DNA from: Callorhinchus milii
Lineage: Eukaryota
NCBI RefSeq assembly: GCF_018977255.1
Contig: NW_024704742.1
Span: forward strand, 26,972,001-27,036,000
DNA: 64,000 bases
Reading direction: 5' to 3'
The notes under the pieces were generated by a model that was not told the DNA's origin, made no database searches, and was given only the letters and a program-made list of their open reading frames with translations. Below, in pieces: positions 1 through 64,000 of the stretch (position 1 is the stretch's first letter; each line of letters opens with the position of its first letter). The position numbers and the translations under genes are program-made.

Positions 1-559
1 TCATCATCAAATGCTTTTTTTTGACCTTCTTCAGAATTCCTCACTGGGAATTTTGTCCATGATAATTTACAAATTCATTCTTTGTGTATAACCTCCAGAA
101 CAATGAGTCACCCTATGCTTTAAGCTCATTTTACAAATATCATAGGTTTTTGTCGCCTACTATACGGGAGCCCAAGGAGGTATTGCAGAGGGCTAGGGTG
201 TTGTTGCGATCCCAGTGCTGGATGTGATTTGATGGAATATCCCAGCACACAATTCCAAGGCCTTCTAGCACTGCCAGAATATGTGGGAATGAATGATCAA
301 CCACTTTTCTTGGCTCCTTTCAGCAGATCGGTGGGATCTTTGTTCATTATCTGTTGCGGCAGTGGAGTGGTGAGGTGTTCTTCATCTGGACTTGTAGAGA
401 CGAACTGGGCAAGAAATACTGTATTACCATTCTTTCCCAAGTGTCAGCCGGGCACAAGTTGAGAAGGAAGCAAAAGCCCAGGTACAGTACAGTACAGAAC
501 TGTTTCACTTCAGAGTGCGCTTCCAATCTAAAAAGTCACATATTATTTTTATTTTCCCT

Positions 560-912
560 CCTCTCCTCCTCTCCTGTCCTGAAGGCATTGACTCATTTTG
601 ACGGATGGCTCCACATTGGCTGTCTGGTACCTTGCTTGAGTGACCATTCTTCCTACTTAGGTGTGAGTGTGTGGGGTGTGGGGGGTAGCACGGACAAATT
701 CAACTTTTTTCTTACCCATTACACATACATACACACACACACATGTACAAGTACATTCCAACAGGTTGATATTGGTCAGGACGAGGAGCCTGGATGATTT
801 TTCCCCCTCTCTCGTTCAGTGCGGCTGTTGTTAATTGTTGTTATTGCCCTGGTTGAGATCAGCATAAACCAAAGGTTGAAACTGAAAACTTTCTCACCTG
901 TAATGGCTTAGT
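560..912 (-). mobile_element. Old SINE-like interspersed repeat (family 'V'), degraded copy
   Basis: Reverse complement resembles 37640-37945 and 51135-51478 by eye (gctgatctcaaccagggc..., gaagaatggtcact..., terminal gccttcagga-gaggagg). Boundaries approximate. Confidence 0.5.
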
Positions 913-3900
913 ATATATAATAATAATAATAGTAATAATAATCCTTGCAGTTGATATAGCGCCTTATCAAGTCGTCGAGATATCTCAAAGTACTTCACAG
1001 GATTTGCACTGCAGCCAATTTGCCACAAAACAGTTTCACAGTTTCAAACTCTTTCCTCTTTAACAAAGTAACTTCAGGATCAGCACAACACTACAAACAT
1101 TGACAAAAAGAAAATGATAACAATGGCTATTCATCAAGCATATTACCTATGTTTTACTGCAATGTGAGTGCAATGAATTAGTGACAAAACACAATTAATG
1201 TAACCAGGGAATAGGCAAACACACAAGAGCATGTTCTAGGCAGCACACAAAGTAATCAAATCTGTGGGGTGTTTCAACTTTTGTTTATTAAATATTCACC
1301 CATAATACAAAACAAATGATACAAAGAATATGTACAATCTTCGTACATACAATAAACTCCAGGAAATGAATACCATTATTTTATACAATTATCAGTATAT
1401 CGGTAAATAATTTATTTAACTAAAAAAAGTAAATTTCGTTTCCAGTAATGAGATGGGATTTAATACAAGTAATGACGCAGTTGTCACATGCCAACCATTA
1501 TAGTGAGTGATCTCTGACTGTATTACTGGGTAGAACGGGATTTTCTATACAGTCATAAGCAAATATTGTTATTTTTAACAGTCATCATGTATGTGTGGAA
1601 CTTTCTGTCTGATTTGAATACTCATAAGCATAGTTATGGTTTTCACATGTCAGACATCCGGCTGATTCAACAAAAGAACACTCCACATTATGCCAAGGAA
1701 TGAACAGATGTGTACACCCCTGAAGACATCCCTTCCCTTTAGATGAATGAGAAAAGACTCATCATTATCAAAGTGGTTTGGCAATGTTGTCATCTCGTGT
1801 GCGATCACCACCATTTTAGAGAAAGGAGAATACCATCCAAACCCAATGTTGGAGCTAGATTTTACATTCAGCAAAACAACTGTAAAAGTGTGCAATTTGG
1901 GTCATTTTACATTTGGAGTTCCTGTGCAATCACGTTGAGGTCACGTCTTTAAAAGTAGTCAGGCCAAGCCCTGCGAAGAACATTAGAAGAGCAGAACACT
2001 TCATTAGATAACTCAAATTCTTTATTCTAATGTGCCAGACTATTTCTGCAACTAAGCACATGGGAATGCAAGGAATGCTTCACTTTCTCTCAAACTCAAA
2101 AGGCTCACTGAGGCTTTGGTTTACTTTATTCACCCAGGTATTCTTAAAGCTGCCTGATTTCATTACAGCGTAACACCCAACATGGGACTAGCAATGACAG
2201 GTGACTCAATGGACGAGAGCTGCCAACAACTTTCGAGAAACTGATCAAGCAGATTTAGGATTCTTCTTTCAATCCACCTGATAGTTTCATTTTCACACCA
2301 CCCAGGGGCTTCATCAGCTGAACCATCCGGGGAGTTGCATTAAAACCATTGTGAATCCTAACAGTTTGCTCTGCATTAAAACCATTGTGAACTGCTGCGA
2401 GTGCAGACACCAAGCCGACACAAAGCATATAATAATAGCACTAGGCACATTTGCCACCAACTTTCTACCCACAGCTCAGGCGTGGCTTGCTTAAATGTAA
2501 ACAATGTCGACTTCCATCCTTTTTATCACCGACTCCAACTTGTATTGGTCTTTTTTTGTGCTATCCTTTGACTCCATTCCTTTTACTGTATCCCGCTTGC
2601 AACAATCTTCTATCGGTATGCATCATCCCGTCAAGTAGCCATGCTAGACAGACTGTCATCCCCCGTGGGATTCCAGGTGTGAACTGAAGCAGTATTTACA
2701 ATAAGATCATTCATGGGAACAAGAGGTCAGGTGAGAAATGTATCTGAAATGCAAATTCACACAAAGTACAAGCTGAATGTTTATTCAGCCATCTGGTCAT
2801 TATTATTGAACCAAACCAGTTTGTTTCTAACTTCTAAAGAAATTGTTGTGAAAACAATACAGGCTGTCCTGCCTTTTCACTTGGAGGTAAAGAAGTGACT
2901 ATGATTAAGTGACGAAAGATAAAATTGTAACAATATATATTTTACCCTTTCTTCGTTCCCTCTCTATGGGTTTCTGGAGTGCCATATGCTGCTTGAAACT
3001 GTACTGAATTTGTCGTGCAGTAATCCTAAAATGAATGATGCAAAGACAATGTTTCCGCAGTAAATTAGGGTGAATTAGTATATCATTATAACACAGATGC
3101 TTATTCAAACATGAATATTCAAATTGAACAAAAATAACAATAATATTTTATATTTGATATCTGTCTCAAGACCTACCATGTGGTTCGTACTTTCGGTCAT
3201 TATTCCCCTCCTCCACCTCCCTCACCCCCCCACTCCCACATGTAGGATTATTATTATTACCAAGCCAGACTGTTAATGTCCTCTTGATGTGAAAATCGAT
3301 CTATAAATATAAATTTGTGAATTGTATATTGCGCATGTCATATCGGGAGGACGTCTCAAAACCCTTTATGGGATTTTCCTGTAAATAACAATATAATAAT
3401 CCTTGCATTTGATATAGCACCCTATCACATTGTGGCGATGTCTCAAAGCGCTTCACAGGATATAGTGTCAAGTGGATTGGCTGTGTATTTTGTGGGCGAA
3501 ACGCAGCAGCCAGCTTGCGCATGGCAATGGCCCACAGCCGTGGAGTGTGTGACCAATTTTATTTGGGGAACTTGGGGGATACTGGGAGAAATTCTCTTCT
3601 CTTTTCCGATCATGGCAGGGGATCTTCAAAATCCACCAGAACAGGCCAACAAGTCCTTGATTTAACAACTCAATGCGAAAAACAGTAGCTCCAACAATGC
3701 AACCCAACCATTACTTTGGAGAGTCATCTTAGACTATATGAATTCCTCCCGGCTGCCGAGGTGGAGCTTGAACCCACAACCTTTTGACTCAGAGGCGAGA
3801 GCCAGAAGATTAAAGCCTCACATCGGGACTAGAAAGTTAATGTCCAGGGTGACATTCCAGTGCAGTCTTGTGGAGAGCTGGACTGTCGGAGCTATGGCTT

Positions 3901-4974
3901 TTGGTTGCGATGTTAAGACAAGGTGGAACCTACTTGTTCAGGTAGATGTTATAGACTTCATGACACTTTTCGAAAAGAGAAGGGAGTTTCTCCCCGTGTC
4001 CTGGCCACCAATCCTCCGGGCAAATTGGTCATTCACCTCCTGCCCGTTTGTGGGAATTTGCTGTTTTCCAAATAGCTGGTTTACAAACGTGACGGCAATT
4101 CATGCAATGTTTTGAAGTGCAAACGCGCTACAAAAATGCGAAGCCTTTTTAAAAATGAAATAAAAATTCTTAATTCCTCCCAATTTGCTTCAAGTCTAAT
4201 TTTTTTTCTCTCTCTTTCTCTGCACACTCCTTCTCTCCCTGAACCCGCCAGCTCCTTCCTACATGCAATGTTTAAAGGTAAGTTAAAACAAGACATCAAG
4301 GTTCAAAGTGGTTGTTTTTTTTTGGGGGTGGAAGTGTGACAGATTGAGAAAAAGCAAAACTGCAAAGGGTGTGTGTGTGTGTGTGTTTTTTAACTGTCCA
4401 GGTATTTTTTTTCTTTCTCTCCTTCCCTCCCTCCCTCCCATGTTGGCAAAACAACTTAAAAAAAAAGTGCTCCCTCGTCTGGCAGTGGCTGTGATTCTGA
4501 CAGAAAGAAAAGACAGAAAGAAACCTTCCTTTCAACCCAACCAACTGCTACACCATAAGGACCAACGTCAGTCAGTCAGTGAGTGAGTGAGTGAAAAAGA
4601 GAGAGAGAGAGGGAAGGAGGGAAAAAAGAGAGAGACAGAAGGAGCCAGACCTGCAACTGCAGCTGCTTCAACTCCACATTCAAAAAACCTTCACCATTTC
4701 TACCCACAGCCTCACCTCAACCACAGGGCAGTTTGGCTTTTTTTTTCTGGGGGGGGGCTTTTTGAATTTAAAACATTTAAAATTATTTAAAAAAAATAAT
4801 AATAAAACAAAAAATACCCCCCCCCTAGAAACCTCCCCCCCATCAAACTACCTCCCACCCACCCCCCCCCCCCCCCCCCCACCACCAAACAAAACAAACA
4901 CAACAAACAAAAACAAATTGCAGCAGGTACTGTCCTCTTCCAATACTTTTTCTTTTTTTTTAACAAAAAGCGTT

Positions 4975-7400
4975 TGAGTTTGTCTCTGTGTCTCAATGTG
5001 TGTGTGTCTCAGTGTGTCTGTGTCTCGGTGTGTGTCTGTGTATCTGTGTGTCTCAGTGTCTGTGTATCTGTGTCTCAGTGTGTGTGTGTCTCAGTGTCTG
5101 TGTATCTGTGTGTCTCAGTGTCTGTGTGTGTCTCAGTGTGTGTGTGTATCTATCTGTGTGTCTCAGTGTCTGTGTGTGTGTCTGTCTGTCTCAGCGTCTG
5201 TGTGTGTCTCAGTGTCTGTGTGTATCTATCTGTGTGTCTCAGTGTCTGTGTGTCTGTCTGTCTCAGTGTCTGTGTGTGTCTCAGTGTCTCTCTGTGTGTA
5301 TCTGTGTGTGTCTATTTCTCAGTGTCTGTGTGTGTCAGTGTCTGTCTCAGTGTCTGTGTGTGTGTATCTGTGTGTGTGTGTCTGTCTCAGTGTCTGTGTG
5401 TGTGTATCTGTGTGTGTGTGTCTGTCTCAGTGTCTGTGTGTATATATCTGTGTGTCTCAGTGTCTATGTGTGTGTATCTGTGTGTGTGTGTGTGTCTCAG
5501 TGCTGTGTGTCTGTGTATGTGTGTGTGTCTCAGTGTCTGTGTGTATATATATGTGTGTCTCAGTGTCTATGTGTGTGTATCTGTGTGTGTGTGTGTCTCA
5601 GTGTCTGTGTATCTGTGTATGTGTGTGTGTCTCAGTGTCTGTGTGTGTGTATCTGTGTGTGTCTGTGTGTGTCTGAGTGTCTCTGTGTATTTATCTGTGT
5701 GTCTCAGTGTCTGTGTGTGTCTGAGTGTCTCTCTGTGTGTATCTGTCTGTGTGTCTCAGTGTCTGTGTGTGTGTCTGAGTGTCTGTGTGTGTCTGAGTGT
5801 CTCTGTGTGTATCTATCTGTGTGTCTCAGTGTCTGTGTATCTGTGTGTGTGTCTCTTTCTCAGTGTCTGTGTGTGTCAGTGTCTGTCTCAGTGTCTGTGT
5901 GTGTGTATCTGTGTGTGTGTGTCTCAGTGTCTGTGTGTGTCAGTGTCTGTCTCAGTGTCTGTGTATCTGTGTGTGTGTCAGTGTCTGTCTGTGTCTGTGT
6001 ATCTGTGTGTGTCTCAGTGTCTGTGTGTGTCTGAGTGTCTCTGTGTGTGTATCTATCTGTGTGTCTCAGTGTCTGTGTGTGTGTCTGAGTGTCTGTGTGT
6101 GTCTGAGTATCTCTGTGTGTGTATCTATCTGTGTGTCTCAGTGTCTGTGTATCTGTGTGTGTGTCTCTTTCTCAGTGTCTGTGTGTGTCAGTGTCTGTCT
6201 CAGTGTCTGTGTGTGTGTATCTGTGTGTGTGTCTCAGTGTCTGTGTGTGTCAGTGTCTGTCTCAGTGTCTGTGTATCTGTGTGTGTGTCAGTGTCTGTCT
6301 GTGTCTGTGTATCTGTGTGTGTCTCAGTGTCTGTGTGTCTGAGTGTCTCTGTGTGTGTATCTATCTGTGTGTCTCAGTGTCTGTGTGTGTGTCTGTCTGT
6401 CTCAGCGTCTGTGTGTGTCTCAGTGTCTGTGTGTATCTATCTGTGTGTCTCAGTGTCTGTGTGTCTGTCTGTCTCAGTGTCTGTGTGTGTCTCAGTGTCT
6501 CTCTGTGTGTATCTGTGTGTGTCTGTTTCTCAGTGTCTGTGTGTGTCAGTGTCTGTCTCAGTGTCTGTGTGTGTGTATCTGTGTGTGTGTGTCTGTCTCA
6601 GTGTCTGTGTGTGTGTATCTGTGTGTGTGTGTCTGTCTCAGTGTCTGTGTGTATATATCTGTGTGTCTCAGTGTCTATGTGTGTGTATCTGTGTGTGTGT
6701 GTGTGTCTCAGTGTCTGTGTATCTGTGTATGTGTGTGTGTCTCAGTGTCTGTGTGTATATATATGTGTGTCTCAGTGTCTATGTGTGTGTATCTGTGTGT
6801 GTGTGTGTCTCAGTGTCTGTGTATCTGTGTATGTGTGTGTGTCTCAGTGTCTGTGTGTGTGTATCTGTGTGTGTCTGTGTGTGTCTGAGTGTCTCTGTGT
6901 ATTTATCTGTGTGTCTCAGTGTCTGTGTGTGTCTGAGTGTCTCTCTGTGTGTATATATCTGTGTGTCTCAGTGTCTGTGTGTGTGTCTGTGTGTCTGAGT
7001 GTCTGTGTGTGTCTGAGTGTCTCTGTGTGTGTATCTATCTGTGTGTCTCAGTGTCTGTGTATCTGTGTGTGTGTCTCTTTCTCAGTGTCTGTGTGTGTCA
7101 GTGTCTGTCTCAGTGTCTGTGTGTGTGTATCTGTGTGTGTGTCTCAGTGTCTGTGTGTGTCAGTGTCTGTCTCAGTGTCTGTGTATCTGTGTGTGTGTCA
7201 GTGTCTGTCTGTGTCTGTGTATCTGTGTGTGTCTCAGTGTCTGTGTGTGTCTGAGTGTCTCTGTGTGTGTATCTATCTGTGTGTCTCAGTGTCTGTGTGT
7301 GTGTCTGAGTGTCTGTGTGTGTCTGAGTGTCTCTGTGTGTGTATCTATCTGTGTGTCTCAGTGTCTGTGTGTGTGTCTGTGTGTCTCAGTGTCTGTGGGT
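4975..7400. repeat. Complex (TG)/(TC)-based microsatellite array (TGTCTCAGTGTC / TGTATC motifs), ~2.4 kb
   Basis: Directly visible; gives spurious Cys/Val/Ser/Leu ORFs in all three + frames. Confidence 0.97.
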
Positions 7401-7404
7401 GTGT

Positions 7405-7975
7405 GGGGGGGGGGGGGGGGGGGGGGGGGGTCTGCTGGTTGTTGTTGGGGGGTCTGCTGGTTGTTGGGGGGGTCTGCTGGTTGTTATTGGGGGGGGGTCT
7501 GCTGGTTGTTGGGGGGGGGTGTCTGCTGGTTGTTGTTGGGGGGTCTGCTGGTTGTTGGGGGGGTCTGCTGGTTGTTGGGGGGGGGTCTGCTGGTTGTTGG
7601 GGGGGGTCTGCTGGTTGTTGTTGGGGGGTCTGCTGGTTGTTGGGGGGGGGGTCTGCTGGTTGTTGGGGGGGGTCTGCTGGTTGTTGGGGGGTGTCTGCTG
7701 GTTATTGGGGGGGGGTCTGCTGGTTGTTGGGGGGGGTCTGCTGGTTGTTGGGGGGGGTCTGCTGGTTGTTGGGGGGGGGGTCTGCTGGTTGTTGGGGGGG
7801 GTCTGCTGGTTGTTGTTGGGGGGTCTGCTGGTTGTTGGGGGGGGGGTCTGCTGGTTGTTGGGGGGGGGGGGGTCTGCTGGTTGTTGGGGGGGGGGTCTGC
7901 TGGTTGTTATTGGGGGGGTCTGCTGGTTGTTGGGGGGGGTCTGCTGGTTGTTATTGAGGGGGGTCTGCTGGTTGG
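7405..7975. repeat. G-rich minisatellite, unit G(n)-TCTGCTGGTTGTT
   Basis: Roughly 25 tandem units with G-runs of variable length. Confidence 0.95.
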
Positions 7976-7979
7976 TGTT

Positions 7980-8255
7980 GGGGTGGCAAGGTCGCGGGTG
8001 GGGGGGGCAGGCCGTCGGGGTGGAGGGCAGGCCAGGGGGGGGGAGGGTGCCGGGGGGGGGGGGGGGGGTGCCGGGTCCCGGGGGGGGAGGGTGCCGGGGG
8101 GGGGGGGGGGTGCCGGGGGGGGGGGGGGGGGATGGGGGGGTGGGGGTGGGGGGGGGGGGGGGGGGGGGAGGAGGGTGGGGGGGGGGGGGGGGGGGGGGGG
8201 TGCGGGGGGGCCGGGGGGGAGGGTGCGGGGGGGGGGGGGGGGGGGGGGGGGGGGG
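7980..8255. repeat. Poly-G low-complexity tract (probably low-quality sequence)
   Basis: G runs of 20 nt or more with sporadic other bases; directly abuts the left duplication arm. Confidence 0.85.
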
Positions 8256-9062
8256 AATTCGTGACTGTTTTTGGGACACTGCTGTGCAAAGTTGGCTGCC
8301 GCATTTCACCCACAAAATGTAGTCAATTCATTTTACAATCTATTCTGTGAAGCTCTTTGAGACATATCATGACATTATAAAGGTGCTACATCAAATACAA
8401 GTACTGTATTATTAAAATACAAGCAAATTTCCACTAGGTAGAAAAAGTGTACTGGGAGCTGGAGTATGAGAAGCTGAAGGGCAAAACGGTAGGAATAACT
8501 TTGAAAGCACATCTGTCGAGAGCAATAGGAGTACAATTACGATTACAGGACTTAAATGAATGCAGGGAATGAAGGGTCCAACAAAATTGTGGAAGTAAAA
8601 CTTGGTACAGTCGTAGAGATAGAAAACAATGGGCCACAGAGCAAAAATGTTTTTCCCAAGAATGCAGTCATAGCATGGAGGTGAGCCAAACAAATCAGCT
8701 TTCTCTTTAAAAGAGCTAAATCTTGAATTACCAAGATTTGATACTTGCAACTGCTGAATCCTCTTAAATTTTCTCCATGCTCTTTGAAGGGAAACAATAA
8801 TCTTATTTAGGATGAAAAGAACGCATTAGGAAGCCGTGAATGCCAATTGGAACATTAGTTACTTTGCTGGCACAGGAGAAGCAGCATTTGAATTGAAAAC
8901 AATGTTAAGAATTGTCGAAGACCAACCCAGGCTCAACAGATCTGCAGTCATTCCCGAACAGGTAAGTCTGGTCTCCTTGATCAGCCATGATCTGAGTTAC
9001 AAGAGGCCTATATGAAACAATGGTCAGAGGCTTAGTGTTCAAGATGGTGGGTAAAGTGCAGA

Positions 9063-9444
9063 CCAGTCATTGGGGGCAGGAAATTCTCCCACTCAGCTCC
9101 TGTTAACCCTGAAAGACAAAGCCTTAACGGTGGGGCGGTCCTGGCTGGACAAGCAGTGGGAAAGCTTGTGCTCTCAACGACAAGAGATGCGATTCTAGCT
9201 GGTTGGACTCCAGCAGTACCCACAACGTACACTCTGAGGTCCCCAAGCCTTGTCTTGCCAGCCTGCGCCTTATACTTTCCGGAATTAGGTAAACAGGATG
9301 TATCCCTCCAGGGAGAGAGTGCACATTCCATTGCAATAATCTATCTCTGGAATTTCCATGTGTAGGTGGGATGCATGGAAATCTCAATTTGGTTTGCACA
9401 CTGGGTTTCCGCATGTGTCAGACACCCGGCTGACCAAACAAAAA
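9063..9444 (+). mobile_element. Unidentified non-LTR-like repeat (family 'U'); mirror copy at ~27663-28045 (-)
   Basis: Homologous to 29505-29896, 61899-62307 and 45386-45442; all share the 3' end (gtcagacacccggctgacc + A-rich tail). Confidence 0.8.
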
Positions 9445-9914
9445 TGGTTAGAGGTGACGAAACAGAGACAGTGCGCACTAGAAATGCCATCAGCCATCAG
9501 TTTCCATTTCTATTCCTCCAGCTGCAGAACGAAATCCAAAATTTCAGCTAAGTGTCATCGAGCCCTTTGGAAATATAGATACGTGAGACATGCAGCAACT
9601 GCAAAACTTCATTTGCTGTTTTTACTCGACACGGATTCTCTTGGGTGTATAAGAACATACATAAGAACATAAGAAATGCTAGACGAAAAAGACCATCATG
9701 CTTAGCATAACTGCATACCTCTTCTCGATCGATGATGATGTGCGTGCACTGAACCTTGGATCCTGGTTCATGACAGGTGGTGGGAAAAAACTACGTCCTG
9801 GACTTCATTGCTAGGTCTTGCTGAGTTTATCCCAAATAATGCACACGCAGCTTCAGTGGCAGTCCATCTAGTCCTAGCGGTTGCATGCACATATTTCCCG
9901 AACTACCTATGTAC

Positions 9915-10225
9915 TTCAATCCCTCGCACCTCCCTACCTATCCGACCTGCTTACTCCCCATTTCACCAGCCACTGCCTCCACTCGGCTGGCTCAGGTCTC
10001 CTAATTGTCCCGTGCCCTTCACTCCACCATTGGTGGCAGTGCCTTTAGCTACTACGCCCCAAAACTCTGGAACTCTCTCCCTCGATGCCCCCGCCTAGCC
10101 CCCTCCCTCCCCACGTTCAAGTCCCACCTAAAGACCTCCCTTTTTAATTGTGCTTACGGTCACCTCCTCACTCCCTCCCCCCTTGGCTCGTTGTCAGACT
10201 CCGCCACTGTGAAGCGCTGCAGGAC
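9915..10225 (+). mobile_element. L2-clade LINE 3' fragment; mirror copy at ~26875-27185 (-)
   Basis: Translates to LAPPYLSDLL..GGSAFSYYAPKLWNSLP..FKSHLKTSLF, typical of the L2 ORF2 C-terminus. Confidence 0.85.
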
Positions 10226-12030
10226 ACTACCCCACGCTATATACATCGGTCATTTCAATCCACGAATGTTTGTGGGACACGATTGTTGGCTGACGCATTT
10301 CGTTCACAAATATACAGTCTATTCACTTTACAGTATATTCTGTGAAGCACATTGAGACATCTACAAGACGTGAAAAGCGCTATATCTAATGCAAGGATTA
10401 TTATTATTATATCCTATAATGTTATTTCCTAAAAGAAAACTATCTAATCTGTGTTTGAAAGAATCAACATATCCTGCTTCAACTATCTCCATCAACCATC
10501 AACCAATAATAATCCCTCCAAAACAAAACAATAATAAATTGGTCATTTACTTCATGGCTGATTGCGGGACATTGCTGTTTGCAGATTGCCTGTTACGTTC
10601 ACCTGCAAAATACAGTCACGACACTCTGTAATATATTCTGTGAAGCGCTTGGAGATATCCTGATGAGAAAGGCGCAATATCCCATTTAAGGATTATTATT
10701 ATTATTATTATCTCCCTCGGGTTTAACCATGGGTAAACATGGGTTCGGACAACGAGGAGAGAGATTTGTGAAAGGCTAGGTTAACTTCAAGATTTTCAGA
10801 TGAATTTAAACTCCTGTCAGTCCACTGCACCAATTAACAACAACAACAAAATGCATTTATATAGTTAACGTAGATTATTGTGAAAAGCAATCGCAGTAGT
10901 GACACCTACCTAACAAAGTGAAAGATTTCTAAAGCAGTCTTTTTAGGAACTTATACAAGCAAACTTTTATGACGGGTTTAAATTTTGCAGTTAAAAAAAT
11001 CCTTGCATTGGATATTGAGCCTTTCATGTCGGAAGGATACCTCAAAGCACTTCTAAGGATTTACTGTAAAGTACAGTGACTATGTGTTTCATAGGCAAAA
11101 GCTGCAGCCAATTTATACAGAGCAATATCCCACAAACATGCCTGAGGTTAAAATCATGAGGTTTTAGCAATCTGCCTGCAATCCAACTAACCTTTTAATC
11201 AAAATCTGATATCCCAACTGTCAGACCTGGAAATGACTCGACAGCAATATTTATAACGCTCAAGATTTTTTAAATTAGCTTAATAGTAAGCTTGGTCTAG
11301 GGAAGATCAGCACATTAAAATCTCTCAAAATTTGTTCCACATTGCAGGTTTCACATCTAACAAAATTTACTATTAAAATAAAGTAATTGGACTGGAACTT
11401 GAGGTGCAACTCCAGAAAAATCTTGTACTGTAACATCCAAATGTTTTGCAACCATTCGCTCACAATATACACAGTCAATCCACTTTACAGTGTATCATGT
11501 GAAGCTCTTTGAGACGTCTCAACGACCTGACGAGGCTCTATATCAATGGCAAGGATTTTATTATTATTATTCCCTAGAAGTTAGATGTATTAGGTACACA
11601 AGAACTATGGGGTCAATGTGAGGATATGAGGATATTTTTCAAAGTGTTGCAATGTTTATTTACACTCAGTCTTCTATCAATAGTTAGCATTGAAAGCATC
11701 ATTTCTTAACGTTACTTAGATTGTGCCGCAGGCGATTTGGCTTTGATATTCTGTCGATATTAGTATTTGAAGGCTGCAAACTGGAAAGTTTTTTATTTTC
11801 ACCCAAACCGTTCTGTCGAATATTTCCCTTCTGGAACAACACAAGTGACACTTCTACAGACAGAAAACCTCAATGACTCGACAACAGGCAAATGCATTAA
11901 CACGGGTCCATTTGGAAATGCATCAAATCCAGTTCATGCTACTCAATTTCTGGGTAGGTCCTATTTTCTGGGAATTTATATGACAAAAAGAACTTGTCAA
12001 CACATGTCCTGGGAATAGATCCTCACAAAC

Positions 12031-12390
12031 GTGTAGTCCTGCAGATTAGTAGTTAGAACACTCATCTCGCAATCGAGAGGATTTGGGTTCGATTCTCAGG
12101 CTGGGCAAAATATTAGGCAAGTTTTCTTATTCTTCTGATTACCTAGCAGTAAGTAGGAACCTGGTTGTTAGTCAATTGGCAGATCTCTTTTCCAGGGATA
12201 ATAATCCCTTCGAAAAAATAAAATAAAAATTTAGTCACTCAATCCACGACTGTTTGTGGGACACTGCTGTGCACAATTGGCTGCTGCATTTCGTCCACAA
12301 AATACAGTCAATTCACTTTACAATATATTCTATGAAGCGCTTTGAGACGTCTCAACGACATGATAAAGCGCTATATCAATGCAAGGATTA
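12031..12390 (+). mobile_element. tRNA-derived SINE, long variant; mirror copy at 24706-25063 (-)
   Basis: Degenerate A/B boxes, internal cctagcagtaagtaggaacc core, L2-like tail ending gcaaggatta. Confidence 0.85.
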
Positions 12391-14011
12391 CGATAAACGT
12401 GCAATTTTTTAAAGAGGAACCGAACCATTGCAAGTGCTAGATCTTCCCAAGAAGTAGCAGCAAGTTAAAGAAACCCACAGCAGTTAAAGAAACACACTAT
12501 GCACATCAACACCATATGCAAAATTACAAACTGCTGCAAACTCCTGTGAAACTCCTCCCAATCCTGTGTCAAATGCAAGAATCATTATTTTTAATCTCAT
12601 CTTTGATTCAATAAATGATTCAAAAAACGAGGGAGGCAAAAAGTTTTGTACATAGAGGCTTTTAAAACAGGGAATGCCTGATCGCAAATGTTGAAAGCAG
12701 ATTCCAAAACAACAAGTCTCCCACTACCCAGTCTGTACAGATCAAACAGGGAGGGATGTAAGTGTGCAATAGCCATAAACATTGCTTCACAACACAGCAA
12801 TTGACACAGAAAAGCATCAGGCAAACGGTTGTTATTCAGTCTACAAAAATACAGTCAAAATACACTTTACAACAACAAGAAGATTACATTTGTGTAGCCC
12901 ATCTCAAGTCAGGAGGACATCCCAAGGCGCTGGAATATCTATATCTTGTAAAAATATCTATATCTTTACAGTATATCTTGTGAAGATACGTCTTGACAAT
13001 AAGGTAAAGCTCTATACCAAATGCAAGCATTGTTATTATTATTATTCACAACAAAGCAAGAAAATACCAATGAGAAAACTGGAAAGAAAGACAAACATCT
13101 CAGTTGAGGATCTTTTTGAAAAGCTATTTTCAATGCCTTGTGCGTGTGGCAATTATTGAACCATGAAATGTGAAGGACTACTTTAGCTTCTGGGAAACGT
13201 CTCTATTCAGCTTAAAAACTTTGGCTAGAAACCGCTTCGCCATCTGACAACATTTACTGTAAAGTCCTTTGTATGTTTTCCCCCACCTCCAAACCCCACA
13301 CCCGCAAGTTCTAGAAATCTCTTTAACAGCAAATGTGTACAGTACCAGATCTATCGTCCACAGAATGTGAGCTCACTGACAGCTGCACAAGAATGAATAC
13401 AAGACAAAACTAGTGAAATGCCGCTCTAGTAAGCTTTGAAAACCCACTTCAGCTAACATCCAATTACATTGAAATTGCCTTATCTTATAGCACTGATGTA
13501 AATCGGTACTGCTATCAGCATAGAGATGCTTAACAATCTGCCACTTTTCATTTTCCGCCCTTTTCACTGACTCTCCCACTGAACGAAGTGCCAACAGTCC
13601 TCCGGCACCTCATTGACACATTTCGTTTTCAGTTGATAGCACTCGTCACCTGTGGGTCAGAATATCATAGGTTCAAGACTTGAACCCATGACACTCCAGT
13701 ACAGTAATAATAGTCCTTGTATATGATATAGCATCATGTCATATCACTGAAATGCTTCAAAGCGCTTCACAAGATTTTACTGGAAAGTTTAGTGACCATG
13801 TATTTATAGGCAAACAGGGCAGCCAATCTGCACATAGCAACGGCCCACAAACACAGAACCATAAAGCTTAATCCACAACTGTTTGTGAGACACTGCTGTG
13901 TGCAATTGGCTGCCGCATTTCACCCACAAAAACATGGTCAATCCACTTTACAATATATACTGTGAAGTGCTTTGAGACTTCTCAACGATGTGATTAGACA
14001 CTATATCAAAT

Positions 14012-14329
14012 GTGGAGTCCTGTAGCTCAGTGCTTAGAGCACTCGCTTTGCAAGTGAGAGACCCGAGTTCAATTCCAGGCAGAGGGCGAAACCTTGGGCA
14101 AATTTCCTTACTCCACACAGAGCCTAATAATAATCCCTCCAAAAACAATAATAAATTGGTCATTTTCAATCTACGACTGTTTGTGGGACATTGCTGTGCG
14201 CAATTGGCTGTCACGTTCGCCCACAAATATACAGTCAATTCACTTTACAGTGTGTTCTGTGAAGCGCTTTGGGACGTCCTCCCGACGTGAAAAGCGCTAT
14301 GTCAAACGCAAGGATTATTATTATTATTA
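14012..14329 (+). mobile_element. Young tRNA-derived SINE, short variant; mirror copy at 22769-23084 (-)
   Basis: Head GGAGTCCTGTAGCTCAGTG..TTTGCAA..GAGTTCAATTCC (A box, TGC-anticodon-like loop, B box); tail AGCGCTTT..AAAGCGCT + (TTA)n; near-identical to 48303-48625. Confidence 0.92.
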
Positions 14330-14971
14330 AATGCAAGGATTATTCATATTATTATTATTAAAGTGAGTGACCACTTTTTTGGAGGGATTGCGAACCGGAA
14401 CACTGGTAGAAACTCCCTTCTCTTTTCGAACAGTGTGATGGGTACTTAAACATCCACCTGAACAGGCTGAAGGGACTTGCGTTTATTGTCTCATCTGAAG
14501 GATAGTACCACAAACACCGAGCACTATATTGAGTTCAAAGCTTCAATGTGGGGCTTGAACCCACAACCTTTTGAGTCAGAGGTAAGAGTGCTACCACTTG
14601 AACCAGGTTCACCCCCACCCCCTTCCCATACTGTTAGCGGTGATGTCTTTCATACAAAATGTTGAACTATCTGCTTGCATTTAATCAAACATAAACATGT
14701 TTCATTGGGAGAAGGGAGTGTCCCAGCATGTCCTGATCAACAATTGTCCAGAGTAATTCAGCCGTTCACCACCAAAAGGCATTGAGCAATCAAAATCAAT
14801 GTCCAAACCAGTTTTCACACAGCACCTGTGCCCACGCACTTTTTTGGAAGGGGGAAATGGCTGAGAGTGAATGGATAATGATGATAATGATGAATGGGAA
14901 CCTCCCGAGATTGGAGAAGCCAAGACAAATTGTGGTATTCTACCCCTCAATCACAATGAGCTATCTTGGTG

Positions 14972-15199
14972 TGGTCTCTTTGACCGAGCCTTCAGCTCCC
15001 CTCTCGACTCTCTTCCCCCTCCTCGCTCCCTCCCTTCCCTCCCCTCACCCTGACCATTTCCCCCCTCCTCGCTCCCTCCCTTCCCTCCCCTCACCCTGAC
15101 CATTTCCCCCCTGCTCGGGTCATGACCCAACTGTGCAGCGCCTTGGGACGTCCTCCTGACGTGAAAGGCGCTTTATAAATGGAATCTTGTTGTTGTTGT
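14972..15199 (+). mobile_element. L2 LINE extreme 3' end with internal 46-bp tandem duplication; mirror copy at ~21895-22125 (-)
   Basis: ctctttgaccgagccttc..gcgccttgggacgtcctcctgacgtgaaaggcgct..(TTG)n; same end as 42125-42360 and 50535-51090. Confidence 0.8.
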
Positions 15200-16402
15200 C
15201 TCCACAGAACAAAAACTGGGATCTGCCTCACCTCTACAGCTCAGATCCACAACCTGCAATTACGTTGTGCACTGTCCTTTCCTCATTGAGCCATTCAACC
15301 TGACAACACCTGTTGAGCACATGTCCAAATCAGTCAAAAGGGATTGCCTCAACTGTTTTTTTTTAAAAAAAGTGTTCTTTTAACATGGAGAAATGCAACA
15401 TAACCTTTCCCAAAACTCCCAGGAGGAACTTTTCAAACATAAAGCACCCGATGTTCCATCCGCTCACTATGTCCTCTGGGTAGCAACACCACAAGTCTCA
15501 CTGCGAACAAAGCTCGTTTCCTTGTAGATGTTCAGCAACACACACCCACACAACCTTTCTGGACTGTTGAGTGAATACAGGAGCTTTGAAGTCATTTACT
15601 TTTAAACTGAATAATATATATTCGAGGCTCAGACCATTCTGTAAGCACTTGATTATTTACACCGGTGAAAGGGAAACATTGTAATGAGAAGCACACTTGT
15701 CTCGCCAAAGCTTGTATGAACTATTTACCTCATTCTGAAAAATACACGTACACACGTGAAAGGCGCTGTATGAATGTAAAACCTTTGCTGTTGTTGACTC
15801 CGAAACCCACAACTCCATAAAAGGTCATTGAATTCTCACCCATTCCTAGTGTGCCAAATAGTTCTGCAAACCACTAAACTAAAACAAGAGAGAGCGTATA
15901 GTACTCACACACCTGGGCTGGAAAATTCCACTCGTGAACATGCCAGGAATCAATTACATTGCGGCTTTGGCAAACAGAAAAAAATAAAGCCATTCGTCAG
16001 CTTGACCATCCGCCTGGCCCCTCTATAAATGGAGCTTTTCACACATTAAAGCAAGGGAGGGGACGCTTTATAAACAAGCTTCATACTGTAGCTCTATATC
16101 AGTCCGTGTATGATAGACTGATATCTAAAAATAATAAGAATAAGAATAACCGTTGCATTTGATTGTGCCTTGTCACGTTGTCGAGATGTCTCGAAATGCT
16201 TCATAGAATTTACTGTAAAGTGCTTCTCGACTGTATTTTGTGTATTGAAAAAATATTGACTTTTTTAAAAAATAAGATAAACTAGGAATGAGAAGGAGGA
16301 AAACAAAAACTTGTATGACACAACTAAACAGCAGTAACAGGACTACGTTTATGTAAAGAAGTAAATAATCGGGATTTATATGCACTGAACAACAACACAA
16401 CA

Positions 16403-16427
16403 NNNNNNNNNNNNNNNNNNNNNNNNN
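16403..16427. other. Assembly gap (25 N)
   Basis: Run of 25 n, 7 nt after the end of the left duplication arm. Confidence 0.99.
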
Positions 16428-16524
16428 CAACAACAAAAATTACATTTGTAAAGGCCTTTCACGTCGGGAGGACCTCGCAAGGCAACGAAACAAGAAGTTT
16501 CCGCAGGTCAACTATGAAGTGATT

Positions 16525-17182
16525 ATAATAATAATCCTTAAATGGGATATTGCGCCTTTCTCATCAGGATATCTCCAAGCGCTTCACAGAATATATTACA
16601 GAGTGTCGTGACTGTATTTTGCAGGTGAACGTAACAGGCAATTGCAAACAGCAATGTCCCGCAATCAGCCATGAAGTAAATGACCAATTTTGTTTGGGGG
16701 TTAACAAGGGGGAGAAACTCCCTTCTCTTTTCAAGTTGCATTACGGGATCTTTTAAAGTCCACCTGAACAAGCAGAACTTCCCCCAATGCAGCGGATTCT
16801 TAGGACTGGACCGGAGGGTCATCCTAGACCAGGGTGGACCAACTGTTGCCACCCCAGTCCGCATTCGAGGGATGATTTCATCCGGTCCACAGATCATTTC
16901 TAACTTCATTGTCTGAAGAGCAAATACACACAGACCGTGTGTCAATCAATCAGGACACGGCCACCAGAGGCTCAGGCTCTGTCTGGCAAGTAACTGGCCA
17001 AACAGGATAAAATATTGCTCATTTGCCAACAGATGTTTCTCAAATCCAGCATCCGGCCCTCAGCAGCCAAAAGGTTGGAACACCCTGGCCTAGACTACAC
17101 AAGTTCAAAGTCCTGACATAGGGCTTGAACCCAAAACCATCTGACTCAGATACAAGAGAGCTACAAACTATGCCAGGCTGAC
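16525..17182 (-). mobile_element. Deu-domain-like tRNA SINE interrupted by a hAT MITE
   Basis: Tail and ttcaggtggac..aaagatcc core at 16525-16829, head at 17088-17182; compare the intact copy at 56201-56631. Confidence 0.75.
16830..17087. mobile_element. hAT (Charlie-like) MITE
   Basis: Imperfect TIRs CAGGGTGGACCAACTG / AGGTTGGAACACCCTG; 8-bp TSD TCCTAGAC / GCCTAGAC. Confidence 0.85.
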
Positions 17183-17877
17183 TGACTGACCGACACATGT
17201 ACTGTAAATAAGCAGCAGGGTTTCCTGTAGTCACAATCAGTGAACTAACATTATCTGGACCGCATCTGCCCACGACTAGGTTTTTGACTATTCCTCCATG
17301 GATGCTACAGATCAGCTTAATGTGCATTTACCGACAGTGAAGAGCACAAAGAAATACTGTTCTAAACACACGCGGTCTCTCCCCACCGCCCCCCACCCGC
17401 GCCCCCCTCAACACAGCACTATCAAACCAACATCTAGGTTCAGGAATCCCATTGCAGAGATGCCGTTAAGTCACGGACTGTCATACAGAACAGTTGCTTG
17501 TCCCCTGATCAGCAGTGGATCTCCAGATCCCCAGTAATTTGTGAACTGGCCCGGGAGAAGCGGAAAGAAACAAAACACAAGTTATATATAAAAAAATTAG
17601 CTTGTAGCTGTAGTTGAAGACTGCCTGCCAATACACAACAATACATACAATCTTTAGAGAAAGCAATTGCCAGAGCTGGAATTATTTCAATCCTGGCCTA
17701 TATTGACAGACACACACAATGTGACAAACACAAATTCTAATCTCGGTCTCTTACGTGACGATATGCAACAAAGTGCGCAGATTGCACACAAGTAAAACTG
17801 ATGTCTTTTACTTGCTGCAAGGAAATGTACTCAAATGAAATTCACGGAGTGTGGGGGGGAGGGGGGAAAGAGGCAGC

Positions 17878-19720
17878 GTGGATGGAGCCTTAGGATACCC
17901 CGCAGGTGACCGGGTGGGGGCAAGAAGTAAAGTAATTTGTGGAAATGTTAGTGCTGGCTGTTTGTAAGGTAGGACTCGAACCATTCAAATGCGGTCCCAC
18001 TGAGGTGGATGATGGAGGAGAGGCGATGGAGGAGGATGGCGTGATCGACTGTGTCGAATGTGACGGAGAGGTCCAGGAGGACGAGGAGGCAGAGGGAGCC
18101 CCGGTCATAGATAGTGAGGATATCGTTTGTGACCTTCATGAGCGCTGTCTCTGTACCGTGAGCAGGACAGAAACCGGACTGGAGGGGTTTGAGTAGGGTG
18201 TGGAGGGAGAGCCGTGCGCAAAGTTGGTCGGCAACAACGCATTCCCCAGCTTTGGCAAGGAAGGGCAGGTTAAAGATAGGGCAGTAGTGCCCGAGGTTGG
18301 AGGGATCGAGAGTAGGTTTTTTAAGGAGGGGGTTGATGACAGCGGTTTTGAGCACGAGTGTGACTGATCCTGAGGAGAGGCACTGCTGAATGGTGTCTGC
18401 CAGCAGTGGGCAGAGGAGGGGGAGCTGGGTGATCAGCAGCTGGGTGGGGAGAGTGGGGTCGAGGCCGCAGGTGGTGGGTTTCATCAGGAGGATGGAGGAT
18501 GAGAGGGAGGAAGGAGAGATGGGGGCAAAAGAATGTAGGATGGGGGCCGTGGTAGGAGCTGGGGTGGGTGAAGGAGATGGAATTGGGGGGGGTTGGTAGG
18601 GGACACGGGGCAGGAGGATGAGGCTGCCAGGCAGATCCTTTCAATTTAGAAGGCGGTCCATGACCTGTTCACACTTGGTGTTTGATGTAATGATTAAGGT
18701 GCTCGATGGGGTCACGGAGGACGTGGTGGGTGGTGGAGAATAGGATTTTGGAGTTGTTTTTGGCCTCCAGAATGATCTTTAAGTAATACGCAGTTTTTGC
18801 TTGCGAGAGGGAGCGGCGGTAGGTGTGACGGTGCTCAAGACACAGCTGGCAGTGAACCGCGAGGCTGGTTTTCTGCCACCTGCGCACGAGTAATTGGGTT
18901 TGTGATTTTAGGGAGCGGAGATGGCTGTTGTTCCAAGGGGAGCGGGTGGGTTTGAAGACGGTCCTGGATTTCAGGGGGGGACAAGGGAGTTGAAGGTGGA
19001 GGAGAAGCGATCATGGAGCAGCTTGACGGCTGCATCAGGGTCACTGCGGGTGGAAGGCCAGAGGGAGAGGAGGTCTGAGGATGAGAGGGCATTTGTGAGC
19101 ATCTCGGCGGGAAGCCCTTTCCATGGGCAGAAAAGGATGGTGGAGGGCTTGATGAAGGGGAAAGGGATGCGACAGGAGAGAGAGAGAGACAAGGAAATGG
19201 TCAGAGATGGCCTTGTCTGTGTTAGACAGACTGGAGAGGATTGCGCAGTTTATATGGAGAGTGAGATTTAGGGTGGAGAGGAGTGCAATGAAGTCAGAGG
19301 AAGTGGGATAGGAGGAGTTGAAATGAAGGTTGAAGTCGCACACGACGACCAGGCGTTCAGTGCAGAGGGACAGGAATGAGAGGAGAGAGATGTCCATGAG
19401 GAAGGAACCAGGAGGTTTGGAGGGGATTTTGAAGCAGGGAGGGTAGGGATGATAAGAGGGTGAAGTGCTCGAAATAGGGGAAACAGCCAGAGGATTAGGG
19501 GGATAGGTTAAGGGAGGTTCGGGAGATGAAGGCCACCCCACCACCGCGACGGTTGGGGCGGTGGGGGGAGGTTTCGATGAGGGGGACGCAGTTGCCGGAG
19601 GACAGCCAGGTTTCTGTGAGCCCTACGATATCAATTTGCTCATCCAGGATGAGGTGGTGGATGGTGAGGGCTTTGTTTGAGGAGCGGACATTTTGGAGGG
19701 TGATGCGGGTGGGGCGCTGA
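17878..19720 (-). mobile_element. L2-clade LINE ORF2 fragment (APE endonuclease + N-terminal half of RT), pseudogenised
   Basis: NVRS..LTETWL APE motifs near 19600-19700; ORF 17948..18484 has PLLKKPTLDP..QSGF..HGTETAL..LVLLDLSVTFDTVDH; ends at VTCGVS*GS. Multiple frameshifts. Confidence 0.93.
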
Positions 19721-20154
19721 TGGAATTGGACGCTGGGGGGAGGGGTTGGGGGGGGTAGATTGTGGGGGGAGAATGACCGTGGGGTTTGAGGGGGGAAGAG
19801 AGTTGTGAAGGGTGTGGATGTGGGAAGGGTTTGCTTTATTATTATATTATTATTATTTATGGGTGTGGAGGAAGAATCTTGCGTAATGAGTGGGTGATGG
19901 GGCAGTCAGGGAGGCTGTTCTGGGGCAGCTAACAACGTGTGCCACGATGAGCAAGGGGTGGGTCCCAAGCTGGAGCAGAGGGAGGCAGTGGATGAGTCCA
20001 GGAGAGAGAGAAGCCAAGGAGGGCGACAGGAGGAGAAAGGAGCTTGCACAGTTGGTTGGTGGCTTGCAATGTATCTGCTTGCACATGCTCCGTACATTGT
20101 TAATAAAGATGGATGGGAGGGTTATAGCTGACTTAATTCCTGTTCTGTGCACTT

Positions 20155-20555
20155 AATATAGCGCCAAAATCATGAAATATCTCAAAGCACTTCACAGTAA
20201 ACTTGTCAAGTATAGTGACTGCGTATCGGTAGGCAAACACAGCAGCCTATCCCTGCATAGCAATAATGCTCCACAAACAGCCAGGAAATGAGTGACCAAT
20301 TTTATTTGTGGGTTTTGTAGGCCAGGACACTAGGAGAAACTCCCTTCTCTTTTCGAACAACGCCATGGAATCTTTAATGTTCACTGAACAGGAAGACAGG
20401 ACCTCAGTTTAACATCTCACCCGAAGGATGACACCACAGACAATGCAGATCTACTCCAACTCTGGCCGGAGTGACAACCGAGATTGCAAGTTCAAAGTCC
20501 TGATGTGGGTCTTTATCTTGCAACGTGGCCTAGAGGCGAGGGTGCTGCCAACTCA
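20155..20555 (-). mobile_element. Deu-domain-like SINE, degraded
   Basis: ggccaggacac..ccatggaatctttaatgttcactgaacagg..tttaacatctcacccgaagg core with L2-like tail. Confidence 0.7.
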
Positions 20556-20697
20556 ATTGAACTTTATTTTCAAAGAAAATTCAGTTTAATGCTGTGAAAC
20601 GTAACACTCTCTCATTTTCGATACCCAAGTGCCACTATCAAGCTGTCTGAATGGGAAATCCCACACACATTGACCACCTGAACCGACTGTGCCAAAA

Positions 20698-23600
20698 TTG
20701 TTGTTCAGTGCATATAAATCCCGATTATTTACTTCTTTACATAAACGTAGTCCTGTTACTGCTGTTTAGTTGTGTCATACAAGTTTTTGTTTTCCTCCTT
20801 CTCATTCCCTAGTTTATCTTATTTTTTAAAAAAGTCAATATTTTTTCAATACACAAAATACAGTCGAGAAGCACTTTACAGTAAATTCTATGAAGCATTT
20901 CGAGACATCTCGACAACGTGACAAGGCACAATCAAATGCAACGGTTATTCTTATTCTTATTATTTTTAGATATCAGTCTATCATACACGGACTGATATAG
21001 AGCTACAGTATGAAGCTTGTTTATAAAGCGTCCCCTCCCTTGCTTTAATGTGTGAAAAGCTCCATTTATAGAGGGGCCAGGCGGATGGTCAAGCTGACGA
21101 ATGGCTTTATTTTTTTCTGTTTGCCAAAGCCGCAATGTAATTGATTCCTGGCATGTTCACGAGTGGAATTTTCCAGCCCAGGTGTGTGAGTACTATACGC
21201 TCTCTCTTGTTTTAGTTTAGTGGTTTGCAGAACTATTTGGCACACTAGGAATGGGTGAGAATTCAATGACCTTTTATGGAGTTGTGGGTTTCGGAGTCAA
21301 CAACAGCAAAGGTTTTACATTCATACAGCGCCTTTCACGTGTGTACGTGTATTTTTCAGAATGAGGTAAATAGTTCATACAAGCTTTGGCGAGACAAGTG
21401 TGCTTCTCATTACAATGTTTCCCTTTCACCGGTGTAAATAATCAAGTGCTTACAGAATGGTCTGAGCCTCGAATATATATTATTCAGTTTAAAAGTAAAT
21501 GACTTCAAAGCTCCTGTATTCACTCAACAGTCCAGAAAGGTTGTGTGGGTGTGTGTTGCTGAACATCTACAAGGAAACGAGCTTTGTTCGCAGTGAGACT
21601 TGTGGTGTTGCTACCCAGAGGACATAGTGAGCGGATGGAACATCGGGTGCTTTATGTTTGAAAAGTTCCTCCTGGGAGTTTTGGGAAAGGTTATGTTGCA
21701 TTTCTCCATGTTAAAAGAACACTTTTTTTAAAAAAAACAGTTGAGGCAATCCCTTTTGACTGATTTGGACATGTGCTCAACAGGTGTTGTCAGGTTGAAT
21801 GGCTCTCAATGAGGAAAGGACAGTGCACAACGCAATTGCAGGTTGTGGATCTGAGCTGTAGAGGTGAGGCAGATCCCAGTTTTTGTTCTGTGGAGACAAC
21901 AACAACAACAACAAGATTCCATTTATAAAGCGCCTTTCACGTCAGGAGGACGTCCCAAGGCGCTGCACAGTTGGGTCATGACCCGAGCAGGGGGGAAATG
22001 GTCAGGGTGAGGGGGAGGGAGGAGCGAGGAGGGGGGAAATGGTCAGGGTGAGGGGAGGGAAGGGAGGGAGCGAGGAGGGGGAAGAGAGTCGAGAGGGGAG
22101 CTGAAGGCTCGGTCAAAGAGACCACACCAAGATAGCTCATTGTGATTGAGGGGTAGAATACCACAATTTGTCTTGGCTTCTCCAATCTCGGGAGGTTCCC
22201 ATTCATCATTATCATCATTATCCATTCACTCTCAGCCATTTCCCCCTTCCAAAAAAGTGCGTGGGCACAGGTGCTGTGTGAAAACTGGTTTGGACATTGA
22301 TTTTGATTGCTCAATGCCTTTTGGTGGTGAACGGCTGAATTACTCTGGACAATTGTTGATCAGGACATGCTGGGACACTCCCTTCTCCCAATGAAACATG
22401 TTTATGTTTGATTAAATGCAAGCAGATAGTTCAACATTTTGTATGAAAGACATCACCGCTAACAGTATGGGAAGGGGGTGGGGGTGAACCTGGTTCAAGT
22501 GGTAGCACTCTTACCTCTGACTCAAAAGGTTGTGGGTTCAAGCCCCACATTGAAGCTTTGAACTCAATATAGTGCTCGGTGTTTGTGGTACTATCCTTCA
22601 GATGAGACAATAAACGCAAGTCCCTTCAGCCTGTTCAGGTGGATGTTTAAGTACCCATCACACTGTTCGAAAAGAGAAGGGAGTTTCTACCAGTGTTCCG
22701 GTTCGCAATCCCTCCAAAAAAGTGGTCACTCACTTTAATAATAATAATATGAATAATCCTTGCATTTCATAATAATAATAATCCTTGCGTTTGATATAGC
22801 GCTTTTCACGTCGGGAGGACGTCCCAAAGCGCTTCACAGAACACACTGTAAAGTGAATTGACTGTATATTTGTGGGCGAACGTGACAGCCAATTGCGCAC
22901 AGCAATGTCCCACAAACAGTCGTAGATTGAAAATGACCAATTTATTATTGTTTTTGGAGGGATTATTATTAGGCTCTGTGTGGAGTAAGGAAATTTGCCC
23001 AAGGTTTCGCCCTCTGCCTGGAATTGAACTCGGGTCTCTCACTTGCAAAGCGAGTGCTCTAAGCACTGAGCTACAGGACTCCACATTTGATATAGTGTCT
23101 AATCACATCGTTGAGAAGTCTCAAAGCACTTCACAGTATATATTGTAAAGTGGATTGACCATGTTTTTGTGGGTGAAATGCGGCAGCCAATTGCACACAG
23201 CAGTGTCTCACAAACAGTTGTGGATTAAGCTTTATGGTTCTGTGTTTGTGGGCCGTTGCTATGTGCAGATTGGCTGCCCTGTTTGCCTATAAATACATGG
23301 TCACTAAACTTTCCAGTAAAATCTTGTGAAGCGCTTTGAAGCATTTCAGTGATATGACATGATGCTATATCATATACAAGGACTATTATTACTGTACTGG
23401 AGTGTCATGGGTTCAAGTCTTGAACCTATGATATTCTGACCCACAGGTGACGAGTGCTATCAACTGAAAACGAAATGTGTCAATGAGGTGCCGGAGGACT
23501 GTTGGCACTTCGTTCAGTGGGAGAGTCAGTGAAAAGGGCGGAAAATGAAAAGTGGCAGATTGTTAAGCATCACTATGCTGATAGCAGTACCGATTTACAT

Positions 23601-26600
23601 CAGTGCTATAAGATAAGGCAATTTCAATGTAATTGGATGTTAGCTGAAGTGGGTTTTCAAAGCTTACTAGAGCGCATTTCACTAGTTTTGTCTTGTATTC
23701 ATTCTTGTGCAGCTGTCAGTGAGCTCACATTCTGTGGACGATAGATCTGGTACTGTACACATTTGCTGTTAAAGAGATTTCTAGAACTTGCGGGTGTGGG
23801 GTTTGGAGGTGGGGGAAAACATACAAAGGACTTTACAGTAAATGTTGTCAGATGGCGAAGCGGTTTCTAGCCAAAGTTTTTAAGCTGAATAGAGACGTTT
23901 CCCAGAAGCTAAAGTAGTCCTTCACATTTCATGGTTCAATAATTGCCACACGCACAAGGCATTGAAAATAGCTTTTCAAAAAGATCCCTCAACTGAGATG
24001 TTTGTCTTTCTTTCCAGTTTTCTCATTGGTATTTTCTTGCTTTGTTGTGAATAATAATAATAACAATGCTTGCATTTGGTATAGAGCTTTACCTTATTGT
24101 CAAGACGTATCTTCACAAGATATACTGTAAAGATATAGATATTTTTACAAGATATAGATATTCCAGCGCCTTGGGATGTCCTCCCGACTTGAGATGGGCT
24201 ACACAAATGTAATCTTCTTGTTGTTGTAAAGTGTATTTTGACTGTATTTTTGTAGACTGAATAACAACCGTTTGCCTGATGCTTTTCTGTGTCAATTGCT
24301 GTGTTGTGAAGCAATGTTTATGGCTATTGCACACTTACATCCCTCCCTGTTTGATCTGTACAGACTGGGTAGTGGGAGACTTGTTGTTTTGGAATCTGCT
24401 TTCAACATTTGCGATCAGGCATTCCCTGTTTTAAAAGCCTCTATGTACAAAACTTTTTGCCTCCCTCGTTTTTTGAATCATTTATTGAATCAAAGATGAG
24501 ATTAAAAATAATGATTCTTGCATTTGACACAGGATTGGGAGGAGTTTCACAGGAGTTTGCAGCAGTTTGTAATTTTGCATATGGTGTTGATGTGCATAGT
24601 GTGTTTCTTTAACTGCTGTGGGTTTCTTTAACTTGCTGCTACTTCTTGGGAAGATCTAGCACTTGCAATGGTTCGGTTCCTCTTTAAAAAATTGCACGTT
24701 TATCGTAATCCTTGCATTGATATAGCGCTTTATCATGTCGTTGAGACGTCTCAAAGTGCTTCATAGAATATATTGTAAAGTGAATTGACTATTTTGTGGA
24801 CGAAATGCAGCAGCCAATTGTGCACAGCAGTGTCCCACAAACAGTCGTGGATTGAGTGACTAAATTTTTATTTTATTTTTTCGAAGGGATTATTATCCCT
24901 GGAAAAGAGATCTGCCAATTGACTAACAACCAGGTTCCTACTTACTGCTAGGTAATCAGAAGAATAAGAAAACTTGCCTAATATTTTGCCCAGCCTGAGA
25001 ATCGAACCCAAATCCTCTCGATTGCGAGATGAGTGTTCTAACTACTAATCTGCAGGACTACACGTTTGTGAGGATCTATTCCCAGGACATGTGTTGACAA
25101 GTTCTTTTTGTCATATAAATTCCCAGAAAATAGGACCTACCCAGAAATTGAGTAGCATGAACTGGATTTGATGCATTTCCAAATGGACCCGTGTTAATGC
25201 ATTTGCCTGTTGTCGAGTCATTGAGGTTTTCTGTCTGTAGAAGTGTCACTTGTGTTGTTCCAGAAGGGAAATATTCGACAGAACGGTTTGGGTGAAAATA
25301 AAAAACTTTCCAGTTTGCAGCCTTCAAATACTAATATCGACAGAATATCAAAGCCAAATCGCCTGCGGCACAATCTAAGTAACGTTAAGAAATGATGCTT
25401 TCAATGCTAACTATTGATAGAAGACTGAGTGTAAATAAACATTGCAACACTTTGAAAAATATCCTCATATCCTCACATTGACCCCATAGTTCTTGTGTAC
25501 CTAATACATCTAACTTCTAGGGAATAATAATAATAAAATCCTTGCCATTGATATAGAGCCTCGTCAGGTCGTTGAGACGTCTCAAAGAGCTTCACATGAT
25601 ACACTGTAAAGTGGATTGACTGTGTATATTGTGAGCGAATGGTTGCAAAACATTTGGATGTTACAGTACAAGATTTTTCTGGAGTTGCACCTCAAGTTCC
25701 AGTCCAATTACTTTATTTTAATAGTAAATTTTGTTAGATGTGAAACCTGCAATGTGGAACAAATTTTGAGAGATTTTAATGTGCTGATCTTCCCTAGACC
25801 AAGCTTACTATTAAGCTAATTTAAAAAATCTTGAGCGTTATAAATATTGCTGTCGAGTCATTTCCAGGTCTGACAGTTGGGATATCAGATTTTGATTAAA
25901 AGGTTAGTTGGATTGCAGGCAGATTGCTAAAACCTCATGATTTTAACCTCAGGCATGTTTGTGGGATATTGCTCTGTATAAATTGGCTGCAGCTTTTGCC
26001 TATGAAACACATAGTCACTGTACTTTACAGTAAATCCTTAGAAGTGCTTTGAGGTATCCTTCCGACATGAAAGGCTCAATATCCAATGCAAGGATTTTTT
26101 TAACTGCAAAATTTAAACCCGTCATAAAAGTTTGCTTGTATAAGTTCCTAAAAAGACTGCTTTAGAAATCTTTCACTTTGTTAGGTAGGTGTCACTACTG
26201 CGATTGCTTTTCACAATAATCTACGTTAACTATATAAATGCATTTTGTTGTTGTTGTTAATTGGTGCAGTGGACTGACAGGAGTTTAAATTCATCTGAAA
26301 ATCTTGAAGTTAACCTAGCCTTTCACAAATCTCTCTCCTCGTTGTCCGAACCCATGTTTACCCATGGTTAAACCCGAGGGAGATAATAATAATAATAATA
26401 ATCCTTGCATTTGATATAGCGCTTTTCACGTCGGGAGGACGTCCCAATGCGCTTCACAGAATAGACTGTAAAGTGAATTGACTGTATATTTATGGGCGAA
26501 CGCGGCAGCCAATTGCGCACAGCAATGTCCCACAAACAGTCGTAGATTGAAAATGACCAATTTATTATTGTTTTGTTTTGGAGGGATTATTATTGGTTGA

Positions 26601-28853
26601 TGGTTGATGGAGATGGTTGAAGCAGGATATGTTGATTCTTTCAAACACAGATTAGATAGTTTTCTTTTAGGAAATAACATTATAGGATATAATAATAATA
26701 ATCCTTGCATTAGATATAGCGCTTTTCACGTCTTGTAGATGTCTCAATGTGCTTCACAGAATATACTGTAAAGTGAATAGACTGTATATTTGTGAACGAA
26801 ATGCGTCAGCCAACAATCGTGTCCCACAAACATTCGTGGATTGAAATGACCGATGTATATAGCGTGGGGTAGTGTCCTGCAGCGCTTCACAGTGGCGGAG
26901 TCTGACAACGAGCCAAGGGGGGAGGGAGTGAGGAGGTGACCGTAAGCACAATTAAAAAGGGAGGTCTTTAGGTGGGACTTGAACATGGGGAGGGAGGGGG
27001 CTAGGCGGGGGCATCGAGGGAGAGAGTTCCAGAGTTTTGGGGCGTAGTAGCTAAAGGCACTGCCACCAATGGTGGAGTGAAGGGCACGAGGGACAATTAG
27101 GAGACCTGAGCCAGCCGAGTGGAGGCAGTGGCTGGTGAAATGGGGAGTAAGCAGGTCGGATAGGTAGGGAGGTGCGAGGGATTGAAGTACATAGGTAGTT
27201 CGGGAAATATGTGCATGCAACCGCTAGGACTAGATGGACTGCCACTGAAGCTGCGTGTGTATTATTTGGGATAAACTCAGCAAGACCTAGCAATGAAGTC
27301 CAGGACGTAGTTTTTTCCCACCACCTGTCATGAACCAGGATCCAAGGTTCAGTGCACGTACATCATCATCGATCGAGAAGAGGTATGCAGTTATGCTAAG
27401 CATGATGGTCTTTTTCGTCTAGCATTTCTTATGTTCTTATGTGTGTTCTTATACACCCAAGAGAATCCGTGTCGAGTAAAAACAGCAAATGAAGAGGTAT
27501 TCTTGCAGTTGCCGCATGTCTCACGTATCTATATTTCCAAAGGGCTCAATGACACTTAGCTGAAATTTTGGATTTTGTTCTGCAGCTGGAGGAATAGAAA
27601 TGGAAACTGATGGCTGATGGCATTTCTAGTGCGCACTGTCTCTGTTTCGTCACCTCTAACCATTTTTGTTTGGTCAGCCGGGTGTCTGACACATGCGGAA
27701 ACCCAGTGTGCAAACCAAATTGAGATTTCCATGCATCCCACCTACACATGGAAATTCCAGAGATAGATTATTGCAATGGAATGTGCACTCTCTCCCTGGA
27801 GGGATACATCCTGTTTACCTAATTCCGGAAAGTATAAGGCGCAGGCTGGCAAGAGTCAAGGCTTGGGGACCTCAGAGTGTACGTTGTGGGTACTGCTGGA
27901 GTCCAACCAGCTAGAATCGCATCGCTTGTCGTTGAGAGCACAAGCTTTCCCACTGCTTGTCCAGCCAGGACCACCCCACCGTTAAGGCTTTGTCTTTCAG
28001 GGTTAACAGGAGCTGAGTGGGAGAATTTCCTGCCCCCAATGACTGGTCTGCACTTTACCCACCATCTTGAACACTAAGCCTCTGACCATTGTTTCATATA
28101 GGCCTCTTGTAACTCAGATCATGGCTGATCAAGGAGACCAGACTTACCTGTTCGGGAATGACTGCAGATCTGTTGAGCCTGGGTTGGTCTTCGACAATTC
28201 TTAACATTGTTTTCAATTCAAATGCTGCTTCTCCTGTGCCAGCAAAGTAACTAATGTTCCAATTGGCATTCACGGCTTCCTAATGCGTTCTTTTCATCCT
28301 AAATAAGATTATTGTTTCCCTTCAAAGAGCATGGAGAAAATTTAAGAGGATTCAGCAGTTGCAAGTATCAAATCTTGGTAATTCAAGATTTAGCTCTTTT
28401 AAAGAGAAAGCTGATTTGTTTGGCTCACCTCCATGCTATGACTGCATTCTTGGGAAAAACATTTTTGCTCTGTGGCCCATTGTTTTCTATCTCTACGACT
28501 GTACCAAGTTTTACTTCCACAATTTTGTTGGATCCTTCATTCCCTGCATTCATTTAAGTCCTGTAATCGTAATTGTACTCCTATTGCTCTCGACAGATGT
28601 GCTTTCAAAGTTATTCCTACCGTTTTGCCCTTCAGCTTCTCATACTCCAGCTCCCAGTACACTTTTTCTACCTAGTGGAAATTTGCTTGTATTTTAATAA
28701 TACAGTACTTGCATTTGATGTCGCACCTTTATAATGTCATGATATGTCTCAAAGAGCTTCACAGAATAGATTGTAAAATGAATTGACTACATTTTGTGGG
28801 TGAAATGCGGCAGCCAACTTTGCACAGCAGTGTCCCAAAAACAGTCACGAATT
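20698..28853 (-). repeat. Right arm of ~8.1 kb inverted duplication
   Basis: Reverse complement of 8256-16395 with scattered substitutions and small indels; continuous with its flanks on both sides. Confidence 0.98.
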
Positions 28854-29504
28854 GAATGACCAAATTATTATGTTAATAATTTTTTTGAGGCAATTATTAC
28901 CCCCGGAAAGCGATCCGCTAATTGACTATCACCAACCCCAAGTTTCCACCTTATAATCTTCTACCAAAGGCATGTCTATGGTTATGTAGTTTCCTCTCAA
29001 ATTATTCCAACTGTTCGTTCTCTGACTTTTTCACACACTCACTTACTCTCTTTGTTTCTCGTTCACTCACTGTCACAGAGGGCAATTCTATTTGCCAAGG
29101 CCCCTCGCATGAGGACCTGGATTGAGCAGCTGGTGCTGAGTAAACCTGGTACAATTTTGTTGGATCCTACACCCAGCTGACCAAAAAAAAACTCACTGAC
29201 TCCCTTTCTCATTGTCTCACTCGCTGTTTCACACACTCTCTCACCCACTCTCGCGCTTTCTTACCCACTCTCAATTGATGTGCACATTAATTTGGATTAA
29301 ACGTCCTACATGGCTGTTTGCCCCCCTCCCCAACTAGTGACTATCCTCCTTGGGGGTGAGCTGAACTGATTCCAAGGTGACATGTTTGGCAACAGAATGT
29401 TGGAATCGAGCCAACCCTCTGTGATGGTCTCGGTAGTCCGGTTCCTAAACCAGGCTTCCAGGGCACTGCTGCTGATAGCCTGGCACATCGGCAGGACTTG
29501 GAAA

Positions 29505-29896
29505 GGCAAACTGGGGCAAGGACTCTTCCCATCAGCTCCTGTTAACCGTGTAAGCCAAAGCTCCAATGGGTAGGGTGGTCCTAGTTGGACAAGCAGCGAG
29601 AACGTTTGGCAGACAGTGCTATCAATGGCAAGCTATGTTTACTTAGCTGATTAGACGCCCAACGCACACTCTGGGATCTCCAACCCTTGGTTCTGGCCAA
29701 CCTGAGCCTAATAATTTCTGTAATTAGGTAAGCAGGATGCGTCCCTCCAGAGAGAGAGTGCGCATTACATTGCAACAATTTATCTCTGGGTTTTCCATGT
29801 GTAGGTGGGATGCATGGAAATCTCAGCTTGGTTTGGATATTCTTTAGCACGGTGATGGGTTTCCACATGTGTCAGACACCCAGCTGATCNAAAAAA
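29505..29896 (+). mobile_element. Family 'U' repeat copy (may extend 5' to ~29310)
   Basis: Colinear similarity to 9063-9444 and 61899-62307. Confidence 0.8.
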
Positions 29897-31060
29897 TCAT
29901 TTTCTGGTAAATTTAGTGGTAGTCTCCTATTGAATGGGCTGGAGTTGGAACCTTTGTCTCCCTCTCCCCCCCCCTCCTCCCCCAATGATAGTGTTCTCAA
30001 TAGTGATGTTGGAGAAGTCAGGCTGAGGCTTTTGACTACTGGTTTGCAAGATAGTGACTATAGTTTTTTTTACCAAATGGAAGTCTATAATGCAGGCCTG
30101 TGTTTTTGATGTTGCCTTTGTGTGGCGGTGGGGCTCCAGTTCTGCCTCTGACATATTTAATGTGCTAAGTGTCAGCTGGACTCTGAACTGAGCTCACTAT
30201 CTCTTACTCTCAATGAGTCCACTCTTATCACAGAGGAACCTTGTTATTATCGTGGTGATTAAGTCACAAGGTGGTGGGTTCAAGACCCATGTCAGGACTT
30301 TGAGCTTGTATACTCTAGGCTGACACTGATGCAGAGGTAGGTGTGTGTTGCATTCTCGTTGATGCCAATAATAATAATAATCCTTGCATTTGATATAGCG
30401 CCTTATCACTGTGCTGTGCGCAATTGGCTGCCTCGTTTCACCCACGAATAAACAGTCAATTCACTTTACAGTCTATCCTGTGAAGCGCTTTGAGACATCT
30501 AGAAGATGTGAAAAGCGCTACATCAAATGCAAGGATTATTATATTTATTATTATCACGTCTTTGAGACGTCTCAAAGCCCTTCACAGAATATACTGTAAA
30601 GTCAATTGACTATTTTGTCAGCAAACCTAGTCCCGTAGACTTGTTCAGGGGGACATTAAAGATTATTTGAAAAGGGAAAGGAGTTTCTCTCAAGTGTCCT
30701 GGCCAAGACTCCCCCAAATAAAACTGGCAATTCACTTCACAGCTGTTTGTGGAACATTGCTGTGTGCAATTTGGCTGCCTCAGTCTCTAAATCACACAAT
30801 CTGTGGTTTTGAAGCCCACCAGGTGTTGCCTAGCAATTTGTTCACAATGTATATTCTGCCTCCTGTTTATTGCATTTTGAGCCTTCAGAAAATGTCTTGC
30901 ATGGAGTGATCCTGCACGGAAATGGGCCATTTACTTCAGTTACTCTGTCCTGGACTTCATAGTTCTTAATAAAGAAGGGCATGTTATATTCATCGAGTTA
31001 ATTTGCTTTTTTTCAATTATAGGTTTTGATTGAGGTTCATGGTGGGAAGTATTTTGTTAG

Positions 31061-31431
31061 CAGAGCCCTGTAGGTTAGAATATTCACCTCCCAAGCGAGA
31101 GGACCCTGGTTCGATTCCCGGGCAGGGCAAATCCGTAGACAAGTTTCCTTACTCCACATACCTCTGTTTACCAAGCATTAAGTAGGAACCTGGTTATCAG
31201 TCAATTGGCGGATCGCTTTCCGGGGGTAATAATCCTTACAAAAAAAATAATAATTTAGTCACTCAATCCACGACTGTTTGTGGGAAGCTGCTGTATGGAA
31301 TTGGCTGCCACATTTCGCCCACAAAATGTACAGTCAATTCAGTTTACAGTATCTTCTGTGAAGCATTTTGAGATGTCTCGACAAAGTAATAAGTTGCTTT
31401 ATCAAATGCAAGGTTTATTGTTGTTATTATT
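31061..31431 (+). mobile_element. tRNA-derived SINE, long variant
   Basis: B box GGTTCGATTCCC, core agtaggaacctggtt..ggcggatcgctttcc, L2-like tail. Confidence 0.85.
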
Positions 31432-33109
31432 GCAACTGCCTCCTCTGTGTACAAATGAATGAAATAATGGAACTCTTTAATGCAGCTGATTGTGGTTCTG
31501 CCTCTGGTTTGAATCACACTGTTACAGTGAATTACTAATTTGTATACTGTATTATGTAATTGTATGTTGTGATTTGGGTCGTTCCGCAGAATTAAACTGC
31601 AGTTGTCTAAAGTAAAATGTCTAATCTGTGAGGTCTTGGTTGTGCTTGCTATCTTCAAGTGTAAGATAGCTGGATGGTTGTGGGAGATGCTAAGTGAAGG
31701 GCAAAATACTCTAATAATAATAATTCTTAATTAACTTAATTAATAATTAACCATACTTCAACAAAGAGAGGTAAAATTGCATGAAGTATGAATTACTTCC
31801 CACCACAAAGTAAGTTCTCTTCCCCCAGTTAATTTTCTTGCAGCTGATTTCAGAATGGCATTGGCACAGGAACACACGCACGCCCTGGCCTCAAAGGAAT
31901 TGGCTGTTATAATCGTGGTGTGCGAAGACTTCCCATTGATTATTTGGAGATCAGATAATGCACGTAAACCACCAAGCGTGGTTTACTACACTATCTCACC
32001 CCCTCGTTTGGATTGCCGTCTTGTAATTGATTGAAAGCATGTGGTTTCCTTCATGTGTCATTAATTTATCTGGTGTAAGCCTGCTCATGTGTATCTTTCT
32101 GGAGCTAACAATGTGTCTCAATGAAACAAAAATAGAATATAGAAGTAGTAAGGGTTTGCTGTACTGCACTGAGGAATTCAGTTCAATCCCGGCAGGTCGT
32201 TCGCTGTCCACAGTTCCCTCAGTCTTTAAAATATTTCAGTGTGGTGTATCAAACATAAGTACTATCCATTATTGAAGCATCGGATTCAGGCAGCAAATAT
32301 TGAATGGCAAATCTGTTTTTCCCTATTAATGGCTTTTTAAATAAACCATTCTGTAGATTGATTTTAGTGAAGATAGTGAACAATTGAATACGAACCTTAC
32401 ATCCAAGTAATGCTTTCCCTGAAAATAATGGAAACTGTTCAGGGAAGTGGTGGTAATGGGAGGGGGGGGCTGGGGGGTGGGTGTGGTTGGGGATGGGGTG
32501 GGGGGTGAGAAGCTTTCTGAATATCGGGAATCAGTTCCAGTTCAACTGAGAATGGAAGTTTAGATTTAAATTTTGATGGTTTCCATTTCATGTTTGCAAC
32601 ATAAAAAGAGCAAATTTGGCTTTTTAAACGTAGAAACACCTTTTTAACATGAGAACATGGAGAAAGGAGATAATCAAGTGTGGAATGTGAAAAAAGGATG
32701 CAACATTTAGGATAGTTTGCATTAAAACATTTAGGATAGTTTGCATTAAAAAAAGGAAGTTTACTTTTTAAATGCTGGTTGCTTTGTGTTTCTTTACTTT
32801 AAGACTCCTTAAAAGTAGAATATCTACTGCAACTTAATAACGCTGCAATGGGCTATCTCAATGCTGGTGTTCACTGTTAAAGCTCTCACACTTGGGTGAG
32901 TAACCAGAGAGCCACTTTTGCCTTGAACATTAGGAACGTGCAAGATTTTGGAAGATTATTCAACCTTAATTTAAGGAACTTTCTAAAATTCTGCACGCTC
33001 ATTGTTGTTGATCTTAAGGCTAAGACCAAAAGAAATTTCAGACCCCTGCGGAAGAGAAGACAAAAAACTACAGAATGGGCAGAAAATGCAGTGCAAGCAA
33101 ACTTTAGGG

Positions 33110-33287
33110 CAAGTGATGGCTAATCTTTTTGGTCGTCCAACAAAATATATTTTCTTATTTGAATATTTCTTGATTTATGCCGCATGATTGACGGAACACG
33201 GAGTTAGCTCGATGAGTGCGAATGTTTGGGGGCTACTTCTTGACTGCCCCACAGGCCGTTCCACGGGCCATGGGTTAGCCACCACTG
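33110..33287. mobile_element. hAT-type MITE
   Basis: Ends CAAGTGATGGCTAATC / GGGTTAGCCACCACTG are imperfect inverted repeats; 8-bp TSD CTTTAGGG / CTTTAGGC. Confidence 0.7.
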
Positions 33288-33349
33288 CTTTAGGCAAGCC
33301 TTGTTTGGTGCCAGCTGGCCTTCCGTGGCACCTTTTCAGCCCATTTTTG

Positions 33350-33480
33350 TTAGGTAAGATTATCAAGTGATATGGGGCAAAGGCGGGTAATTGGAGTTGA
33401 GGTACAGATCAGAAATGATCTAATAGAATGGCAGAAAAGGCTTGAGAGGCTGAATGGCCTACTCCTGTTCCTATGTCCAT
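33350..33480 (+). mobile_element. CR1-clade LINE 3' end
   Basis: tggagttgagg..atcag..atgatc..gaatggcag..aggctgaatggcctactcctgttcctatgt, typical CR1 3' terminus. Confidence 0.7.
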
Positions 33481-33637
33481 TGTTCTTACAATTTATAAAT
33501 CCCCCAAATCGTTCCCTGGACTTAACACCTTGTTCCGGCCTGAAAAATCAAAGGATTGTTCTGCGGCCAATCCCTTTTTAGTTTTTGAAAGGATATAACA
33601 GCACTGACAATAGTTGCAGGATTCAAAATTTCAGTAA

Positions 33638-33968
33638 CAATAATAATCCTTGTATTTGACCAGATGTATTTATGTAGTGGCTCATCATGTCGTTGATATG
33701 TCTCAAAGTGCTTCACAGGATATTCTGCTTTGTGTATTTTGTGGCAGCCAATTGCACACAGCAGTATCCCACAAACAATCGTGGATTGAGTGAACAAATT
33801 TCTTTTTTTGAAGGGATTATTACCTCTGGAAAGCGATCTGCCAATCGACTAACAACCGTATTCCAATTTACTGCTAGGTAAACAGAAAGGAGAGGAGTAA
33901 GGAAACTTGCCTAGGGTTTTGCCCTGCCTGGAGGCGAGCACGCTAACCACTACTCTACGGGACTCCAC
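33638..33968 (-). mobile_element. tRNA-derived SINE, long variant
   Basis: Reverse complement of head (gtggagtcc..), core and tail. Confidence 0.8.
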
Positions 33969-35390
33969 AAACTCCACTTTAGCGTTCGGTTTATTTCCTG
34001 TCTGTGTGAAATATAAATTTACAGTGACATTTTTCATTTTAATTGCGTAACCTTATACGTGGCAAGAACAGAACAGCTGAAGAAGTACAGTCTGCATCCT
34101 GATCGTTGTGACTTGTAAGTTATTTAGTCAGCTCACTCATGGGTTACAGATTGGACCTACAGCTCCTCCTCATGTATCCTATTAGAATACTCCAGCATGT
34201 GGGATCTACCCTTTATGCACTCCAGCTCCTGTCCAATAAATCTGAAATACTAACCTGGCAGATTAGTCCGCCATGAATTTCACTTGGCTGCACCGAGAGT
34301 CTGCAAAGTCCTGAAAGCTGCCGTAAAGAGAGAAACGGCTTACTGAAGTTTGATCCCTTTGTGTTATGTATTCTGGAAGGTGTGTGTGGGGGGGAAACAC
34401 ATGCGAATTACAAGCTTGCTTGGTAACCTAATTTTTAGCAACCGGTGGAAGTTCCCACTCTTGTCACCTGAAGCTCTGAAGCAAACGATAGCTTTGTAAC
34501 CCCCTTTCCAGGAATCCATTATTGCATGTGTAATGCACATGAACTTTTAAGGAAATGTGCAGCACCAGAATGGAGTGGCTAAGCTGGTTGCTGCTGGCAA
34601 TCCTTCAGTTTAAGCATTGTGTGTGTGTGCGTTTTATTAAAAAAAGCTTGGAATGTAATTTCGGATCAACAGCAGCTTCAGCCCGTGGAGCTGGCAAACG
34701 TGCAGTAACATTAGAACCTCATGTTCTACTCGCTGTATTCTGCCACAGTGATTTTTTTGTTTGTTAGGATGAAAAAGATGGACTTTGAGAGTAAGATCGA
34801 GCCTGATCTGGTTGATTGCTCTGGTGCTGCCCATTTGCACAATCTTGTTTCTATCCTTGATGTGATCAGTAGTTGAGAATCCTGGCGGTGCATTTTTTTC
34901 CCCCCTCCCAATGGAATCTGTTGCATTTGGTATTCACAGAAAGAAGATGAATTGAAAACAAAATCTTTATGTAAGAGAGCTTGTAAAGTACTGACGCTAA
35001 ACAGCAGCTGTTATTTCCTGGGAGTTTATGAACCACTGACTTGTTATTCACTGCCTCTTCCCCTCCCACTTTCCACCCCACCTCCCCCCACCCCCACCGT
35101 AAAAAAGCAAAGCAATACAAAGGATTCAAGACGATTTTCCTACTGTTCATTCCAGGGATGATGTCAACTGAGAAGAATCCTGCGAAGGTCAGCGACTGGA
35201 ATGACAAATTTAATGAGTTCCTTAAAGGTCATTAATTACATTTACAAGATGAAATGTGGAATACAAAGCTATTGATAAACCTGTATGAGGGTCAGCTCAA
35301 AATGTCATTCACATTAGTTGCTGGCACAACACTGTCCAGTGGATGCAGTTAGTTTTATACAAAGTAATTAGGGATAGTTAACTCCATATT

Positions 35391-35552
35391 CAGTAAACCT
35401 CACATAAGACATATCAGTTGGGACAATACATTTAATATGACTGATACAAAGCATGAGTTATGTGAAACTTATTAATAATAGGAAATTCAACGAGATGTAC
35501 GACTTAGGTGATTGTATGATTTATATAGATTAGACCTATGTAAGTTTTACTG
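35391..35552. mobile_element. Tc1/mariner (Tigger/pogo-like) MITE
   Basis: CAGTAAACCTCACATAAGAC ... GACCTATGTAAGTTTTACTG-TA imperfect TIRs; second copy at 63261-63424. Confidence 0.75.
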
Positions 35553-36369
35553 TACTGGGTAATTGTAAGCTGAACATTAACCTGACTGCCTGAGTTCAAG
35601 TGGACGTTAAAGATTCTGTGACACTATTTGAATGGAGAAGGGATATTCTCTGAGTATCCTGGACAATTATCCAGCCATGTGTGTGCTTATTGGACCTTGC
35701 CTTGTGTAAAATGTCTGTATCACTTGTTTGCAAAAAGAGTAGCCACACTTAACATTAATTCACTGTGAAGTGCTTTCGAGACATTTTGATGTGATTTGAT
35801 GTGAAAAAGTTATGTTTCTGAAAAATTCCAGCTCCAGAATAGAGAGAATGGAACAACAATGAGAAGTTTTATTCTTCTCTGTGCTGACTGGCATTTTCCT
35901 CCTCATTATTGTCCCTCTTTACTTATCTCTACAATCTTCTCCAGTCTCTCTCTACTGTTCATTTCCTTCACTCCATTATGTAGGGTTTTACACTTGCCTC
36001 GCCTTCTCCCACTCACCGTCGCTGGCTGAGTTTTCAGCCTCTATGTTCCTATTCCATCCGCAAATCCCTTTGCCGGTCATTTTCTCTCTGTCTTCAGAAC
36101 TCCTTTAAAACCTAACTCTTGATCGTGTCTTTGGTCACCTCCCCCATACTCCCCTCATTCCCACTTTGCTTGTATATTATGCTTCAGGACATTCTTCTAG
36201 ATTAAGTGCAGTTTGTCATTGTGCGACCGGGACAGAACATTGTTGAAAAGAGTAGGCTAGAGGGTGAGCTAAATAAATCAAGTAGTAGTAGTTAGGTGAC
36301 GGCAAATTTCAGATTGAAAAGTCTTTGGCTACCTGGAAGGAAGGTTTGAGGAAGTCTGAGTGGACACGC

Positions 36370-36745
36370 ATAGAACTACATAGACTGTGCAGCAACGAAA
36401 CAGGCCATTTGGCCCATCTATCGTGCCATCTTATATTCTACATGAGCATCCACACATCCTAATCTCCTCTCCTATAGCCTTTTCTCTCATGCTTACATCG
36501 AGTTTCCTCTTAAATCCGTTGATACTTTTTGCTTCAACCACAACTTCCGACAGTGAGTTCCACATTCTCACACTCTCCGTGTAGAGAAGTTTCTCCTAAA
36601 TTTCTTTTTGGATTTGCTCGTGCCTTATCTTACATTTATAAACCATTGTTCATGGCAACACTCTTAACTATGTCTGCCTGATCAAATCCGATTATAATTT
36701 TGAACACTTCTGTCAGCACCCATCTCCAATGTCTCATGTCCAGAA
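36370..36745 (-). mobile_element. CR1-like LINE 3' fragment, degraded
   Basis: catagaa..aggccatttggcccatc..gagttccacattctcacactct..gaagtttctcctaaa, reverse complement of a CR1 3' region. Confidence 0.6.
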
Positions 36746-37224
36746 AAAAAGTGAGGAAGCCTGCGCTGAGGACTGAGAATGACTTGTTCAAATAGATTGA
36801 TATCTTTCTGCTAAAGCTATATTTTTCTCAGGCTGTCAGATATTGAAATTCACCGTCTGCTACTGTAACAGCCAATTTTGGGTTCGTTCCACTTTTTAGG
36901 AGACTATTTTTGGACTGTCAATATTTTGATACTGTTTTATTGCCACGGGTGAAAATGGCAATCTAGGGCTTGAAATTAATTTGCCAGTATCTCGATCAGC
37001 CTGAAACCTAATTGAACCCTAACAATTGTGGAAATAATTTTTTTTGCAAACCATGTGCAATCGCCACATTTTCTAGCACCCTCCCCCCCCCCCGAACATG
37101 GATTATTTGTAGTGTGGTGGACTGTTTAATTGTAATGTTCAACTCTAAACTTGGGACACCATGTTAACACATTTTGTGAACACTTGACTTTATGAAATGT
37201 TCAAGCACGGTCACTGTTTGTTAC

Positions 37225-37435
37225 TGAGTTTCGAGGTGCAGAGGCTCAAAGCGCGGCCACTGATGGTGGAATAGAAGGGCGTGAGGGACATACAGGAGGC
37301 CGGAGCCAGTCGAGCATAGGCAGCGAGTAGTGTGTTGGGGGGGACAGTAAGCAGGTCGGAGAGGTAGGGAGGTGCCAGGGTATGAAGGGATTTGAAAACG
37401 AGTGTGAGGATCTTGAAATCGACTGTTTGATGATG
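37225..37435 (-). mobile_element. L2 LINE 3' coding fragment
   Basis: ORF 37211..37453 contains VDFKILTLVFKSLHTLAPPYLSDLL. Confidence 0.85.
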
Positions 37436-37639
37436 GATCCCTGCTGTGTTCATCTGTTAATGTTAGTTGTTGGACTGACACACACACACATGACCTGAGT
37501 TGTTTGCACGTATGCATCAGTTCAGTTTAATTTAGACTGGCGCCTTCGAGAACCAATCAGCGGATGTAGACATTACTCGATAGGACACGACTCCGATGGT
37601 GCCGGCCAAACTATGGCCCGAGCTGGGGCTAGTTCCGGG

Positions 37640-37945
37640 CCGCTGGACTGGCAAGAAACTCTTCCAGTTTCGATTCGATTCCCAGTCTGCGCTGAATTTG
37701 CTGGGTTCAGTCAGGGCTGAATAGGGTGGCTATCCCAGAGACCTGGAGATGGAAAACAGCCCTCGACAGCATTCTCGACAGCACCCTCTACAGATAGTGC
37801 ACTCGTGTGGCAATCTGCCAGCGAGAGGTCAGGTTCAGTTGTGCCGCCCTCTACAGTTGAGGCCTGTGGACACTCCATGCTAAGGCTCACACAGGAACAC
37901 ACTTGGCAGGGAACCGTATGGCAACCAGTGCCCGTGCAACCATCC
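37640..37945 (+). mobile_element. Family 'V' old SINE-like repeat
   Basis: B-box-like ttcgattccc followed by tctgcgctgaattt.., gctaaggctcacac; similar to 560-912 (-) and 51135-51478. Confidence 0.5.
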
Positions 37946-38160
37946 CCCAGCCAGTGGCAACCATCCCCCAGCCAGTGGCAACCATCCCCCAGCCAGTGGC
38001 AACCATCCCCCAGCCAGTGGCAACCATCCCCCAGCCAGTGCAACCATCCCCCAGCCAGTGGCAACCATCCCCCAGCCAGTGGCAACCATCCCCCAGCCAG
38101 TGGCAACCATCCCCCAGCCAGTGGCAACCATCCCCCAGCCAGTGGCAACCAGCCAGTGGC
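37937..38160. repeat. 21-bp minisatellite (CAACCATCCCCCAGCCAGTGG) x10 plus a partial unit
   Basis: Perfect tandem units, one lacking a G. Confidence 0.97.
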
Positions 38161-40434
38161 CTTTTCAAAAAAAAAATTGGATGCGCTAATTTTTTTTAAA
38201 AATAGGGAAAAAGATGTGGCTTATTTTATTGGTGCGAGTTTCTTGATATTGTATGCATATTTAATAATAATCTTTACATTTGGTATCCATCCTTTCATGT
38301 CTGGAGGATGCCTCGAAGAGCTTCACCCGATATTACTATGAAGTGTCGTGACTGTATTTTGCGAGCGAATGTGGCAGCTAATTATGCACAAAGCAGTACA
38401 GTTATTCTGGGGCAATACCTACATTCTCCTAAACCTTGCAACCTTTTTAAAGGTCCTCCATGTTTCAAATGTTGGTTATTTCTAGAGGCATGAAGACTTT
38501 GGGTTTTTTGTAGATTTATCCAGAGGCTAAAATGGGTCAATTTCCTGCAGTGTTTGGGGTGTTGCTGGGGCTCTTGTTTTGTGTAGAGGAAATCCACATC
38601 TGGTTATTGTAGTGAGTTACTTTTGTTTTACATTTGATGGCTTTGTGGTGTTTTCAAGTGAGTGAGCCCAAGAATAAGGGATACGGTATGGGAGCGATTA
38701 CTAGACATTAAACGTGACGAAGGGGTTAAGATGCCCTTGTAAACCATGAGAACCAAGTGAGAGCGGTTTATCACTATCAACTGGAAATGGAAATGCGATT
38801 TCAACTTTAAACTCACTCCAATATACACGGGTGCGTACTCAGTGCTGAGAGCTCCGGGGGCAGTTCAGTGCAGTTTTAAATAGGTTGCTTTTTGACTGGC
38901 AGTGTTTTCAGTGCAGATACTGATATTGATAGCAAGCAAGCTGAATTTTAGTGTGCCTATTAGTGTGATGAGATTCAGGGTGAAATCAGTCGTGGTGTAA
39001 CCACTGCAAGCTCACAGATAGAGAACCAGAAGCTGATCAGCGGGAAATAACATGCCCAGTGTGCATTATATCACAGCATACTGCACAGCGAATAATAGAT
39101 GGCTAAACGTGTAATTTGAAAAGCAATTTAAACCGTGGGTGAGCAGTGAGCTGTTTCACAGTCACCTGAACTCCTAGCATTCCCAGCACTTAAAATAATT
39201 ATCTCGTCCCCCATTCCACCCATTTATAAACTTTGCCTCTGGCACTGTATCACATTCACTGCCAGTGGCTGAGTTTAGGTGGCTGCTGTTACTTTGTGTC
39301 ACTGATGATTACACAATTTAGGAATGATCTGTTCCACTTGCTGCTCAGTGAAGCAACCATGGCTGTATGCAATTGTGGTGACAGAATTGCGTTATGACAA
39401 TACTGTAGTTTATGCTTGAATAAACTTTCACGTAGGAAGAATGTCTTAAAGCACTTCATTACATGGGGGGAAAAGCGAGGGGAATTTGCTTTGAGCGTTT
39501 TGATCAAAGGCATGGTCAAAGATGCTTTAACAATAATAAGCATTTGGTATAGTACTGCATCACTTTGTCAAGACATCAAAGCGCTTTATAGGATCTTACT
39601 GTAAATTGTAGTGACTAAATACTTGTAGGAGAATGCGTCAGCCAATTTGCACTCTGCAATGTTCAACAAACAGCTATGGAATGAGCGACCAATTTTATTA
39701 AAATAATAATCTTTGCATTTTATACAGCGCCTTATGTGGTTGAGATGTTTCAAAGTGCTTCACAGGATATTCTGTAGAGTGGTGTGACGTCTGTGCAATT
39801 TGCACCAGCCAATTTATGCACGACAACAGCCTATAAAGAGCCATGGAGTCAGTGACCAATTTTATTTTAAGAGTTAAGATAGGCGAGCTGAGATATATCA
39901 GAGTGGAGATGAGAGGGCCCTGGAGGGAGAGCAAAAACATTGGCTGGGTTTGAGGCAAAGAGTTGGCCTTGTTGCTGATCATCACTAATTCCTTCCAGAA
40001 ATGTATAAAACGCAAGGATTTACTTGGAGGTATGTCTGACCAACCTCCCCTCCCCACCAAATCATTTTTCTTTATGTTGACACTAACAGCTTATTAAAAG
40101 CACCGAAGGATGCATTATAAGGAACAGTTCAAAGCTTTAGGTTAACTCTTTAAGGTTGGAGAGAGGTTGGCTTTTAATTGTGTAGATTGCACTTCACTTC
40201 AGTGGGAGGTTTTCCCTGCAGCCGAGGGAATAGGGTTAAATTAACAAGCCTCAGTAAACAGTGAGGCCCGCACGCTCTGCTTCTCTGTGACCTTGTCCAA
40301 TGCTTATCTGGGCTAAATCGAGCGGGAGGGGTGTTTCTGCTGGGCCAGTAGTTACAGACTTTTTTTGTGTGTGTATGTGTTTCACTGCCTGGTAATGTCA
40401 GCCATTGTACCGGGGAAGTTTGTGGTAATCTTTC

Positions 40435-40806
40435 TGAAGTAGCTCAGTGGTTAGAGCACTCGCCTTGCAAGCGAGAGACCTGGGTTCAATTCCTGGCAAG
40501 GAGAAATGTTGGGCAAGCTTCCTTACTCCACACGCCTCTGTTTACCTTGCAGTAAGTAGGAACCCGGTTGTTAGTCGATCGGCAGATCGTTTTTCTGGGG
40601 GTAATAATTCCTTAAGAAAATGATAATGATAAATTGGCTACTTCAGTCAACGACTGTTTGTGGGACGCTGCTGCGTGCAATTGGCTGCTGAGTTTCGCCC
40701 ACAAAATATATAGTCAATTCACTTTACAGTATATTCTGTGAAGTGCTTTGAGACGTCTCGAAGATGTGATAAAGCGCTATATCAAATGCAAGGATTATTA
40801 TTATTA
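40435..40806 (+). mobile_element. tRNA-derived SINE, long variant
   Basis: TAGCTCAGTGG A box, GGTTCAATTCC B box, core and (TTA)n tail. Confidence 0.9.
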
Positions 40807-42124
40807 AGTATTGCTGGGCTAGCTGGCACAAAACTATTGTGTTGGTTGACTGCAGACAGATTTATTGCGGACAGATTTCTCCCATTTTTTACGGAAAAAA
40901 AAACCCCACAACAGGTCCCAATTTGTGAGCTTTTAGTTGAGGGTAGACGATTTTTCGTCTTTAATCTAAAAATGTAGTTCCCCACATTAACACGTCTGAC
41001 TCTTGGTAGAATAGGAAAGTCGCGTGTAAAAGCAACTCAGCTGCCTTACAGCTAAGAAGCTTGGTCAGAAAGCAATAAGCTATTAAATGGGGGACAGGTT
41101 TCCATCAACTAAGTGCTTTTAGCCCTTTGTGCTTCCAATGAACCGCAGCAATTGAGTACATTATCCTTAGCTGATCGCCTTTTGTCATTCAGCATAACTT
41201 CGGTGGAGAGTTTATCCCGTGCTTTTTTTATTTATGATTTTGGCACTGTGACGTTTGATTGACGGTCTTTAATAATAATCCTCGCATTTGACACAGTGCC
41301 TTATCACATCGTTGAGACGTCGCAAAGCGCTTCACAGAATACACCGTAAAGTGGATTGACTGTATATTTAAAGCTATGACCCACGTTGAATTGGCTGACC
41401 TGTAGGGAGAACAGCCAGAGGTTACTATCAAGTGTTCTTTAAATAGAGGCTAAGTGTTGGCAGATGGCAGACATACTGCAAAAAACGCTGGCAAAGTAAT
41501 GTCAAAATACTGGAGTTGAGAGGTGTGGGTGGGGGTGGGTGGATCACGTTCCCGGGGATGATGATGATAATAATAATTCTTGCATTTGATATTGCGCCTT
41601 ATCACGACATTGAGACATCTCAAAGCGCTTCACACTGTAAAGTAGATTGACTGTGTATTCTGTGGGCCAAACGTGGCAGCCAATTATGCAGGAGTGTCCC
41701 ATAAATAGTCGTGGATTGAGCGACCAAATTAANTTTTTTGGAGGGATTATTACTCCCGGAAACCGATCCGCCAATTGACTAACAGCCAGGTTCCTACTTA
41801 CTGCTGTCAAGTAACTGGGGGGAGGGGGCATGATGTATATGGGGTCTCAGGAGGAGGCGGTTGATGTACTCGTGGGTCTAAATGGGGGGGGGGGGGGGGG
41901 TTGGGGTATTCAGAATCCGTGAGGGGTGGCTGACATACTTGGATTGGGGAGAGGGGTTGCCATACGCACTTTCTTTTTGACCAAGAGCGTAGAAAGTGGC
42001 CCAGATCTGTCTGTCACACGCAGTAGGTGCTGTGGGAACGGTGATATAATAGTGGCATTGCTGCTGTTTGAGAGCAGTTTTTAAAAAAAATAGTGTGTGT
42101 GAGGTGTTCTCTAGTTCTCCTTGC

Positions 42125-42360
42125 ATTCTCCTTTGGAACTCCATCCCACGTTCCCTTCGCCTCGCTCCCTCCCTTGCCTCCTTCAAGGCACGTCTCAAGA
42201 CCCTCCTCTTCGATCGCGCCTTCGGCCCACCCTCCTACCCTTCTGACCGCAACACCCCCTCCCGCCCCGCCCCAAATTCGGGTCCAAATTCCTGACTGTC
42301 CAGCGCCTTGGGATGTCCTCCCAACGTGAAAGGCGTTATACAAATGTCATTTTGTATTGT
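42125..42360 (+). mobile_element. L2 LINE 3' end
   Basis: LWNSIPRSLRLAPSLASFKARLKTLLFDRAF followed by the terminal gcgcc..ggcgt hairpin. Confidence 0.85.
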
Positions 42361-43503
42361 ATCTAACTGCTGTGGAGGTTAGTGCATGTTCTCTGCATGA
42401 TCAATAGCCACCCTATTGCTATTGAACATGCCTCCCCACAGTGTATTTACAGGGCAAAGCGCTGGGTCAGGATTGATGCATTTACTTCAATGTGTGCTTT
42501 GATAAATAATGCAGGTGTGTTCCACATTACAGAGAAACCCGACCCTCCCAAGAAAAGTTTATGCATTTTTATTACAAATGTCAGTGAAGCTGCTCACCAC
42601 AATCCTCGATGAGTGTCTCGCTCTCATCCTCTAACCTCCGAAAGAGGTCTGGCCACCACTTTGTGCCTCCCCGCAGCATTGCTGCTGAGATCAGCACCTA
42701 CGCATTGAAGGAGAATCCGAACTGCTTTCCTACCCTCCTCCAATTGTTGTGGTTTAACATTTTTTTTCTGCTAAAATGGTTAAGCAATCTCTAAAATGGT
42801 TAAAACAGTCTCCACCTACAGATGGATTTTAAAGTCATTCCAATTATTTTGTTTTAATGTGGGTATTATTTGCTGCATTCTTAGATATATTGTCTGATTT
42901 AATCTTCTGGAGACCAGTCAGGATATTCGGATAACTAGCATTGGACCATATCACAGCTTTATTTGGAGCTTGATAATTGGGTTATTGGCAAACTTGACTG
43001 GATATGTTACTGTCTTAATTAAGCATTGCCATTTGATTACGCAGTACTTGCATTCCTCCAACATTGAGAACCCAAACAGTGTCTAAAAGTAAAACCAAAA
43101 CTTTCTCACTTTCAAATTTGAATACCAAAAGATCTAATTGTGGTTTGCCCGATAGCAATAACTGTTAGCATCTCAAACTCCTGAGCTGAGGTAAGAAGTC
43201 CATTGTGCTACTCTGTGTGCCTCCAACTTGTATTTTATTGTTGCCTCTGATTCGGATTTGAGGACTTGACGTCTTTTCCTCACTTGGTATGTGTGTGTGT
43301 GTGTGTGTGTGTGTGCGTGCGTGTGGGGTGGGTAGAGAGGAAAGTACACTGATGGTTCCGTGCATTCTACAGATTCTCAGAGATACAAGCGACGTCTCGT
43401 TGATAGATGCATTTGAAACAGGGCTGAACGCTAGCTAGTTGGGCCTTGTCAGTAACTGCTGTCTTTTTTCCTCGCAGACTCAGTGTTCGGAATCGAGAAG
43501 ACC

Positions 43504-43555
43504 ATGAAAAGAGGCCGGCTCCCCAGCAGCAGTGATGATTCTGATGACAACGACA
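43504..43555 (+). CDS. JADE1: Protein Jade-1, first canonical coding exon (exon begins 43478 with 26 nt before the ATG)
   Basis: MKRGRLPSSSDDSDDND matches the recalled JADE1 N-terminus (MKRGRLPSSSEDSDDN); acceptor tcttttttcctcgcag, ACCATG context, donor GTAAGT at 43556 (phase 1). Confidence 0.95.
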
Positions 43556-46270
43556 GTAAGTGTTCTATGATATTGCTTTTTGGCTTCAGGACGTAGCAGC
43601 CTATAATGAGTGGAGGGAAAGAGGTTTGAGAAAATGCAATCTTTTGATCTGTTCAAAGTTGTTAAATTTTAATTAAGATCATTGTCTTGTGGAGACCACT
43701 GATACTGTTCTGAATGCAGTGAATTGGACAGTCCAGTCACGTAAGCCTCTCATATCACTATACAAGTCACTAAATGCTAACGTTATATGTTAGCTCCTTC
43801 TCATTGGATATTTTCATTTCCATGTTATAGTGCATTTGGCTAAATTCCCTAGTCAAACATTCCCCCAATTTATTGGGCTCTTCTGATCTACTTCCAGTCA
43901 TCCCCTAAACTGAACAAATAACCAAACTGCATGGCATGATAATCAACAATAAGTTGCAGTTAGTTTTTGCTACCTTGCTCTTGTACTTCCTGATAGAAAC
44001 GTTTGTCTATAAAGCACTCAGTCACTAACGATAGCACCTTTCATGTCAGAAGGACGACACCAAGTGCTTTACAGAATTTACTGCAAAGTATAGTGACTGT
44101 ATTTTGTAGGCATACTACACTTCACAGTGAATGCTGTGAAGCACTTTGAGACATCCTCCTGATATAAATGACGCTATATCAAATGCAAGAATTACTATTA
44201 ATACCATTAGGCTCCCTCCCAATCTTTTTCTGTGTCCCATTAAGTCAAAAGAGAGCTGAACAACATACAAATGTTAAGATTTTAACACTCATCCTTCAGA
44301 AATCACACTAAACAGATTGGGCAAGTTTCTTTACTCCACACGCCTAATAATAATCCCTCCAAAACAACACAATAATAAATTGGTCATTTTCAATCCACGA
44401 CTGTTTGTGGGACACTGTTGCGCGCAATTGGCTGCCGCGTTTTGCCCACAAAATATACAGTCAATTCACTTAACAGTATACTCTGTGAAGCGCTTTGAGA
44501 CGTCTAGAAGACGTGAAAAGCGCTATCTCACATGCAAGGATTATTATTATTATGATTTAAGTACAAGTTAAGTTCCAAGAACCTTAAGGGGGTGTAAATA
44601 CTGAGAATTGTTTCTTAGTGTAAACTTTTTAAAAAATACTTTCTGAGGGAGCTATTCTGCCTAGAAATGTCATGGATGTCAGTTGCAGTCATTGATTGAA
44701 GAGTGTGTACAGGCTGGAGAATCTGTGACAATTCAATTTCATTTGAAATTAATTAAACATTTTAATATTTTTTTGAAAGAAAAGAGCTCTTAAAAGATGT
44801 TTAGACTCAAGCATGCAGTGCTACAGCTGGGTTGCCTTGCTGGCTACCAGTTAAATAAATGTAAATTGTAGTTAAATAAATGTAAATTGTACTGCATTGT
44901 CTCTTTTGCCAATGCAATGTCATCTGTTTCCTTTACCAGCGTGTAGTACAAGAACATCAGCTGTTTTTTTCTTCTTCTCATTGAAAAGTCTGGGTGAAAG
45001 GCCACGCACAGCCCAATGTGTGGTTCACCACCAAGTCTCAAAACAAATTCAAGTGATAAATGTGAAGTCGAGAAAAAAACAGTTGGATGCTAATCTTGGG
45101 TTTTAAACGCTTGTGGAGAGGACAATGTGCAAAATGCAACACAAGCTACTATCCGTCCTTGGGATAAGACGTTAAACTGTATGATGTCCCTTCTGCCTGT
45201 TCAGGTGGACATTAAAGATCCCATGGTACTAGTCGAAAAGACAAGGGAGTTTCTCCTGGTGTCACATTCCCTTGACAGTGTATTCTGTGAAGCGCATTGA
45301 GACGTCTCGAAGACGTGATGAGGCGCTATATCAAATGCAAGGATTATTATATTATTACAGATGTCGGTCTCTCTGTATGACTTGCATACTCTTAAACATG
45401 GCAATGGGTTTCCACACGTGTCAGACACTCGACTGACCAAAATAATAAATTGATAGGTGAATTTAGTTACGAGGAGAGGCTTTGGCAGTGAGCAAAATTC
45501 ACACTGGAGAAGAGGAGCAAATCTTATTGAAGTATTCAAAATCTTAATAATAATAATAATAGTCCTTGCATTTGATATAGCGCCATATCACGTCTTTGAG
45601 ACGTCTCAAAGCGCTTCACAGAATATACTGTAAAGTGAATTGACTGTATATTTTGTGAGCGAAAATATCTTGCAGGCTATTAATAAACTGAACCCTAATA
45701 ATATAATTATCACAGACTCACCAACAAGGGATTGGACTTGAGGGGTGAGAAGGCAGTTGGTGGTGGTGGCAGATTGCGTAAGCAAATTTAAGAGAATAAT
45801 AAAAATATTATTAAATTTAAGAGATAGACAGTTATTTGATAAATATATTGATAGAGGTTTGAGAAGTACAGTCATTTATGATTGTTTTATACTGTGGAAC
45901 TGACCAGATGGACCATAGTGGTCATTTGTGGTCAGGTTTCTTGCTATGTTCCTTTCGAGCTGAGAGGAGAGAAGAATGCTTAGCACATAAGAGGAAATTG
46001 AGCTTCTTTATGGGCGCCTTTAGCAACGGAGAAGATGGGAGAATTTATTTTGAGATCAGAGGAGATAATGAGGCCCACAATATTGATGGATTAGAAAGAG
46101 GCATTCAAATGTAACATAGGAGCTATTAGTTGCATTTATTGGAAAAAGCTGCTTTTGAAGGATAGAAAGAATTGATTTTTTTTATTGCAAAGTGTGTAGA
46201 AAAGATCAAGATTTAGTGTTTCACCTATTAGGGTTTGAGAGCAGTAAAGATGTGTGCATTTGAGGGCATA

Positions 46271-46582
46271 GAGTCCTGTAGCTCAGTGGTTAGAGTACTG
46301 GCCTTGCAAGCAAGAGACCTGGGTTTGATTCCCGGCAGGGCAAAACCTTGGGCAAGTTTCCTTACTCTACACGCCTGATAATAATCCCTCAAGAAAAAAA
46401 ACAATAAAATTGGTCACTTCAATCCATGATTGTTTGTGGGACACTGCTGTGCGCAATTGGCTGCTGCATTTCACCCACAAATATACAGTCAATCCATTTT
46501 ATATTCTGTGAAGCGCTTTGAGACGTCTAGAAGACGTAAAATGCAAATCAATATCAAATGCAAGGATTATTATTATTATTAT
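46271..46582 (+). mobile_element. tRNA-derived SINE, short variant
   Basis: Head, cgcctgataataatccc junction, tail. Confidence 0.88.
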
Positions 46583-47885
46583 GTGATCTGAAGCAAGCTA
46601 GTAATTTGGAGGAGAATTCTCAGCACTAGAGCAGATCTCTATCAGTTCCATCCCTTAAACATCCCGATTGATTCTCCATCTAAGGTGTTCTGGAGCATTG
46701 TATTCCACGGTCTCACAAACCCTTGCGTGCATAAATCTCTTAACCAATTTCCTACTTTTAACTGGTTTCGCCATTATTTTAAAGAGCTCATTCAGATTGC
46801 TCCTTGACTCTTAAACTCAAGGGGTTATAACCCAAATTTATCCAGGGTCCTCATAATGTAGCCTCTCCATCCTAGGTAGAGTTAAGCCGCATTAAAAGGT
46901 AGTTGGGCGAAAAAATTCCAAACAGTGTTGTACCACTTGTGAGCAGATCTTCTCACATGCTTTCTGCGCTAAAAATGTCCAATTTCTGGGTCATTAGGTT
47001 TGCTGCCGACAAAATGCACAGAAAACGACGTCATTGTCCTGATAACCCAGAAGTTAGACACATTTTAGCAGACGGAGAGTGGCCTGGCCTGGCTTTCTGG
47101 CATGGCTTTTTTTTAGTAAACAAATGTCAAGGTCCAATCGCTCCATAAACAAATCTATATGAAAGCAAACTTGTACTATCCCGTAAGTGTGGTACTGTAC
47201 ATTTGTGGGAGGTGAGTAGTCTGCTTCCTATACATAGGGCACTGGTGTGGAAGTCCTCCCAACGTCTAGCAGTATCCCAAGGAAGCGTTGGAAATGCTTG
47301 CTTGCTGCACACTGCTGATGGAGAGAGACCATTTAGCGATCGACTTGTTATAATGAGGTTGACCTGTACTTACACTTTGCTACACTGAATGTTGTTAGAT
47401 TCAGTTCCACTCACTTGCTGCTTTGTTTCTTTACAATATTCTGCTCTCTCCATTGATTACTTCTCCTCATGTGTCCCTTTTATCCCACTCTCTGCCTTCA
47501 TTAATTTTCCATCCATGTGACAAACTTGCCTCAATTCTATTATTTTTGGAGAGACGTTCTCTTCTATACTCCTTATCCAAATGCCTTCTGAAAATCCCTA
47601 TATCCATCTATAAACTATATCCCTCAATCTTCCTTTATGTAGTGGTCTTCAGGGTTTCTGTCTGAGAGCGTTATTAGGTTAGTCAGAAACTGATCTCTAT
47701 TTCCCGAAATAATGCTGACTCTCTCTGATTTATATTCCACATGGCAATTGATGTGTGGGCCTATCTCACATGGAGACAAGAGAAATCCAATCAAGTATGA
47801 GACAATTTCATTCAAAATATTCTAATTACATGCAATGTAGTGTACACCTATCTCCCTCTGATGGCTCAGGGTAAATGCACTGCAC

Positions 47886-48300
47886 CATAGAAACATAAAC
47901 ATTTTACAGCACAGAAGAAGGAAGCTTGATGGCTCTATGAAAGAGCAATCCATCCAGTCCCACTTGTCTGCCTATTATCTATACACCTGTAAACTATTCC
48001 TTTTTAGATATCTGTCCGGTTCTCTCTGGAAAGCTAATATGGATGCTACCTTGACCATCGCTCCTGGCAACTTATTCCATATCCTAATAACTGTTTGAAA
48101 GAAAATCTATTAAAGTCTCTCTTTGCTTCTTTGCCAATTATCTTACACTGATGGTCTCTGGTCACTGATTCACTGACCAATATGTTTTCCCTACTGACTC
48201 CTATTGAAACCTCTCATAATTTTGAAGATCTCTATCAGGTTTCCCTTCAAGCTTCTCTGTTCCAGTGAAACTTGGCCAAGTTTCTATTATACCCATAACC
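47886..48300 (-). mobile_element. CR1-like LINE 3' fragment, degraded
   Basis: catagaaacata..tacagcacagaag..attccatatcctaataac..cataattttgaagatctctatcagg. Confidence 0.6.
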
Positions 48301-48302
48301 CA

Positions 48303-48625
48303 TGGAGTCCTGTAGCTCAGTGGTTAGAGCACTCACTTTGCAAGCGAGAGACCCGAGTTCAATTCCAGGCAGAGGGCGAAACCTTGGGCAAGTTTCCTTA
48401 CTCCACACAGAGCCTAATAATAATCCCTCCAAATCCAAAAACAATAACAAATTGGTCATTTTCAATCTACGACTGTTTGTGGGACATTGCTGTGCGCAAT
48501 TGGCTGCCGCGTTCGCCCACACATAAAAATATACAGTCAATTCACTTTACAGTGTGTTCTGTGAAGCGCTTTGGGATGTCCTCCCGACGTGAAAAGCGCT
48601 ATATCAAATGCAAGGATTATTATTA
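48303..48625 (+). mobile_element. Young tRNA-derived SINE, short variant
   Basis: Nearly identical to 14012-14329 and 51952-52269. Confidence 0.92.
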
Positions 48626-48714
48626 GATCTCTAGAACTTTTTGATAAAGTCTTACTGCATCAAAACTGTTTGAAAGTTCACAATTCTTTACAAATCTGTG
48701 GACAAACTACTTCA

Positions 48715-49237
48715 GTGAGAGAGAAGTAAACTTATGGAACAGGCTCCCTAGGGAGACAGTGGAAGCAGAACATTTGATAGATTTCTGCTGGAAAATAATA
48801 TACCGGGCGAGATACAGTGTATAGTTTGGGACACAACATGTCAAGCGACTGCCAGGATAATAATAATAATAATAATCCTTGCATTTGATATGCTTCCAGA
48901 AGTCTTAAAGCGCTTCACAGACTATACTGTAAAGTCAATTGACTATATTTGTGGGCGAAACGTGGCAGCCAATTGCACACAGCAGTGTCCCACAAACAAT
49001 CGTGGATTGAAGTGACCAATTTATTTTTTTCTTGAATGATTATCATTAGGCGTGTGGAGTAAGGAAACTCGCCCAAGGTTTCGCCCTGCCGGGAATCAAA
49101 CCCATGTCTCTCACTTGCGAGGCGAGTGCTCTAACCACTGAGATACAGGACTCCACAATTCCACAATGGTGGAAGGCAAACTAGATGGACCTTGGTCTTC
49201 TTTCGCCAAGTAAATTCTTATGTTCTTATGTTCTTAT
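48715..49237 (+). mobile_element. CR1-like 3' end split by an antisense SINE
   Basis: tggaacaggctccc..gtggaagcag (WNRLP) upstream; ctagatggacc..(TTCTTATG)n terminus at 49180-49237. Confidence 0.65.
48857..49156 (-). mobile_element. tRNA-derived SINE, short variant (antisense)
   Basis: Reverse complement of head through (TTA)n tail. Confidence 0.9.
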
Positions 49238-49569
49238 TACTCACGAGCTTGGCTAATAGAAAAGTGTGGATGTTTTTGCAAAAAATTGAAGAGCTCTTTA
49301 CGAATCTTATAGGAAATTGCGGAGGTCTCTGCTAGATTTTGTGGGGAAGTTGTGGGCTTTGATTGGTGCTACTGAGGTACATTTTACTACTACATTTTTT
49401 CACTTTATTCATTAAAAACTCAACATAAGGAAATAACACATATTAGATTGTTGTAAAAAAGTTCAAATTGCTCCTTTAACAAAAACTGTGGCCATTTTTT
49501 GGGGGAGGTGGGGATGGTGGGGAGGGATACCAGTGAGGCTACTGGAGCTCACCACCTCCGGGCTGACAC

Positions 49570-49775
49570 CACACACAGATCCAGAGGCCCAGAGAGAGAC
49601 ACACATACTGAGACCCAGAACGAGACACACACACTCAGAGACCCAGAGAGAGAGACACACACGCACTCAGAGACCCAGAGAGAGAGACACAGAAAGAAAG
49701 AGAGACACACTCAGAGACACACAGAGAGAGAGAGACATACACACACACTCAAGAGAGACCCAGAGAGAGACACAA
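49570..49775. repeat. (GA)/(CA) low-complexity repeat
   Basis: GAGACACAC / GAGACCCAGAGAGA motifs. Confidence 0.9.
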
Positions 49776-50534
49776 TGTCTGTCACTCATCAATATCAAAT
49801 AGTCCTCTCTTGATTCACGTCACTGAAATAAATGTAATGCTTTTGAGGTGGATCAGTGATTTTCAGCATGGTTACAGTCTTTTTAAGTGATTTGGGCTTC
49901 TTTTTAAAATTAATTGCCTTTTAAGTAACAGAGCCTGTAAGCTCCATGGTTCGAGAACTCTATCATCCCTATTTACCCTTTGTTCTCATGGGAACAAAGA
50001 ATAGCCATTCATAGGAGTGTCATTTTCTTGGAAGACTGCCTCAGTGACACAAATGTCTGAAAGAAAGACATCAGTGGATTTTGCCATTGTGATTGCGGAA
50101 CATTTTTAAAAAAAATCTATTGAGAAACATCTTTTGAATTCCTTCCTCTATGTTTGACTGTGTTTACCTTCCTTGGTCTTACCAAAAAGTTCTCAACTTC
50201 CCTCCTCTGCCTCATTTGGCTTTGATGTCTCACAACCCAAGGTTGAGTTCAAATCCCACATCAGGATTTTGAACTTGCATAGTCTGGTCTGACACTCCAA
50301 TGCCGTGCTAGAGCTGTGTCGGAAGTGCTCTCCCGACCAACAAACACTACAGATATAATTGATCATTCACTTTGTGGCGGATTTCGTGCAAATTGGCTGC
50401 CGCATTCGCCTACTATTTACGACACTTCACTGTACTTTGAGACGTCACTTTGAGATGACCTCCCAATGTAAATACAACTACATCAAATGCAAGGATTGTT
50501 TGCAACGACTATGCAAACTCCCTGCTTGTCGGCC

Positions 50535-51090
50535 TCCCCACCTCCTCCCTCCATAGGCTGCAGATCATCCAGAACTCTGCAGCCCGTGTCCTCTCCCGCA
50601 CCAGGCTCTGTGACCCTATCACCCTTATCCTCGCCCGACTCTACTAGCTTCCCATGGCACAGAGGATACAGTTCAAAAGATCCTGGTCCTCATCTTCAAA
50701 GTCTCCTATGGCCTTGCTCTGCGACTTCCTAACAACCTGCCCACCCACTCCACTCAGTGGGCTTCTGCTTCACGCCCCCCTCCTTGCTCGCCCCACCATT
50801 GGCGGGCAGGCCTTTAGCCACTCTGCCCCCACCCTCTGGACCTCCATCCCGCAATCCCTCTGCCTTGCCGCCTCCCTCGCCACCTTCAAGACCCGTCTCA
50901 AGACCTTCCTTCGACTGTGCCTTCGATCATCCTCCTTCCACACCCCCACCCCCCCCCCACCCACCCTCCACCCTCCCTGATCCCGACCCAACCCCCAACT
51001 CGGGTCCGAAACACTGATTGTCCAGCACCTTGGGACATCCTCTCGACTTGAAAGGTGCTGTACAAATGTCATTTTGTTGTTGTTGTTATT
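50535..51090 (+). mobile_element. L2 LINE 3' fragment with terminus
   Basis: LQIIQNSAARV.., IGGQAFSHSAPTLWTSIPQSL..FKTRLKTFL, terminal hairpin and (TTG)n. Confidence 0.9.
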
Positions 51091-51134
51091 ATTTCTTTTA
51101 TATTTGGTATCTCCACTTGATCTCGTTTGAAACT

Positions 51135-51478
51135 GGGTTACACAGATCTCGATGACCCTGGGTTCAGTCTATGGGTTGTGTTCAATAAATTGATTGCGGC
51201 GAGGGTATCAGTAGGGCTATGATGGATACAAGTTACCCTGGAACTGGGGAGAGGCGGGGGAGGTGAAAGGAAGAGAACCAGCCAAGCACTCTTGATGACT
51301 ATTCATTGATTTCTGGAAAATTCACACGTGTGTTTATAGAGCAGAGCGAGGAAGGGATCGGATTAAACTGTATCTTCCTTGGCCACCACCCCTCCCCGCC
51401 CACCTTAGCACCTCGCCACAATGCTCTGCTCAGGCTGAGGAATGACCGCTTGGGTGTGAGGAGGCGGCTGGTGTTCAA
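51135..51478 (+). mobile_element. Family 'V' old SINE-like repeat, degraded
   Basis: Patchy similarity to 37640-37945 and 560-912. Confidence 0.45.
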
Positions 51479-51607
51479 AAAGTTGTTTGTCTTTCACACG
51501 TTCTATGATGGAATCACTCTTGTAATCTATGAGCCTCCCCGGGACGGACAGTAACGATTTTTGATTGATAGCTGACACTGAACGCCACTTTTGTGCCCTT
51601 TCCTTAG

Positions 51608-51693
51608 GTCATTCAACCTCCTGGTCCCAACATTCCAAACTGCAGCACAGGAGAAGCTCCTGGTCAAGGCACGAAGACCGAAAACCATCCGAG
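51608..51693 (+). CDS. JADE1: Protein Jade-1, second coding exon (86 nt)
   Basis: (S)[28 protein letters not shown]; acceptor cccttttccttag, donor GTAAGA; phases 1 to 0 fit both neighbours. Confidence 0.95.
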
Positions 51694-51951
51694 GTAAGAT
51701 CGAAATCTTGCACTGGCTCCCCGTGAAAATAAAACAAATCACAGATGTGATGTAACGCCACAGCAATGGTATTAGCATAATCCAACCCTTCAAACCAGTT
51801 TCCCGGCTAAAAGGCCAGGAGACATGCAGGCACTGGTTCCAAGGCAAATTCACTTTACAATATATTCTGTGAAGCACTTTGAGACGTCTCGAAGACGTGA
51901 TTAGGCGCTATATCAAATGCAAGGATTATTATTATTATTAATGGCGCTATT

Positions 51952-52269
51952 GTGGAGTCCTGTAGCTCAGTGGTTAGAGCACTCGCTTTGCAAGCGAGAG
52001 ACCTGAGTTCAATTCCAGGAAGGGCGAAACCTTGGGCAAGTTTCCTTACTCCACACGCCTAATAATAATTCCTCCAAAACCAAAAACAATAATAAATTGG
52101 TCATTTTCAATCTACGACTGTTTGTGGGACATTGCTGTGCGCAATTGGCTGCCGCGTTCGCCCACAAATATACAGTCAATTCACTTTATAGTGTGTTCTG
52201 TGAAGCGCTTTGAGACGTCCTCCCGACGTGAAAAGCGCTATATCAAATGCAAGGATTATTATTATTATT
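51952..52269 (+). mobile_element. Young tRNA-derived SINE, short variant, just downstream of another SINE tail
   Basis: Intact A/B boxes and tail; an older tail lies at 51845-51940. Confidence 0.92.
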
Positions 52270-53284
52270 GTTGATCAACTTCAGTAACTGAGTGTAGGTA
52301 ACACTACTCTTGATCTTAGCTGAAAAGCAGTGGCACTGACCATCAGCAGCAGCCTTGTGGACAGAGTTTAGCTCAGAGGTCTTCTCTGTAGTCTGCGGAA
52401 CACTTTCCTCTGCCCTAAGGTCAGGTGAAGAATGTATGTCAGTGGCCATAAATCAAGAGATATTCAATCAAGAAAAGTTTATTTGGTTGGCCGACCAAAA
52501 TGGTTTGCCACCTCTGGTGTATGCTGAACTACCTTGTGACCTTATTTCCAGTCACCACGTATATGCAGATGCTTTATTCCGATAAAGCCTGTGGTTTTTA
52601 AAAATGNAAAAAATAGGATTGCTCTTTAAAAGAGTCAGCACAGACACAATAGGCCAAATGCCTTCTTCTGTGCTGCACATTTCCACTTGATGCAGTCAAG
52701 TAGAAATGTGGCTTTGGCATTCTATATGATGCAATTTAACCTCAACAGCAATTGGTATTCATCAGTCTGCGTTCTGTGCGGTTCATGATGCTGCCACTTA
52801 ATCTTTTGAAAGAATGCTTTGTGTCCTGTTGATGTCAGGTGGTGTATGTATACACCACTCGTGGGGGAGGAGTGAATACAGCGCCTTGGGATGTTCTCCT
52901 GACATGAAAGGCGCTATGCAATTGTAATTTTGTTGTTGTTGTTGTTATGACCATTCAGTTTATTCTAGTCCGTCCTCTAACAGGACCTAGCACCAACATC
53001 CTCATCAAGTGGATGGTGAAAGATCCCGTCACACCATTTGAAAAACGAAGGGAGTTTCTTCCAGTGTCCTGGCCAACAGTCCTCCTGATTAATTAGTTGT
53101 TCACTTGGTGGCTGTCTGTGAGAGTTTGTTGTCTACAAAACAGCTGCTGCCTGAGCCTACAGAACCAGTCATTACACTTGACGGTAGCTACCTGTGAAGC
53201 AAGGCATTCATTAACTTTTAGGCATTTTGACAGGATGAGATGCAAGAGAAATACATAATGGGATGGCCTCTCAATAGCTTAAGA

Positions 53285-53501
53285 CAGTGGTCCAACTGGC
53301 AGCCCACAGGACGATTTCAAGTGACCTCCCACCACCACCCACTCCATTTCATCTGGCCCACCCGTTTCCTACATAACCCATCAATGTTACATTTTACTTC
53401 TGGAAGGGAAACAAACACAAAAATACTGCTTCTGCAGCCCACAGACATTTCACAAATAACACATTCGGCCCTCAGCAAACAAAAGGTTGGACCACACCTT
53501 G
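53285..53501. mobile_element. hAT MITE, same family as 16830-17087
   Basis: Starts CAGTGGTCCAACTGG, ends cggccctcagc..aaaaggttggaccacaccttg; TSD GCTTAAGA / GCTGAAGA. Confidence 0.7.
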
Positions 53502-53751
53502 GCTGAAGATATAGAGCCTGGGACACATTTGTGCTCCCATCTATAGATCTCTGCGTCAGCAAATGTTGACATATTTATTTCAACGTTTTCTTAAAACAAA
53601 TTCTCCCTCTGGTATAAGTCTTTGGAAATAACACAAAAAAGGGGTATCTGGGTCTTCTGTTAGTGGTGACTCGCATGTTGGCAGTAATTTAACGAAGTAG
53701 TACTTTTAAAGAGTTTGGAGAGGTTGAGTCAGGAAGATGGAAATATAAGAT

Positions 53752-54070
53752 GGAACATTGGAATAGGAAGTGGCCATTCAGCCAGTCAGACCTGCTATGC
53801 CGTTTTATTAGATGATAGACAGATCTTTTAATCCCATCTTCTCACGTTTTCCCCAAATTCCCCTTCAAATCCTTTATCTCCCAAATACCTGCCCCCCTTT
53901 TACAACCAGATAATCTTTGCTTTTTTGGTAAAGTGGCTTTCACGTCAGATAGCATTCTGGGGTAGTGCATTCCACATTTTCACCATCTTCTTCATTGCAA
54001 AGAGAGCTCTATAGCAAGTCATTAAACTGGTTTGGGCTGGACTTCCCTCTAATTTCCAACTTTTGAGTCC
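53752..54070 (-). mobile_element. CR1-like LINE 3' fragment
   Basis: ataggaagtggccattcagcc terminus; ORF 53945..54130 ends VKMWNALPQ. Confidence 0.6.
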
Positions 54071-55416
54071 TAACAAGTTAGATTTTCGAGACGTTAGGCA
54101 AAGTGTTCTGGAGAGAAATGGAGCCAACAAAGCCTCGAGATATGAAAGTGCCTATCTCCGCTGCTACAACATTGCAAGGTCTCACCGCTACACTTGTGCA
54201 AGCTTAATATTTAATGAAAGCAGTTACGAGTGCAATTTATTCCACACTTTGGTCAAAGCTCCACAGCTACTATGGCACAAATTCAATATTCACTGGCTTT
54301 CCCTCAAATAACTGCTGTATGGAATGCAGGAATATTACCTATTACCTACTAAATTGATATATTTTGAAAGGTAGTTTTGCATTGTTTGTATGATATTAAT
54401 GTTATTGTGCCAGAATGAAAGATGAAATAGTGCAGTCAGAGAAGTAAATGGATTAAATCGGTCTCTTGTTTGAATTACGGGAGCCCTTGCACAATGCATC
54501 CAGTGGTGAGTGAGAGCCTGTGAATTGATTGACCATTCTGAGACACTACCCCCCGTGAAGGACACTGTATAAATGCAAGTTGTTGTTGATCTAACTGCTG
54601 TAACTGTTTGCGACTCATCTGGGATTAATACTGTTGCAGCACTGTTGTACCCTTTAACTCGTTCTTTGTGTTAATTAGCACAAGAAACTGTTACTGAATC
54701 CACGACTGTTTGTGGACACTACTGTGGTGGCTGCGTTTCGACCACAAAATACACAAGTCAATTCACTTTACAGTATATCCATGAAGCGCTTTGAGACTTC
54801 TCAATGACGTAATAAGCTGCTATATCAAATGCAAAGATTATTATTTTTACCTGTGAATTTGTTTCTTTAGTAGCTCTGCCGTAAGCAGTCTCTTGCACTT
54901 TCCTCAGTGCTAAGTGTGCCACTTCCTCCTGATCCATACAGTCGCTCCTCCAGACGAGCTGCTTATTTACACTCCTCGTATGGAGCTCTGCATTGAAGGA
55001 TGATACATTAAATCAGGCCAAGGTGGACGTTAAAGATCCATTGGCACTATTCAAAAAAGAGGAGGGAGTTTCTCCAGGTGTCGGGGCCAACAATCCCCCA
55101 AGTAAATTCCATGGATATTTGTGGGACACTACTGTGTATAAATTGGCTGCTGCATTTCGCCCACAAAATACAGTCAATCCACTTAACAGGATATCCTGTG
55201 GAGCGTTTTGAGACGATTTGACGACGTGATAAGGCACTCTACCAAATGCAAGGATTATTATTATTATCATTATTATTATTATAATTATTAAATGCATCGT
55301 GATCACAAGTGTTGCCGTTTGGCACATGATAGATCTCCCTCTCAGTGCATAATATTTTCTTCTGCTTGACCATATTTTTTGAACCAGCAGCTCAAATCCC
55401 TGTCTCTGGTTAATAG

Positions 55417-55574
55417 GTGTACAGAACGGACCTCATAACTGCAATGAAGCTGCATGACGCGCATCAGCTGGACGAAGAGGATTATTATATTCTGGCTGAT
55501 TCGTGGAGACAGGAATGGGAGAAGGGAGTTCAGGTGCCAGTCAGTCCGGAGTCTGTCCCACATGCATCAGTCAG
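55417..55574 (+). CDS. JADE1: Protein Jade-1, third coding exon (158 nt), start of the EPL1/EPC-like domain
   Basis: [52 protein letters not shown](R), the JADE-family signature; AG/GT boundaries, phases 0 to 2. Confidence 0.97.
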
Positions 55575-56200
55575 GTCGGTTGTGGTTTTTTTTTAACTGC
55601 AGNTTTTTGAACTGCAGTTGGTTTAGCTTGTGTTATTTAAACCCAGTATTACCTTTCCATCAGTAACCTGCCAACGCATTACATAACTCCAAAGGACAGC
55701 GCTTACCAATGGTTTTACAGAGTGTCGCACCGTGACCTTGAACTCTGTTAACCTAAACTATTGGTGCTCGCTGGTGTATTTGCTTAAGGATCCACTGCTT
55801 TTCATTCTAACCGGGTGTTCAGTATTTGGCTAGCAATCCAACCCCTGCTCCTCTGTCTGTTACACTTCCTGTGTTCAGTTGCCAAGACTCTGTAGATCAC
55901 TTTGGTTATTATCCCACTAATTATGCTGACCTTTTCTCTCACATCTGCATTAAAAATGCAAACGTTCAATGATGCACGTGCAGATTTTCTCAAAATAATA
56001 ATTTAAATAATAAAAATTACAGGTTTTTTTAAGTCTTTAATTATTTCACCACCTCTTCTGAAGAAACTCGTTCATGTTGCTCATATCTCTAGGGGCCGCA
56101 GGAAGTCTCCATCACCCAAGTGACCAGTCTTTATGTAAAAACTGAGGCAGAGAATATTGGCAGGTGCTCTCAACAATGCCTAATCTTGTCTTTACCTTTT

Positions 56201-56631
56201 GTCAGCCTAGCACAGTGGTAGCACTCTTGCCTCTCAGTCAGAAGGTTGTGGGTTCAAGCCCCATGTCAGGACTGACTAAATCACATCATCAAAGATGACA
56301 CTCCAATGCAGTGCTGCATTGTTGCAGGTGCCATCCTTTGGATGAGATGTTAAACCGAAGTCCCATCTGCCACTTCAGGTTGATGTTAAAGATCCCCTGG
56401 CGCTATTCAAAAAGAGAAAAGAGTTTCTCCTGGTGTCTTAGCCAAAAATCCCCCTAAATAAAATTGGTCACTCACTCCATGGCTATTTGTGGGACACTGC
56501 TGTACACAATTTGCTGCCGCGTTTTGCCCACAAAATATACATTCCATCCACTTTACAGTATATTCTGTGAAGTGTTTTGAGACATCTCAAAGACATGATA
56601 AGGTGTTATGTCAAATGCAAAGGTTATTATT
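56201..56631 (+). mobile_element. Full-length Deu-domain-like tRNA SINE
   Basis: Head gcacagtggtagcac..gggttcaagcc, core gatgagatgttaaaccg..ttcaggttgatgttaaagatccc..tggtgtc, L2-like tail shared with the other SINEs. Confidence 0.85.
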
Positions 56632-57614
56632 GCCCGTGCGCACACACATTTTCCAACGGAAGTCAGTTAGAGAGCAATCAGAACTGGAAACCTCAGCATT
56701 TTGTTGGTTTTACTCTCCCCCCCACCCACTCGAGTGAGTTTGAGGCCATTGTTGTGTTAGATGAGATCAGCTAAATCAGCACAAACCAACATAGGCTGGG
56801 ATCTTCCTGGTTTGGATTGCTGTATCAGAAGTTGGACAGTATCTTCATTAGCCATCAAGGGAGCAATTTCCAGACAATATTTAGTACAACTAGCAGGAGG
56901 AAAATTCCAGGTAAGGATGAGTTGAAACCTCCAAGCTGGAGGGTAGGATTTTTATGGCAGGTGTCATAATTTTATTAGGATTTTATAGGCAGGTCTCTAG
57001 TTTCTCAATCAGTGAACCTCCTGTAGTCACTCGGAGGTGCTATCAACAGTAGGGCTTACTGACTGCAAATGCTTGGAGCGGAGCACAAGGGATTTGATTG
57101 TCAATTTACAATCCCTCCCCTTTCACTGTCCCCATTCTTCCCCTGATATTGAGTTAATTAGTAAATATTGTGGACCCACCAACTATTCCCATGGGATGCT
57201 CTGGGTCCCATCTGCTCTCTTTGGAATTTCTACTATTAGTAATCACCCTCTCTTTCAAGCAACTTAATGATCTAGTTTACAGCTTCCTCCTCGGTCCAAT
57301 TAACTTCCACTTTAGCTGCGAGTTTTTGTGCAGGACCTTACCAGATGCTGTCTGAAAGTGCAGATGTACGATATCGTATTCCCTGAATCCACTAACTCTG
57401 CTCCCTCTGCTGAGACACCCAATAAATCTGATTAGTACCACCTGACTTTCATAAAGCAGTGTTGGTTTGAATTCTTACCGATGCTGTCACTGTTGCTGGT
57501 ACCTCTCTGGATTTACAGCCTATGCTGTCTTGAATTGCTTCCTTTATAATAGACTCCAAATTGTTCCCAGGATAAAGACTTTCTAAAACTTGCTTGACTT
57601 TCTAATCCTTCCTT

Positions 57615-58020
57615 TGGAGTCTGCTGCGTATTGGTTGGAGCACTCGACTCGCAAGTGAGAGGACCTGAGATTGATTCCCGGGCAAGGAAAATTGTAGGCA
57701 AGTTTCACCTGGGTTCAATTCCTATAGGGCAAAACTGTTTCCTTACTCCACAAGCCTCTGTTTATCTAGCAGTAAGTAGGAACCCGGTTGTTAGTCGATT
57801 GGCAGATTGCTTTTCCTGGAGTAATAATCCCTTTTTTAAAAAAAATATGGTCACTCAATCCACGACTGTTTATGGGACACTGCTGTATTCAATTGGCTGC
57901 CGTGTTTCGTCCACAAAGTATACAGTGAATTCACTTTACAGTATATTCTGTGAAGCACTTTGAGACATATTTATGACTTGGTGTAGATGCTCCTACATCA
58001 AATGCAAGTATTACTATTAT
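57615..58020 (+). mobile_element. tRNA-derived SINE, long variant, with partly duplicated head
   Basis: Two B-box-like segments (gattgattccc, gggttcaattcc), core, tail. Confidence 0.8.
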
Positions 58021-58935
58021 AAACTTTTCCCCATCTTCACTTCTGCACATTATCATTCTTCTTACAGGAAACATTTTTAAAAAATGTTTTGTGTAAGAAA
58101 AAGCCATTAAAAAAATGTTTTGCTTTAACCTCCCAATTTCAGCGATTTTTTTTTTAAAATACTGGAATTCGACAACAACAAAATTACATTTGTGTAGTGG
58201 CCCAAAGGGCTGGATGAACAGTTAACAAAGAATTAACAATCTTAATTCATTGTTAATCTCCAGTTTCTGTTGCACTCGCCTTATTCGTGCCCTCTCCAGT
58301 GTCTTTCTGAAAGAATGCCATTTCTGTTTAAATGTACTCTCCCAGCATTTCCCTATGTATTGTCCTTTGTTCGCTTACTGCTTTCAAATCAGTTCTCTGG
58401 AGCTTTGACACATCTTAAAAAAAGATGCTTTTCAAGATAGTAACACAATATCAACCTACATGTGGTATTGTGATCTCTGGTAGTCAATTGTTCTCTCAAA
58501 CCTTCAAATGTTTCATTGGCTTTGATTCCCCATTAAATATTCTTTTAATGTGCTCTTTCCTGGCTTTCTTTATTTTAAAATACTGTGTCAACATCACAGT
58601 CCTAATAATAGCTCTGTAAATATTCCTTGTTCTAAGATCCCTGCTGTTGTTATGTTCTTAAGTTGCCGTCTGCCTTTTTAGGTGGACATTAAAGATCCCA
58701 TCATAAACAAGAGTTTTCTCCTGGTGTCCTGGACGTTAAATTGGTTATCCATTTAACAGTTGTCTGTGGGATGTCGCTGTGTGCAAAGTGGCTCCTGTGT
58801 TTGCTTGTGGAATGCACAGTCACTACACTTTGCAGCAGTTGTTTGTGAAGTGCTTCAAGATATTCTCACATGATAGGGGTGGTATGAAATGTGAGGATAA
58901 TTATTATAGAATGTAATCCTTTTCATGATCAATAA

Positions 58936-59289
58936 TGGAGTCCTGTGGTGTATTGGTTAGAGCACTCGCCTCATAAACGAGAGGACCTGAGTTCAATTCC
59001 CAGGCAGGGCGAAACCTTAGGCAAGTTTTGTTACTCCAGACGCCTCTATTTACCTAGCAGTAAGGAGGAACCCGGTTGTTAGTTGATTGGCGGATTGCTT
59101 TTCCGGGGGCAATAATCCCTTCAAATTGTTTTTAAAAAAAATTTGGGTCAGTCAGTCCAAGACCGTTGTTGAGTTCTACCCACAAAATATGGAGTCAATT
59201 CACTTTACAGGATTTCCTGTGAAGCCCTTTGAGACGTTTCAAAGACGTGATAAGGCGCTATATTAAATTCAAAGATTATCATTATTATT
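58936..59289 (+). mobile_element. tRNA-derived SINE, long variant
   Basis: Head, core and tail present. Confidence 0.85.
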
Positions 59290-60247
59290 TGATTCAGTTT
59301 AATTATAGTAGCCCATAATTAGTACTGAAGAACCCTCTTATAGCACATTTTTGGGGATATCCCACCCAAATCCCAAACTGTAACAGAACGCATTCATACG
59401 TGGCAGGTAAAAATATTCTGGTGGTGGGGGGGAAGTAAAACTCAGTTACAGTGTCCCCTTGTGACCCAGAAGGACCTATGTCTAACTTGCTACTCCGGAT
59501 AACTCGTCACTGAGCTCTTTTCGCTTGGAGTGAATTATCAGGAGTTTAATGTATATGCTCCCCTTGACGATATCATCCACAGACAATTCCAGCATTTTTA
59601 TTGTTAAATTTTTAATATTTTTTTAAAAATCAAACCTCAGCGGAGTGGCTAATGGCCGGTGACGGGCAATCCAGACTTGCTTCTTTTAGGTAAGATGAAA
59701 AGATTGAACGATTGGCCAATCTCCAGAGCTGTGTGTTACGTATTCAAATTAATTGCGGTGCTGATTTGGTGAATTGGATCTTTGGTTCTAATCAAACTCA
59801 CATCGTTTGCCGCTCAGTCTCAGAGGTGAATACAGGGAGGAAAGAGGGTGCAGAAGGATTGAGAGATCAACAGAGTCAAAGGTGACAGAGAGATTGAAGA
59901 GAACCAATCCAGAATCTCTGACACCCTCCCTCCATCCTTGCCCCACCCCTTCCTTCCCCATCACCTCCCCTCTCCCTTCGGCTCGGTGTCGTGCTCCACC
60001 AATGTCAAGCGCTCTGGGACGCTACTCTCCACGAGGGATGCTACATAAATGCAGATTGTTGTTGTTGTTAAGGAGGCAGAGGGAGTCCTGGATGCAAGGC
60101 TGAGATGATGTTGTTAGTGACTTTGATCAGGGCATCTCAGTGTGTGGGTGGGGAGGAAGCTGAAATGGAGTGAATCGGACAGTTTCAGGCACAAGCAGAA
60201 AATGTTTTTTTATAGATTCCCATTCCAATTTCTCACAGGATTTCTTT

Positions 60248-60887
60248 AATAATAACAATAATAATAATAATCCTGCATTTGATATAACGCTATTCACGTC
60301 TTCTATACGTCTCGAAGCGCTTCACAGAACAGACTGTAAAGTGAATTGACCGTATATTTGTGGGCGGCAGCCATTTGCGCACAGCGGTGTCCCACAAACA
60401 GTTGTGGATTGAAGTGACCAACTTTATTTTGGGGGATCTTTGGCCAGGACACCGGGAAAAACTCCTTTCTCTTTTTGAATAGTGCCATGGGATCTTTAAC
60501 ATTCACCTGAACAGGCAGGTGGGACCTCGGTTTAACATCTCATCCGAAGGACGGTACCTGCAACAGTGCAGCACAACCCCAGCACTGCATTGGAGTGTTA
60601 GCTTAGATGATGTGATTTAGTCAGTCCTGTCATGTGGTTTAAACCCACAACCTTCTAACTGAGAGGCATGGATTGAGTGACCAAATTATTATTGTTTTTT
60701 TCTAAGGATTATTATCCTCAGAAAAGCGATACACCAATCGACTAACAACTGGGTTCCTACTTACTGCTAGGTAAACCGAGGTGTGTGGAGTAAGGAAACT
60801 TGCTCAACATTTCGCCCTGCTGGGAATCAAACCCAGATCTCTCGCTTGTGAAGCGAGTGCACTAACCACTGAGCTACAGGACTCCAC
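60248..60887 (-). mobile_element. Composite SINE: long-variant head and core joined to a Deu-type SINE
   Basis: 60669-60887 is long-variant head + core; 60248-60668 is Deu SINE body + tail. Confidence 0.85.
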
Positions 60888-61898
60888 ATGTCAATGTATC
60901 CATCTCTAACATTAACAACAAATTGCATTTATATAGCTCCTTTGGCATTGGGAAAACAACTTACGTTGTTGGATTTTCAAATGTTTTCACCCGAACTTAC
61001 GGGTTGGATTCAGAGAAGTGCTGGGGGGGGAGATGACCGATGACATGGTCAAGAGAGGAAGGTCTTAGAACGGACATTGAAGGAGGCGAGGAAAGGGGTG
61101 AGGAGAAGGGACTCCGGGATGGACTTCCAGTGAGTAGGGGCAGATGGGCTTAAATCCCAATCGCCGATGGTGGAGCAGACAGGACTCACTTCACAGAGAT
61201 TTCTGTAAGGTGTATGACTGTTTTTCTCGGGAGGACACTGCAGCCAATTTGTACACAGCAGTATCCCACAAACAGCCATGATCAGTATTTATTTTCTCGG
61301 GGTTGGGGGGGAAGGGGGAAGGCATACAATGCTAAATTCTAAAAGCCTTTTGGAGCCTGGATTATTATTACAGTATTAATAAATGCGATGACCCTGAATT
61401 TTTTAATAGCCGGAACTTGTCTCGTATTTTTTTGTAGGCACAGCAGGCTGTGTATTACTCTGTGTAAACTACTGATTTAAGCACCATCTCTTTTGAAAGC
61501 CAGAAAAAAGTAAAGGGCAAACATCACTCACCCACAGGGACACTTGTAGTTTATCATTATGAACACCAGAGTGGAAACTTCAAAAGCAACTTATCAGCCA
61601 GATGTTGGCTCCTGTTGTGTTTTTTTTTGGCCCGATTGCCTTTGGTGATGTTTCCAGAATTTAAAATAGCACCGTACATTTCAACATGTCACAGAAACAA
61701 TGCTACAGGACTGGTGATGTGTTTGGGACTCATTTAACGTACTAAGAAAAGCAATTTGGGCATTTTTACGCTTTGCTTTCATTTGCCCTTTACAAACAAA
61801 AATACAGGAGAGAATAGTTTAGTGTTCGGACTATATTTATTGCAGTTTCAAGAGAGAATTGAAAAACATTGTTCAGGGTGTAGGAATTGATGAGGATT

Positions 61899-62307
61899 GC
61901 AGTCACTAGGGGCAGGGAATCCTTCCTCTCAACTCCTGTTAACCCTATAAGCCAAAGCCCTAATGGGTTGGGTGATCCTAGCTGGACAAGTGGTGGGAAA
62001 GCTTGCCAGACGGCAATATCAATGGCAAGCTATACGGTTTTAGCTGGTTAAACTCCAGCAGTATCCCAACGAACACTCTGGGGTCCCCAAGCCTTGGCTC
62101 TGGCCAACCTGAGCCTAATACTTTCCGGAAAATTAGGTAAGCAGAATGCGTCCCTCCAGGGAGAGAGTGCACATTCCATTCCAACAATCTTATCTGTGGA
62201 ATTTCTATGCGTTGGTGGGATGCGTGGAAATCTGAGCTTGGTTTAGATACTCTTAAGCACGGTGATAGGTTTCCGCATGCGCCAGGCGCCTGGTTGACCA
62301 GAACAAA
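61899..62307 (+). mobile_element. Family 'U' repeat copy
   Basis: Colinear similarity to 9063-9444 and 29505-29896. Confidence 0.8.
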
Positions 62308-62477
62308 GTACAGGAGATAAAGAGAGTTGGTATATGAAAATGGTACCAGTCAATGCACTGCAATGATCCTTCCTCGTCCTGGGCATTCCTATATTGCTAA
62401 ATGCAGGAGACTGTGATCATTACCTCGGCTGTGAATAGTACACACATTCACGCTCTCGGGTCTCTTTATCCTTGTAG

Positions 62478-62668
62478 ATTTATGGATGAGACGGACAAAG
62501 GTGTAGTGTTTGTCAGACCCAGGAAGTATATCCACTCTTCGGGATCGGAACCTCCGGAGCTGGGATACGTAGACATCCGTACTCTGGCAGACAACGTGTG
62601 TCGTTATGACCTGGATGATATGGACGTAGCCTGGCTCGATCTGCTGAACGAAGAATTGAAGCTAATGG
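62478..62668 (+). CDS. JADE1: Protein Jade-1, fourth coding exon (191 nt); gene continues past the window
   Basis: (R)[63 protein letters not shown](G); [19 protein letters not shown] matches recalled JADE1; acceptor tctctttatccttgtag, donor GTATGT. Confidence 0.97.
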
Positions 62669-63260
62669 GTATGTTTGCACTGAAGGTGAATGAGAATTCT
62701 CACACCACTAGCTGGATTTTAGGAAAGTTCCTTCGCTTGAAGGCAGGAGAGAGTCTTGTCCCGTTGATTTAATTGAAATCCAGAGTAAGCAAGTGAGTGA
62801 TGTGGCATTATCCTCGGTGGATGGATGAATGAATATCTTGAGTGCCTTTTTGAACGTGCCTTGCCGATGTGACGTTTTTATGGTTGGGAATTTGCTGTTT
62901 TAATTATTGCACCGCCACGTTGGCATAAAGTGCGGAGTGCACAGCAGCTGTGATTGAGAGACTTGGTGAGTAAGATTTCCCAATTAGTCGAGCATCAGGA
63001 GCAATTATGTGCTGCCAATGCATTTTTGGGACTGAGAGATTCAAAGTCATTTTGCTGATGGCAAAGAAGGGAAAGAAGACGGAAGCACAGCTCTTCAGCT
63101 CCTGTCAGCGGCATTGGGAAGGGCACCATTTAGAGAAAGTCAAGATTGTGTTCCTGCTCTTTCTCTCAGGAACAATATGTGATGGTTTAATATGTGAATA
63201 TAATATGTGTTTAATATAATATGTGATGGAATAATACGTGAAGGCGAGTGGCTCATTATA

Positions 63261-63424
63261 CAGTAAATCTCACATAAGTCGTATCAGTTGGGACCATGCA
63301 TTTAATATGACTTGTGCAAAGTATGAGTTATGTCAAACTTGCATGGAATATAAACTCTTGAATGGGCTTGGGCAGATGTACAACTTAGGCAAATTTATAC
63401 AGATCAGACTTGTGCAAATTTTAC
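63261..63424. mobile_element. Tigger/pogo-like MITE, second copy
   Basis: TA-CAGTAAATCTCACATAAGTC start; internal tatcagttgggac..catttaatatgact..tgagttatgt shared with 35391-35552. Confidence 0.75.
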
Positions 63425-64000
63425 AACAACAACTTTGGTTTATATAGCGCCCTCCACACCGGATGGCGTCTCAGAGCGCTTGTGTGCACTTGTATAATAT
63501 GCGCTATTTGTGAGACACTCCTGTGCACAAATTGACTGCAAAGATCGCCCGTAAAACACACATTAGCTTTACTCAAGAGTATATATGTGAAGCGCTTTGA
63601 GACATCCTCCTGATGTTGAGAAAAGGCACTGTATCAACTGCAAGGATTATTAGTATTATTCTATTGACCAGGGGGGTGATGCATTCTTTGGAAAGTGATT
63701 TCTGATGAATCCAGAAGGGTTGGTGTTACCCCGATCAATTTGGTAGCTGGAAGCTTTTTGGAGGGTAATAGTATTTCCTCAGTCGTTCTGCCACGGTGAC
63801 TGTTGAGAAAGTGCATGGGGAAGGGTGGCTGTGTGTATAGCTGACCTGGGATCACTGAATGATATATTTGGATACCGGGGTGAAGAAGTGTTTCATCTTG
63901 AGAACTGACAGCCATCAGTCTTGATGAGCAAAATTATGCATCAGAAGTTAAAAAAAAATGACAAAAAGAAGCTTATTTACCTTGTTGTCAGTCGATTGGT

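Follow-up and report, generated by a model that had tools for sequence, protein, structure and literature searches.

In the assembled genome of the elephant shark (Callorhinchus milii), two nearly identical arms lie in opposite orientation around a single-copy spacer, and this inverted repeat precedes the main JADE1 coding exons. At a probability that we put at about three in four, it is a heterotype false duplication made during assembly, in which two alleles of one 8.1-kb segment have come to stand side by side. All positions given here are those of the window, the whole stretch of 64,000 nucleotides that was analysed.

The presence of the inverted repeat in the assembled sequence, far beyond chance, is confirmed by self-BLAST, which returned one long inverted match (8256–16395 against 28853–20698) at 98.85% identity over 8166 columns, with 58 mismatches and 17 gap openings. 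The arms measure 8140 and 8156 nt and are separated by 4302 nt, in agreement with the initial annotation, which had described near-identical arms of ~8.14 and ~8.16 kb with a 4.3 kb spacer. The small indels that it had listed also recur at their sites in the arm alignment, except that the left arm is short by 6 nt (1 + 5 nt at 9605/9607) rather than by ~7; the left arm further lacks 2 nt at each of 9253, 10011, and 15288 and carries a surplus C at 13421. A global alignment of the arms contains 53 substitutions, 34 of them clustered in one SINE block at 10549–10687, which leaves 19 substitutions (0.24%) and 14 small indel events outside it. By hand count from the alignment, 15 of these 19 are transitions and 7 fall at CpG. 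Sequencing error was rejected as their source, since they are rich in transitions and CpG sites and the same letters are found in other samples; the arm-to-arm substitutions are biological.

Table 1. Features of the inverted repeat and of JADE1 in the window
Feature	Position	Strand	Remarks
G-rich low-complexity flank X	7405–8255	+	G26, 21-nt tandem array, G-rich run; abuts the left arm
Left arm L	8256–16395	−	Reverse complement; reads as second allele of the right arm
SINE patch in left arm L	10536–10705	−	Copy of the spacer SINE replacing the young SINE of the right arm (26389–26563)
Antisense copy of JADE1 X2 exon	15232–15286	−	In left arm; CAA>TAA stop at codon 9
25-N gap	16403–16427	none	Within the (AAC)n run after left arm L
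Spacer S	16428–20699	none	Single copy; carries an old SINE and a decayed LINE
Right arm R	20700–28853	+	Native orientation; outer end falls within a SINE reaching 28931
First coding exon, predicted JADE1 isoform X2 (XP_007895904.1)	21809–21863	+	18 codons, AG/GTGAG donor; in right arm
First coding exon, predicted JADE1 isoform X1	40300–40371		Second alternative start
JADE1 coding exons	43477–43557, 51610–51696, 55417–55575, 62476–62670	+	Limits from tblastn

The evidence that bears most directly on the arrangement comes from four other DNA samples of one study (X1–X4), represented by four genome-sized contig sets among 24 sequencing runs, none of which is registered as RNA. These are contigs and not reads; they were aligned to 16428–32500, that is, the spacer, the right arm, and 3.6 kb of the right flank. 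X1–X4 hold 0.66–0.74 of the left-arm words, of which only 903 of 8117 are specific to the left arm, while two further runs that we guess to be RNA, X5 and X6, hold 0.40 and 0.20. Contigs over the right-arm start align only from 20700 and, in X1, X2, and X3, carry another 271, 253, and 133 letters that do not match the spacer end. The depths of these same contigs (12.2, 8.69, and 7.98) reappear exactly at spacer place 16500, the X4 depth of 7.35 at 16500 is found again at 20809, and the end of the X3 contig maps to spacer place 16558, with 131 + 2 letters making up its 133. From the matching depths and overhangs we infer that, in all four samples, the right-arm start is joined in inverted orientation to the spacer start. 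The join of spacer end to right arm, as assembled, would then be absent from all four, because a compacted contig would break at 20700 if both joins existed; X2 and X3 do have contigs at 20478–20525, near the spacer end.

The roles of the junctions are thereby exchanged. Suspicion had fallen on the junction beside the N gap, yet the arm-start/spacer-start join is the one that the contigs of the samples carry, and hence the true one; suspect instead are the gap-free joins 8255/8256 and 20699/20700, and the spacer, as assembled, probably has the wrong orientation with respect to the right arm. At the other end, the sample contigs over the right arm reach no further than 28773 and end within its outermost SINE. 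In X1, X2, and X4, a contig was also seen that matches from 23294 on and has at least 255 differing, SINE-like letters before that point, possibly a near-identical SINE piece from another locus.

The samples also carry letters of the left arm. Among the 40 differences listed, with 16 more beyond the list, at least seven of the 19 arm substitution sites show the left-arm letter: at 23572, 27548, and 27576 in every sample, at 27513 in three of the four, at 28533 in two, at 21833 in one, and at 28722 with counts that are mixed with repeats. As left-arm letters thus occur in the samples, several of them varying between samples, the arms are best read as a pair of alleles at a single locus. The X3 contig aligns with nine gaps, a net change of −7, and a T at 21833, as the three inner indels of the left arm predict, and X1 has the right-arm letter at 21833 with the same join as X3, which places both alleles in one arrangement. 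The divergence between the arms (0.24%) resembles that between assembly and samples, 61 of 21,518 letters or 0.28%, a lower bound like the other figures of this kind, since the differences were under-counted in all four samples. At 23674, the right arm has no C, three samples are compatible with the extra base of the left arm, and the right arm is likely wrong; the G's missing from the left arm at 13108 and 16285 are kept by the samples. Judged from the letters, the arms look like two alleles, each with a few residual homopolymer errors. The misplaced haplotig of the initial annotation is thus supported by the single copy and by the allelic differences in all four samples, whereas the error-prone gap fill that it named beside it accounts only for a few single-base indels, in both arms.

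The depth of the arm in the sample contigs is nearer to one copy than to two. Contig word depth, which is not equivalent to copy number and comes here from the contigs of other samples and not from raw reads of the source animal, gives arm/non-arm ratios of 0.96, 1.29, 1.33, and 1.18 in X1–X4; the pooled ratio is 1.20, with a bootstrap interval (1.04–1.38; 33 vs. 32 values) that excludes 1.0, the values including hand-picked apparent single contigs and the repeat-summed rows having been dropped. Weighted by length over the 32 listed contigs, the ratios are 1.11, 1.66, 0.91, and 1.27, the second of these with two non-arm contigs. Non-arm contigs diverge from the assembly by 0.41% vs. 0.23% for arm contigs, and this greater divergence may lower their depth.

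A palindrome common to the whole species, whose two arms would be real and might form long dsRNA or let the spacer flip, is consistent with the assembled sequence itself and with an arm depth slightly above 1. It is nevertheless close to excluded: none of the four samples has a fork at 20700, the depth is far from twofold, and all 12 calls at three sites are the left-arm letter, for which p is about 0.0002 under random picking from two copies. The 8-kb dsRNA and the inverting spacer that had been proposed for this locus require two real arms, and to these the samples lend no support.

The gene itself gives an orientation to the right arm. The exon at 62476–62667 matches Callorhinchus milii JADE1 with 100% identity (250 hits from 265 candidates), and in the predicted isoform X2 protein the exon in the right arm is spliced to 43477. 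Since this exon, which has a GTGAG donor, shares the strand of JADE1, the right arm is in gene orientation. Its antisense copy in the left arm, read from 15286 to 15232, contradicts the earlier view that no gene is duplicated, and the T that makes the stop in this copy is matched at 21833 in sample X3. The ATG at 43504 is the start in three other members of the cluster and, among those listed, in most shark relatives; the N-terminal extension of X2 is absent from the shark relatives listed. Together, the stop allele and the relatives without the extension suggest that the predicted X2 exon is probably an untranslated 5′ exon. Further upstream, within 4190–4940, candidate splice donors near 4278 (AAG/GTAAGT) and 4926 (CAG/GTACTG) could end upstream non-coding JADE1 exons. 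The translation of a near-perfect 21-nt tandem array at 37936–38151 (10.3 copies) repeats a 7-residue match to mammalian JADE1 and has none to the elephant-shark protein; the match is probably due to chance.

The SINE copies show which parts of the repeat are native. The terms “SINE,” “young,” and “old” are our own labels, assigned from copy identity inside the window rather than from a repeat library. The old SINE of the spacer spans 16522–16775, and the left-arm patch (~140 nt) matches its portion 16522–16690 at 98.8% over 170 nt, shares a 1-nt insertion with the spacer SINE of sample X1 (place 16642), and has its switch points within common blocks of 13 nt and about 15 nt. SINE similarity continues past 28853 to 28931, and past 16690 to about 16775; because it crosses both points, the join of the right arm to the right flank (Y) and the spacer SINE would be native, and the left-arm start and the patch derived. 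The end of the X3 contig, ~30 nt into the spacer SINE, was considered as a fork at the patch, lies four letters off the predicted place, and was not counted. The spacer also carries, on the minus strand at ~17950–19900, the LINE, in which a reverse-transcriptase piece (RVT_1, E 4e-6) and an endonuclease piece (Exo_endo_phos, E 5e-5) both score under the curated Pfam cut-offs.

The substitutions between the arms are unevenly spread (p = 0.0004), with 13 in the outer 2.3 kb and the other 6 in the 5.7 kb further in. On either side of the SINE patch their density differs fivefold, with 0.57% at 8256–10550 and 0.11% at 10700–16395.

The left arm is directly preceded by a G-rich run of 221 nt (8035–8255), and upstream of flank X lies a TG/TC microsatellite array (4981–7404). 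With the G26 and 25 copies of a G-rich 21-mer, this amounts to 3.3 kb of unbroken low complexity at 4981–8255, which may be partly unreliable. Single Ns at 29890, 41733, 52607, and 55603 each touch an A6 or T5–6 homopolymer and would fit a pyrosequencing-era draft that was patched later. The motif AATT, found at 0.7% of window positions, is common to the left-arm start (8256–8259), the right-arm end (28850–28853), and the spacer end (20696–20699), and both suspect joins are without N and have 2–4 nt of microhomology (AATT; TT/TTG). At the edge of the spacer, TT/(GTT)n at 20698–20705 is the counterpart of the (AAC)n run where the spacer starts, a short inverted microhomology.

The orientation of the right arm agrees with that of JADE1 and with the SINE that crosses 28853. 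Several observations cast doubt on an assembly error. The suspect joins are without N and the true join has one, which fits a simple misplaced contig poorly; short microhomology is present at both suspect joins; a local SINE patch is hard for an assembler to produce; and the uneven substitutions and the pooled depth interval above 1.0 point the same way.

We regard it as unlikely, on balance, that the sequenced animal carried a real but rare inverted duplication, the product being flank X–reverse(R)–S–R–Y as assembled. The DNA would have broken at the boundary of G-run and spacer and been resected, and the 3′ end would have annealed back at TT/(GTT)n, the spacer forming a loop, unless a fork switched template twice instead. 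AATT would then have served to reconnect the inverted copy with the G-run. On the way, a brief excursion from one SINE to the other and back would have taken place, for which a template 6 kb away is at hand, with common blocks of 13 nt and about 15 nt. No false join is required on this account, as the novel junctions are gap-free with 2–4 nt of microhomology, and the inverted arms, single-copy spacer, and edge microhomology match fold-back duplications as described in the consulted part of PMC3907307. The four samples, however, are all without it, although zero carriers in 8 haplotypes, if these are four unrelated diploids, allows a frequency of up to 0.31. Furthermore, a copy made in cis should start out identical, whereas the arms differ where single-copy samples show both letters, so that a crossover, the homologue as template, or a sequence drawn from two haplotypes is also needed, and the left arm is bounded exactly by the gap and the low-complexity flank.

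Quite improbable, in our view, is a source heterozygous for a 12.4-kb inversion of the S + R block between AATT sites, in which X–L–S from the inverted haplotype was fused to R–Y from the standard one; the duplication would be false and the X/L join real. AATT is indeed present at both ends of the block, the expected right join of the inversion reads AATTG, the same as the assembled S/R join, and the sample contigs are silent on the orientation of the block because the join that they show lies inside it. Even so, one false gap-free join (S/R) remains necessary, a join of spacer end to flank Y was not found among the matches listed, and the inversion would leave the X2 exon in the opposite orientation to JADE1.

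Returning to the false duplication made in assembly, the closest known system is the heterotype class of Ko et al. (2022; PMC9516828), in the accessible part of which a gap between copies and heterozygous words are given as hallmarks. As there, neighbouring alleles lie on one scaffold at allele-level divergence, with 25 N at 16403–16427 between the copies and heterozygous alleles seen, by proxy, in four other samples. Unlike the cases in that part, the copies here are inverted, one of them has the spacer flipped along with it, and the two suspect joins are gap-free; the word “inverted” was not found in the main text of PMC9516828 as far as it was available. Fold-back inverted duplications (Hermetz et al., 2014; PMC3907307) share with the present repeat the inverted arms, a single-copy spacer, here of 4.3 kb, and short inverted microhomology at its edge. 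As described in the available part of PMC3907307, those are large patient rearrangements beside terminal deletions, translocations, or rings, whereas the elephant-shark repeat is of 8 kb, interstitial, and absent from four samples, with arms that differ as alleles. Within the window nothing suggests an adjacent terminal deletion, translocation, or ring, and the contigs of the four samples, over 16428–32500, show no junction of this kind and an arm depth nearer to one copy than to two. In the literature on gap filling, false duplication, fold-back duplication, and the elephant-shark assembly, searched without JADE1 itself as a query, we found no paper on this locus.

PBJelly leaves exactly 25 N at overfilled gaps. 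According to the parts of PMC3504050 and PMC9635638 that were consulted, 25 N is the threshold of that program for a gap, and overfilled gaps accompany inversions and scaffolding errors and duplicate sequence, so that what is added beside an unclosed gap repeats nearby DNA, much as here; what fits PBJelly itself in this assembly is only the 25-N length. Long reads, as far as the part of PMC4580222 at hand describes them, contain 1–2% of chimeras and twin reads that are able to enter gap fills.

In the model that we favour, the false duplication, the locus would consist of a single 8.1-kb segment whose start adjoins that of the 4.3-kb spacer, and its native order would be flank X–reverse(S)–R–JADE1 side. 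In the assembly (X–L–gap–S–R–Y), the second allele and the spacer would form a block L–gap–S that is placed the wrong way round, with the G-rich flank, which is hard to sequence, on one side and allele R, in its correct place, on the other. The single copy, the join of S-start to R-start, and the allelic differences are read directly, or by a short step, from the four samples; that flank X natively joins the spacer end, and that the sequenced animal resembles the four samples, would be suppositions of the model. As a guess, the two false joins may have arisen when long reads were used to fill a gap of wrong orientation or wrong size, perhaps with a chimera among these reads.

Should the locus instead be a real, rare fold-back duplication, seeded at a G-rich fragile site and with a SINE-to-SINE switch and an antisense JADE1 exon copy inside, which we think unlikely, 8 kb of inverted sequence would lie in the JADE1 5′ region, and a transcript reading through it could fold into long dsRNA. 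The locus would then provide a clean natural case of a multi-switch fold-back in a cartilaginous fish, though of a known class. On the reading that we prefer, the species itself probably does not have the inverted repeat upstream of JADE1. In the assembly, the 5′ region of the gene then probably contains ~8 kb of surplus sequence and a flipped 4.3-kb piece, a misassembly that would mislead work on promoters, conserved elements, and read mapping, and that hides polymorphisms such as the stop allele in the predicted X2 exon.
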